A stretch of 64,000 nucleotides of DNA from Ginglymostoma cirratum. Lineage: Eukaryota. The stretch covers positions 15,578,725 to 15,642,724 of the forward strand of contig JAHRHZ010000029.1 in assembly GCA_024137785.1 (NCBI GenBank). Reading direction: 5' to 3'. The translations under genes were made by a program, and so were the position numbers. The notes under the pieces are model-generated. The model was not told the origin of the DNA and did no database searches. It saw only the letters and a list, made by a program, of their open reading frames with translations. Every line of letters begins with the position of its first letter. The stretch's first letter is position 1. Of the stretch, positions 1 through 64,000 are shown one piece after another.

Positions 1-84
1 CTAACTCACCAGTAAACATTCTTTCTGTTATCTATCAACATGTCACAGTGCCTTGGTTAAACTATCTAACAACACTTTCATCAT

Positions 85-400
85 GTGGAACGTAGGCCAG
101 CATTAGGCCATTGGCTGTTTGAGCCTGTTCTGCAATTCAACGAGGTCACATCTCCTCTCAAACCTAATTCCATATGCCCCAGTTTTTCCCAATATCCCTT
201 CATATATTTTGTTAACAAAGATCAATGAAACTCAGTTTTAAAATTATCAATTGATCTACCATCGATTGTCATTCGCAGAAGAAAGTTCCAAACCTATATT
301 ACTTTCTGAGTGATAAAATGTCTCCTAATTTTACTCCAGGTCTGGTTTTGATTTTTAGACTCTGCTACTTCAGACTATACCCTAGACCCCTTTCTAGTGA
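85..400 (-). mobile_element. CR1-type LINE 3' remnant
   Basis: Degenerate TAGGCCATT..GAGCCTGTTCTGC 3'-end motif shared with copies near 16490, 20100 and 44620. Confidence 0.5.
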
Positions 401-409
401 AAATAAGTA

Positions 410-745
410 GCCCTGTGCTCAGTGGTTAGCACTGTTGTCTCACAGCACCAGGGGATTCAGGTTCAATTCCAGCCTTGAACAACTGTCTTGGTGAAGTTTG
501 GACATTCTCCCTGTGTCTGCGTGGATTTCTGTTGGGTGCTCTGGTTTCCTCCCACAGTCCAAAGATTTACAAGTTAGGTGGATTGGCCGTGCTAAATTAC
601 ACATAGTGTTCTGGGATGTGTAGGTTAGGTGTGTTAGCCATGGGAAATGCAGGGATGTGGAGGGTCTGAGTGGGATACTCTTTGGAGGATCGGACTGGAC
701 TTGTTGGGCCAAATGGCCTGTTTCCACACTGAAGGGATTCTATGG
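410..745 (+). mobile_element. HE1-type tRNA-derived V-SINE with CR1-like tail
   Basis: A box (CAGTGGTTAGC), B box (GGTTCAATTCC), V domain (TCTCCCTGTGTCTGCGTGG..GGTTTCCTCCCACAGTCCAAAG), tail GGGCCAAATGGCCTGTTTCC. Confidence 0.8.
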
Positions 746-764
746 AAAAGAAGCTTGAAATCCG

Positions 765-1800
765 GCATAAGAAAAATGCTGGAAATGCTCAGCAGGTCAG
801 GCAGCATCTGTGGAAAGAGAACCAGAGTTAACGTTTCAGGTCGAGGAGCTTTATTCCTAACTGAGAAAAGTCAGGCATGAAATGGATTTTAAGCAAGGGC
901 TGCATGGGGTGAAGACACAGGGAGGTCTGTGTTAGAGTGGAAAACAGGACAGACTGAATGACACAAGATTTAGTCTTATAGGGTCAAGGGCAATTGTGAT
1001 GGAACAAGACAATAAACAAATAAACAAAAGATGTTCCAGGAGCACATGTAATGCTGTCTGAAAGCAAAAATAAAATGAAAGAAAGAAAAATCTAACATAC
1101 ACAGAAAAGGACACAAAATGGATTTGCAGTCTGCCAATATTGAACTCAATGTTCGAACAGAATGGAGGAGTTTTGCAAAGTGGTCATTCAATTCAGATTT
1201 TGTCTCCCTAGGTACAGTAAACCACATTGTGAACAGCAAATACAGTAGACTAGATTTAAAAGTAAATTATTGCTTCATCTGGAAGGATTATTTAAGGTCT
1301 TGGACAATGACAAGAGACATGCAGTCGGATAAGTTCTCCAGTGCTTGCCTAGAAATTAATTGAGGTGTTGGGAATGATTGAAGGGTGGACCAGGGTATCA
1401 TAGAGGGAATGGTCCTTTCAGAATGTGAACAGGGGAGGGGAAGATGTATTTATTGGTGATATCACCCTAGAAATAGCAGACAGGCCACCGAATATGGAGA
1501 CTGGTGAGGTGGAAGGTGAGAGCAAAGGGAATCCTATCATCATTGTGGGAGGTAGACAAAGGGTCAAGAGAAGAAATGTAGGAAATGTGGCATACACAGT
1601 CAGTTGTCAGCTATTGGAATTATCGGTTAAGAGAAATGGGATGATATCTCTGTAGCACTGGTGTAGAAGGTTAGATAGTCAAAACAGGTTTGATGCAGAT
1701 TGAGGAAAAACGAGAATGGAATAGAATTCTTACAGGATATAGGTTGTAAAGTTAGGGTCTTGAGTTAACTGTGGGAGTCATTGGACTGATAATGGGTATT
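765..1800 (-). mobile_element. Degenerate Penelope-like element (GIY-YIG region and 3' end)
   Basis: Minus-strand frameshifted CSQCGLLYLG and ETKSELNDHFAKLLHSVR (GIY-YIG-like); 3' end with decayed hammerhead CCTGAAACGTTAAC near 822-845. Confidence 0.65.
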
Positions 1801-1814
1801 ATCTATTTCTTTAT

Positions 1815-2400
1815 TCATTCATTCATGAGATATAGGGGTCTCTGGCTGAGCCAGCATTTATTACCCATCCCAAAATGTCTGGAAAATATTATGACAAGCT
1901 GTGTACTTGAACTGTTATAGTCCTTAATGTTTAGGGACACCCTCAGTGCTGTCAGAAAGGGGATTTGAGGAGTTTGACACAACAACGGTGAAGGAACAGC
2001 GAAATTGTTCCAAGTCAGGATGGTGAGTGGCTTGGGGAACAAATTGTAGCTACTGGAGATAATAGGAACTGCAGATGCTGGAGAATCCGAGATAACAAGG
2101 TGTGGAGCTGGATGAACACAGCAGGCCAAGCAGCATCATAGGAGCAGGAAAGCTTGATGTTTCGGGCCTAGACCCTTCATCAGAAATCAGATTTCTGATG
2201 TAGGGTCTAGGCCCGAAACGTCAAGCTTTCCTGCTCCTATGATGCTGCTTAAATTGTAGCTACTGATGTTCCTACCCACCTGGTGCCCTTATTCTTCTAA
2301 GTGATAAAAGTCATGGGTTTGGAAGGTGCTATCAGAGAAGCCTTGATGAGTTGCTCTGGTACATCTTGTAGATGCCTGGCTTTATACCTAATGTATCTCT
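1815..2400 (-). mobile_element. L2-type LINE 3' remnant, interrupted by a PLE hairpin
   Basis: (TTCA)n end and CCAGCATTTATTACCCATCCC motif typical of this repeat family. Confidence 0.55.
2056..2250. mobile_element. Fold-back PLE 3'-end insertion with two hammerhead motifs
   Basis: 15-bp TSD AAATTGTAGCTACTG (2041-2055, 2251-2265); 60-bp inverted arms 2128-2187 and 2191-2250. Confidence 0.85.
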
Positions 2401-3138
2401 TGTTCTTCAGTAGACTGGTTGTCAATGCTTGACTGAATCCCCATTTGAGCTGTAGGCCCAGAACGACTTTGTGGTTGAATATCCCTGTCCCCACTGAAAT
2501 GGATAGCCAAGCTTGGGGAAAAAGAGGTTTATCACTTACTAAGCTCCAGAGAATACCCTGAAAGCGCACCAGGACTGGAATCCTAGTCCACACCACAGTG
2601 GAGTAGGATGCAGGCAGACCTATGAGGAATATCAATCCCAAAATTTCCAAAGGCACATCTGACGCCCCTACACACACACACTGGCTTTGTTGCTCCATCA
2701 TTTTAACCTATGTTTGAACATATATTTGCCTCAAGCCATGAAAGTTACTGGCCAACTTATAGCCTTGCTCCAAATCAGGGGAGAAACCTGCAATACAAGA
2801 AACCCAAAGTGCTTTATTTTTAAGAAATGACCCCAAACCTCTTCGATGCATCTGTGCAACAACAGCTTATATTTGCATTGAACTTTTAATATAATAAACA
2901 TGCCTAGGTGCTGCATGTCAATGTAATTGAACAATAAATTGACACTGAGCCAAAGAAAGAAACCTTCGATCAGGTGACCTAATTCTTGTCAAAGAACTAG
3001 ATTTTAAAGAATGTCATAAAGAAATGGAGAGGTTTAGGAAAGAAGTTCCAGATCTTAGGACCAATGCAGTTGAAGGCCCAGTCATTCACAAAGCTTTCAA
3101 TATCAAGCTGAACTACTTTGATTTTTCCTTTTTTTCAG

Positions 3139-3228
3139 GCACTGGATGGGTTTGTACTTCTAGTGAGTGCTGATGGAATGATATTTTATGCATCTCCTAC
3201 AATCATCGACTATCTGGGATTTCATCAG
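3139..3228 (+). CDS. AHRR: AHRR exon, PAS-A start (AHR exon 4 equivalent), [30 protein letters not shown]
   Basis: Pyrimidine tract + cag acceptor, gtaggg donor, 90 nt, phase 0/0; not in the supplied ORF track. Confidence 0.93.
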
Positions 3229-6200
3229 GTAGGGAGATACTCTTCTGGAACATTCTAATGCATTTTTGCAAGCGATATCTTCTTGTGTGTTGATTTTCAA
3301 ACCTGTGATCTTTCCATTCCTTGGGTTTCTTACCTCAGGATCATGGCACATGGGCCTAGGGCCAAAGACATCTCGACAGGGGCACAGGAAATTCTAAAAG
3401 GTTATCCTCCCAAGCTGCTACCTTTCCAGTTGTCCCAGAAAGAGCATGGGCAGTCCACAATTCAAGCTGTGTTCACTCCCGCGAGATAAGAGACATCTAC
3501 AGAGCTTGGAACTGGGAAAATAAAACAAAGCGAAAAATAAGTTCCGTCTAAAAGAAGTTGCTCATTTGAAAACCATACCATAAAATATGCTTATTAGCAA
3601 TATTGAAGCCTATGGAATTGAACAGGTTGTGGCTATGCAGATACAAAATTGGCCAAGACTCAGGGAACAATGCTGAATGACTAATTTTCAGACTGGAGAG
3701 GACTATACTGTATCCATGATAGTGGGCTGAATGGCATCATTCTGCAGTGTAACATTTCTTACTCTTGAGATTTATGGGAAGGAGGGAAATTTCGGCAAGG
3801 CCGTGGATGCGGGCAACCTGCTCAATTTAACTGCAGGATCTCCTTATCATTTTACTCTTCCATCTCCTGGCTGACCACTGGCCAGATTTTCAGGCTAGAT
3901 AGCTACTGAGCAGGACCAGTATCAGGAGGCTACATACACATCCATGTAGACCATCCATGACAATCAGCAGGGGATAGAGATCTGCGGGCCAGTGCTTGAC
4001 TGGGGTCAGAGTGTGTGGATTTCATAACAGACTGGAAGTTCGAGGCCACTGATTGCATCAGCAGCTAGTTAGAGTCTGTGATTGGAAGAAGGGAAAGCTG
4101 AAGGCTTCCTTGAGAGGCATACTAGCCAAGAGTGCCAATAAAATTAATTAGCCTTCTGAGCCTGTAACCTCTGCCTTCTTATCACTACTGGTTATTCTGA
4201 ACCCTAGGAAATCTGGCTAGCATCTGTTAAATGTAAAACAGGTATAAATTACGTGGTGTTAATGCAGTGTCCCATCTCGCCAAGCTTAGTCACTTACATG
4301 GCACACTTTCCATCACCAATATTTTCTCTGACCTCCCCGCCGGCACTGTGCAGGCTGTTTGTTGGACTGAAGGGTCTCTTTAAGGTTGCTACATATCTGC
4401 ACATTTGCATATTTAAAGAGACTGTTTCTTGGTTGGCCCTTTCACAGCTTTACCAAATGCTGCACTCCTCAGGAAATGGGTGATATTAAGGTCATAAAAG
4501 TCTAAGTAAATAGCATAAGTTAGATGCAGTTAGACAAATTTACTTCAGTTCTACATTTCATTGTGAAATTTTAATTAGATTTTCATGTGACATGAGCAAG
4601 ATACAACATAGTCAACTATAGTCAACCTATAGGTCAGAACAGATAGAGGTTAGAGATCTCTAAAGGACTTACAAGGATGTTGCCACGGTTGGAGGGTTGG
4701 AGCTATAGGGGGAGGCAGAATAGGCTAGGGCTATTTTCCCTGGAGTGTCGAAGACTGAGGGGTGACTTATAGAAGTCTATAAAATCATGAGGGGCATGGA
4801 TAGGGTTAATAGCCAAGGTCTTTACCTGAGGGTAGGGGAGTCCAAAACTAGATAGCATAGGTTTGAGGTGAGAGGGGAGAAGATCTAAAAGGGACCTGAG
4901 GGACAACATTTTCATACAGAGAGGGTGTGTGTATGGAATCTGCTGCCAGAGGAAGTGGTGGAGGCTGGTACAATCACAGCATTTAAAAGGCATCTGGATG
5001 GGTATATGAATAGGAAGGCTTTAGAGGGATATTGGGCAAATGCTGGCAAATGGGACTAGATTAATTTAGGACATTTGGTCAGCATGTACGAGTTGGGCTG
5101 AAGGGTCTGTTTCTGTGCTGTACATCTCTATGACTCTACGACTCTATGACATGAATTAACTATTTGACCTTCAATGATGGTGGCTTTTTTAATGCTATTT
5201 CCTCATGAACTTCCAGGTGTTTTGAAAACAGTTTCATGGTGGCTATGATGGAATAATGAACTCTCAATATTCAGTTTGTTAGGATGCTATTTTAACAGGT
5301 AGATTACTGTATCATTTTCCTGGTGTCATATAATCTGTACTTGATAACAGTAACTATACTTCAAACTGCTTCATTGGCTGCAAAGTGCTCTGTGGTATCA
5401 CAAACATTTTTTCTAATCCATTCATGGGATGTGGGGTCACTAGAAGGTCCAAAGCTTATTCCCTTTACCTATTTGTCCATGAGAAAGAGGAGGTGAGCCA
5501 CTTGCTGCAGTCCATGTGATGAAAGTGTTCTTGGCCCAGCAAAGATATTATTTCCAAGGATTTCCTTCTCCTTTTAGAAGATAGAGGCAGTGGGTTAGGC
5601 AGGTGCAGTTGAAGAAGCCTTGGTGAGTTGCTGCAGTCTATGATATAGATGGTGGTGGACTGTCCTGAGATTTAATATGGTGGTTGGGATGCTTATCAAA
5701 CAGACTGCTTTGTCCAGCATGCTGTCAAGGTCCTTGAATGTCATTGGAGCCACATTCATCCAGGCAAGTGAAGAATATTCAGTCACACTCCTGGCTTGTG
5801 CCTTGTGGATCGTAGGAAAACTTTGATGTTCAGTATGTGAGCCACTTGCCACAGAACACCCAGCCTCTGACCTGCTTTTACTGTCATAATATCTACATGT
5901 CTGGTCCAGTTAAGGTTCTGATTAAAGACGATCAGAATGTTGATGAATGTGGATTCAGTGATGGTCATGGTGTTGAGTCTTAAGAGGATGTGGTTAGACT
6001 TTCTCTTGTTGGAGATTATCATTGCCACTTATACGACTTGAGTATTGATTGTCACTTATCAGCCCAAGCCTGGATGTTGTCCAAGTTAGGATACATGTGA
6101 GGATGGAGTGTACCATTGTTTAAGGAGGCTGTAATGGAACTGAACATAAACGAAGATCCCTACATCTGATTTATGATGGATGATGTCTTGATCTCTTGCT

Positions 6201-9200
6201 GTTAAGGGCAGTCACTCTCACCTCACTGTTGAAATTCAGCTCTCTCATTCATGTTTACGCCAAGCTTCCGACATGACCTGGGACCTCAGCTGAACCCAAC
6301 TGCACATGGTGAAACTGCAAATCCTTCCTTTCTTAAGACCTCACCTTTACTTGTCTCCTGAAGGTTCTTCAGAAGTTCTTTTTCTCTTCCCCCACAAGGT
6401 CAAAGGAGTGAAAAATGTCAGATCATGTGACCTTTGAGACTCTTCCCTTCAAATCTAAAGCCCCTGCCATACCACCCTGGTGCACCTACCTTTCCCTTTA
6501 CCCAGACTTTGTTCTGCTTGCCTCAAGTATCTTAAAGATCTTCCATGCATCATTGTGCAGCCAAGAAAAAGATTCCCCTGATAGTTACATACTTGTAACA
6601 AAAGCCGTCTTCAAACATTGTAACACCAAATATCTCTTTGGTCTAGTGCTGAAAGAACTATATATTCTTGAAGGAACGTTTGGCAGATCTCACAACGATG
6701 AAATTAATTCCTCCATACAGCAATCTCTTTTTGCAGCAATCTGAGCTACTTCATAGCGGGAGGCCTACAGTATAAATGCAGTTGAGTAAAATAATATTCT
6801 GAATTGACCTTTGCATTTGTTTACTTGTCAATAAAAATTGATGGAGGCTGTTTAAACTGAGGTTTAATTTTTAACCACAAATTTTGTTTGACCTGATCTG
6901 TCAGATATCCTTCGTATTGGCGTTAAACAGCATTGATAAACAGCTGTGTTTACTGCACTGTTGAAGGTGTGCCAACATCATTATCGGACGTGCCAAATTT
7001 TGGATAAAACATTAAATCAAGGCATTTTATTCCCTCTTAGGCAGACATGAATTATTCCAATGCACTATTTTAAGAAGCGTATTGGAGTTTTTTGTGACAT
7101 TGCCATCAATATTTAACCAACATCAGTGAAAGCAGATTATTTGATCAGTATTCAAGTGCCTTTATAGAGCCTCACTCATGCAAATTTGCTCTGACGTTTG
7201 CTACATTACAACAGCGACCACACTCCAAAGTAAATTCATTGACACAAAGTGCTTTTGGATATCCGGAAGTAATTCAAGGCATAATTTCTTCCTTATAGTT
7301 TGCAATCTCAGGTTCTCAAACTTTCAATGCCTTAAAACGACTCAGTTTCAGTGAGGGGCTTGATCAAATCACCTGGTCTCAGTGACAGGAGAATTAATAT
7401 CAGCCAGGGCTGAGTGAAGAGGTATTTAAAATCACCCAGATCTTGGTGCAGTATGTGTTTAAAATCCTCTCAGTGAGGGGATTAGACTGATCAGCTTTCA
7501 CATGTCTACCCCTACCCCACTTCCCCATCCCACCCACAATTAAATGCAGGGCTAAGCACCGGTCAATGTATGAAATGGACATGTGGAGTGTCAGCACAAA
7601 TGGCCCCTGGAATCTTGGATGTAGCAAAGCCAGGAATTTTGGGTCTTTCCAAATGATGTGCCATGTTTGAGCAGGATTTATACTGAGACAGGATAATTTG
7701 AGATATCTCATAATTATGAAGTGGGTGGATGAATGCATTTTCTTTGAACAAAACGTTGGAATTTGAATGGCCTAGCAATATTGTTTAGTACTCTGTCGAA
7801 ACTACCAACCTAATACCCGAAGTCTTATTTTCTGTTCACCTCAATGAAAAGCATAGAATGAAAGCAAAATTGTTCAGTAAAAGCAGAAGGCTACTTAAAA
7901 TTACAGCCTTTGAACAAAAACAAGCTTGTGCCAGGAGAAACACTGAAGACTCTTTCAAAAGGCTGCTGTCATGCAATGGACATTTGATCTGCCAGCCGCA
8001 ATATTATGCAAACTGTTTCAATTGTTAGCCACTTGTGACACAGTGTTTAAATGTTCAGTCATCGTTTTCTGCTATTCAGCTCCTAGCGTGCCACAGCTTG
8101 GAAAATATGCAGAGGATAAATATTTCTGGACATCTTGTCATCCAAAGCATTCCTGTCTGGAGGAGAAGACACAAGTTTTTGTTTATGAATAATCGTTCAA
8201 GTCAAAGCATAATTGATCAGAAGAAGGAGCATTAAGAATGACCATAAAGCCTAGATATTCCCAGAAGATGCATGTGCTGACACGATCACAGCTGTGATCA
8301 CGTTTGTACCACCCTATACTCCAAGTCCAAAGGTTGTAAGTTGAGATTCTACTCTAGTGGCATTGATTCTACTCTGGTGACATGCCCTTGCCTGATACTC
8401 CCATGCCATGTTATACGAGCTCTACACTGTCACAGGTTTTCTCTATTAGATGAGACACTAAAGTGAAGCTCAATCCTCCCGCAGAGGCAGATGTGAAAGA
8501 TCTACAGCACCTTTGATTGAAGAGCAGTGTAGTTCTTCATGGTATAAAACAAACAATTATTGCTCATCCATCACTACTGAAGAAGATTTTTTTGTCATAA
8601 TTTAATTGCTCTTTGTGGGACTTTGTTGTGCATAATTTGGCTAGGCATTTCTTATATTACAATAGTCACTACTGTGATGAGGGTTCATAACATATTATTT
8701 TTTAGGACTCGGTTTCTAAAGTGGAGACATAATGTATAGCCTTTAAGTTTGATTTGTATTTGTATATTGTGTGTGTTAGGAAGAGAAGAACATAGTTTTA
8801 GTTATGTTCTTGAATTCAGAGTTTTTTTTATATTCATTCATGGGATGAGGGCATCGCTGGTGAGGCAGCATTTATTGCCCATCCCTAATTGCCCAGAGGG
8901 CGGTTAAGAGTCAACCAGATTGCATGGTCTGGAGTCACATGTAGGCCAGATCAGGTAAGGATGGCAGTTTCCTTCCCTAAAAGATATTAGTGAACCACAT
9001 GGGTTTTTCCTCCAAAATCAACTACCGTCATTAGAATCTTAATTCCAGATATTTGTTGAATTCAAATTTCACCCTCTGATGTGGCAGGATTTGAACCCAG
9101 GTCCCCAGAACATTACTTGGGTCTCCAGATTAACAGTCCAGTGATTTTGCCATTAGGCCATCACCTCCTGTTTTTGGTTATATCTAAATGAAGTCTTTAA

Positions 9201-12200
9201 AACCCTGGAGGTGACTAGTTCAGTGCATTTGGAAAAAGGGTAACAGAAGCAAAAAAAAACTAAGCTGTTGACGAGCAACAAGGAGAAGAAAGGGCAGTAC
9301 ATACATGTTCAGTTAGAGTGAAAATGTGTAGTTAGTTTAGTAATCTCCAAAAAGGTCCCAAGTGGCTTAAGAGAAAACTCCAGAAGCAGAAACTTCAAAA
9401 TTTAGACCACATGGAAACCCAAGAGTGCTTAGAAGTCAAGTAAAAAGCTCTAGAAACAATTAAAGCCTTGCCATCTGAACGAAGAGCTTAAGTCATCCTT
9501 CCTTGAGATTTGAGTACTTGTAAGGTTGCAAATGAGGGTGAAAGAGTTTAATCTTTATTTCTGATTTTGTAATAAGACGGTTTGAAGTAGGTCTTGTATT
9601 GTGTAAAATGGTTTGGGTTTTTGTGTGCGTAATAAATTTTGAGATTCTTTTGTTAAAGTGACATTGGCAGCCTCTTGTGAATACGTTCAGTGACTGACCA
9701 TCATGGTAAACAAACAGCAAAAAAAACTTACCTATCAAGCCAGCTTTCATTTTGGAATTGGACTTGTCCAGTATTAGCATCAGCTGTGATTGTATCATTA
9801 TGTTTCAATTTAAAAATATTTCAATGCTGTAAAGTCTTTTGAGACAAACCACATTTGAAAGGGCTTGAGATAGATGCAAGCATTTCTTCCTTTAAATAGA
9901 ATACTTTTAAGAAATATGATAACCTTTAATTGTATAAGCAAACTTATCTAATCTATGATTACTACTAGAGAAATTAACTCAAGATAGTCTAGTTTTACCT
10001 GATATGGGCTCAACGCAAAGAAGTGATTCATTTTGGTAGGAAGAACATGGAAGGATGGCATCAAACAAAGGGCACAGTTCACAAGGTGTATAGGAGCAAA
10101 GAGACCTGAGTGTAGAAGTGTACAATTCATTGACAGTGGCAGGACATGTTGAGAGAGCAATTCAAAACAATATACAGTTTCCTTGGAGTCCAAGTGAGAG
10201 GAGGTTATGCTGAATCTATTTTAGACACTGGTTCAGCCTCAGCTGGAGCATTCTGACAAGTTCTGGACGCTGTACTTTAGGAAGAACATGAAGACATCGG
10301 AGAGAGAGTGCAGAAATGATTCACAAGAATGGCTCTAGGGATGAGGAACTTCAATTCGGAAGATAGGTGGGCGGAGTTAAGACTGCTTTCCTTGGAGAAA
10401 AGAAGATTGAGAGGAGATTTGATAGAGTTCTGGGCGCTATAAAAGTGGAGAAACTGTTTCCAATCTTGAGCAGATTGAGAAGAAGGCATGAATATCAAAT
10501 AATTGGTAAAAGAAGCAAAAACGACATGAGGAAAAATCATTTTTGTACAGCAAATGATTAAGGTCTAGACTGCATTCCCTGACATTATGGTAGTTGCAGG
10601 TCCATTTGAGGCATTCAAGAGGGAATTAGCCTATTATCCAAAAAGGAAGATTTGCAGGGCTATGAGGAGAAGGCGAGAGAATGGAGCTGAATGAATTGCT
10701 CATTCGGAGACGTAGTCAGTTGACTTGACTCTTGCGCTGTTCTATAGCTAATATTAGTGCTGCTACTTTTAGACTAGTCAAATCAACTGTTTCAATACTG
10801 ACCGCTTCTCAATCATGTGTCAAAGGCAGCAATTTTATTTCCCCCAAATATTCAAAATTCCTTCAGACATGATGGGGCTAATTTCCATCTGGTTTTGCAG
10901 GTGTTTCTCATTCTCAAAAGGCTGAACTTAGAATTTTTCAGGGCAAACACTATTTTCTTCTGCCTCACTGAATACCACTTTATACCTATCACTTTATAAT
11001 GCTATTCTTTTGCAAGTCACAATGCTCCCTGTGTGCAATGCATAGCCACCTCTGCTGGATTCAAATTCTTCTGTATAAGAGGGGGAAGAAGTTTGCATTT
11101 CCTAATTTTCATCGAGAACTGTGCATTTAACAAACCAAATAGATGAATGTCTATTTAGTCCTGAGGAAATTCATCGGGCTGTGAAAAGGTAATGAGTAAA
11201 GTACAGTGATTGTCCTTGATGTTTTTCTGCAACTTATAAGCCACAAAACACTGTATATGAGGACGTAAAATATTTAGTAGGAAGGGAGGCTGAAAGGAGA
11301 ATTACATTAAAGCAAAGCCCTATACATCTGAACACCAGAAAGAAGAAGCTCAACTCAACCCCCTGAGCATTAAGAAAAGCCCTTTTAAAATCTAAAATTT
11401 AGAATGGAAACAGTCCTGTTCCGTCTGTGGTATGTAGAGACAAAGATGGAGCAACAGCCTAAAAGTGACTTACGTGTCACCTGCCTGGCTCCAAGGCACG
11501 GCTGCACTGAGATTCTACAAGAAGGAGGTGCAGAATGCTGAGGAGGTATCCAGCTGAGAGGCTATACAGGTACAGGATAAAGAACCTCGAAATGACCAAA
11601 AGGCAAGGTTGGAGGAAGCTGTGTCTGTTCAGAGACGTGGTGGTTAGGCATTAGAACATTTTGCAAGAAGGTTTCAAGCCAAAGAGAAATCAGATGTGTT
11701 CACTGCCCTAGAAGGTGACCAGGATGCTCAATTCCTTTACATCTTTGCTCTTTTCAAAGCTCCACTGTGGGTCTCTCAATCTGCAGCACACAGGAGTATC
11801 CATCAGGTAACAATTGCCCTTTATGCCAGGGTAGTGCATTTCATTTGCTTCAACACAGACGGAGTGCTGCAGACACAGAGGCTGCCAGGATTTTTCTCTG
11901 TCCCTGAATCCTCCTAGGTACAGGCTTTAGTAGACTGTGTGCATGTAGCAGTAAGGATACCCCATGTGAATGCAGTCAGGCACATCAGCTGAAAGGGGTC
12001 ACCGCCTTCCTCAACAAGGTAACGCCTCTGCGACCATCACAAAAGATGCTTACATGTTTGTACCAGTTGCCATGATTTGTTTATCCTCAGGCAGTCTGGA
12101 TTGCCAAGAAGGTTTAGACTCACCCTCCTTGAGCATAGCTGAATCCTCCAGGAGAAAAGCTAATTCCTGAAAACGTGGTTTCTTACAGAGCTACAACATC

Positions 12201-15200
12201 CCCTGACTCAGCTGCAGAGAAGGTACACCGGCAGCCTCATTCATACAAGACCACTCACTGAACAGCTCAGGAATCTTCTAAAGGTGTAGATCAGGTGCCT
12301 GGAAGACTCAGTGCCGTGGGCGCCTCCCAGAATCAATGTGATCTTCTGCATGTTCCACAGTTTTCTACTGAGAACAGTTCAGTCTGGACCCCAGTGAGGA
12401 ATGCATCCACCCCTCAGATAAGGTGTTGGAAACATTCAGTACCCACAAGGCTGGTGAGGTGAATGTCAACAAGAGAACGCTCCCACTCATCCATCCACTT
12501 GCTCTAAGCAATTCATGTAGGACCCCATCATCACCAGATGCAATGGCTCATTGTTTGATGGGTCTGTGCCCTGAGGTTGTAAGCTGATTAGGAGTTCAGA
12601 CTAAGTGACCTGGTTACGTTAGGGAACAGACATTAGAAAGATCCAGAAGGGTAGAGGATTGATGGACCACAGAAAGATGTACTATTTAGCTTGGCTAACA
12701 TAATAAATTATTTAGACTTTATGTACATGCTTGTTAAAACAATGATGATAGTTACTATTTTTTCACAGATAAATGTATTTCTTTTATTTGTGCATTCCTA
12801 GTTCCTTGCTTAACACAACTAAACTTATCTAAACAACACAGTGGTTCCATTAACGCTCTAACTGGCACTGTTGCCTTTGCTCTCAAACACTCCTAAGTAG
12901 TGTCCCCCTTGTGGCCACGGGGAAGGTGAAGACAGGTTGAAGACATCTCCCTGAATATATGGCTGTAAAGGTTTGGGGGTTTAGCTTCATTTTGCAGGGA
13001 CTCCCGATTAGACTGCATCACCTGCATCCCTGCCAGGGCAGCCTTCCTTGCTTGGACCCAGGACACAGAACACCCGGCTGAGGGGCTGAGGAATCAGAGG
13101 ACGAGGAGATCCAATCTAAATGCACTGAACCCTCGTCTCTTCCTCGGAATGCAAAGGTCCTTGGGATAGTGTCCTCATCACTGGACAGTGTGTGGTGCTG
13201 GAGTTCATCTTCCATATTGTCGCTTGCCATGAAATGTATGGAACCTTCCAATCCCATGATCTCCAGGATCCAGAAGGAAAATAGTAGCCAGTGTGTGAGG
13301 ACACCCTCACCACCAAATTGACTCCTGGGAGGTTCATGGAGTAAAGAAGAAGCATTTTTTTTATATTTCTGATTCTTCATGTTGAGTGCAGTACTTCTCT
13401 AATCTGATCCTTCTTTGTCCCTCCAATATAGACTTGCACTGTGACATCTTAAATTCTAAACCTATGTCTATACATATATTAAGACGTTCCTTTGACTGGT
13501 GTCAGCTGCAAGCTAACCTGTCTACTTTTGCATATTCAGACTGATGTTATGCACCAAAGTGTGTACGATTTCATCCATGTTGATGATCGGCAGGAGTTCC
13601 AGAGGCAGCTACACTGGGCCATGAATCCACCCCAACAGGCATCTGGGCCAGATCGTCCAGGACAGGGAGCTAATGGTGCGTACATTCAGTCTGCTTTCTC
13701 ATTACCCTCAATGCATCATGGAGTAGGAGAAGTGAGCTCTGCCCTTGTACAGTAGCAGTAGGACAAAATTGACTTGGGGTTGTATGAACAGGTGGTGCTG
13801 TACCTTCTTGCCTTACAGCACAATTCAGTAATTCTCTAAACTGTATCAGAGGGCATTAATACTCCACAGCATAGTGTTGGATTGCAGTCAAATATAGACC
13901 AGACCAGGCCAGATTCTCCCATTTAATGAACTGGTTGGAGAGTATAATCTTAACTTTGCACAATAACAGAAAATTGATGATAGTCCATCAGCAACCCTTT
14001 CGACATCTCCCAATTTTCAATTCCATTGATTTCAATATTTATAATGTAGCACAAAGTCAAAATTCCACCTCAGACTTGGGTCTTCCATCAATGTGGCAGC
14101 TTTCATTGCTGTGTTTCTACTGCTGGCCTGCAACTTAACAAATTAGTTGAATAGAGTTCTATCATTTTTCATGTTTTCATGTTCACAAAGGCTGGAATAT
14201 GACCTACGCTCTGTAAATATGGATGATTTTGATAAAAATGCAACAGTAGAGGACTGACATATTGCCAGCTTTATAATAGGTTATTCTTCCTCACTGAAAG
14301 TCTCTATATTGTTATTAGCTAGCTCTATCTCTGACCCAAAATGCCATCTAACAAAATCCCCACAGTATTAGAGCTCTATCAAGTTATTTTCCCTTCACTA
14401 AAACCAACCACAGAAAATGCAGCAGTGGTGTGTTTTCGAATTTCCAAAACCTGGTCGCTGTGCATAAGACTCCTTGTGGGCAGTCCAGCCTAGTCAGATT
14501 AATCGCGAAAAACAATGGGTGAACTTGCAAGTGACCAAGTGTAGAGGTAACTAGTTGGATAAATATTAAACTTTGTTAGACTTGGTATCATCTTTAGCTT
14601 AGAGGTACGCTTTCACCACTGAGGTAAAATGTTGTAGGTTTGTGTCCCATTCTAGAGAATAAAATGCATAATCTGGACTCACACTCCACTATGTTATTGA
14701 AGGAATGCTATATAGTCAGAGGTGCTGTCTTTCAGATGGAAAGTTAAAGCAAGACAGCATTTGCCCTCTGATCTGGACTTAAATATTCTGATGACCTACT
14801 ATTGTGAAGAAGAGCACAAGGTTTCTTCCAGTGTTCTGCTTAATATTTACCAATATCATGCGTCAGATTAACTAGTCAAGATCTCATTGCTGTTTGTGGG
14901 AGTTTACTATGAGTAAATGGCTTCCCAAAATTACAATAGCAAATATACTTCAAAGTTACTTCATTGGTTGGACAGCACTTTGGAGTAAGATAGAAGTGCA
15001 AGTTTTCTTTTCTTCCTTTATAGGAGTGTTTGGAACATTCTTAAGAGATGGTAAACAGATGGAGTTTATTATTAAATGGAATTCTATTTTTGTCAAGAAA
15101 ATTCAAGTACTGGTTATATTGTTTAATATCAATGATATACATAACTGAGATAAGTTTGGAAAGCCCAAAATGCAGTATCAGCTTGGCTCAGTTCATAGCA

Positions 15201-18200
15201 CTCCAGCCTCTGAGTTAGAAGGTTGAGAGTTCAAGCCAATCACAGGAGTGGAGATCATAGTCAAGTCTGATATTTCAGAACTGCAGTCCTACTCATCTGC
15301 CTGATGGCATATTAAGCCAAAGTCACATTAGTATGTCCAGATGCATATCTGTCCAGAGGACTATCTGAAGAAGAGCAGGAGGAGTTCTCTCTTTGTCATT
15401 TTCTCTCAATCAATACTGCTAAACACTGGTGAATTGATAATCACCTTTGCTGTTTATGAAATGGATGCAGTGATTGGATTCCTTGCATGGAGGCTATGAA
15501 GTACGTTCTGAAAGATATGATAAGGCTTTAGTATGCAATGCTAGTTTTCAGTCTTTTTCTAGGCTTCCAAGATATATTGAATCACCTGAAGTCTCCTATT
15601 GCTTTGTTTACTGCTATATCACTTGTAGTGGATATGACTATGACTTGTTTCTTGGTGAGAGATTAGTTATTCTGAAGCTAACTTTACTTTGTCAAATTTC
15701 AGGTGATGAGTATCGGGGCTCTTTCAAAGTTCATGACCCAAAAGTTCTGCCACCAGAGTTTTCTCCATTTTTGAACCGTTGTTTCATCAGCCGAGTGCGA
15801 TGCCTGTTGGATAGCACATCAGGATTCCTGGTATGTAAACTGTTGAGGAAAGACCTGAAGAGAAAGCTACTGCCTTCAACTGATTTGACATCCAAGGGCA
15901 GGCGCAGGGACCTGATCGCCATGACAACATTGTGAATCATCATTGGCAGGGGCCTCCAACATGACACAGCCTAAGTATAACATTTCAGTGAGAGGAGTGG
16001 TCTTGTCATGAGCGTATATCTATGTCACTATGTGCCAACCTTAGGTTCCAGTCTGCCCCATCAGAATTGTCAGGCTGGCATCTACCAGTCTCAGAGGCAT
16101 TTGGGAAATCTCTCCTGCCACTAATTCTCTAGAAAGATGACTTTTATGGCCTTCTCAGCCCTTCCACCTCCCCACTCCAAGGAAAGGCCCACAATTGCTG
16201 CCAGCAAGCTTGTTATGCCTCCTTTCTCTCAGCCTTCCAGCCTCTGAAGTTCCACTGGCCACATCCAGCAGACCTGAGACATGGATCTTCAGAGTTAGAG
16301 AGTCCTCAATCTGGCACTTCCAGATAAATGGACTCAGTCGGAATGAGTGATGGCTCACCTACTCCTCCACATGAACCAAACCATTGGAAAATGCACTGTT
16401 AGGTTAGGGCCTGGTCTGGTCATCTGCCTTCATTAAGAATACTACAGCTGATAGACCTGGAGAGCCTTCTGGTTCTCATGCTTCAGATAGGAACAGGAGT
16501 AGACTATTCAGACACTCAAGCCTATTCTGCCATTCAAATGGATCATGGTCGATCTATATCTTAATTCTGTCTACTTGCCTTGATTTTAAGATACCCAATA
16601 TCCTTACCCAACAAAATAAGAATGGATCTTCAAATTTTCAATTGATGTGGCTTCAAGAGAAAATCTGGGGAGAAATTTCCAGATTTTCACTACCTTTTAT
16701 CTGAAAAATTACTTCCTGACATCACCCACATATGGCTCAGCTCTAACTTCAAGGTTATTCCCCTCTCCTCCCTGATTCTGGACTCCTTTAGCAAAGGAAA
16801 CTGGTTCTTGATTGCTACCCTGGCAATTCTTTTAATATTTAAATATGCTAATTTGATCACTCCTTGATCTTCTAAATGCAATGGAATGGAAGTGTAATTT
16901 CTTCACTGTTTCAACCAGTCTTTGCATTCATTATTTTATTGTCTGCTCTGCTTGGTTCTTCATCTTTTCACTCGTCTCACATTCTCACGGCAGACGATGC
17001 AGTTCCAAGGCAGACTGAAGTACCTCCAGGGACAGAGGAAGAAAACTGGTTCTGGTTCCAACCTTCCACCACAGCTGGGTTTATTCTGTATTGCCGTGCC
17101 GCTGTTGTTCCCTCCCATCAGCGAGATGAATCTGAAAGGCTTGCTCCTCAAAACCAAGCACAGGCTCGACCTCAGTCCTCAGGCACTCAATGCAAAGTAA
17201 GCGACAAGTTCCCTAACTCAATCATATTAGAATGATCAGCAATGCACTTCATGAAATGGCAGTGGAAGCAAATAAACTAACTTTCAAAGTATATGCATGA
17301 GAAAGACAATTTTGCAGTGCTCTAAGGAAAGAGTGGAGGAGTAAAACAAACTGCATAGTGTCTTCAAGAGCACTGGCACTAGGATGATGAACACCTTCAG
17401 TGCTTTTTGATTCCATAATTAGTCAAACAATGTGCCATTGAGATACCTGAACTCATGTTATCTGGATTATTAATTGAAGTCTCTGAATTACTGGCTGAGT
17501 GGCCTAGCCATCATTATTACTATTATTTTGGTAAAGCCTCTGGATGCAGCAGGCACTCAGTAACCAACTAAGAACAATATATTTCCCAGCTTCAAGTCAA
17601 ATTACTTCAAAATGCATGAATTGCAGCTGCCTCCATTACCCTCCACCTCCTCCATCCCACCCTGGTCTACTTTCACTGATCACAAGCAAAGCTATTTAAA
17701 TTCAGGAAAACAACCTGTAGGGAGTCTTCAAAGGTTAGGCAATACCAGATGGCCTTTAGGGTAAACCAAAAGGAGTTCCTCTTCTGAACTCCTTTCTCAT
17801 CCTGCCTTCATTTCTTCCTAACCCACTTCTCACATCCCCTGCCCCAAACACAACTTTGGGCCTGGTTTAAATTGGAGAAGCTCCTTCTTATAACTCAAAA
17901 CAGCTCAGCCTCCGACTTGGGGAAGACTAAAGATCAGAAATGAAATTCTTAAGACCTGAGACCAGTGGATTTTTGTCGAGTAAAGAATCAAAGAGTACAG
18001 AATAAGTGCAGGTAAATGTAGTTGATCAAGTCTGCCACAATCTTAACAAATGTTAGTAAAGACTCAAGGGGCTGAATGGCCTATTTCCTTTCCTACATGG
18101 TCAGAGGTCTTTGCTCAGAAGCAAACTTGATACCAATTGAATGGAGATGAAATAAGAATTAGCATATACATTTTATTTTCAAATGTCACTGCTGGGAGAT

Positions 18201-21200
18201 AGTATTCAAATTTGGCAATGCTACAAAAGAGGCTTGGGGATGTTCTTTCTGCTGGCTGTTGAAGAATCTGCCCCTGTTCTTCTGCTTTCTCCTGCTCAGT
18301 CTTAAACTCCAATTAAATCAGATGTGGCTATTAGGGCAATGAGCTGACTGATAAATGAAAACAGAAGTTCTGTGTTTTTATTAATAGGGACAGACAAAGC
18401 AAAATTCAGCATCCAGTTTCCTCGCCCTTCCTCAGTGCCTCCCCCACCCCTGCAAATACCCACCCTCAAATTCACTATCTGACCTCAAACAATCAGGGTT
18501 ACTTCAGGACACAAAGCACTCCATCCAATAATTGGGTCAGAATACAGAATGTCAACACACATGATGCCAAATCGAGTGCTTCCAGCATTATGTTTTTGTT
18601 CTGAGAATATTTAGTTCCTGAATTCTATCCCCACCATCAAAATACTTTTGAGTTCCACCGAGCAATACAAGTCCAGCATTTCCATCTGCTGGTAAACAGC
18701 CGGAATTACACGTGCACCTAAATCCCTTTTATTGTTCTCTTAAACTGCAAAGCCAACAGTCATTGTACTTGGCAATATTTTTAAATCATTTGGAACAGAC
18801 ATTGTAGTTTAAGGAAAGTGAAATCAGCCCGATTTTGCCCCAGCTTCTGATCATTGTATTTTTCAGTTAAGCCAATGTATTGCTTTATCCCTAGATGCCT
18901 TCAAGAAGGTGGTTTTTGTCACAATATTAATTTGCGTATTAGATACTATCTAGTACTTGATATTGAATATGGTACGGTACCCCGAAATCCACAGAGGATC
19001 ATCTGATCTTTGGGTGTAAAGCAAGTTTAGTACATTCAGCATTTTTTTCATTTATTTATTCACGGGATACGGGCATTGTTGGCCAGGCAGCATTTATTGC
19101 CCATCCCTAATTGCCCAGAGGGCAGTTTAGAGTCAACCAGATTGCTGTGGGTCTGGAGTCATATGTAGGCAGACCAGGTAAGGATGGCAGTTTCCTAAAG
19201 GGCATACGTGAACAGATGGGTTTTTCTGACAATCGACAATGGATTCACAGTCATCATTAGTCTTAATTCAAGGTATTTTATTGAATTCAAATTCCACCAT
19301 CTGCCATGGCGGGACTCGAATCTGGATCCCCAGAAAGTTATCTGGGTCAACAGTCCAGCGATGATGCCACTAGGCCATTGCCTCGCTCTATCATTAAGAA
19401 CCAGCCTGCATTCAAAGTTTTGTTAAATTTTTATGCAAGCTAAATCTGGGATTTTCATTGCTGCTCTTTCAACCTGAGATGTGATATAAATGAGTCACCT
19501 TCTTTAAACACTGCAGTTCGTGGTGCGGATACAGTTAAGTACCTTGTAACATTCTTACTAAATTGACAATGAATACAATTTGTCAAAGCCAGTCTGATTT
19601 TTACATTGCATGGAATCTTATAGTATATACAATGCATTACTAGCAGCTAAGTTTCATTGCCTATGCCAGGCATCAAATCTTCCAGTGTACCTTGCACAGG
19701 ATGTCATGCTTTGGCACTTAGACCTGTGAGAGTGATAGTTTGTCATGTGCACAAGAGAAGATAATGTAGAAAATGCCTGAATTATAATAAAGCTCAAAGA
19801 GACCCTGAGCCAATTGCAATTGATCCCTCATTCAACAAAGGCTAGATATATCCTTGGAAATTAAGGTCATTTAGATCTTTTCTCTGTCCCAGTAAGGGCC
19901 AATGGACTCTCATTCGAAGGTTGCCCATTGCCTTTCCTACTGGCTTGTTTTTGACAGGGGCACCTGAGGAAATCAAAGTCGACAACTACAGTAATCAGGA
20001 TCCCCCGAGTTCATATGGTATAGTAAGTGTCCCAGAAATCTCCCTTATACTATTTGATCTTCCTGTTGCTACAAATTCTTTCTGTTTTATGGAACAGAGA
20101 AACAGGAATAGGTATTTCAGCCCGTAAAGCCTGTTCTGCCATTTTGTTAGTTTGTATCTTAACCTTCACCAATCCTGGCTGTGTAGTCTATAATATCTTT
20201 GTCTAACAAAAACCTGTTGTAATGATCCTAGCTGATATTATTACTGGACAAGCAGATCTGTTCTGAGGAAGGGTGACCAGACCCGAAACTTTAACTCTGT
20301 TTTAACCTTCACAGAAGCTGCCAGACTTGCTGAGCTTTTCCAGCAACTTTGTTTTTGAAGCAGATCCCAGACCGAAATCTAGTTGGATTATCATATTTTG
20401 TTTTTTTTGTATTTAACTAGCTTGCTTTTCACCACAAGCACACAATTCTGTAGATATGGTTCAATCAGAAAACAGAAGTTTAATATGAGAAAGAAATTAA
20501 GATAAAGCAGAATAAACCCAGCTGTTTATGTGAAATACAATTTGAAAGATTTTGAAATACAGAATAAAAATACAATCCCATCTATTCCAACACCATCATT
20601 TACAGCACTCGGTATCAGAGAGAGTCCCCTCCTTTCATACATCTAGAGGTTTGATGTATCTTTTCGTTCTATTCTCAGCTTTAGGAGTTTGATAGTCTTT
20701 TCCTCAATTATTCGCACAACTGAGCATAGAACTTCTCAACTTCAAATAACCCCTTCAGGGTTCAAACCAAACATTTTGGTTTGAAGCCTTCAACTAAAAT
20801 GGTGCCATTGAGGTAACCTATTTCCTAACTGTTCTAAACTGATTCCTTTCTCCAGGAGAAACTGTTTCTTACATCTTACGTCAGCTAGGACCTCTGTGAA
20901 CTGAAACCAAAAGTTTTCCAAGCTACAGGCTTTTCCTCTAAAAAATCAATTCCTGATTCTTCTAAACCAAATTCAAGCTACTGCTCTTTTGTTTCATTGT
21001 AAAACTCGAGCAATGCAAACAAATACACATTACCACTCAGGAACTCTCTCTCTGAGATAGCACGGTGTGGAGCTGGATGAACACATCAAGCCAAGCAGCA
21101 TCAGAAGAGCAGGAAAGCTGACGTTTTGGGCCTAGACCCTTCTTCAGAAATGGGGGAGGGTAAGGGGATTCTGAAATAAATAGGGAGAGAGGCGGACAGA

Positions 21201-23959
21201 AGATGGATAAAGGAGAAGATAGGTGGAGAGGAGGCAGACAGGTCAAAGAGGCGGGGGTGGAGCCAGTAAAGGTGAGTGTAGGTGGGGAGTTAGGGAGGGG
21301 ATAGGTCGTCCAGGGAGGACAGACAGGTCAATGGGATAGGATGGGGCTGGTAGGTAAGAGATAGGGGTGGGGCTTGAGATGGGAGAAAGGACAGGTTAGG
21401 GAGGCGGGGACAAGCTGGGCTGGTTTTGGGATGCGGTTGGGGGAGGGGAGATTTTGATGCTTGTGAAGTCCACATTGTCCTTATTATTAGTCCTTAATAT
21501 TTAATCTTTTTAGCTCCTGGGGTGCAATACCCCGAACTGAACACGGTGCACTAGATGCTGTCTGAGCAGAATTTTATATGAATTTAACATAACATCTACC
21601 CTCTAGTGATGCAATGGTTCCATTTTGTTGCAGGGGTAAAGCAGCTGCAGGATGGTCAGACGCAGAACTCCGAGCAAGGTCAAGTTGCCACTACCTCCAC
21701 TTCACAGACATGCTGTACTGCACAGAGAACCAAATACGAAGTAAGTTCCCCCCAAACACCTCCACCTCACTATTTCTCTCTCCTTTTAAAGCTTGCTCAT
21801 TTAACTTAGTCTTTGCCAAATTATTGGTCACCTATCCTGATGTGGCGAGGTGTTATATTACGGTTGATTACATTTCTATGAAACATAATGGCACTTTTTG
21901 ATCGGTTGAAGGCACCATATGAGTATAAAGTTGTTGTAGGTTAGAATCTGCACTCCACAATCAATGGTGTGAAATTTTCCAAATTGTTTAGAAACAGACT
22001 AAGCAGAGTAAAGTTGATCAAATGTTATTCTGAGAAATGGTTTATGTTCTCACAAACAGTGATGAATGCTGAAGAAAAGGGTGTCACAGTCTTCAGAGTA
22101 CTCACAAAGGAAGGCCAATGGGTTTGGCTTCAAAGTAATGGCCATCTGCCCTACAGGAACAAAACCCCAGAAGATGCCACGTCACCTAAAGAGGAAATCA
22201 AGTAAGTCTTATTTCACAATTTTTGTATTATTGTCATTCACTGACTATTAATTTTTTTTATTTTAAATGTCAAAACGTACATTTTGTTTTCCTCCAGTGT
22301 TGCTGTCAGAAGCATTCTGGAGATTAATCTTTACATTCTTGGGATCTCCAGGGTAATCTGAGACTTTTGTGCATTTATTACCAGTTCCTTTATAACCTGC
22401 AACTCTATTTAAACTACAGTCAGTACAAATTGTACTCTTACCTCACTTAGAAGAGGATTATCTTGGTTCATTTATCTATTAATTTGATCAATAATATAAT
22501 CCTATTTTCTTGTATATCTACAGAGCTTTGTTCATGCACTCAGTGCACAGAAATGAGTTGTGAATGAGGGAGTAATCCCAATTGCTTCTGCCCAGAAGAG
22601 TACCTAAAATGCTATAACCAGCCACTTTAAAATTGAAGTTAATGCAAATAGGTGAATGCCTAGATTCATGGTTGATAATCTTCAAAGCCATACTCTATGC
22701 ATGGTCTAATAATATTTCTCACTTTCCACAGGGATGTAGAGAGATCCAGAGAGGAGCACCTGAGGAACCAGTCAAATCCTGACCAGACTGCCAGTGCCAA
22801 CAGACTAGTGTACAGCAACTGCACTGAAACACCTCTGCAGTTAAAACATCTCTATGAGCAGCATGCAGAAAAAGAAGGAAGAGAGGAGAAATATGAGACC
22901 ATTAAAAGTGATGGTGGCATCAACCAACATGAGCCACTTAATTTTTGCACCTCATTTCCCAGGGGTCCAAAAGTTACCATGGCAGATGATTTATGGGGTC
23001 CAGAGTACTCCAGAGGTCTCTCGAATTTGCAGCCACCAAAACAAATGGAGAAGATAAGTAACATTCCTGGTCGGGAGGCCAAACCCTTCTGTGGCAGAAG
23101 TAGACTGCTGTCCGAGCCCCGGCTCAGATGTAGCACCCAGGCCTCCAGCTTTCAAGGTATACCCCAGAGCTTCAGGAGCGTTGGAGAAGAGGTGGAGCAG
23201 AACCAGCCCTATGGCAGCTTGCCATACACCAACCTGGATGGCTACCCGTCTGAAAACTGTAAGACTGATGATGCCAGCTTTGTGGCTAGCAGACCAAAGG
23301 AGCACCCCACTGCGGGGTACTGCAACAGTGCAGAAGTGTTTCTGGGAGTGCACATCAAAAGTGAATACAGTCCTGACTCGCACAATGAACTGGACGAGCC
23401 ACTGGGATCTCCAAGTCATCAATGGGCTGACAGTGGAGAAGTTGGGCAGAAAATGGCAACAAGCTTCCCAGGGCAGCCTCAGGTGAAGTGCGACCCCAAC
23501 GCGCTGGAGCAGTTGCCACCCTGTGAAAAACTGAAGACTCCTCTGCTACCCCCATTCTGCAGAGCCAGCATGGTCAAAGGCAACAGCTTGTGGATGACAA
23601 GCAGCACATGTAACCACAACAGGCTGTTGAAAAATGACATAGACATGGCTCATTTCAGTCCACAGAGGGCTGTCCAGTCCCGTTGCACTCACCATGATCA
23701 AGTCGCAGACTGTTTACAGGCAGGTGCCTTCCCACAACGTCCTATCCAGGACAAGGGCTTAAGTCAGGAGACACACAAAATACCGCTGCAGTTCAAAGGT
23801 CATGACCTAATCCACACAGTCATCAAACGCGAACCCTCACTCTCTCCTCCTTGGTCTTGTGACAATCCACACAACATACAGTCAAGCCTACAAAGAAATA
23901 TGCCCAGTTGTTTGTTAAATTCATTGACTCACAAAATTACACAGAACACATATTTGTAA
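3139..23959 (+). CDS. AHRR: AHRR, partial gene span: join(3139-3228,13540-13675,15703-15830,16994-17196,21634-21740,22060-22201,22732-23959); 5' bHLH exons are outside the window
   Basis: All introns are GT-AG and phases are compatible; 2034 nt = 677 aa + TAA. AHRR-type PAS-A motifs ([31 protein letters not shown]), C-terminal SUMO-type motifs, no Q-rich activation domain, and position directly upstream of EXOC3 as in human 5p15.33. Confidence 0.88.
4655..5150 (+). mobile_element. CR1 LINE 3' end
   Basis: [26 protein letters not shown]-type C-terminal ORF2 coding and (CTCTATGA)n tail. Confidence 0.85.
5410..6290 (-). mobile_element. L2-type LINE remnant
   Basis: Minus ORFs [22 protein letters not shown] and [18 protein letters not shown] (post-RT region). 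Confidence 0.75.
6945..7295 (+). mobile_element. Deu-domain SINE (SacSINE1/AmnSINE-like)
   Basis: CTGCACTGTTGAAGGTG..CTACATTACAACAGCGACCACACTCCAAAGTAAATTCATTG. Confidence 0.6.
8673..9797 (+). mobile_element. Probable solo LTR inserted into a Deu-SINE (8300-8672 and 9798-9890)
   Basis: TG...CA ends, internal AATAAA, 3' motif CTTGTCCAGTATTAGCATCAGCTG shared with the element at 20218; flanks join to give a Deu-SINE tail. Confidence 0.55.
8828..9168 (-). mobile_element. tRNA-headed SINE with L2-like tail, nested in the LTR
   Basis: Minus-strand TGGCCTAATGG / GGTTCAAATCC boxes; similar copies at 19050-19385 and 63530-63800. Confidence 0.7.
9990..10745 (+). mobile_element. CR1 LINE 3' remnant
   Basis: Degenerate LVQPQLE..FW..LERVQK.FTRM motif region. 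Confidence 0.7.
10874..13400. mobile_element. Possible decayed PIF/Harbinger DNA transposon
   Basis: Plus-strand Myb/SANT-like traces at 11440-11680; minus-strand [14 protein letters not shown] resembling a HARBI1 N-terminal motif near 13260-13320; boundaries uncertain. Confidence 0.35.
13540..13675 (+). CDS. AHRR: AHRR exon, PAS-A ([31 protein letters not shown]...)
   Basis: ttcag acceptor, gtgcgt donor, 136 nt, phase 0/1. Confidence 0.92.
14580..15560 (+). mobile_element. Two tandem Deu-SINE copies (about 14580-15020 and 15180-15560)
   Basis: GAGGTGCTGTCTTTCAGATG, GAAGAAGAGCA and CATTGCTGTTTGTGGGAG motifs with tRNA-like heads. Confidence 0.65.
15703..15830 (+). CDS. AHRR: AHRR exon ([27 protein letters not shown])
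   Basis: tttcag acceptor, gtatgt donor, 128 nt, phase 1/0; LDSTSGFL is AHRR-like (AHR has LDNSSGFL). Confidence 0.93.
16485..16880 (-). mobile_element. CR1-type LINE 3' remnant
   Basis: ATAGGAACAGGAGTAG..CCTATTCTGCCATTCAA end motif. Confidence 0.55.
16994..17196 (+). CDS. AHRR: AHRR exon ([14 protein letters not shown]...[17 protein letters not shown]), end of PAS-A and start of PAS-B-like region
   Basis: ggcag acceptor, gtaagc donor, 203 nt, phase 0/2. Confidence 0.93.
19050..19385 (-). mobile_element. tRNA-headed SINE with L2-like tail
   Basis: High similarity to 8828-9168 (GGCAGCATTTATTGCCCATCCCTAATTGCCCAGAGGGC). Confidence 0.75.
20218..21053 (-). mobile_element. Probable LTR remnant related to 8673-9797, inserted in a CR1 remnant
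   Basis: Reverse complement ends CTTGTCCAGTAATAATATCAGCTAGGATCATTACA. Confidence 0.45.
20259..20357 (+). mobile_element. 99-bp PLE 3'-end insertion with hammerhead motif
   Basis: 9-bp TSD AAGCAGATC (20250-20258, 20358-20366); CTGAGGA-A-GGGT-GACCAG-ACCC-GAAAC at 20263-20289. Confidence 0.75.
21054..21477 (-). mobile_element. PLE 3' fragment
   Basis: Reverse complement matches 49910-50335 (NVDFTS.KI end, pyrimidine-rich UTR); hammerhead GAAA mutated to AAAA. Confidence 0.85.
21634..21740 (+). CDS. AHRR: AHRR exon, PAS-B-like ([35 protein letters not shown])
   Basis: ttgcag acceptor, gtaagt donor, 107 nt, phase 2/1; aligns with AHR exon 8 (G.ILGY.E.[24 protein letters not shown]). Confidence 0.88.
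22060..22201 (+). CDS. AHRR: AHRR exon, PAS-B-like ([48 protein letters not shown])
   Basis: aacag acceptor, gtaagt donor, 142 nt, phase 1/2; aligns without gaps to AHR exon 9 (MIKTGESGMTVFRLL.K..RW.WVQSNARL.Y.NGRP). Confidence 0.88.
22732..23959 (+). CDS. AHRR: AHRR last coding exon, C-terminal repression region
   Basis: ccacag acceptor, phase 2, 1228 nt to TAA (ORF 22697..23959); contains EPLNF, IKSE, VKCD and [12 protein letters not shown] motifs. Confidence 0.9.
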
Positions 23960-24204
23960 TTTTTGTTTTATAATGAAATTGTTTTACAGTTTTTATTTCA
24001 AAATGTCTTTGCTCTGAGAATGTTTAATGAAAATATTTACTTTGCTGTAAACCCTGATGTATTACCTATTGCCATCTATTTTGCAATTTTGTATGAAGAC
24101 TTTCATTATAATTTGCCTATGATGTATTGTGTATGAATGTAGCAGTCTTGGGAGTACATGAAAAACATTGAAATACTTGATATTTATGTCTGAAGAATCC
24201 ACAG

Positions 24205-24450
24205 GAGAACAATAATTGGATTTGTACAGTGCTTTTAACATAATAAATATCCCAAAGCACTTTAAAGCTACATTAGCAGACGAAATTTGATGCTAAGCCC
24301 TGTAAAGAAGATATTAGGACAACTTGACCAAAGAGGTAGGCTTTAAAGGAGTGTTCTAAAAGAAGAGAGAACTAGAGAGGAAAAAAGGGTCAGTGGGGCA
24401 GTTGGGAAATTCCAAAGCTTAGGGTCTACATTTTCAAGGGATGGCCTCCA
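24205..24450 (-). mobile_element. L2-type 3' end in the presumed AHRR 3' UTR (similar copy at about 2855-3090)
   Basis: AAATTTGATGCTAAGCC..GACCAAAGAGGTAGGCTTTAAAGGAG motif. Confidence 0.5.
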
Positions 24451-25211
24451 GCCAAATGGAATAAATTCCTGATTTTAACTTACGATATTGAGTGTACAGA
24501 CTGTTAAAATGAGGGCAACTGTTTGGTTAAAAGATATGTAGCCTTCATGTTGCCTGGTACAAAAACACTTAAGCTCTTTTTATTCTCGTCCATTGAGTTG
24601 CTGGTCTTGTCCTTGAGACAGTTGTCCACTGTTCTGCTGTTGATATCTTGTCTGAAATTTTTTTCATGTTATCTATCTATGAAATAGCAGATCCACTGTA
24701 TAGCTCAGCCTCATCTAGTCTGAACCTGATATCCACAGAGTTCCAGCACCTGAACTTTGGTGATAATGGAGAAATGAGGTGTATTTCACCCGAAATGACC
24801 ACATTCAGGCTAATTACAATCTCATGATGCTTAACAGGACAGCACAGATCAGAGATTAAGTGTAGGATCTTCCTTTCTCAGTATCGTACCTGGGCTTGTT
24901 TCTTTTTCCACTTTAAACCATCTAATGCATGATTAACTTAGATTGTTATGCACACTACTTTGTGAACTATGTGCTTGACAAACAGCATAAAGTGCAGAGA
25001 GTTTTCCTGTTCTTTTTTAAGTGAAAGAAGGAAATGAAGTATCTTGGGACATCTGTTTGCATCGAAGGCACTATGTAAATGCATGCTGTTGGATCCAACA
25101 CATAGGATAACAGAGATTAGAGATGCGCCTAACCTATATATTGATTTTCTATTGTCTTTGGGCCTGTGTCCGCAATCACGCATGTTCAAACCTGCTCTGT
25201 AACAGAACATA

Positions 25212-25689
25212 GAGCAGGATTTTCATCCTGTTATGCAACAAGAACATGGCATCATTTTGCACCACCAGCTAGCATGCCAGTTTACCAGCATTATTCTGGC
25301 CCCAAGCCATTTTTGTGAAGGCCTGGTCAGGGGTGGAACAGCTACCCACCTGCAACTGGGTCATAGGTAGTTAGAGTCATTAAGAGCCCAATTCAGGTCT
25401 TGGACCACAGGCCGACTGGGATATTCTTCAAAATGGAAAAATCCTATTTCTTCCTTACCAACAATGGTGGGCTGCAGTTCCTTCTGTGCTGGAGGGTGTC
25501 TCATTGGCTTCTGTGCTTTAAAAGCCCACCCACCAGTGTTAATTGGATGGCAGGCATGTTTTCAAGCCCCTAATTGGCTAGAATCAAGGCAAAATCGGTG
25601 TCAGATGACCCTTCCTGACAAAATGCAGAGTTGGAAACAGGATTTGATCCTGACGTCAGGGTCCTGACCCTAAGTAGAAAAATCTACCC
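25212..25689. mobile_element. Non-autonomous DNA transposon (Harbinger-like MITE)
   Basis: Imperfect terminal inverted repeats GAGCAGGATTTTC ... GAAAAATCTACCC enclosing a GC-richer non-coding block. Confidence 0.45.
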
Positions 25690-27329
25690 ATGGGCTGAGT
25701 AGTATAATGGTTATATTGTTGGGCTGTACCTCTATAGAGTATAAGTTCACATCCAATGTGACCATGTGGCTGTTGGATTGTCATTAAAAACACTGATGTC
25801 CTTTCAGGAAGGAAACTTGTCACCTTTGTCCAGTGTGGTCTCTGTGTGTGATTTCATAACAGACTTTCTGTTATGCTCTGGAAGAGACCATAACAAACTC
25901 AGATACTCAATTGCATCACTACCTTCTCAAAGTAATCAGTGAGTGTCAATAAATTATTGCCTTGCCAATGATGCCAATATCCCTTTAGCAATTCTATTGA
26001 AACCATAGGTGCCTGCAACATATTCCTCATCTTTTATGTTTGCATTTTTATGGTGTTTTGAATACTTACCAAGTCATAATGGTTTTGTATTTTTTGTTCA
26101 AAAGTGTCATAATCATAAGAATCAGAAAACACAGGCAATAATCACATGAAATCAGGCACATCAAATTGTTTCATTGACATAGTAAGATAGGAGCATCACA
26201 CTTTATTAAATTCTTACTTAAGAACATCATTCTGATTGCATCTACATAAAAATATCAATGTTACTTGTAACAATAAATTAGAGCTAACGTTGAAAATGGA
26301 TACCCTTTTAAACAATTTTACCCCATTGCATTCATTCATTATACCTGTGACTTAATTACTGCAAGATTAAAGGGATTTCACCTCAGTAAATCACTGGGAG
26401 ACATTAAACATTGTTTAATACATCACATATTAATTGTGATGACCCCAACATTATGTTTTAATTCAGACAGCTTCCCTGTGAAGATTTATATAATTCTCTT
26501 CACCTGTTGTCTCAAAAATGTCTATTCTTGTGTGTTGTCTCTTTCAGAATGCCAGAAAGAGAAAAAAAAAAGCCTAGACTATTAAATCAAGTATTAAAGA
26601 GATAAAATTTTGAGAACAAGTGCTTCTCCATCACTGTTTACAAACTGTTAAAATACATTGTCAATGTTGCTGTTCATTTTTGTAAGTAAGTATAGAAACA
26701 GCAAATAATGTACAGAAAGCAACATGTATTTATGAAATGACAATTTAGCTTCAACATATGTCATATCTTTAATACTTTGCTTTTGTTTGTGTCTATTAAT
26801 CTTTTTCTTTTGGGATAGTGCAGATTATTGCAAAAAAGCACTTGTTGGTCAAATATTTGCTAATAACCATTCCTCTGTTCCAACAAATTGCCTTAAAGTC
26901 AACTTTATAAACCCACTCCACAACAACAACAACAAACAACAATGACACAAACTTCATAAACCCACTGCTGTAACAAATAGGTGTTTAGCAGTTCAAACCG
27001 ATGACTGCTAAGTACTTATTCCCTGTCAGGACAATCTTCCCTTTAGGAGAAAGTCAAGATTTTTGCACCAAGTTGTTCTGCAGTTCCTTTTGCATATTTT
27101 AGAAGTTATTGCACTGGCAGATATTTCTGAGATCCTTTGCAAGTTTTAAATTACATTTTATATTCAATGCCAGTCAATCTTAAGCAGTGTTGCACACATG
27201 CAGTCAAGACCTAATATTGTTTTCAGATGGAGGAAAACACAATAATGTATTTCAGTCCAGATCTAGCATCATACATTCTGTCCTTTCCTGTTCACTTCTA
27301 TGATAGGTTCCTATGTCTCCACCTTTAAA

Positions 27330-27640
27330 TGGATATGACCTGTGAGGCTTTAAACTGAGGCTCCATCTGCCCTCTCAGGTAAATGTAAATGATCTCATAG
27401 CAATACTTCAAAGAAAAACAGGGGAGTTGATGTCCAAGTCCAAGTCAACAATTATCCCTCAAACAAGTTCACTAAAATAAAGTATGAACTCATTATTACA
27501 TTGCTGATTATGGGGGTGTGTTATGCATGGATTGGCTGTCATGACAGCAGTGATGACAATTCAAAAGTATTCTATTGCCCGTGAAAACTTTGGAATGTTC
27601 TAACATTGTATAAATGCTATACAAATGCAAGCTCTATTAT
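27330..27640 (+). mobile_element. Deu-SINE
   Basis: TTAAACTGAGGCTCCATCTGCCCTCTCAGGT..TGCTATACAAATGCAAG. Confidence 0.65.
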
Positions 27641-28116
27641 TTTTCCTTCCCTATGTAAAACTATTCTATACACTACCATATATGGTATTGCTACATTTTC
27701 CAGTATAAATATGGACAAAAGGGTTTTCAATGGTAAAATAATAACTGGAGGTCTTTGCAAATGTAAAGTTTTTAATATAGGGTTTGAAATATATACATGC
27801 AACAACTGCATTTTTCTAAAGCTTGAGAAGATCGTTTCTGTTCAAAAACAAAACTTCGTAAAATCTTCATTACAATACAGTTTACATCATTGATTTCCAT
27901 ATTTCCTTAATGAGAATACATAGAAGAAAATTCTCCTCATTTTCTTTCAGATTGTGTGGATCTATCAGGAGAACATGTAAACAGTCAGTTTCTCCAATGA
28001 ATGTTTTTTCAATGTTTGACAATGAAAGAATCCTTCAAGTTCTGCCATTTTGCAGTGTGCACTAATTATTGTTTTATAATTACAAAACATTGTAAATACT
28101 TCGTTTAAAAACCTGC

Positions 28117-28122
28117 AATAAA
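28117..28122 (+). terminator. Candidate distal AHRR polyadenylation signal (AATAAA)
   Basis: AATAAA at the end of a long AU-rich, UTR-like block with T/GT-rich sequence after it; other AATAAA hexamers occur upstream, so usage is unproven. Confidence 0.35.
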
Positions 28123-28539
28123 GTATTTGTACAGATTTTGTCAAAACCTCTAGGAATTGCTGCTATCAGTGTATTTGGAGGTAGCATACACCTCAAGAAG
28201 GCACCAAAGATAGACAAGTGTTGTTTGAAGTGATAAATTCTAGGCTATCTTTCTTTAACACAGTGCCATTGTTATATGTATTTATTGCAAGAACATTTAG
28301 ATGTGTATTAAGAAGGGAAAAATCGGCATAAATCAGAACATTATCCCCCAAAATTCAGTGGCTGCTGCAGGTGTCCATGACAGATATCAGTAGATTTTTG
28401 TTGGGTAAGTGGTAAAGAATGTGGAGCAAGGCAGACAAATGCAATTGAGGTGCAGACCAGCCATAATTTGATGGACGGGCAGAGCAGACTCATGGTGTTG
28501 AATACGCCTGCTACTAATATTCAATTGGAGCACAAGTTG

Positions 28540-28980
28540 TGGATGAGGCAGAATGTCTTGCGTTCAAGGCCTCATCCAGAAAGTGGAGAATAAGTTCTGG
28601 GCTGAAACTCCAATTGCAGTACTACGTTAGTGCTGCACAGTTGAAGGTGCTGCCTTTTAATTGAGACACTAAGGCAAGACTTCCTCTCACTGTGTGCTCT
28701 CAAGTGCACTCAGATCAATGTGAAAACACCCTGTGTGACAATTTGATGAAAAGCAGTGGCATTTCTCCCCAGTGCCCAGGGCTATATTTATTCCCGTAGC
28801 AACAATGAATTATGTGGTCATTATCAAATTATCCTTGTGGGTTTGTCCTGTGAACAATTGGTTACTGCAATTCCCTATATTATTAGAGTGACAATTGTTT
28901 AAAATATTTCAATGGCTAAAAAGTGCTTTGGAATGTCCTGAGATAATGAAAGGTGCTGTTCGAATGCAAGTAATTCTTCA
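28540..28980 (+). mobile_element. Deu-SINE
   Basis: GTGCTGCACAGTTGAAGGTGCTGCC..AAGTGCTTTGGAATGTCCTGAG..GAATGCAAG. Confidence 0.65.
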
Positions 28981-28989
28981 CATAATTTG

Positions 28990-29755
28990 ACAAATTATAG
29001 GGCAGTTTGACCCATCATGCCTCTGCCAGGTCTCCGAATGGGATATTTACTTAGTGCCATTTCCTGGTCTTCTGTCTGAAACCTTGTACATTCTTCCTTT
29101 TCAGATAATAGTCTAATTCTCCTGTGAATGCTTCAACCGAATCTGCCTTTGTTACAATCTCAGTTAGTACACGTTACACCAGAACCACTCATTATGTGAA
29201 AAAAATCTCATTGCTTTTGTTTCTTTTACTAATTACTGTAAAACTATGTCATTATGTTCTCTTCACAAATGGGAAGTTTCTCCCTATCTATTTTCGTTGG
29301 ATTGCTCAGTGCATCTATTAAATCTCTGTTCAGCCTTCTACTCTCCAACAGAAATGGTCCTTCATAACTTAAGTTTCTCATCTTGAGAACCATTCTCACG
29401 ACTTTTTTTTCTGAACTCTCTCCTACGCCTTCACATCCTCACCAAAATGTGGTGCCCAGACTAGGTGGGCTCAGCAACTCCAGCTTAGGACAATCTCATG
29501 TTCTATCAACATAATCACCTTGCTTTTGTACATTTCTCTCAGCAAGTGGTAAGCCTTGAATTGTCTCCCACATACAGAAGCAAAGGCTGGATCTTTGAAG
29601 TCATTCAAGGTTGAATTAGCTAGGGTTTTGATCAACAAGGAAGTCAAGGGCTATGGGAAACATGCAGGAAAGTAGAGGCAAGGAAATGAGATCAGCCGTG
29701 ATCTTTTTGTTATCGCCTCAAGCTTCAGGGTTTGAATGGCCTACTCCAGCTCCTA
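28990..29755. mobile_element. CR1 3' remnants (minus about 28990-29530, plus about 29530-29755)
   Basis: CR1 end motifs, e.g. TGAATGGCCTACTCCAGCTCCT. Confidence 0.5.
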
Positions 29756-29989
29756 GATGACACGTAACTCCCAGTACCCATTAGTATACTTTGCTATAAT
29801 TTCGGCCATAGATTCTGTTTGTTGTAGTTTGTAGAGATTACTTTTAAGATGGACTCTCTTTGCTACGTATATAGACTTTGATTTAAATAAATTCTGTTTG
29901 CTACGACAGCTTCAGACTGCTCTAGACGTATCTCACTGGTTTCTTGGATGGTCTACTGCAGATAAGAATGGGGACTGCTGTCACTCAAA

Positions 29990-30500
29990 GTACAAGCTCC
30001 AACCCGTTCCCCAGCTGGCCGGAAATGCACTTGCTCCGCGGTGGTGCATGCTGGGTTATGTAGTTTCCCCGGTGGGACAGGTAGACTACACTACCCGTCG
30101 GGCGGCGCGGTTTTCAGCCTGGCCGGTTGGAGTTTCGTGCCGTCGCGGGACACGGTTTGAATGCTTATTGTGTTCGATTCTGTTATTGTTTTCCCGCCGT
30201 GCCTCTGGCGCTGCGAGAGGCCGCTGTCCCCCTGGCAGGGTTAGGAGGATTCGGAGCGGTGAAGGTGGTGCTAGGCCCGGGCCTGGGGCCTGTTCCTGCC
30301 GCTTGGAGTGCAGAGAGGCGTCAAAAGGCAAGAAACGGTCAAGCGAGCCCGGGTGTGGTGTTATTCCGTTCCCAGGGTCGGGCAGTCAGTGACATTTGCG
30401 GTTCGGGGCGCATTTCGTTTCAAATTAAGAGTGCGGTCTGGTGACATTGCAGTCGCTGGCTCTGGGTCGGTGTTCGTGCGGATCGGTGGGAGTCTGTGCT
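29990..30500. promoter_or_regulatory. CpG-rich promoter / non-coding first exon region of EXOC3
   Basis: Only CpG-dense GC-rich block in the window, about 5 kb upstream of the EXOC3 ATG exon; ETS-like CCGGAAAT at 30019-30026 and two ACTACA-n3-CCC motifs. Confidence 0.8.
30043..30096. promoter_or_regulatory. Back-to-back ZNF143/THAP11 (SBS) motifs
   Basis: Minus strand 30043-30064 reads ACTACATAACCCAGCATGCACC; plus strand 30085-30096 reads ACTACACTACCC. Confidence 0.65.
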
Positions 30501-33500
30501 TGTCTGGTGTTCTCAGCCTAGCAATCTGTTATTAAAATCCTCAGATCCAACTAAGCGTGTTATTGCAGTCTCAGGGCTTGGTAAATGGCAATCATTGCGA
30601 ACCCCCAAAGTCTGACACTAATGGTATTACAGCTTCAAGACCTTGGACTGGCTGCCTTCACTGTCCCGATCTCTGTGCCATTGCTACCCCACGCTATCGT
30701 GTTATTGTTCAGCTGTATTGTTATTTATTATTGTCCTAGAACTGGAGGAGTGGTGAAATATTAGAAGGTTACCTTTACATAAGGCAATTGTCATAAGTTT
30801 ATGATAGTCTAAAGAATTGTCATTGTGAAGTGTCGGTTAAAGGGTTATGTCAAAATTTCAATCCAGCACTTACTATCCTTTAGTCTTGGTCAGGTAGCTA
30901 AAGTTTCCTGTTGTAGTGCACTATGTTCAAGTATCTCAAGAAATACGGTGCAACCAAAATGAGGACATGTTGATTTGAGAGCAGCTTAAACAGGGAACTG
31001 AGCTCTGGTTTAACACCCTAGCAGAAAAGTGGGGTTATGATAATTCACTCCCTCAATACTGCATTGAAGTGTTCAGGTTAGTTTTTGCACTGAGTCCTGT
31101 GCTAGGATTGAAGCTTCAGTCTTCTGACCTTCAGAAGGGTGAATGCTATCACAGAGACAAGTTGGCACTTGGTATCCCCGCAGAATTCCATTTCCATTCT
31201 TCCATTCAGATAACACCAAGTCATATGGGGCAATGCAGTGGGGAATGACCATTGTTTTGTCCCAATTACCAACAAAATGGAACATTACTTTTTGTTCATG
31301 ATTAGACAACTTGATAGGATGATTATTTGTAGTACTATACCTGTTACCAATGTCAATATACATTTTGCATCACTTTAGTTTCATAAATGCCTAATTATTT
31401 ATGATTTTCAGAGAAGTATTTGGTTTTGTAGCTTTATTTATAACTTCTCATTATGAAATCAATCCTTTATTTGGACACTGTCTGAGAAGATTTTTTCCCC
31501 CCAGTTTTAAGTACAATTTATTAGCAGCAAAATTGTGAATGCAGTTTTGTTGTAGGATGTATTTGCAATCAGAAACATTTTTTTAAAAATCAGTAATGGT
31601 ATTTGTTTTAGGGAGTATTTCATGTTTCGTAATACAAACTTGACTCCTGCTACAGATAGTTTTTTTTTCCCTCAGTAAAATTGTGTTTTTTTTTTAAAGT
31701 TGTAGTTTATTTCTGCCAGCTACTTTACTGTCTTGCTCAACATCCCTACTCTATCAGCAAGTGTAATTCTGACTCTGTTAATCTGACTTCACCATTGTCC
31801 CTTATATGTTCTATCCTGTTCAGCAGCTTCAAGTCAAACTTTAAAACAATGTTGTTTCTATCTCACTCTGCAGCCACCTAGTCTGAACTCTCAGTTCAGT
31901 TAAACTAATTCTAGTGTAAAAGATGAATGACGATCAGTCATCTGCGTGCTAGAAAATCTGGATTCTGGGAATCATTTAACCTCCTGTCCCGAGTTCCAAA
32001 ATGATTCAAAGTAATAATACTTTGGTTATATTTTATTCAGCATAAGTAAGATTCAAGATATGCTATTATTTGAACACTGTTAAGCTGTGGGTGGAAGACT
32101 GGTCTCTCCATAATCACTCCCTGGTTATGCCAATCAGTGGGGCATCTGGCCCAGGCTCCTTTCCAATTCCCATTGTCCTGTAAGGTACGTCTGTTTGTGG
32201 AATGGTCCCAAATCTGCTTTGAACAGACACTGTCCCCTCAGAATTCCTTTGTATGCTTCCTTTCCGCAGTAAATTGATCTCTGGAAATCAATTCAATCCA
32301 ATCACTGCCTAGCTTTATCTGAATGGCCCAACTACCAAAGATGTCAAATTCATCTATCTGCTAGTCCAGGGTAAACTCCTAAGAGCTTTGGCTTCCCATT
32401 TTACCTATCAGTTTGGAAACATTGAGTGGATAGTGCTTGGCCAAATGATGACTTTGGTAATGACTGAGCTAAATCAGTCTCCATCGACTTTGGAAATAAA
32501 GTGTAAGGATGGAATTCCTAGCAGAGGAGCTAGACAAACTAAAACTGTTGTTAAATTAAAAGGTTTATCTTTGCGTTAAGATGGTTCTGTTCTTCACCCA
32601 CTGGCTCTTTGGAATACAACACGTCAGGCTAAAAAACTTTATAGCATCTTACTCCAATGCCCTGAGTTGGCAGCTTTTTTCTTTCCCAATGTACAAAATG
32701 CAAAAGTGGTAAAAGAAGGTTATGCATCCGCTGATCATATAATATCCTTTCATTTGGGTACAGTTGAGCCACGTTACTTGATCTTGTTGACAGGCTAAAG
32801 TCTGTGATGCGGAGCAGCATCAAGATTATGAAAGCTGGAGATAAAATGGTAAATCAAGAACCAGTGATTTATTGATTTTTGGGCATGAGTTTTAAAAGAT
32901 AAGAGATTTCAGGAAGGAAGATACTAAGTTCCACAGTTTTAAAGTGTTGGTGAAGAATGACTTTGAAGAGGAGATGGCATGCTATGTCTTGATTTAAACA
33001 CAGTGAGGATGCAAGGAGGAGGAAGAGTACAGCATGACACATTCAAAGCTATGGGGAAGAACAATTACTTTAACAGTAACACGTGACAAGCCACAGCTAT
33101 AAATGGGGACTCCTCCAGTCTACATCAAACAATTCACACTTTTTTTCATTATGCAGGTTGGATCTCTGCCATCAGATTTCATCCTTTAGTTAACAGAAAG
33201 TGGAGTAAGTAAGACATTCTAAGTATCTTTCACGTTGGTTGACCTACTCCAATGCAGGGTTCCTTGTTTAAAAGAAAACGTATTAATTACTTTTAGAGTG
33301 GTACCCAGGAATTACTTCGATTTATGAAAGGAAGCATCATCTTAAAGTTATATATTTTTTAAATTATTGCAGACTGTTGTCACAATATTTTCTTGGTTAA
33401 GTCATCATATGAAATTTTTTGCCCTGATCTAAAGAAAAATGCTCTGATTGTGCAAATGTGTGTGTTATTTGTGTTTGGACAGAACATTGGATAAATATAA

Positions 33501-34273
33501 TACTTGGATAAATTACTGATTGTGATAGCGCAAGGAGCAATTTATGGTTTGGAGTAGATCACAAAGTGTACTGAAGATTGAAAGTATTGGTTTAAAAGAA
33601 TTTTTCTATCCCGTACAGACGACATCTGGACAGCTACATGAATAGGAAAGATTTAGAGGAATATGGGCAAAACGTGGGCAAACGGGACTAGTTTGTTTAG
33701 TTTGGGAAATTTGGATGAGTTGGGCCAAAGGATCTGTTTCATTGTGGGATATTTATAATGGATTCCATCACACAAAATGATCTTTCGTGACTTATCATAC
33801 GATTAGATACTGAATATTATAGGTAAACATAAAGACCCCATTGTTCTACTGGATCATAGAGCTCCTCTCTCAGAGGAGCTGGTTGCTTTATACTGAGGGT
33901 CAGCACACTTCAGGGCAGGGGAGTGGTTGAGAAGGACAGTCTTTCACGGTAACCTCAGTCAGCGGAGCAATTGAATGCACGCTGTTAGCATCACACTGCA
34001 TTGTACACCAGCCATCCAGCTGAGCACAGACAATGAATATTATACTGCGACATCAAATACAAAAAAGTAAAACATTTTAACTGCATAGGATTGGTAGATG
34101 CGGCTACTTACGGTATACAGATCCCTTCAAGAGTAGTTCTTAATTTGCTATTTTACTGTATGAGAATATATTTCTTCTAAATTTGGAAGCAAGACTTTTC
34201 TTCCTTTTATAATCTGCTAAACCATCCAGCAGAGGCCATTACTTGACTGGGAGTGGTGAGATTCCATAAGCTT

Positions 34274-34847
34274 TTTGTGAAAGTGGAGCAGCTAGGTCTT
34301 TTTATATATAGTTTTTAAAATCCTTTGCTGTCTGTGAAGACATCCTCTGCTTAATACGATGTGTAGATGAAGACATCTTGAAGCCTGTATTCGACTTGTG
34401 GATGGTTAGAAAGGTTGAAAAACCTGGAAGATTTCCTGCAACCGCTTTTGTTTTTGGCTGCAAACTGACATTGAAGTGATGTACAATCAGATTGTTTTAG
34501 CAAGTGTCTAAATACATGAATAAATCATCATCATGAGCTCCAGAGATAGTAGGGACCGCAGATGCTGGAGAATCTGAGATAACAAGGTGTAGAGCTGGAT
34601 GAATACAGCAGGCCAAGCAGCATCAGAGGACCAGGAAGGCTGACGTTTCCGGCATCGACCTTTAGCATCCCAAAATCAGTTGCAGAAAATCTTCCAGGTT
34701 TTTCAACCTTTCCAACCATCCACAAGTCGAATACAGGCTTCAAGATGGCTTCATCTACACATCGTATTAAGCAGAGGATGTCTTCACAGACTGCAAAGGA
34801 TTTTAAAAACTATATATAAAAAGACCTAGCTGCTCCACTTTCACAAA
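34274..34847. repeat. 177-bp inverted repeat: 34274-34450 and 34671-34847
   Basis: Manual alignment shows 6 mismatches and no gaps. Confidence 0.95.
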
Positions 34848-34918
34848 GGGTCTAGGCCCGAAACGTCAGCCTTCCTGCTCGGCCTGCTGTGTTCATCCAG
34901 CTCTACACCTTGTTATTG
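34543..34918. mobile_element. Composite PLE insertion: inverted PLE ends enclosing an inverted copy of flanking host DNA
   Basis: 9-bp TSD TGAGCTCCA (34534-34542, 34919-34927); PLE arms 34543-34662 (-) and 34846-34916 (+). Confidence 0.85.
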
Positions 34919-35535
34919 TGAGCTCCAATTCAGGTTAGGAAATCGAATAGGTTTCCAAAACTGTGAAGGCACTTCTTTTTTATCATAATGATAATTATAA
35001 TAACCTGATTTCAGACAGCTTGGTTACAGATTGGCTTCGCCAAATCCTAGAATCTACGGAATTATCACTGGACTTAGCTAAAGCCCCAGCTAAGATTCAT
35101 CAAACTGTCAGACATGGCTTGTCTATTGGAATCTGTATCCAAGTGACAGACTAAGTTTCTGGTCAGCTGGTCAATCATCAGTGGCAATATCGAGTAAGGA
35201 ACAGTGTGCAATGTCAATAATTAAAAGATTAAAGGCAACAGAATAAATTTTTTCCAGCAATTTCTGTTTTTGTTTCTGGCATCTGCGGTTCTTTCAATTT
35301 TTTTTAATAAAATCCCACAAGATTACTAAACTGCCTGTACAAATGGAGAGTAACTTATCTAAATAACTAAACATGGTAGATTGGACAAAATATAAATTTA
35401 AACAAAACATTTTAAATGTGTCCTAATGCCAGAAATTCAATACTTTCTTATTAAATTGGGAGGGGAGTATTTAAATGTTAACTTGCACAAGCATCCACAT
35501 ATTATTTTTTAGGATTTACAGTAAACATTTTGAAT

Positions 35536-35679
35536 ATGGAAGAAACTGACCGGGAAGCTGTGTGGACAGCTGCACAGCGAGTGGCTGGGATGCTGCAGCG
35601 ACCTGATCAGCTTGATAAGGTGGAGCAGTATCGCAGACGGGAGGCTCGGAAGAAGGCCTCTGTGGAAGCCAGGCTGAAG
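35536..35679 (+). CDS. EXOC3: EXOC3 coding exon 1 (exon acceptor at 35513, ATG at 35536)
   Basis: MEETDREAV...SVEARLK, gttagt donor. Confidence 0.94.
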
Positions 35680-38600
35680 GTTAGTAGGCTAGAAGGGCAA
35701 AATACTGTTCTTACTTTTGACCTGCACGTTGCGAAGGAGGCACTTCCTGATATGTTCTCTTTGTGTCATATAAGCAATAACTTGACTACCTGTCGAGTCG
35801 TCATCCTCCTGTTTTGCACGTTGGAAGACAAGAATTCAAGTGAAAAGTGGGAAATGGTTGCATAGAAATGATTCACTTCACATTTAAACGTCATTCACTG
35901 TCTCAATCTTTTATCGTTCCATATTTGAAGCTACCTGTGTAAGCTTGTCATGTAAGTACACTTTCCAATCACTGCAGTGCAATGACTCCGCTGCAGGTGG
36001 CGCTGTCATTGTAGTTTGACAAATTAAATTAAAGTGGACCCAATCATTTATAATGGATAACATTAACTTCCCATTAATCAACTTAAATTCCAATTTGTTG
36101 ATTACACAACGACGAGAGGCACAGTTTTAAGTCTTTGGGTAAAAAAATGCAGCAGGATGAGAGGAAGAACTTTTATGCAGGATATGCTAATGACTTGAAG
36201 CTTTTGGCCTATAAGGGTTTTGCAAGCAAAGCATATCAGTAAGTTTAGAAAGGAAATTGGATGGGAACTTGAGGAAAACAAATTTGCAGGGCTCTGGGGA
36301 TGAAGTGTGGAAATGGGACTGACTATTACGCTACAGCGAGCTGGCATGGGTGAAATGGCCTTCTGTGTTATAATTGTTCTGAGTCTTACTGACTCTGTAT
36401 GATCGTTGCTAGATGTAAATAAAAATGGAAAATCTCGAATATAAATATATCTTAAAGTAAAATAGCTATTATAAAGTACTCAGTTTCCTCAACCTGAGTG
36501 AGGTTTCAGTTGTATTTTTAATCTGTTACTAAACTAATTCCATATGCTAACTTGTAATTTAAAGTCTATGTCCTATCAGAGTTTCTTAAAAATTTAAAAT
36601 ATATTTTAAATGAAAAAGTTCAGATTTACTATTGAGTAATTTATTTAAATTGTTGTACTGAAAGGTGTAATTTTTCAGGTATCTGCTTTTGCCAGGATAC
36701 ATTAAAGTCCAATCAAGAACACTGAAAACATTAACTTTTTTGATACTACTTCTGGCTGTCTCAAATTCTAAATATGACCAATTTGAAACGTACTAAACTG
36801 ATTTTTGTTTTGAGGAATCTGCCGTGCCTTCGTACCCCTGGATTGTTGATATTTAATGTCCTGTAATCCAAATCCTGCCTACAAATGGTATATCAATGTT
36901 ATAACACAGACCTGGCCATTCAGTTCAGCCTGTCCATTTTGACATTTATCCTTCACACAAGCAAGGACAGTTACTGCAGAAAGGAATCATCCTCATTTTA
37001 AATCTTCAAACTGAATGGGAGAATGTTTGTAGACTAAAACTTACACAAGGGAGAAAAAACATCATGTATCTGTCTATAGTTTGAAACAAATTCAATGAAC
37101 CTTCCATAATGATAATGATAAAACTTCATTGGTCAGCAAATGACATGGCCTGAGCAGTGCTTCAAGCTGTCAGCATTTCTGTCCGGAACCTCCAGATGTG
37201 CATTTCTCCTATTTTTACAAACATTGCTTTTTGAATTGTCTTTCAGGCAGCCATCCAGTCCCAGTTAGATGGAGTGCGGACAGGGCTAAGCCAGCTTCAC
37301 AATGCCTTGAATGATGTTAAAGACATCCAGCATTCCTTGGCAGATGTCAGCAAGGACTGGAGACAGAGCATTAATACAATAGAGAACTTGAAGGATGTGA
37401 AAGATGCTGTGGTTCAGCATAGCCAACTGGCAGCTGCTGTGGAAAACCTCAAAAATATTTTTTCAGGTAATTTTAACTCTTGTGTTTTTGGTATGTGACA
37501 ATCCCTGAATGAGAATTTAAACTGAGGAAAATCTTGGTGAAATTAGTCTCTTCAATGTAACTCAGTTTCAGTTAGAGTGCACTTGGTGTTGAATTCTTGT
37601 CTATGATGCTCAGACGATTGACTAGTAATGACAAAGCACAACATCTAAATGTGCCGCGATGGCCACCAATGAACAAATGTAATTCATTCTGTGAAAAATA
37701 ATTACTTGCCATTCTAGATTGAGAATAATTTCCAGATATAATGCCAGCATTAAATTGAAGAGACAACGATATCTTAAATGAGAAGGGAAAGATGCTGCAT
37801 TATAGAATCATACGACAGAAAATGGAGCCAGCCGACTCAACGTAGTGTGCTAGCTCTTTAAAAAAGCTGCCAGTTAATTGCACTTTCTTATTGCCTTGAA
37901 ACATTTTTCTTTGCCTTTTCAAAAAGATATCCAGACCCCAAATTTCTATTGAATCTACATATACCAACCTTCCAAGCATTGCATTCAAATTAATCATAAT
38001 TCACTCGAAGAAATGTAGTTTTCCTCCCTCCCACCTGGGTATTTTTTTTTGCCAGTTATCTTAAATCTTGAATCTCTGTGACCACCAGTCTCACCAATGA
38101 AAATAGTTTCCCTTTATTTTCACTATCAAAACTGATGGTGATTTTGAATACTTACTAAATTTCCGTTAAACTCTGATCTGAGAAGAACAAACTGGACTTC
38201 ATGTAACTAGTCCCTTATTTCAGTACCATTATGTACTACTGCAAAGAATGTTGTCTCAAAGTGCACTGGCCAGAATTGGACACAGCGCTCCAGCCTAGCT
38301 CGTGATTTACCAATGTAATTAATTTATTACCTTTTAACATTTGGGGTAGGATCATTAATAAGGATATTTTGAATTGCTTTTAGGATTTGGATGGTTCTTT
38401 TGGAAAGCAAGAAAAGCATATTTTTGAGTTTCCACAAGATAGCCATTAAATTGCCATTTTAACTGCAATGTGATATGTCACAGCTGCAATATATGGGAGC
38501 TCCTGGATGCCTCTGTGATCCAGGGCATACCTGTCTGAGTGAGTGTTTTCAACTGGAATCCTCAATTCAGAAAATGAGGTGGAAGCCAAACTACAAATTT

Positions 38601-41600
38601 GTCAAGGAGAGGAAGGTTTACTTGGCCATTTTATTCTGGGAGGTGGTCTCACCCCTTATACTAGGACCTTCTGTTTGGTCATTAGTTGGCAAAAGAAAAG
38701 CGTGGCTGCAGCTGGGACAAGGGTGTAGGAGCCTCAGCCTTTGCAGTTATCTGACAGGTTTGAGGCTGTTCTGTTTATTTAGAAGTGGGAATTGCCAGGT
38801 AGGTGAGGTAGTGATAGGGATCGACACTATGCTCTGGAACAAAAAGCAAGAGTCTCGGAAGGTTAACTTACATGCAACAGAATTAGCAGTCTCTGACCTG
38901 TTCTTGTAACTAATTTGCTGGTTACTTTGCTGGTCCAATTAAGTTTCTACTCAGTGGTATCTGTCAGAATGCTGTTGGGGAGGGATTCAGCAGTTGTAAT
39001 GCTTGTTGAATGTCATGGGAAAATTGTTAGATTCACTCTTGCTTGCAATGGCTAGTGTCTGGCACTTGTGTTGCGTGAATGCTATTCGTTACTTAAACCT
39101 AAGTGTGAATATTGTCTAGATCTTTCTCCTTGCAAGCGCAGACTGCTTTAATATGAGGAGTTGCCAAAGGCACTTTTCCATATTAACATTCCCACTTTTG
39201 AGGTTAAAGTTAAGGTGGCCACCCTAAGTATCTCCTGCAGCACTGTTCAGAGGCTGAGATAGTGTCATAGAGCTCAGAAATAGACTCATAATCCCAAACT
39301 AAACTAGCCCCATCTGCTTGCTCCTGGACCATATCCCTCCAAACTTTTCCAATTTGTGTACTTATCCAAAAGTCTTTTAAACATTGTAATTGTATCCATC
39401 ACTTCTTCAGCCACAAGCAAACCACCCTCTGTGTAAAAAAAAAAAAAAAAAAGCCCCTCTATCTTTTAAAATTTCTCTCCTGTCACCTTAGAAATGTGCC
39501 CCATACCCATGAAACTCCCATCCTTGGGGAAAGACAACTACCATTAACTCTATCTGTACCCCTTATTGTTTTGTAAACTCGTATCAGGTCGCCTTTCAAC
39601 CTCCTATGTTGCAGTGAAAGAAGTCCCAGCCTATCCTGCCTTTAGTTATATCTCAAGCCTTCCATACCCGGCAATATCTTGGTGAATCTCGTCAGAACCC
39701 TGTCCAGATTAATAATATCCTCCCTATAACTGGACTACCAGAACTGGACGCAGTATTCCAGAAGAGGTGTCACCAATGCCCTGTACAACCACAACGTGAC
39801 TTCCCAACTCTCTTACTCAAAGGACTGAGCAATGAAGTTGAGCATGCCAAATGCCTTCTAACCACCCTGTCTATACGTGACACGGACTTCAAAGAATTAT
39901 GTACCTGAACCCCTAGGTTCCTCTGTTCTACAAAATAATCTCTAAACAAAACCAGCTTTTTACATATTGGATATGGCTTCAAACAGTGGAGATTTTCCCA
40001 TCTACAAAATTATAAGTTTTTGTCCTCAACACCCATCTCCAAACTGTTTATGTAAATTAGAAAAAGCAAGGGTCCCAACGCTTATCCCTGGGGGACAGCA
40101 CTTTCAACTTTCCTCCAGTCTGAGAAATATCCATCTTACCTACCCTCTGCATAGCTTTTAACTAATTTTTAATTTCTAAGGTTTTGGAGTGGATTTGTAG
40201 GTGAGCAGAGACAGGCACGGGAATTTCTAGAAGCCTGGTACTCCACGAAGAAAGCCATCAATAAGCACATAGAACTCGACCCCATATACACGCGACTATG
40301 AAGGAAAACCGGAAGTGAGGCAATCCAGCTCAACGGACTCCAGAGTTTAAAAACTGGGCAGGAAAACACACCGGCGCTTCATCAGAAGCTGCACTGATGA
40401 TGTTACCCAGCAGGGTAATGAAACGTCTACAGATAAACAAACCAGCTCAGCGAGCCAACCAACCACAATTTTTAATTTTTGTTGGCAAGGAACCATCAAT
40501 CCCAAACATTTATAACCTGCTAACTAACCTGCCATGTGTCAACTTATCAAATGCTTTCTGAAAGTCCAAATATACAACATCCACAGCAACATCTTCCATT
40601 GCCTGCGTCACCTTGTCTAAGAATTCAGTTAAATTTCTCAGACATGATCTGCCCTTGACAAAGCCACGGTCTAGAATTAATTATTTTTTTCTAAGCATAT
40701 ATTTAGCTTAACCCATATTATGGGCTCCATTAGTTTTCCCACTATTGATGTCAAGCTGACAGGTCTGCAGTTTCCTGAATTGTCCTTTGCTGCATTCTTA
40801 TTTGCACATTTGCAATCCTCCACTCCCCTGGGACTAATCTTGTGTTCAGAGAGGCCTGGAAAATTTCTGTCAATGGCTCTGTGATTTGCTCCCTTACCTC
40901 TCTTGACGCTCTAGTATGCATTCCCATCGATGCCAGGCGACTTGTCTACCTGGAGTGCTGTCAGCCTTTTCAGTATCTCTTCTTTACGCTATACTGCTCA
41001 GTTGCTCAACAGTTATATTTTCGACTGGACCATGGTCACCATTTTCTAATTTGCTAAATACAGAAGCAAAGTACTCATTTAGTACCTCTGCCATACCCTT
41101 TGCTTCAGTAAGCAGCTCCTCCTGCTTGTCCCTTATGGGCTCCGATCTGTCCTTCATTAATTTTTCCCTGTTAATATGTTTGAAGAACATTTTACAATTT
41201 GTTTTAGCATAACTTGCCATCCATTCCTCACACTTCCTCTTAGCCTCCTTTTAGCCATAGCCTGTTTCCGTCATTTCAGATACTCTTGCTGATTTTTATT
41301 GCTATTATTATTTTGGTATGCATCATATAGCTCCTTTCTGTTCCTTACTTGCTGATAAATATCTTTAGTCATCCAGGGTGATTCAGCTTTGGATACTCTG
41401 TTTTTATTTCTCATGAGTATGTACCTAGCTTGCACCCTGTTCGTCTCTCTTTTGAAAGTCTCCCGTTTTTCATCCATTCTTTTATTCATCAAAATATATT
41501 CTCGATCCACCTACTTCAGTTTAACTTTTAGACCCCTAAAATCTGTCCTTTTCCCGCCTGGGATTTCAATTCTTGACTGATTTTTATCCTTTTCCAACTT

Positions 41601-44600
41601 AATATTGAACCGTATATTATGATTGCGATTCCCCAAATGCTCTCCCACTCTGTTTTCCATTTAGCCTGCCTCATTTCCTAGAACCAGACCCAGCACAGCT
41701 TCCTCCCGAGTATGACAGGAAATGTACTGTTCCAGAACATTTTCCTGCACGCATTGCAGGAATTTCTCCCCTTCTGTGCCCACACTCTACCTTTTCCCAG
41801 TCTGCCCTAGGATAGTTGAAATCACTGTCCTACTTGCCCTGCAGGTTTCTGTAATCTGCCTACAAATGCTGTGTTCTACTTCCCACTATTGGAGAACTGT
41901 AATAAAAACTCAACAATGTCACTGCTTCCTTCCCATTTCTCACCTCTAACCATATAGATTCTAACTCAGGAACTACATCCCGTTCAAGGGCAATGGTATC
42001 ACCTTTGACCAAGATTGCAACACCTCCCTTTTTACACACCCTGTTTCTACTAAAAATCTTATGGAATATTAAGTATCTAGCCCAGTTCTAGCTTGAGCCA
42101 CATTTCTGTCAATGCTATTATGTAATATTCCTTTTGAGCAATTTCTGCCTCCTGTTGACTAATTTTGTCCACTATCATCTGTGTATTTACATACATAGAG
42201 TTTTGCCCAGTGGAAGGTCACCATTTCTTTGTCCACTGTCAACACTCAAGTCTTCCCTCATTTCCTTTTCTCCATTTCCCATCTTCTCTTTTGCCCTCAC
42301 TGATACTTCCAAAACCAGGTCCATTAGTTGACCCACCAGTCTGTCTTACAAGTTTAAGCCCATCCCCACTATACTAATATACTCTGAGACAAGGGATTAG
42401 GTAGTTTAACAATGGATTTAAGTAGCTTAAATTTGTGACATTGCAACAAGCTGTGTGCAAAACCTGAGCACAGTGTTCATCTTTCAAAACAAATTTATAT
42501 CTACAAAGAATTGACTGTAGAAACATTGGATTTGGCTGTTTTTTTGTGGAAAAAAAATCTAAATCCTTTGCATTTAATACATACATTGGTATAGCCCAAT
42601 GGAGAAGATTACTTCTCTTTTTAAAGAATTGTGAATCAATTTTCTCTATACCAGAGCAATTGTTTCTATCCCCTTCAATTGCATACTGGCACAATAAGAC
42701 AGAAGCCTTGGGGAAAATTCCTAGACTCATGAAATAATGGACAGGTTGTTTGTAAGCAAGAAGGTTTGCTTCCACTGGGAATAGATACTATGTGAGGGTT
42801 CAATTTGTGTTGTTGAACATGTTTTTCTTTACCTATATATGTAAGCCTACAGAAAGAAGCTGTTTGGATCATCATGTCTTTGCTGGCTTCAGAAAATAGA
42901 TGCAATGGGCTACACCTTAATATTCTGTGTAAAGACATTTCCTCTAACCTCTCTTGTCACTATCTTTGTAAAGAATTTGTAAAACACAACTTTATTTGAA
43001 ATGATATTCAGTGAAGAGATTATTTCACTATTTGTATACTGTTTTGCAGTATTACTTTTGTGACATGACTGTACATCAGTTAACATTCTACTTCTCTGGT
43101 TTTATAGTTCCAGAGATTGTGCAAGAAGCCTGTGAACTGATAGAACGAGGAGAACTACTTGCAGCACACCGAAAACTGATGGATCTGGAGTGTTCCCGTG
43201 ATGACCTCATGTACGAGCAGTACCGCATGGACAGCAAGAACACACATGATATGAAACTCATCCAGGCTTACTTTACTGAGGTGCAGAACCTCTCCGAACA
43301 AATGGGCAAGCAGATCTGGATGCTGGTGCAAAGGGCTTCGGTCACAGTGCGCAGTGACCCAGCCCAGCTGGTTTCAGTGATTCGAATAATTGAGAGAGAG
43401 GAAAAAATTGATAAGCGGATGCTTGACCGTCAGAAACAGACAGGATTCATACCACCTGGGAGACCAAAACGGTGGAAAGACAAGTTGTTTGCTGTGCTGG
43501 AACAGACTGTTGCCAATCGGATTGAAGCCAGTCAGTCTGATACACGGGAGCAAGACAAAATGTGGCTTGTGCGTCATCTGGAGCTCTTGCGAAAGTATGT
43601 TCTTGAGGACTTGCTAGTCATGAAGAGCTTGATGGTGCAGTGTTTTCCACCTCATTACAACATCTTCAAAAAACTTCAGAATTTGTATCACCAGGGGCTA
43701 ATAGCGCGTGTAGAGGAACTAGCCTCTGAGGATTTGGAGGCCAATGAAATTGTTTCCCTTCTGACATGGGTTCTAAATACATACCACAGGTAAGAGTTGA
43801 ACATGTTGGTGTGTAATACCATATGGGGTGTGAGTGTGCAATTTTTCTCACATGATTTGTCCAGACCTGTTAAGCTCCCATTTTGACCTGTCATCAGGGA
43901 ATTGGAAGAAACAAACATTTTCTAATTGGTGGGAGAAGGAAAGAAAAATTAGAGGCAAGTTATTGTGGAACCAGAAATATGTATGTGGGTACATTCAGCA
44001 AAACATTTAGATTACAGGTTGATCTGGGTCGTTTACTGAGGATTTTTTTTGACATATCAGCAAGAAATACTGGAAATACTTCTGGCCAGCATTTGTGGAG
44101 AGAATGGATGAATTAGCATTATTGATAAACTGAAGGAATTTGCAAGCATTTTAAAAAAAGAGAGCACAGGGAAAATGCTTCTGTGACAAAGCGGTTTTTT
44201 TTTTCCTATCATGATGTTAGCCTGAAGCAATAGGAACCAAAGTAAAATAAAGCAAATGTATTAACTGCTATGAAACACTGGCATGCTTATCATAGTTGCA
44301 AAAGGTGAGGTAGGAATGAGTGAAGGCATGAAAACCTGAAAAGTAACAATGTCTCCACCGGCCCAGTTTTTTAGGAGATAAGTGTTCCAGTTGACAGCAA
44401 GAAGACGGACTTCAAGATGCTATGCCTCATGAGGTATTTTTGACTCCCAGTCGAGGTATTAAAGCCATACTTTAATTAGAATTTTAGGAATCCTCATGGT
44501 TTCTGTTGAACTAATTATCAGCTGTGCCATCTTCTTCCAGTGAAGAAAACTTGCACTAAACTTGTATTTATTTTGACTAGTATTTTTAATCAAGGCTAAG

Positions 44601-47600
44601 CTCAGCATGGGAATGTACGAATAGGAGTCAGGCATTCAGCCCTGTGAGCCTGTTCTGAGCAGGGATCATGAATTTACCTATCTTAATACCCTTGTCTAAC
44701 ATTAAAATGTTAATCTCCAATTTACCTGGCCTCTACAAGGTTTAAAGCCTATTTTGAAGAGGTTCTTCCTTACATCAACCTAGCTCCAATTTCAAGGTTG
44801 TTTCCCCGTTGCTCTCGATTTTCTACTGCAGGAACTTTGAGTTTTATTCTTTCATGGGCTTTACTGATAAGGGTGGTGTTTGTGACTGATTGTCTTTAGA
44901 AGGTGATGGTGACTGCCTTCTTGAGCAGCTGCAGTTCATTTGGTGCAGGTACACCCATTGTATTGTTTTTTGTGGGAGTCCCAGGATTTTGATTTAGCAG
45001 CAGTGAATGTGTGTTGATTGTAGTCTGAAATCAGAAAGTGTCTGTAGCTTGGAGATGAAATTGCAAGTGGTGGTGTTTGCATATGTCTGTTGCTGTTGTA
45101 CTACTTGGTCATAGAAGATATGCATTTGTAAGATGCTGTCAAAGGAGGCTTGATGAATTGCTGCATTTTGTATGTTGCACACAGTTACCACTGAACATAG
45201 GTTTTGGATAGAGTCATTTTTGTTTAATCTGTTGATCCTTTCTAATCGAAAGCATCTCCATTGGATCAACTGCAATCATACTTGAAGGAACTCATGTCTA
45301 GCCTTTGGAACTTGATCTTATATGATTTTTTTTTTTTCTGTCTGTTCATGGGATGTGGGTGTGGGCAAGTATTTATTCCCCATCCTGAGAAGCTCTTGAG
45401 AATTTGATGGTGAGTTGCCACCTTCAACTACTGCATGTCCATTAGATGTAGATATGCCCAAAATGATGTTGGGAAGGGAGTTTCTGCATTTTGATTCAGC
45501 GACACTGAAGGAATGCTGATACATTACCAAGTAATGACGGTGAGTGGATTGACAGGGCACTTGCAGGTGGTCGTACTCCTTTGTACCTGTTGCTGTTATC
45601 CTTCTTGATGGTGGTCATGGTTTAGAATGGTGCTAAGAAGCCTTGGTGAATTTCTGCTGCATAGGATGAATGCTACATACCACTGCTACTAAGGAGTCAA
45701 GAGGTGAGTTATGCTCTTCAGGATTCCTAACATCTGACCTGCTCTTGTAGCTGCAGTATCTAAATAGACAGTCCAGTTGAGTTTCTGGTCATTTAAGTGG
45801 GTGATTCAGTAGTAATAATGACACTGAATGACAAAGGGAAACTGTTACATTTAACCCTATTAACATTGGTAACAACCTGGGGAATCTACACTCATGTGCT
45901 CCAAGATCAGTGTGATGTCTAGAACTTGATGCAGTATTTCACATGCAGTCTACTCAGAACTTTCTGCAGTTGTATCTTAAAGTTGCTAGGGTTTATCTTC
46001 AACAGCTTGCTCTGGTTCTTCATTTTAAACTTTGAGTTTGTGCTGTTGAATTTTAATTCCAATTGAATTCTGTTATGTTCTGATATCTTTATTGTATAGT
46101 GTGGATATGATGGGACATCCCGACCTAGCACCAGAGGTGGATGTAAAGAGCCTGGAACCCTTATTGTCAAATGATGTGGCCGATGTGCTTCTCAGCAGAT
46201 ACATGACAACCCTAAAAGTGAGTTAACAGCATCTAAATGGGGGATGGAAGGGTGTGATATCAGTATAAAATCAGCATTTACATCCTTTCTGACAAAAATA
46301 AAGGTTTATGGTACATTTGCCGCAAATATTTCTTATAGTCAAGAGTTGAGAGAAGAAAGAAAACACCCTCTGTGAGAAGGTGGAAACTTGTTTTTAAAAT
46401 GTCTGGGCACTACTCAAGCACAAAGTCTTAACTGAAACAAAGTCTAACACTGGAGCATTTTCGTAGTAACAAGGAAGCTTTCCTATTAAAATAACGTGGT
46501 TTTACTGCTACCTGGGACAGGAGGTGATAAGTGATTTAATCTGGGTGTGGAGGTACTTGGAAATCTCTAGCAGAGTAGCTAAAGGAGAACCAGTGGATGT
46601 ATAATTTTGGATTTTTAGAAGGCATTTGATCAGGTGCTATACAAAGGTTTGTCACACAAGAGCAGGCTGAGAGAATTGGGAATAATACGTAAGCATGGGT
46701 TAAGTATTAGTTCACGGCCAGAAAATACGAATAAATGAGTCACTGTTGATTTGGCAGGTTGTAAGCAAGCAGTGGAATTTTGGAAAGGATCAATGCTTGT
46801 ATTTAGCTGTTTATAATCTACATCAGTGACTTAGTTAAGGAACCAAGTGTAATATATCTAGGTTTGCTATTTTTATAAAACTATGTCAGATGGTAAGCAG
46901 AGATGGGGGTCATAAAAAGGCTGCAGAAGGACATAGTCCAAATATGTAATTGGGTAAGAATGTTGGTGACAGAAATCGAACACTTGGTGTATTTGATATT
47001 CTTCACAGCAACATCCTCCAGATATGACATTTTGCCTGTCAAAAGTACATTCTACTTTACATCTTTAACAATAACTTCGTACTGTCCGATGTTCTCTGCA
47101 CATTCATGTGGCTTTTAATTATAAATCTTTCATGTGTAACTTCATTGTTTTTGTTATCCCACATTAATGTCTTTATATAGAGTGCTAGTCTTGGTAATGG
47201 TGACCATGAAACCATTGTCAATTGTCATAAAAACCTGTCTGATCTACTAATATCATTTGGGGATGAAAATTTGCTCTTCTTACCCGGTCTGGCCTACTTA
47301 AGACTCCAGACATGCAGCAATTTGGTCTTAAATGACTTCTGAAATAGCAAACCACTTGCTCGTGTCAAACCATTTCAGAACAGTTAATAAGGAATGAAAC
47401 TAGGTGGACCACACAGCATCAACCAGAAACAACAGCAACACACCCACTCCTGTTAACCTTGAAGGGTCCTTCTTAGTAACATCTGGGGTGTGACCCAAAA
47501 TTGGGAGAGCTGTCCAACAGATTCTTAAACAACAGCCTAGTATCAAAATATGGCCAAACACATTGGCTGCTACAGAGGAGCTTGGCAGCATCATAGATAT

Positions 47601-50600
47601 TGTTGTGCAGACTTGTGTTCCCTACTAATTGCACCTCTAGCCAAGCTGGTCCAGTTCAGATACAGCGCTGGTACCTACCCATCAATTGTGGAAAATTGAC
47701 ATAGGTAGATTATGTCCATAAAAAGCAGGACAAAGCCAACCCAGCCAATTTACCACCCCATCAGCTTACTCTTGCTCCCTCCAAAGTGTATACCATCCTG
47801 CTTTGAAACTGTAGATATTCCTTCAGTCACTGGGTATAAACACCTGGTCCCCCTTTCTAACAGCATGATGGCTTATCTGCACCCACTGAACTTCAAGTGG
47901 TGCACAAAAGCAGTTCACCATCTTTTCGAGGATTATTGGGAAAAAGCAATAAATGTTCGCCGAGCCAATGAGACCCAAATCATATGAAAAGAGAAACAAA
48001 AAGTTGTATTTTTTTTTTTTGAAGGTTTTAAAGAAGCTGAGAAGATTTGTCAACTAAGATTTTGCATTGCTCCAAAACAGTGATAGTCAATTTGTAGAAA
48101 GATCTTGCAGTATATTGTTGTTCTTCAAGTTAACTCAGTGCATTTGAGTTCTCATGCTTCAGTTGTTTTAAGGCAATTGAGAATATGATGAAAAGTTTGC
48201 AGCTGAATGATGACTACTTTAATCTTTGCAGTCCAACATAATTGGCTGGCTACGGAAAGCACTGGAAACTGACAAGAAGGATTGGAAAAAAGAGCAAGAG
48301 CCAGAAGCAGATCAGGATGGATATTATCAGACCACATTGCCAGCTATTGTGTTCCAGGTATTCTTAAACTCCTCAATTATATCTTTTGCAAATACTGTGT
48401 ATGCATTTTATTATGATTTGAGGCACTCTAACGTGGTTAAATTGTTACCAGTGGCATCCAAGACAAATTTTAGCTTTCCATATAATACTGTGTTTTTGTA
48501 GGCTGAACCTCCTCAACTTGCTTCCTTCTGTAGAGCAGAACTATGACAACAAAACTAAGTTGTCCTGAAAGATGTAAAACTGTTATTGTACTAGTAGGAA
48601 CTCTTGTCTTTTAATGTCTAGTCTCGAATATATTGAAACTCTTTCACATCCTCGCACTTCCTATCAGATTTGCCCTTGACATTCCTGTTCACATTTATTA
48701 TGGAATGTCCAGACATGTCACACTGTAATTATACCCTCCAGACAGTGGAGGCACTGCATCATCAAACTAGTGGAGGGTGGCATTACATTGTGACAAGTTT
48801 ATACTTCAGAATCATTATACATCTGGGTATGGGAATTGATAATGGAAAACGCTGACATTTTACATAAAAATAAGGGTAGAATGCATTTGTTCAAAGTGGG
48901 GAATGAAATATGTTGGGGTTCTCTGATGATCCACTTATATCCTGCATTTTAACGACATCTCAAATGAAGTCTACATTTAATCTTCACTGCTTGTGGGCAA
49001 CACTGAAAGAGACCAGCTAGTTTGTAGTAAAATTCTAAATTGTCTAGTATTTCTTCACTGTTAATACCTTTCATTTAAAACATTAAATTTTACTGTTAAA
49101 TTGTAGGATGATCACATTAATTATAATCAAGAATTTCAGTGCAACTGATATTTTTAATAAAGTGAGTAATTCTCTCAATATTAACAGACTATTCAAACAT
49201 AGCATGGCATCACTACGTCACCTCATTTAAGAGGAAGTGAAGTTGGAGTAATGCGTTTTCTTCAAAATGCTTGGCTTTGTGGAAACGTAACTTTAAAAAT
49301 TTCACCTTTTTTATTAAAAATAAGTCAGATCTCCACACCTGTTCAAGAGTTGTGCTCCAAACTTGACTGATTGCATTATTCATCGGGAGATTTTGCCTCT
49401 ATTTTTGGATGAATTTTAATGGCAGCTTTGACTGGCTGTGACTTTGACCACAAGAAATCATGCTTTTATTAAGAAAGTGTTGTTTCCTTAGCTAGAAACA
49501 AATATTTCTTTCCAGAGTTAGGTTGCTTCTCTTTTATTCTTACGCTGTTCCAAAGCTTGCAGTCTTGTTTTAAAACGAATGGAATGGCTCTTCTCCACAT
49601 TATGATTTGTTTGCAGAACTAATTTGAAGCAGCTGTTAATGCTGCTTGTGGGAGTAGTGTTGTGCAGCATTAATTGTGCTATTCATGAACACCCTGGAAG
49701 ATAGTCCTGGAAGTCTTGTTTGGGTTTGTCTGAACTCCTGCTGTGTCAGTGATAGGGCATAGGCAACCATTTTTTGAGAGTAACCTTAAGCCATTCCTCA
49801 GACGACATGTCCATCCTGGGCCTCCTGCAATGCCACAGTGATGCCACCCAAAGGCTGCAGGAACAGCAAATCATATTCAGCCTGGGAACCCTGCAGCCCA
49901 ATGGTATCAATGTGGATTTTACAAGCTTCAAAATCTCCCCTCCCACAACCGCATCCCAAAACCAGCCCAGCTCATCTCCGCCTCCCTAATCTGTCCTCCC
50001 TCCCACCTCAAGCCCCACCCCCATCTCCTATCTACTAACATCATCCTGCCCCCTTGACCTGTCCGTCCTCCCTGGACTGACCTATCTCCTCCCTACCCCA
50101 CCTACACTCACCTTTACTGGCTCCATCCCCGCCTCTTCGACTTGTCTGCCTCCTCTCCACCTATCCTCTCCTCTATCCAGCTTCTATCCGCCTCCCCCTC
50201 TCTCCCTATTTATTTCAGAACCCTCTTCCCCTCCCCCATTTCTGATGAAGGGTCTAGGCCTGAAACGTCAAGCTTTCCTGCTGCTATGATGCTGCTTGGC
50301 CTGCTGTGTTCATCCAGCCCCACACCTTGTTATCTCGGATTCTCCAGCATCTGCAGTACCTTTTATCTCTGATACAATTTTAAACCCTTTCTGCCATGCA
50401 CATACAAGTAAGTAACATTGTGTGTATGCTGTATAGCAGTATCTTCTTTTTTTAAAATAAAAAATAAAATAGGAAAAAAGAAATGGATAGATAAAACAGC
50501 CATCCTGATCAGACCCTTTGCACTGATATGTAGTTTTCTGATCAAGGAAAACAATCGACAGAGGTGGCTGTTTTTGGGGCTATCAGAGTGTGATTGATGT

Positions 50601-53600
50601 ACACTTAACAATAAACATCATTGGTTGACATGTTGTTTCAGATGTTTGAACAGAATCTACAGGTCGCTGCTCAGATCAGTAATGATCTGAAACTTAAGGT
50701 GCTGACATTGTGTCTTCAGCAAATGAACTCTTTCTTGAGCAGGTGAGTATACATTTCCAGCATTTGTGCACACCTGCTGTTCAAAGTCTACAGAGAACAA
50801 CGGAACTAAGTGACATTTAGAATCTAGTTGCTAGTTGCAAATGTGAGTCCAAAATGCATGTGCTTGGTGTCTGTTGAGATTCATTAATTGGGTTGGTGTC
50901 CTTGAAACTTAAAACATTGCACATTCCCTCTCAAAAAAAAAAAAAGTATTTTCACAGCTTAGAAAAAGTCAGAAAATTTTGTGGGTGTTTCCTATTAGCT
51001 CCTCTTTTAGAAGATCTTGGATCATAGAATCTCTACAGTGTGGTAACAGGCCCTTCGGCCCAACAAGTCTACACTGACCCTCAAGGCATCCCACCCAGAC
51101 CTACCCCCCATAACCCACCTAATCAACGCATCCCTAGACACTATGGGCAATTTAGCATGGCCAATCTACCTAGTTTGGACTGTGGGAGGAAACCAGAGCA
51201 CTCAGAGGAAACTCACACAGACGCGGAGAATGTGCAAACTCCACACAGTCGCCCGAGGGTGGAATCGAACACTGGTTTCTGGTGCTGTGAGGCAGCAGTG
51301 CTAACCATTGAGCACTGTGCTGGCCCAGATGATTGAACTAGAGAAGGTTGCCAACTGATATTTTAGCCTGTTGGTTTCAGTTGGAAGATGCTGTGCTCTA
51401 TCTGGCATTACCTACAGTTGCACAGAATTAAAGTGTCAGCAAATAGAATGAAACGTAAGGACACTTGTAGTGCAATGGTAGTCTCCCTATCTCTGGGCCA
51501 GAAGACTTGGGTTCAAGTACTACCTTCTCCAGATATGTGCAATAGCAACTAAAAACAGGTTGATTCAAAAATATCTAGAATGGAAAGTAGCTTAACTAAG
51601 GCTAATTGGTAATTTCCTACACAGTCAGGTGCGTGGGAAAAACTGGAGGAGCAATGCTTTAGGTATGTTCCTGTATTTGCAGTGACTGACATATGTTTAA
51701 GTAGTCTGGGTGCAATCCTCCTCTTGCCTTTGAATATTTGGGTGCAAAATATACAATCTCCTGAAAAGGAAAGCAGCATCATGATTTGAAAAATTTCATC
51801 TTTCCAATTTAAAAATACCAATAAAGATTTGGTAAACTCTGCATAATTCTTTTATTTAGAGTTTCAGGTATTAAAATGATCGGATTAATTTATGACTTGG
51901 TATTTACTTATGCTTAATTCAAATTGAAAAAGTATACACTTCAGCATGTCAGTGAGAGCTGGTAATGTGCAAAAATTTCTTTGTTCTCTAAAATATCTGA
52001 AAACGTGATTCTATAGAAGCAGACGCAGGTGATTTTTTTTTTAGGATGCCTGGGAGCGAAGTGTCCACTGGTAGCCATACACCAGCCAGGAAAGATAATT
52101 GACATGGAAGAAGTAAAATATGGAGTTTTTGGAGATGATTGCCTCTAAATGTTTTGCATGTTGTAATTTTCAAGTAGAAGACTGAAGTAATCAATCTGTC
52201 CAGAGATGTTATTACACAACTGGTACAGGTGGGACTTGAACCCGGGCCTCCTGGCTCATTGGTAGGGATATTACCATTGCATTACAAAGGCCGTTATGTT
52301 CCATTCTATTCACTGGTACTTTACAACTGTAAAGTGTACAACTGTAGGCAATGCCAGATGGAGCAGAGTATCTTCCAAGTGAAACTAATAGGTTACAGCA
52401 TCAGCTGGCAACCTTATCTAGTGGGGAGGTAAAGAACTGTGATGCACAGGCATAGACTCTTGATTGAAGTATGCTGGGAGAGGTCTGAGGGCTCTTTAAT
52501 TTTAAATTTTGTATGAAGACAGTGTTTGGATATATCTGAATAGTACAACATTAGGTTTGCTTGAATGCTGAAATAATGGGATTTCTCAATTTGCCAGGTA
52601 CAAAGAAGAAGTGACTGTGTATAAAGATGATCATCTGAAAGATCGTCAGAATCCTCAGTTCTACATTCAATACATGATTGCAGTCGTTAACAATTGCCAG
52701 ACTTTCAAGTAAATGTCTAGCTTTATTTTCTTTACCACATACTGTTTTGTTGCATTGAAAAGTTTAATTTGATTGAAACTCTTCTGTGTAATGCTAAGAT
52801 GTTAATATCTAGGCTACATAGATTTTTAACAACACTGCCCTTGTATACAATGGAAGTGACCTGCGAATACTCCTAGGTGTCTGCAGAACTAACAATGGTA
52901 GGACAGATCTTTACAGAGTTCACAGTTCCATTTTTAACAATTAACCAGAGTTTAACAACAAGAATGAAAGCATCACCGACTGTTAAAGTACTGATTATGT
53001 AACTGTTTCTTGTGCAGTAGTGGAAGAACAATTTTTTTTTTGCCAAGAAACATGTCTGCAATACAGGAAGCCTAAATATTCTTCAAACAGACTTGAAGTA
53101 ATTAATGTTAAGTTATTCGTTTTGTTTACTGCAGAGAATCTGTCAATAGTTTGAAGAGAAAATATACAAACTATGAGTTAGAGATGGAGGAAGAGCATTA
53201 TGCTAATCAACCAACAATTGAGGTAACTCTAGATACTATTGCCAAGGATGGGTGTACCTATCTGTTAGATGAAGTCTTCCTTGACTTGGAGGTGAGTGTA
53301 CTCTTAAATACTACTTCAGTTAGAAGTAAAACCTAGAATGAATTGACTCACGTAAGCAGAGTGGTTTTAGAAGACTTTAAGGACATATTGATACAGTTCA
53401 TAAAATATTTACTCTCAAAAGTCCATTGTTACTTTATTTTCACTTTGGAACTATTTGCAATCGAAATGTATTTTATTTTAACCTTATCCCCTACAAAAAT
53501 TACTGTTCTCACTGCTGTGAGAAGAAAATGAGGGAAGACTGGTACTTCCCCTCGTGAATGTTTTTATAATAACACTAGTAGTGTGCAGAGAGCATGAATT

Positions 53601-56600
53601 TAATGAAAATGTACAGAACCAAGATTGTGATACAGTGTTGGATATGAATTAATTAATGTGAATTAATTATTAAACCAAGGTCTTTCATGTGGATGCAAAA
53701 GATCCCATGGATCTACTTAAAAATGAGTGGGGAGCTTTGCAATCAGTTAACAAAAACAAGTTATCTTGTTTGCTCGGTGCAAATGACCATTCATCTCTGC
53801 CTAGAGATTAATCTTTGCAAGTGATTAATTGATTCTAAAAGATTCTATGGCATCCTGACTTTGGATAAACTTGCAATAATATATATTTTACATTTTGTAA
53901 TTTGGGGATGTGTGTGTTTTTTTTCTTTCAAGTGAGATGAATGATTCAAAGGAGCCCAACAGCCATTGTATTTTAAGCAAATGGACAAATGATAAAATGC
54001 ATTTTCTTTTGAATGCAAGTGGCTCTGCCATGTACACTGGCACTATTAGGATTTATTGCCATTGTGCACAGCTAAAATCCACATACTGTATTTCAGTCCC
54101 ATCTCCAGGAGCTGATGACCAGAAAATGGCTTGCTGGGTCTAAAGCTGTGGATATCATTTGTGTTACCATTGAGGATTATTTCAACGATTTTGCTAAAAT
54201 TAAAATGCCATACAATAAGGTACAAATCGAGTTCTTCATTTAGAACCATTTTTTCTTTTCAAAATGTTATTCATTAAGGAGAACTAATATCCTTAACTGC
54301 CCATATATTACTTGGTTGCTAACTGTTATCTGTCTTAAACAATTCTGCAAACATTGTAGATTTTTTTTGATATAGTAAGTTGAAGTTCACAATATAGAAG
54401 ATGCAGAAAATTAACAGTTGTCTGCAACAGATTTCTTTCATTCAGTGATGTTTGTAACAAAGACAGAAGTTGTTAGAAAAGCTCAATAGGTGTGGCGGTA
54501 TCTGTGAAGAAAAATCAGTATTAACGTTTCTGGTCCAGTGACCCTCCCTTGGAACTGTTTGTAGATTGGATTGTTCTGGCTTGAAAAGAACATATGTGAC
54601 AGTGCTTCCCTCTGGAGATCTTTATAGCATCAAAAACTACCTTGTGTTCTGCATACAGGAAATAACAATAGAAGCTCATCGAAGGGTTGTGGTGGAGTAT
54701 ATCAGAACTATGATGCAAAGAAGGATCACCTTTAGGAATTTGGAGGAGCGCAGAGAGGGAGCTGAGAGAGTGATCAGAGATGCAGAGCAGTTTCGATTCT
54801 TGTTCAATAAACTTTCTGCTGTAAGTAGTTTGGTTTCCCCTATCTTTGAGGTTTCGGTGATGTTTCTAAAGTGATGAAATGTACATTGTAAACTCCGTGA
54901 GATGTAATCCGTATGGGTCTGAACAGTGAGTTTTTTTTTTTAAAGTTCCTGTCATCCCCAATGCTTTTTCTAGTCTCCTATCCAAAGCAACAAGAGGCCA
55001 GACTATGGGATCATTTTCTGAAACAATGCTGCAACAGGAAGCCCATTTGATGGGTTCAGATATAATATTCAGATTGTGCTGCCCACATTTTTTTTAATTT
55101 TAATGATAGTGGAAGATGGGCTGTACATTGCCTCAGTTCCTGATTTGTGCTACTAGTAAGCACAGCACCCGGCCGAATGTATGTCTTTATTGAATTTTCC
55201 CAGTGATTTGCTCTGTTAATGGCCACCCGAAGGTGTTATAAAAGTCATGAAGTGCATTGACACTTGTTGAAGCTGTGCTTTCCTAGCAAAATTGCATAGC
55301 ATTTTCAGCACTTGGAAACTGGCTACCTGGTCCTGGTTTTATGCAGGATCTCAGCCACTTCATATGGCTGTTACTTCCAAATTCTAACCACGCTGTCAGT
55401 GAAGAAGTCTCCTGAACTCCCTGTTGGATTTATTGGTGACTATCTTAGGCTTGTGGTCCCCAGTTTGGTCTCCCTCACAAATGGAAACATCTTCTCTGCA
55501 TCACTGCCTTTAAAAATTCTCAATTAGGTTAGTGCTCATTTTTTTCCGTTGTAAAGCAAAGCCTTGCCTAATGATATCTTCTTGTGTCATCCATGTGAGT
55601 GTTTTAGGTATTTCTCAGGGATACAAATCCATTCCGTAGGATGGAGATAACAATTAAGCACTATACCCTTAGGAGTGTTCTAACCAAATCTATTCAGTTT
55701 TTTAATTCTGTCTAGAAATGAGTACTCTTCCTTTGTTTGCTTATTGTTCTGGCTTCATTAAGCTACATCCCTACTTTTACTGTTTTGTGTATTTATATCA
55801 ACTGTTCTGCCTATTCAGGTGCCAGTTATTCAACCAGTATGTGACTACCTTTATTCTTCATATCACAATCTAACATCCCTCAATCCTCTTGGTATATAAC
55901 TTACTACATGGTGCTTATAGATGCCAATTTTTGGCACATTGTCTTAAGAGTGCCACCATGATGCTCCATCTGTTGTATTGTTCAGAAATTTGGTTTGGGC
56001 TTCCCACAATAGCTGCTTAGATGTCTAACATGGACATATCTATGGAATAAACTACACAAATACTTTAAAGCGTATTTGTTCTTCGTCATTAGTGTAGTGC
56101 AATATGTTAACTCTTCAGTTGCAGAACTATAACTGAGCATAGAATAGCTCCACTTGTCTGCATCTGGTGAGAGTTCCACTTTTGACGGCACTGCTGTGGA
56201 AGTTAGGTATCTACCACATTTGGAAGAAAACCGTCAACAAGCCATACTTGTGACTGCTAGCAGAGATAAGACTAATGTAGACGTAGAGGAAAGGAAAATG
56301 GCTATAAAAGAATAAGTAACCAATCTGAAATGTTACACAAATCTTCCACACAAATCAGACTGCATGACTGAATTCCATATTCATATAGAGGATATGCTGT
56401 TGTGTTTATAACCACCAGTTGTTTTGTCTGTACATACAGGGCTTTGGAGAGGACACAGATTTGTTGTGTGATGCTATTCCAGCTCTCGCTGAAGTGTTGA
56501 AGCTTACTGATCCATCATTATTAGGTCTTGAGGTCTCTACATTGGTGAACAAATTTCCTGACTTCAGGTTAGATTTCTTATTAAACATATTGTCATAGAA

Positions 56601-58717
56601 AAATGGTACTATTTTGTAGGGAGCAGCACGTTTAGAGCTATTGCTTACTAGACAATCAACCCATCAATCCAACTGGTAAAACTTTGATCTCAGCAAAACG
56701 TTTTAAGTCCCAGATCTGCGCAATATTCAGAACCCAGTCTGGATAAAATGCGAGCAAGGTTATCTTTGTTCATTATATCAAAAGGCAGAAATCTTCTCTT
56801 TCTAATGAGACACACTTTAATTTTCACACATTCCTGTTCCCTAATGGGGTGACATTGGAAACAGTCATAAGTTACTTGTGGGCCACCAAATTCTGTCAGA
56901 GACTGGAACATAATACATGGAGAGGAGAGGAAAATTATTTATTCTGAACTCCAATGTTTCACAGGTGAAACGTTTGTAGTTACAGAAATTGGGAGCTTGT
57001 AAACTTTGGCAAGGTTCAAGAAGGGGGAAAGTAAATTTAACAAAGATTTATTGACAATGCTGTGGAGGTAGGGTCCTGGTCCTTGGCCTCCCTGTTACAT
57101 TTTGAAATCTTGTATTGTTGGGAGGAATTGTAGCCTGCTGATAATCCACACTTTTCTGATCAGGAAATGTATTTTTTTTAATCGCAATTCTCAGTTGTTT
57201 TCTATAATGAGCACATGCCTTTCATAAATTTCCAACTTCTGACGAAAAGTCGTAAGGAGACTCCATTTAAAAGTAACATCATCAATAGAGTGAAGAATCA
57301 GCTGATCTTCAGTGTTCACCTAAACTACTGGAACAGGCAGATAACTCATGAGAAGTGTGTTACCACCTAGTCTTCTCAATAATACACTGGAGTCTCCATT
57401 AAGCCTTGTTAAACCTTAGAGTAGGGCTTTTCTTTCCACTCGACATAGAGGGCAGCCCATTAAGCTGAGCAAATAATTTCTGGATAATTCAGAAATTGCA
57501 TCTTCTATGAAAGCGTTAGACTTTGCAGCTCCCTTGCATTGTAGTGCTTTGGTGTTTTCCAGTTGCAAATTCATATTTCATTAAAGTTTTCATTCAAATT
57601 CTTTCACAGTGGCAGGACAGTAGTATCAGAGTGGCCCAGCAAATATTTCATTTTCCCTAGATGCTGGAAGCAATGTCAACTGCTGCTCCTTGTGAGACAT
57701 GATCAGTGAAGTAGACCCTATTGTAGGGGGAATTTAAAAATAAAATGGCACAAGTGAGGTCAGACTTTATACAAAATGACTTGGCCACTAAGCTTGAAAT
57801 GCATTACAGTTCTGTAGTGCTGTGTGTATGTGCTACACATAAGCATAACACTAGAATCCTTGGTGTCAGTGATAATGCAGAATGTGTAGCCAATGTCATT
57901 TCTGGGAGAAAAGGCTGTAGAAATTGTATTCAAACCTGCTGTAGACAACTTTAGCTGACTGCAATAATAAGTTGCTCTGCATAGGAATATGCAAACCACA
58001 ACTGAAGAGTTTCTTTTTAAATTATATTAGTGTGAATTAGAAGAGACACAGTTGCTAACGTTCTAATATTTATGTTAAAATGCATGCGTCTGCCTAGTAC
58101 AAACACTTAGTTCTCACCAAGTAAACTTTCAGACTGTAATTGCACCCTTCAGCTATATGCTCTTGCATTGTAAGTGGCAAGAATTTGTAGACCTCTAATA
58201 TGCTATTACACTTAATTTCTGTTAAAGATGTTACATAAGAATTTATCATCAAAATCTAGAAACAAGAAGAGAATGTACAAACTGCACAGGAATATGCCTA
58301 GTCTAGTTATCTCTATCACTCTAACCCCACATCAGCTAAGGATCACTTTTTTCCATTTGGAGTGCTTCACTCTTTAGGAAATCAACAGTATATTGGTTTA
58401 TTTATAATCAACTTGCACTAAAGGTTTTTAATGTTGTTGGTTTTGAGCAATATGCACATCTGTAATGTGTTAACAAATTAAATTTATGTTCTCACTAACC
58501 TTGTATGATTTTGCTGCACTCGTAACTGTCCATCTTACCCCACAGGGAAGAACACATTACAGCACTGATGTCAATGAGAGGTGATGCCAGCAGGGAAATG
58601 AAACAGACAGTCATTGAGATTTTGTGGCAAAACCCAACTCAACCTGGTCCTAATTTTAAGCCAATCTTCAAAGATATTTCAGTACAAAATCTATCATTGT
58701 CAAAATTAGTCAAGTAA
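35536..58717 (+). CDS. EXOC3: EXOC3 (exocyst complex component 3, Sec6), complete CDS span, 12 coding exons, 747 aa
   Basis: Exon lengths 144+220+682+118+126+101+111+157+123+162+128+172 = 2244 nt, all introns GT-AG, continuous frame; N-terminus [40 protein letters not shown]. Confidence 0.96.
35973..36005 (+). promoter_or_regulatory. Candidate CTCF site with upstream (U) motif
   Basis: TGCAGTGCA-atgac-TCCGCTGCAGGTGGCGCTG: core CAGGTGGCGC plus TGCAG module at 5-bp spacing. Confidence 0.55.
37247..37466 (+). CDS. EXOC3: EXOC3 coding exon 2
   Basis: [17 protein letters not shown]...ENLKNIFS, 220 nt, AG/GT. Confidence 0.95.
38470..39260 (-). mobile_element. L2-type LINE remnant
   Basis: Similar to 5850-6180 (CTCTGACCTG..GGTCCAATTAAGTTTCT..GATTCAGC). 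Confidence 0.5.
39265..39940 (-). mobile_element. CR1 LINE 3' end
   Basis: Minus [24 protein letters not shown] and CR1 tail. Confidence 0.8.
40176..40466 (+). mobile_element. Poseidon-type PLE 3' end nested in CR1
   Basis: 12-bp TSD AATTTTTAATTT (40164-40175, 40467-40478); encodes [31 protein letters not shown]. Confidence 0.8.
40389..40432 (+). ncRNA. Minimal type I hammerhead ribozyme motif
   Basis: CUGCA-CUGAUGA-U-GUUACCC-AGCA-GGGUAAU-GAAAC-GUC-UACAG: intact core, 7-bp helix II, helix I 4/5 paired. Confidence 0.75.
43108..43789 (+). CDS. EXOC3: EXOC3 coding exon 3
   Basis: [13 protein letters not shown]...[10 protein letters not shown]...[10 protein letters not shown], 682 nt, AG/GT. 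Confidence 0.96.
44840..45835 (-). mobile_element. Two L2-type 3' remnants
   Basis: TTCATGGGATGTGGGTGTGG..ATTTATTCCCCATCC and AAGCCTTGGTGA motifs. Confidence 0.55.
46100..46217 (+). CDS. EXOC3: EXOC3 coding exon 4
   Basis: [22 protein letters not shown]...YMTTLK, 118 nt, gtgagt donor. Confidence 0.94.
46480..46970 (+). mobile_element. CR1 RT remnant
   Basis: GEPVDVIILDF*KAFDQV-like motif. Confidence 0.6.
47170..47975 (+). mobile_element. SINE/L2 remnants
   Basis: [15 protein letters not shown]-proximal motif and SINE body shared with 63590-63700. Confidence 0.5.
48232..48357 (+). CDS. EXOC3: EXOC3 coding exon 5
   Basis: [18 protein letters not shown]...[12 protein letters not shown], 126 nt. 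Confidence 0.95.
49790..50371 (+). mobile_element. PLE 3' fragment: GIY-YIG C-terminus, pyrimidine-rich UTR, hammerhead
   Basis: [48 protein letters not shown] followed by C/T-rich tract and the same terminus as 2056 and 34543. Confidence 0.88.
50239..50272 (+). ncRNA. Minimal hammerhead ribozyme motif
   Basis: UUU-CUGAUGA-A-GGG-UCUAGG-CCU-GAAAC-GUC-AAG: intact core, short helices. Confidence 0.65.
50642..50742 (+). CDS. EXOC3: EXOC3 coding exon 6
   Basis: [33 protein letters not shown], 101 nt, gtgagt donor. Confidence 0.95.
51020..51325 (-). mobile_element. HE1-type V-SINE
   Basis: TTTGGACTGTGGGAGGAAACCAGAGCAC..GCTGTGAGGCAGCAGTGCTAACCA, inverse of 410-745. Confidence 0.8.
52598..52708 (+). 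CDS. EXOC3: EXOC3 coding exon 7
   Basis: [36 protein letters not shown], 111 nt. Confidence 0.95.
53135..53291 (+). CDS. EXOC3: EXOC3 coding exon 8
   Basis: [10 protein letters not shown]...[14 protein letters not shown], 157 nt. Confidence 0.94.
54097..54219 (+). CDS. EXOC3: EXOC3 coding exon 9
   Basis: [41 protein letters not shown], 123 nt. Confidence 0.95.
54452..54560 (-). mobile_element. Degenerate PLE 3'-end fragment (same family as 20259)
   Basis: Reverse complement GGGTCACTGGACCAGAAACGTTAA..TTCACAGATACCGCCA. Confidence 0.55.
54659..54820 (+). CDS. EXOC3: EXOC3 coding exon 10
   Basis: [25 protein letters not shown]...FLFNKLSA, 162 nt. Confidence 0.95.
56440..56567 (+). CDS. EXOC3: EXOC3 coding exon 11
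   Basis: [42 protein letters not shown], 128 nt. Confidence 0.95.
58546..58717 (+). CDS. EXOC3: EXOC3 last coding exon
   Basis: [24 protein letters not shown]...[18 protein letters not shown] then TAA. Confidence 0.94.
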
Positions 58718-59445
58718 GATGTACATTTTGAAAGTTACTTTATAGTAGGCCTTCACCCCATACAGTTACATTTGAGAGGCATACGGAAAGTGTTACAGAA
58801 AAATTAAGCTCCAGTATTTTTTTTCCCTGGAGTAATTTTTAATGATCATTTGCAAACCTCTCTTCCTTCAAAAATCATTCTTGAATTGTGAAATGAATGA
58901 GCTCTGTTCATGAGATACCAATGTAATTTAATGGGCTCACCTATACTGCTTATAGTATGTCATCTAGGCTGCCCTGTGGCAGCTTAGAGTTCTCAGATAT
59001 TGGATTGCTGGAAGACCATAGCTGTGGTTTCATTATTTTGTTAATTAAAAGGGCTAGACTGTTTTTAATAAACTTATTGATGGCAATTGGGTGCTGCAAG
59101 AAATGTGAGATACAACTGTCATTCATGAGGGGCTACTTTAAATGTATTTTTGCCTTTGTCTTCTGAATTTTTGAGAATAATTAATGCCACATTTTGGAAG
59201 ACAGACAGAATGAGGAATGTATTTTTATGTATGTGCACTTGTACAGAATTTAAGGTATGTTTCCATTAGCAAAATTGATTGGGTTTTGTTGTAGATTTTT
59301 GCATCAGATTTAGATGGTCTGAAGTAAAATGAGTGAACATGTACACCTAACATGAAAAGAAAATCAATATTTAATAATGAACATAAAGATGTTTTTGTGC
59401 AATGGTTGCTTTTTTGACAAGTTCAAGTCTATACAAAGCAAAAAT

Positions 59446-59451
59446 AATAAA
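59446..59451 (+). terminator. Candidate EXOC3 polyadenylation signal (alternative AATAAA at 59067-59072)
   Basis: AATAAA about 730 nt after the stop codon, at the end of an AU-rich UTR-like block. Confidence 0.5.
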
Positions 59452-60084
59452 GCATTGATGCAATGGTTTACAGTGGTTGGCTCTATTTCATGGTATCTTA
59501 GAACTTAATTTAGAAATACATGAAAAGATGTGATCAGTACTTTTTGTTAGGAAAATTGGCCTGCCTCATATGGCAGAGGTATTTGGTGAAGAATGGATTA
59601 GTATCACATTGTCTAGTTGTTTTGAATTGACCATATAGGAATTGTACCTTGGTTTGTTATTTGGAAAGGTGGAGGAGCAAAATGTAACACTTTTTAAACC
59701 TCAGAATTGTTCGTTTTCCCCTCATCTCACCAGGGGAGATCAGTATACCTGGTTTAGGCTAAGAGTATATGGCAAATTCCTTAAAAGTATGGTGAATAGA
59801 ACTTATCAAACTAAGATGGCTGAACCTTTACAGAGCTGGTGATTTCCACAAGTTGGGAGAAATTAATATCCTAAAATCAATAATGGAATGCTTTAAAAAT
59901 AAGAAGAGTTATTGATATCTTTGAAGGAAGAAAGAGAACAGAATGAACTAACTGAAGCTGAAGGCATTCCCTTGAATACAATAAAAGAAAGGAAGCAGAC
60001 ACTTCAGTTAAAATGAAAATCTAACATTATGACAACAGATTTTTACCATCAGACATTTATTTAAATTGAATTAGTTTTTAATTA

Positions 60085-63000
60085 ATTCACAGGGATATTG
60101 TTATTGCTGGGAAGACAAACTTTCATTGTCCTTGAAGAGGTGTTGATGAATTGCCAGGCCCTTTGAGGCACAAGTGTCACCCACGTTGCTGTGGTTCTTA
60201 AATCACAAACCAGCTGAAGGCAGATTTTTTTTTCCCTAAAGGATATTTGTAAACAGAGATAACAAGGCATGGGGCTGGATGAACACAGCAGGCCAAGCAG
60301 CAGCATAGGAGCAGGAAAGCTTGACGTTTCGGGCCTAGACCCTTCTATTTGTAAACATTTGTTTTTACAACAATCCAGCAGATACATGATCACAGTCATT
60401 GATACTAGCTTTTTAATTTGTGCATGAGTGTATTACTGACAGGGCTAGCATTGTTATTCATCCCTAATTGCACTTGAGAAGGTGGTGGTGAGCTAAATTC
60501 TTGAATCACTAATACTTATAGGTACACTTATGGTACTGTGATGAAATTCCAGGATTTTCACCCAGTGACAGTGAGGGAGGAGTAACATATTTCCATAGCA
60601 GGATGACAGTGTCAATACAGAACTACAGCACAGCAAAAGGTCCTTGGGTCAATCAAAAACAACACCCAACTATTCAAATCCTATTTTCCAACATTGCCCC
60701 CAGAGCCTTGTATGCTTTGCTATCACAAGTGCACATCTAAATATTTATTAAATGTTGTGTGGGCTTCTATGTCTACCAACTTTACAGGCAGTGAGTGCCA
60801 GATTCCCACCATTCTTTGAAAAATATTTTCCTCACATCTCTAAACCTCCACTTACCTTGAATTTATGCCCCTGGTCATTGTTCCTTCCATCATTGGGAAA
60901 AGTTTCTTGTCTACCTTATCTATACCCCTCATAACTTCTTATATGTCTATAAGAAGACAAAGGAAGAGTAGGCCTGCCATGACACAGAATAGGATGGCTG
61001 ATCTGACATTTCTCATGTCCACGTTCCTGCATTTTCCCTGCTACCCTGGATTACCCCTACTCACCAAGATTCTATCTATCCCAGCCTTAAATATATACAA
61101 CGACTCTGCCCTCACAGCTCTCAGAAGAAATTCCTCCTCATCTCAGTCTTAAATTGGTACTCCTTATTCTGAGTTATGCCCTCTGGTCCTAGACTCTTCC
61201 CATGAGGGGATACATCCTCTCAGCATTTACCCTTCAAGCCTCTTAAGAATCCTATATCTTTCAATGAGATCATCTCTTATTCTTTTAAGCTCCAATCAGT
61301 AGAGCCCTAATCTGTTCAGTCTTTGCTACAAGAGAATCTTTCCGTACTAGGAATCATCCTACTGAACCTCTATCAATCAGGTCCACTCAGCTCCAAAGAG
61401 TCAGTGCATTAGCAACTTATGGTACACTTTGGCAACCCATTCACCAGTGACAACCAAGGGACTGTTTCATCTTGGATACTGAACTTTGTTGTTACAGTTG
61501 CACTCATACAGACAGGCATGAAGCATTTCATTGTATTCCTGACTTGTCTGGTAGATAGTGCACAGACTGTAGCAAGGGACGTGTTACTTCAGAATTCCCT
61601 GCCTCTTGACCTGTTTTTGTTGCTCTGGTGTGGCTGATTCAGAGCAATGTTTTTAAGCTGGAGATTAAGTGTCTCATGTTGGAGATAGTTACTGCCTTTT
61701 CCTTGTGTGGCACAGATGTTACTGACACACAACCTGTGAACATTTCATTTCCAACTTTATCATCGTGGGATGACTATAAACAAAGCAGCTAAAGATGCTT
61801 CAGTCTGGACACTGCTATTGTTGATTATCTAAAATAAAGTTCTTAGCTGCTGTGTTTGACCATGGCAGGTTACACCAAGTGGCAGAATCAGACAGAGTCA
61901 TCATGGATTCACAAAAAGCAAATCATATTTGATAAATATACCGGAATTCTTCAAGGCAGTAACTCGGGGTTGATGAGAGGGAGCCAACAGATGTGGTTTA
62001 TTTGTAAAAAGTCTTCTGAAAGTCCAAGAGATGAGCGTGTAAAATTAAAGTACATAGGGTTGGGGCGAGGGGGAGTGTAGTGTATGAAGATGGATCACGA
62101 ACGGGTTGGCAGACAGGAAACAACGAGTAGGAATAAATATGTGGTTTTCTCAATGACAGACAGTAACTAGTAGGGTACTGGCAGGAACAGTGCTCGGACT
62201 CCACCATTCACAACATTGATTTGGATGAGGAAACTAAATGTAATATCTTCAAATTTGCAGATGATACAAAGCTGCCTGGAAGGGTGAGGTGGGAGGAGAA
62301 TGCAGAGATGCTTCAGTGTGATCTGAACAAGCTGAATTAGTGGGCAAATATATGATAAATTTTATTACTGTATTTGCCAATGTGACATTATCCACTTTAG
62401 GAAGAAAAGAAATGGAGATGCAGATTATCCATACAGCAACAGGACATGGGTGTCCTTGTACACTAGTCATAAAGTAAGCATGTTGGTGAAGAAGATAAAT
62501 GGTATGTTGGCCATCATAGTGAGAGGATATGAGTACAGGAGCCAGGATGTCTTGGTGTGATTACACAGGGCTTTGGTGAGACCACGCCTGGTATTTTGTG
62601 TGCAGATTTGATCTTCGCTGAAGAAGGATGTCCTTGCTATAGAGGGAATGCAGAGACTGACATATGAGAAGAGGTTGAATCAGTTAGGATTATATTCACT
62701 GGATTTCAGAAAAACAAAGGGAGAATCTCATAGAAACCTATAAAACTGTAACAGGATGAGACAGGGTTGATGTAGGATGTTTTGGATGACAGGAGAGTCC
62801 AGAACCAAAGGTCACAGTCTATGAAACTGGGTATAGACCGTAATCTATAGAAGCAGAATTAAGCCATTCAGCCCATCATGTATGCTCCAGCAATCAATTG
62901 CGGCAGACATGTTTCTCAACCCCATTTTCCTGATTACTCTGATATCTGTCTTAAATACACTCAATGACTTGGCCTCCACAGCCTTCTGCAGCAAAGAGTT

Positions 63001-63800
63001 CTACAGATTCACCAGGCTCTGGCTGAAGAAATTCCTCATCTCAGTTCTAAAAAGGTCATCCTTTCAGTCTGAGGCTTTGGCCTCCAGTACTAGTCTCTCC
63101 TACTAGTGGAAAAATCTTCTCTACGTACACTCTACCTAGGCTATCCAACTCCTTGTTCAAATGATAGTGTTTTGATCTTGACTGCTTTCTGTGGCTGAGA
63201 ATTCCACAGGCTCACCACTCTCTGGGAGAAGAAATTTCTTCTCATCTCAGTCCTAAATGGTTTAAACTAAACAGTGGGGTGGGCTCAGTTACATGAAAAG
63301 TTGTGGAAATGTTAAGGCAGGATGGGGGGAGTTCAGTGGAGGTTATTGAAGTTTCCAGAACAAGTAGGAAGACAGAGTTTGGAAGGGGCCAGGAATGTAA
63401 CTTCAGGCACAACCAAGAAAGGGGCAGTCTATGTAGGACTGAGAGTTTTGTACTTAAGTGCATGCAATATACGAACAAGGCAAATGAGCTTCTAGCGCAG
63501 ATTGAAATCGGCAGGGAAAACGTTTAGGGTTTCCCACACTGGTGGATGGTGGAATTCGAATTCAATAAAAATCTGGAATTAACAGTCAAATGATGACCAC
63601 AAAGCTGGTTGTCGGGAAAAGCCCATCTGGTTCACTAATTTCGTTTAAGGAAGGAAACTGCCATCCTTACCAGGTCTGGCCTACGTGTGACTCCACACCC
63701 ACAGCAATGTGCTTAACTCTTAAGAGCCCTCTGGATAATTAGGGACGGACAATAAAAGGTGGCCTAGTCAGTGATGCCTTTGTCCTGTAACTGAATTTCA
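60085..63800. mobile_element. Intergenic cluster of L2, CR1 and SINE remnants (CR1 RT + at about 61830-62830; CR1 3' ends - at about 60615-61370 and 62840-63270; SINE + at 63530-63800)
   Basis: KFADDTKL motif at about 62250-62275, NKANELLAQIE CR1 endonuclease start, CR1 tails. Confidence 0.7.
60256..60345 (-). mobile_element. 90-bp PLE end insertion
   Basis: 12-bp TSD TATTTGTAAACA (60244-60255, 60346-60357); same family as 2056 and 34543. Confidence 0.85.
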
Positions 63801-64000
63801 AAAAGCAGTGTAATACTGACCGTACAATTTTCAAAGGGTGAATCTTCCAAAAATGCAAACTTTTAAATCCATTACGTACATCTTTAAAAAAACAATTACA
63901 CATTCCACATACAACTTAAAGAAACTATAAATTTTCCTTACAGTAGTGCTCTGGGTCAAAGATTACCGTGCCTAAACAAAAAGATTTATGATTGTATTTC

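Follow-up and report, generated by a model that had tools for sequence, protein, structure and literature searches.

The bHLH-PAS gene AHRR of the shark Ginglymostoma cirratum includes in its transcript two exons that encode part of a PAS-B region, a domain that AHRR is said to be without in several papers (PMC4057711, PMC10570930, PMC8001110). The orthology of the gene, the splicing of the two exons, their retention throughout the chondrichthyans, and their conservation above the level of the tail are established. At the level of the sequence, the same can be said of the loss of the last strand of the domain, of half of its core pocket residues, and of the loop that serves AIP and ARNT.

In the window, i.e., the whole 64-kb stretch of DNA that was analyzed, coding exons 4 to 10 of AHRR lie on the plus strand; exons 1 to 3 are upstream of the window on the same contig, with coding exon 1 at G000:C29:15419050-15419111, ∼160 kb away. 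Exon 4 (3139..3228, +, 90 nt), with which PAS-A starts, has ag/gt borders, an open frame, and a match to the Chiloscyllium protein. PAS-A continues in exon 5 (13540..13675, +, 136 nt) and exon 6 (15703..15830, +, 128 nt) and ends in exon 7 (16994..17196, +, 203 nt), which in addition encodes the A/B linker plus strands A and B of PAS-B and is followed by a gtaagc donor. Exon 8 (21634..21740, +, 107 nt, phase 2/1) encodes PAS-B helices C to F, and exon 9 (22060..22201, +, 142 nt, phase 1/2) encodes the conserved G-H hairpin and a polar, proline-containing stretch in place of strand I, the last one; both are bordered by ag and gtaagt. The last exon, exon 10 (22732..23959, +), consists of 408 codons and the stop and encodes an AHRR-type tail. 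In the joined exons, the reading frame that runs through exon 2 stays open until the stop codon at 23959, and the protein comes to 798 amino acids plus stop, as the sum of exon sizes including exon 1. The description of exons 8 and 9 in the earlier note, with their coordinates, borders, and phases, the joined peptide, the frame open into the last exon, and the match to AHR PAS-B with a single one-residue gap, proved correct. Intron 7 contains high-copy repeats (window ∼18860-19590, 19950-20680, and 21040-21600), which drew thousands of reads and contigs.

Four read runs were examined for splicing, of which X3 and X5 gave no coverage of the exons at 100% likeness. A 372-nt contig from run X2 (depth 12.5, zero mismatches) covers the 3′ end of exon 7 and contains junctions 17196/21634, 21740/22060, and 22201/22732, all of them GT..AG; run X1 repeats junction 22201/22732. 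Because a single contig skips three introns, it represents a spliced product, the run type itself being the tool's guess. Exons 8 and 9 are spliced into the transcript, and the constant skipping that the earlier note had considered does not occur. The skip joint 17196/22732 was not seen among the contigs of the two covering runs, at low depth. These data bear on the idea that the two exons form a regulated cassette, whose skipping would yield a strong, teleost-like repressor and whose inclusion would yield a weaker or differently regulated form. The two exons add up to 249 nt, a multiple of three that permits in-frame skipping, and two conserved motifs are separated by a spacer of 188 amino acids in the shark but of 101 to 102 in gar and bowfin, a difference close to the 83 amino acids encoded by exons 8 and 9. 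However, inclusion junctions are the only ones seen (at a depth so low that a minor skipped form may exist), both exons have consensus donors, and they are present in 11 of the 12 chondrichthyan models, so that such a cassette appears quite improbable.

In database searches, the gene matches chondrichthyan proteins best, and the majority of these bear the name AHRR. In two unrooted trees, built without an invertebrate outgroup and labeled with database names (types of the paralogs from the same genome were assigned from the tree), it is placed in the AHRR clade: beside Chiloscyllium in the tree of the bHLH and PAS-A regions (186 columns; 39 of 54 rows, support 100/100) and again in the tree of exons 8 and 9 (84 columns; 32 of 47 rows, support 99.5/100). 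Two rows were excluded from the trees, a partial model from Heptranchias and one from Heterocephalus in which the bHLH is doubled, and seven neopterygian rows, which have no such exons, were dropped from the second one. Since the exon 8-9 tree tracks species relationships inside AHRR, these exons were inherited within AHRR and not recopied from AHR. Judged by its sequence, the gene is an AHRR ortholog, as the earlier note had assumed in preference to AHR1, AHR2, or AHR3. Its bHLH and PAS-A clade and its psi-K-x-E tail are shared with other vertebrate AHRRs (human and mouse AHRR, teleost ahrra/b, PDB 5Y7Y). The tail, which is of the AHRR type where AHRs have an activation domain, aligns with teleost AHRR motifs, has a glutamine content of 6.8%, and carries two psi-K-x-E motifs of the SUMO consensus (IKSE and IKRE) versus 3 to 6 in the 8 bony-vertebrate AHRRs checked.

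Elsewhere in the genome, three other contigs carry four AHR paralogs whose PAS-B is intact: a tandem pair, AHR2-like and then AHR1-like by the tree (G000:C144:15086056-15347812), an AHR-like paralog (G000:C13:25424043-25574305), and a divergent one that is probably AHR3-like (G000:C89:2332870-2348730). Exon 8 is 110 nt long and exon 9 is 142 nt long in all four, which are the sizes that the earlier note had given for AHR. The suggestion that the gene discussed here is itself an AHR paralog (AHR1, AHR2, or AHR3), or an AHRR into which PAS-B exons were reintroduced by conversion from AHR, can scarcely be credited and was rejected, as both trees contradict it. One ray ortholog is labeled “aryl hydrocarbon receptor-like,” and the N-terminal half of the Chiloscyllium protein scores higher on full AHR chains than on the AHRR construct, but the latter result is a length effect, because the AHRR construct is shorter. 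Besides the AHRR placement in both trees and the species order within the exon 8-9 tree, the presence of four separate AHRs, the AHRR-type tail, and the exon 8 gap, Q337, and P382, all common to other AHRRs, argue against this suggestion.

Downstream of AHRR on the same strand is the EXOC3/Sec6 gene (window 35536-54871, +), in which positions 43101-43790 match the Pfam Sec6 family with an E value of 4e-46 and further exon-like peptides are found at 35536, 48223, and 54665. Human AHRR also has EXOC3 as a neighbor, so the synteny in the shark would match. Short peptide motifs of the expected upstream neighbor gave no match in 30 kb, an uninformative result. The 2 kb before exon 1 are richer in CpG (observed/expected ratio, 0.67). 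The only full copy of the XRE consensus TNGCGTG in the 40 kb around exon 1 is located ∼760 nt upstream of it, a weak signal given the window background of 0.06 per kb, and two further GCGTG cores are found within ∼1 kb upstream of exon 1.

The AHR-like nature of the segment is evident even from single exons: among solved structures, the best matches are AHR chains both for exon 9 alone (E value, 4.5e-7) and for exon 8 alone (E value, 0.0026, with one gap). Compared with PAS-B as it occurs in AHR, AHR1, AHR2, and AHR3 (PDB 7ZUB, 8QMO, 8XS6), the segment has the same exon borders and phases (107/142 nt versus 110/142 nt) and the same core H-x-x-D and W-x-W motifs, but it differs in its core pocket, its degenerate last strand, and the absence of the PFxFxTGEA loop. 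Exon 8 is one codon shorter than in AHR, and this one-residue gap is common to shark, coelacanth, sturgeon, bichir, and amphibian AHRRs. Residues are numbered here as in human AHR, with H291 of a stored mammalian AHR as the anchor, and the numbering agrees with the 8QMO alignment. Over PAS-B, the shark AHRR is 43% identical to AHRs, which are 84 to 91% identical among themselves over the same span. Identity to AHRs is 41 to 57% in strands A and B, helices C to F, and the G-H hairpin, and 8% in the last-strand region (AHR 374-387), where the shark protein has Y378D, 381S, T382P, and Q383K; F295L (encoded in exon 7, like the retained H291), Y322C, and H337Q are among its other substitutions. The earlier note had called this PAS-B full-length, which is right for its size but not for its last strand or its pocket; the domain is full-length in size only, and key parts of it look worn away. 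It is still possible that the last strand, although shifted, finds a different pairing register.

Profile matches give a similar picture. Pfam PAS_3 and PAS_11 score above the cut-off in the Chiloscyllium protein and in P0013. The PAS_3 match that the earlier note had proposed as a check is found in the closest database protein, that of Chiloscyllium, but it stops at position 74 of the 89-position profile (5-74, compared with 18-88 in sturgeon, 22-85 in coelacanth, and 3-88 in zebrafish AHR1b). An AlphaFold model of the Chiloscyllium protein from a 64-sequence alignment leaves the domain mostly unfolded, with a pLDDT below 50 at 284-340, but it speaks neither for nor against a complete five-stranded fold, since a true AHR modeled with those 64 sequences failed over the first half of the domain as well (274-331); only the last strand differs, being present in the control and absent in the shark model. 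A faulty-looking database model of AHR1a carries the extra Pfam families PF00078 and PF17919, which are of the reverse-transcriptase type.

In AHR-ARNT structures, eight residues (H291, F295, G321, C333, F351, L353, S365, and Q383) contact all six ligands, according to PMC11791172. The shark AHRR keeps four of these eight (H291, C333, F351, and S365), while true AHRs keep 6 to 8; F295, G321, L353, and Q383 are replaced by L, S, V, and K, respectively. According to PMC9668932, human AHR has 15 contacts with indirubin, its pocket has practically no charged residues, and mutation of H291 or S365 cuts indirubin binding. The shark AHRR retains the latter two residues, but it has 5 of the 15 human contacts (7 of 15 when compared with the stored mammalian AHR), versus 12 to 15 in true AHRs, and its K383 points into the AHR pocket. 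The domain is therefore likely to be blind to classic AHR ligands, and the ligand-sensitive repression envisaged in the earlier note is weakened by these losses. Among the residues that contact HSP90, T289-K290, Q364-N366, and the aliphatic residues at 277 and 280 are kept; the A/B linker is likewise kept in teleost AHRRs that have no PAS-B. F404 and F406 of AHR are needed for binding of XAP2/AIP, and their loop bridges the PAS-B pair and then binds ARNT PAS-B, as described in PMC9668932 and PMC11791172. This C-terminal loop, PFxFxTGEAxLY, is present in all four AHR paralogs of the same genome but absent from the shark AHRR, where Y414 is possibly kept, depending on the alignment. With F404 and F406 gone, it is unlikely that the protein binds AIP or contacts ARNT PAS-B, as the earlier note had suggested it might.

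Across the 12 chondrichthyan AHRRs, the PAS core is near-invariant, with L293, H326, D329, F351, and W362 found in all 12 and H291, P297, G309, and W360 in 11. Position 382 is Pro in 10 of the 12 versus Thr in all 11 AHRs, the IVL of AHRs at 306-308 is mostly replaced by alanines, and Q383 is kept in 5 of the 12. In two of the four AHR paralogs of G. cirratum, position 382 is Lys instead of Thr. All four rays (P0007, P0009, P0010, and P0011) have C333 replaced by Arg or His and L315 by His and retain Q383, whereas most sharks retain C333 but have K383, so the pocket decay differs between rays and sharks.

These features allow for a reading in which the chondrichthyan PAS-B folds and gates repression, the protein being held by HSP90 and set free by a ligand that may be polar or anionic to match the altered pocket, which would make AHRR a ligand-activated repressor. 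The near-invariant core, the AHR-profile scores (86 to 114 bits over PAS-B in 11 of the 12 chondrichthyan database proteins and 102 bits in G. cirratum), the Pfam matches, and the retention of H291, C333, F351, S365, and several HSP90 contacts are all consistent with it. However, the last strand is degenerate, most so in the Ginglymostoma lineage with its four changes at 378-383; F295L, Y322C, and H337Q, the Arg or His at position 333 of the rays, and the loss of the AIP loop point the same way, as does evolution ∼3 times faster than that of bHLH and PAS-A. We consider this gating mechanism unlikely.

The distribution of the segment was surveyed with profiles built from AHRs only, which were used to score the AHRR proteins from three similarity searches, three unnamed rows being excluded; the sample comprises relatives of the shark and sturgeon queries under their source names, with the best 120 matches of each large search. 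Among the matches listed, exon 9 scores at least 15 bits in 11 of the 12 chondrichthyans (the exception is a truncated model), the single coelacanth and bichir, both sturgeons, all 22 amphibians, all 3 turtles and crocodilians, all 25 birds, all 6 lepidosaurs, and both the monotreme and marsupial entries. It is below 15 bits in all 22 placentals listed (best score, 10.1 bits), with a remnant visible in 18 rows and in Heterocephalus. Nothing alignable with exons 8 and 9 was found in the predicted proteins of the two holosteans (gar and bowfin) and 32 teleosts among the matches listed. Exon 8 scores at least 9 bits only in 11 of the 12 chondrichthyans and in the coelacanth, again among the matches listed. 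By these scores, chondrichthyans hold the most AHR-like PAS-B of the AHRRs sampled. Several models look faulty, such as a truncated sawshark AHRR with unrelated sequence after exon 7, one with a doubled bHLH, a teleost model with an over-long spacer, and a 1,378-amino-acid crane AHR.

In non-placental tetrapods and in coelacanth, sturgeon, and bichir, AHRR resembles that of the shark in keeping both exons and the G-H hairpin, with the one-residue gap seen in fishes and amphibians, but erosion is complementary: identity in the last strand is 36% in coelacanth and 44% in sturgeon versus 8% in the shark, but these lineages have lost strand B and a large part of exon 8. Birds, amphibians, coelacanth, and sturgeon all conserve the hairpin with its W-x-W despite erosion of the first half of their PAS-B. 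Because the end of the domain that was retained differs between sharks and bony vertebrates, their common ancestor can be assumed to have had a whole PAS-B, so that AHRR in the earliest jawed vertebrates would have been complete in this respect. Chondrichthyans would then have eroded the last strand and bony vertebrates the first half; amniote lineages may have shortened exon 8, and neopterygian fish may have deleted both exons in frame. The sensor domain was likely lost by stepwise, lineage-specific erosion. In the earlier note, the shark protein was seen as an intermediate, with PAS-B lost after the split between sharks and bony fish. The most AHR-like copy is indeed found in chondrichthyans, but a single loss is at odds with the AHR-like exon 9 in coelacanth, sturgeon, bichir, amphibian, reptile, bird, monotreme, and marsupial AHRRs.

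Exons 8 and 9 of chondrichthyan AHRRs diverge ∼3 times faster than bHLH and PAS-A (0.51 versus 0.16 to Callorhinchus), and no such speed-up is seen in AHRs (0.20 versus 0.23 and 0.07 versus 0.22 for the same regions). Their conservation nevertheless differs by segment. Mean pairwise identity among the 12 chondrichthyans is 77% in exon 8 and 81% in the G-H hairpin versus 57 to 63% in most of the tail, with the last-strand segment at the level of the tail (62%); among 10 bony vertebrates, the hairpin is at 65% and the tail at 39 to 42%. Exon 8-9 lengths are nearly fixed. As protein identity by segment, which is not dN/dS, these data read as relaxed but real constraint. They bear on the view that the two exons are functionless leftovers, retained through preservation of the frame and slow protein evolution in sharks. 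Such a view fits their faster evolution relative to PAS-A, their total loss in the 2 holosteans and 32 teleosts, and their decay in the 22 placentals among the matches listed. It does not fit the conservation of exons 8 and 9 above the tail in chondrichthyans, that of the hairpin in bony vertebrates, or the stable lengths, and we regard it as slightly more doubtful than a gated PAS-B.

On balance, the shark protein is probably an ordinary AHR-induced repressor, in which the retained segment is a conserved but incomplete PAS-B that does not sense classic AHR ligands. Mammalian AHRR is a feedback repressor induced by AHR, with SUMO sites in its tail, as reviews describe. By analogy with the known biology of AHRR, AHR-ARNT would induce the shark gene via the upstream XRE, and its product would pair with ARNT through bHLH and PAS-A, compete at XREs, and recruit co-repressors by the SUMO-site tail. 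More tentatively, the PAS-B remnant may owe its retention to a structural or docking function, most plausibly via the G-H hairpin, the portion whose conservation extends all the way from sharks to birds. It is also conceivable, if improbable, that chondrichthyan AHRR is a living intermediate with a foldable PAS-B gated by HSP90 or by a non-dioxin-like class of ligands, and that the hairpin is an unrecognized binding surface in non-placental AHRRs, given up independently by teleosts and placentals.

A phylogenetic preprint (doi 10.1101/2022.07.13.499904) assigns cartilaginous fish to the AHRR clade, with the term PAS-B absent from the passages covered, and the passages covered of PMC13747243 and PMC3899389 contain nothing on PAS-B retention in AHRR. 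No description of such retention in non-mammalian AHRRs was found in a literature search that was partly loose and had key AHRR reviews outside its scope. The novelty of the retained PAS-B, which the earlier note had made conditional on there being no such description for chondrichthyan AHRR, is thus provisional, and public annotations of chondrichthyan AHRRs already carry Pfam PAS-B or PAS_3 labels.

The absence of PAS-B, by which the earlier note had defined mammalian and teleost AHRR, fits the teleost proteins, which are without both exons, but placentals keep an alignable remnant, shortened and degenerate, and the shark has a Pfam-detectable segment of full PAS-B length. This definition fails for the shark AHRR and, since it also fails for those of coelacanth and sturgeon, the lack of PAS-B is a trait of some lineages and not one that defines the clade. 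That AHRR lacks PAS-B is true of teleosts and, in degraded form, of placentals, the two most-studied groups. The gene described here is an ordinary ortholog, and the feature is broader than first thought and less intact. AHRRs form a graded series of natural constructs, with sharks at one end, where the domain is almost complete, and neopterygians at the other, where it is wholly deleted; the series may tell which losses made a constitutive repressor out of a chaperone-held, ligand-gated activator. The series also bears on whether the AHRRs of birds, amphibians, and sharks are regulated unlike those of mouse and zebrafish, and hence on species differences in the response to dioxin.

Follow-up and report, generated by a model that had tools for sequence, protein, structure and literature searches.

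In an intron of the plus-strand gene EXOC3/Sec6 we found a 376-bp insert, enclosed by 9-nt target site duplications (TSDs), that is made of two head-to-head ends of a Penelope-like element (PLE) and an inverted copy of 177 bp of local host DNA. We think it probable that a single PLE integration produced this structure, with cDNA primed at both nicks and host repair bridging the two cDNAs with local DNA, a reading drawn from one locus and two species. The inverted copy of the local flank between PLE arms, seen at a single locus, appears to be new and to be a variation on known processes. Coordinates are those of the window, i.e. the whole 64,000-nt stretch of DNA that was analysed.

Layout of the insert and its empty site

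The donor at 34274-34450 (plus strand) and its captured copy at 34671-34847 (minus strand) form an ungapped inverted repeat of 177 nt with 171/177 identical positions (E 2e-81). Self-comparison thus confirmed the original prediction of an inverted local copy within TSDs, and the predicted distance of 83 bp to the insertion site was measured as 83 nt from the donor end to the TSD (host spacer, 34451-34533, plus strand). The TSD, TGAGCTCCA, stands on the plus strand at 34534-34542 and 34919-34927; as an estimate of chance, a 9-nt repeat with 3-nt slack occurred at 3 of ∼3000 random position pairs. Next to the left TSD lies PLE arm 1 (34543-34663, minus strand, 121 nt), which has a tail of 31-37 nt at its outer end, and after a short filler and the copy comes PLE arm 2 (34846-34916, plus strand, 71 nt), which is tail-less, carries a 14-nt internal deletion and has 2 nt in common with the copy. 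Arm 2 had been predicted to adjoin the TSD; the right TSD is indeed there, but two extra bases (34917-34918) that had not been noted precede it. We rejected a TSD of 11-13 nt altered by CpG decay: in the contig of a relative the left piece ends at 34533 and is joined directly to the right piece at 34919, which makes 9 nt plus two bases the simpler reading. An open frame through the arms was too short to count.

No third copy of the donor was found in the window (best other match E 1.3), and depth in the host runs was 11-47 over the copy versus about 1e5-2.5e6 over the arms. Within the window and the host runs the 177-bp segment is hence not a dispersed repeat, which would have refuted the original prediction, and self-comparison and contigs mark the donor as single-copy host intron DNA.

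Arm 1 is readable to 34663, so that the filler, predicted as 8 nt, is present but can be read as 7 nt at 34664-34670; it may be untemplated, PLE-derived or donor-derived with a slip (5/6 letters of donor 34456-34461 plus a 5-nt slip in an A-run). The predicted AA microhomology was recovered at the copy/arm-2 junction as 2 nt, extended to 3 if a slip in the T-run is allowed, and microhomologies of 2-3 nt are near the chance level. Four private substitutions of arm 1 fall within its inner 14 nt, a clustering at the filler junction (4/14 versus 2/57, p 0.012, post hoc) that is also seen for substitutions of the copy (2/8 versus 4/169, p 0.025, post hoc). The left junction is messy as well, with one 5-mer occurring three times in 50 nt (post hoc).

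Fourteen runs from two organisms, the host and a relative, cover part of the region, and four of them were compared on 34451-35480. A junction was counted as bridged when at least 31 letters were present on each side, and the left TSD/arm-1 junction alone qualifies: contigs of host runs X11 and X14 cross it with 0 differences and reach 38 and 42 letters into the arm. Two junctions are spanned by too few letters to qualify: arm-1/filler/copy, where the shorter side has 23 (X11 only), and arm-2/TSD, with 27-29 (both host runs). The copy/arm-2 junction does not appear among the listed contig pieces of the host runs, and X14 cover is missing beyond about 35325, neither of which was taken as evidence of absence. 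An 831-nt contig of X11 (34648-34847) holds arm 1 and the copy with donor letters at 34748 and 34792 and then departs from the stretch; the donor itself lies outside the compared stretch, and the path of this contig past 34847 is a deduction. The donor letters are likely due to graph collapse; had the 220-nt loop between the repeats been inverted, this contig would have the same appearance.

In the relative, both runs (two samples from two studies) gave one 1175-nt contig each that represents the empty site. These contigs pass from 35274-34919 straight into 34533-34451 and on into the donor, without intervening letters, so that there is one TSD, one donor, no arms and no copy. The empty-site comparison proposed in the original prediction thus came out in its favour: the relative lacks arms and duplication alike, rather than carrying the duplication without the arms. 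Of the six donor/copy differences, three could be polarised and three fell outside the listing because a piece end was close by. The relative agrees with the copy at 34748 and with the donor at 34713 and 34792, which places one change in the donor and two in the copy. Donor and copy have diverged by 3.4% (CI 1.6-7.2), and the flanks of host and relative by about 20/635 = 3.1% (CI 2.0-4.8). Since the two values are about equal, the insert is old, and the insertion probably arose soon after the species split; precise loss of the insert in the relative would be compatible with a comparison of two species and no outgroup.

The arms as ends of a Penelope-like element

Both arms match four further family loci in the window, the longest of which, at 49789-50371 (plus strand), comprises the end of a GIY-YIG open reading frame, an untranslated region, a hammerhead-like core and a tail. 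This sibling opens with 53 codons, for which 82 protein matches were obtained, and the 53-aa piece aligns with the C-terminus of GIY-YIG domains. Its 49789-49947 portion is 20/42 identical to the end of P0089, a protein of 806 aa with reverse transcriptase (RT) and GIY-YIG domains that came from a second search started from one match, which yielded 52 long proteins, most of them RT-annotated and some with GIY-YIG. In Pfam, GIY-YIG of P0089 was above the cut-off and RVT_1 reached 29.4 versus 29.6 bits. The 53-aa piece itself had no Pfam match; among 11 of its 82 matches that were scanned, GIY-YIG was detected in 2, both below the cut-off, and the PLE-like protein P0048 had 0 sequence matches in PDB. 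RT followed by a C-terminal GIY-YIG domain is the order described as defining EN+ PLEs (PMC8557442, PMC11167929). By sequence, then, the arms are assigned to the PLE class, an identity that runs via the sibling copy, the focal arms themselves being free of RT and EN sequence.

The outer ends of family copies form two groups 31-37 nt apart, corresponding to the PLE tail. Arm 1 and two other copies have the long, tailed end, and arm 1 exceeds the short ends of arm 2 and of the copies at 21051 and 60256 by 31-37 nt. A tail on one end only is reported as a PLE hallmark (PMC8557442, PMC3846280). TSDs were found at three of the five family loci in the window (9 nt at the focal one, 15 and 12 nt at others) and not at the remaining two. 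Together, the GIY-YIG sibling, the tail and the TSD support what had been predicted, that the arms are PLE ends.

The other loci differ in form. At 2041-2265 lies a plain head-to-head pair (arms 2056-2250, 15-nt TSD, 5-nt spacer) whose left arm is tailed and whose right arm has only about 60 nt; at 60244-60357 a solo arm of 90 nt (60256-60345) has a clean 12-nt TSD and ends at most 2 nt from the focal inner position; and the copies at 21051-21477 (427 nt) and 49789-50371 (about 580 nt) are longer, 5′-truncated and found to have no TSD. In all four compared runs, many short joints (15 listed and 298 further ones) link arm-1 positions to the start of arm 2 (34571-34881), which agrees with inverted pairs, truncated to various lengths, being frequent elsewhere in both genomes; the joined sides are shorter than 30 letters. 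A second high-copy repeat fragment at 35221-35325 (summed depth up to 490,000) has a 20-nt inverted match to the arm-1 tail and is possibly a decayed relative.

At columns 27 and 74 the two focal arms have letters in common that no other copy in the window carries, and at column 72 they share a minority letter; both span the identical family positions 1-85, and the inner end of arm 2 is at the same family position as that of arm 1, at the base of a hammerhead-like stem and just inside the hammerhead-like core. Core-like letters and a stem II fold are present in the sibling at 50236-50285 and resemble a minimal hammerhead motif; an Rfam scan of the window gave 0 matches at the gathering score. 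Five of the seven window arms stop within about 11 nt of this core (2187/2191, 34663, 34846, 60345), and such clustered inner ends may mark the RNA 5′ end or an RT stop.

Proposed two-ended integration and competing explanations

The 3′ ends of both arms face the TSDs, which is the geometry of cDNA primed from each nick, and only one arm bears the tail. This arrangement supports one of two routes originally put forward, two-ended priming bridged by templated repair. The other, one strand jumping from PLE RNA to DNA and back, fits poorly: arm 2 is RNA-sense on the top strand, and its synthesis would therefore have required either priming of a second strand or an antisense template, the latter having been suggested for rotifer PLEs (PMC3846280).

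In the favoured integration, an endonuclease would nick both strands 9 nt apart, as the TSD and the empty site indicate, and each 3′ end would prime its own cDNA, one from an outer start site (giving the tail) and one from an inner start site. The geometry and the tail are observed, and the priming is modelled on anole Poseidon (PAc), for which in vitro work describes cutting and extension of both strands, two internal sites of RT initiation on either side of the tail and a hammerhead at the ORF start, the protein being predicted to form a dimer (PMC11167929). The outer end is 111-118 nt into the ORF in PAc versus 121 nt from the stem here, and the PAc work is in vitro only and does not extend to the later joining steps (PMC11167929). 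The two focal cDNAs end at one and the same family position, where the hammerhead-like stem has its base, and the RNA 5′ end or a structural stop might be the cause. Because two cDNAs of like sequence cannot pair, a local patch would serve as the bridge: one end may have taken host DNA close by as its template for 177 nt of synthesis, with arm 1 folding back on its own resected strand or with arm 2 invading at the T-run 34272-34276. Both routes fit, and by analogy with L1 and R2 we slightly prefer the fold-back from arm 1. An error-prone host polymerase would finally have achieved joining through the 2-3 nt microhomology.

The closest parallels to the patch come from other retroelements. L1 fold-back duplications at the target, of 52-220 bp, are attributed to self-annealing, resection and host synthesis, and local inverted duplication is reported for 3 + 1 events (0.3% + 0.1%), about 0.4% of somatic insertions (PMC10191854). 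L1 inverted duplications are further described as keeping the TSD, with 2-bp microhomology and small hairpins (bioRxiv 10.1101/2024.12.14.628481). The focal locus likewise has an inverted target-adjacent copy (177), a TSD that was kept and short microhomology; unlike L1, it is a PLE insert and an old germline event with cDNA on both ends and no poly(A). For R2, the cDNA 3′ end is described as priming on itself or, more rarely, on nearby target DNA before joining, but in engineered rDNA insertions with one cDNA only (PMC11371274). The focal patch works like the L1 and R2 events and is neither. Since the same local inverted patch is seen with L1 and R2, the patch step is probably generic host repair, and to call the locus a direct footprint of the PLE mechanism, as had been done, was an overstatement.

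L1 twin priming yields two inverted, non-overlapping segments of one RNA; the focal arms do not fit this pattern, as they cover the same family positions 1-85. Among PLEs, those of Adineta vaga come nearest, with head-to-head pLTRs, TSDs of 8-10 bp, a 31-bp tail at one end and host DNA captured between pLTRs, for which an empty site served as proof (PMC3846280, PMC8557442). Inverted arms, a short TSD, a one-ended tail, host capture and an empty site are all present at the focal locus, whereas the captures described in those reports are unrelated sequence or a gene from elsewhere and the focal capture is the element's own flank, inverted. An inverted flank copy between PLE arms was not found described in the literature covered, which includes few subscription papers.

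Several points count against the favoured integration, among them the near-chance length of the microhomologies. Such a patch is present at only one of the five family loci in the window, and the L1 inverted duplications had small hairpins; here there is none, the donor lying 83 nt from the TSD with a 220-nt loop. Moreover, as to the order of arm insertion and capture, two species cannot prove a joint origin.

The order bears directly on an origin in two steps, which we regard as unlikely. Here the first insertion would have been a simple inverted PLE pair, palindromic at its centre, and a later cruciform break would have trimmed the arms and been repaired with a local copy. Plain inverted pairs do exist, both at 2056-2250 with its 15-nt TSD and as the many short inverted joints in all four runs; both focal arms lack about 10 nt by which the 2056-2250 pair extends beyond the focal inner end, and the messy junction fits ordinary break repair. 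However, the solo copy at 60256-60345 ends at most 2 nt from the same position within its clean TSD, and the stop point therefore needs no later break. The donor/copy divergence is also as large as the species split allows, which leaves little time for a second step, although the interval is wide.

An RNA template for the patch seems quite improbable to us. The PLE RT would, in one event, have switched to nascent EXOC3 pre-mRNA, and the copy would be cDNA of host RNA. When read on from arm 1, the copy does complement the sense strand of the gene, and the host runs contain this intron; a single L1 insertion that brought in local pre-mRNA has been described (PMC10191854), PLEs are described as moving intron-containing host sequence (PMC3846280), and R2 is described as jumping templates (PMC11371274). 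The strand fit does not discriminate, however, since for each strand one of the two priming routes would account for an inverted copy, and in the L1 study the RNA case is 1 event versus 4 fold-backs (PMC10191854).

It is very improbable that the assembly is at fault or that the duplication predates the PLE and has nothing to do with it: the missing copy/arm-2 junction and the donor letters at 34748 and 34792 in host contigs might suggest it, but those letters are expected from graph collapse, the relative is without copy and arms, the A>G cluster described below needs a paired strand in the same molecule, and the six differences, with changes on both sides (34748 versus 34713 and 34792), argue against an artefact, as originally held, because donor and copy have both mutated. 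The evidence taken together leaves one two-ended integration as the reading that we favour.

A>G changes on the intronic hairpin and their meaning

Pfam identifies Sec6 on a later exon (43008-43790, E 6e-46), and we presume from its position that 35536-35679 (plus strand) is the first coding exon of EXOC3, with the insert in the intron upstream of it. Pfam assigned no family to 35536-35679 or to two upstream exon-like open reading frames. A CpG-rich stretch near 30000-30500 lies upstream of this presumed exon. Plus-strand exons farther upstream, at about 13500-23960, resemble those of an AHR/AHRR-family gene in translation; two pieces of them had no match in Pfam.

In a transcript of this intron, the donor forms the 5′ strand and the copy the 3′ strand of a hairpin, with the 83-nt spacer inside the loop; computed RNA folding gave a 177-bp stem with a 220-nt loop (z -31). 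In contigs of both host runs, A>G changes are clustered on the donor arm alone, and the loop next to it is free of them. Where such a contig passes out of the loop and into the donor, it differs from the copy at 18 (X11) and 15 (X14) positions over 112 nt, as against 0 differences over the neighbouring 130 and 134 nt. Four of these 18 and 15 are the expected donor/copy differences; the listed remainder, 8 in X11 and 7 in X14, is all A>G on the sense strand (listed T>C on the copy strand being A>G on the sense strand of the gene), out of 15 A in the 50 nt for which letters are given, and the identity of a further 6 and 4 differing letters near contig ends is not shown. The sites are 34370, 34371, 34381, 34382, 34389, 34411 and 34412 in both runs and 34419 in X11 only (plus strand). 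Position 34408, an A that faces C in the hairpin and reads G, is ambiguous, as graph collapse could explain it; with it counted, 9/15 and 8/15 donor A are changed versus 0/43 loop A (p 5e-7 and 3e-6). The window and the DNA of the relative have A at the A>G sites. X11 also holds a path unedited at 34370-34371, and the molecules are therefore mixed. On the copy arm no A>G was listed in the host-run contigs, which could hide such changes.

Contig totals of 293 and 449 million letters for X11 and X14, versus about 2500 million for DNA runs, suggest that the two are RNA runs. A bisulfite library as the source of the letter changes was rejected, as such libraries give C>T/G>A, the wrong change type. 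A 5′ G precedes 2/9 changed A versus 5/6 unchanged A (p 0.04), and 5′ G depletion is given as an ADAR preference (PMC5625713). Set against the definition of an ADAR hyper-edited hairpin (a cluster of four or more A>G on the strand that is transcribed, a long duplex and 5′ G depletion), both host runs fit. We consider it very probable that the EXOC3 pre-mRNA hairpin is hyper-edited by ADAR, the RNA nature of the runs being deduced as above; as the last step of the favoured sequence of events, the EXOC3 transcript would form the near-perfect 177-bp hairpin and ADAR would edit it. Clusters of A>G in long near-perfect hairpins are the reported signature of hyper-editing, which is described as heavy for Penelope in lizard and is also reported in elephant shark (PMC5625713). 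The hairpins described there are mostly two inverted repeat copies, whereas the focal stem pairs unique intron with its own captured copy. An edited hairpin as a side effect of insertion is known for other retroelements, and we found none described for this one.

How PLE integration is completed and how the inverted ends form are described as still undefined (PMC8557442, PMC11167929). The locus combines an empty site, a tail on one arm, a common stop of both arms and a traceable local template, a pattern that can be counted genome-wide, and it presents a retroelement route from unique intron DNA to a long, seemingly edited hairpin. Whether integration in this family is routinely two-ended, with short run-off cDNAs often bridged with local DNA, we put forward as a tentative and rather doubtful generalisation. 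If it holds, PLEs would systematically generate short inverted duplications of unique sequence and, given very many copies per genome, new ADAR-edited pre-mRNA hairpins, and their junctions would offer natural data on the second, still unsolved half of PLE integration.
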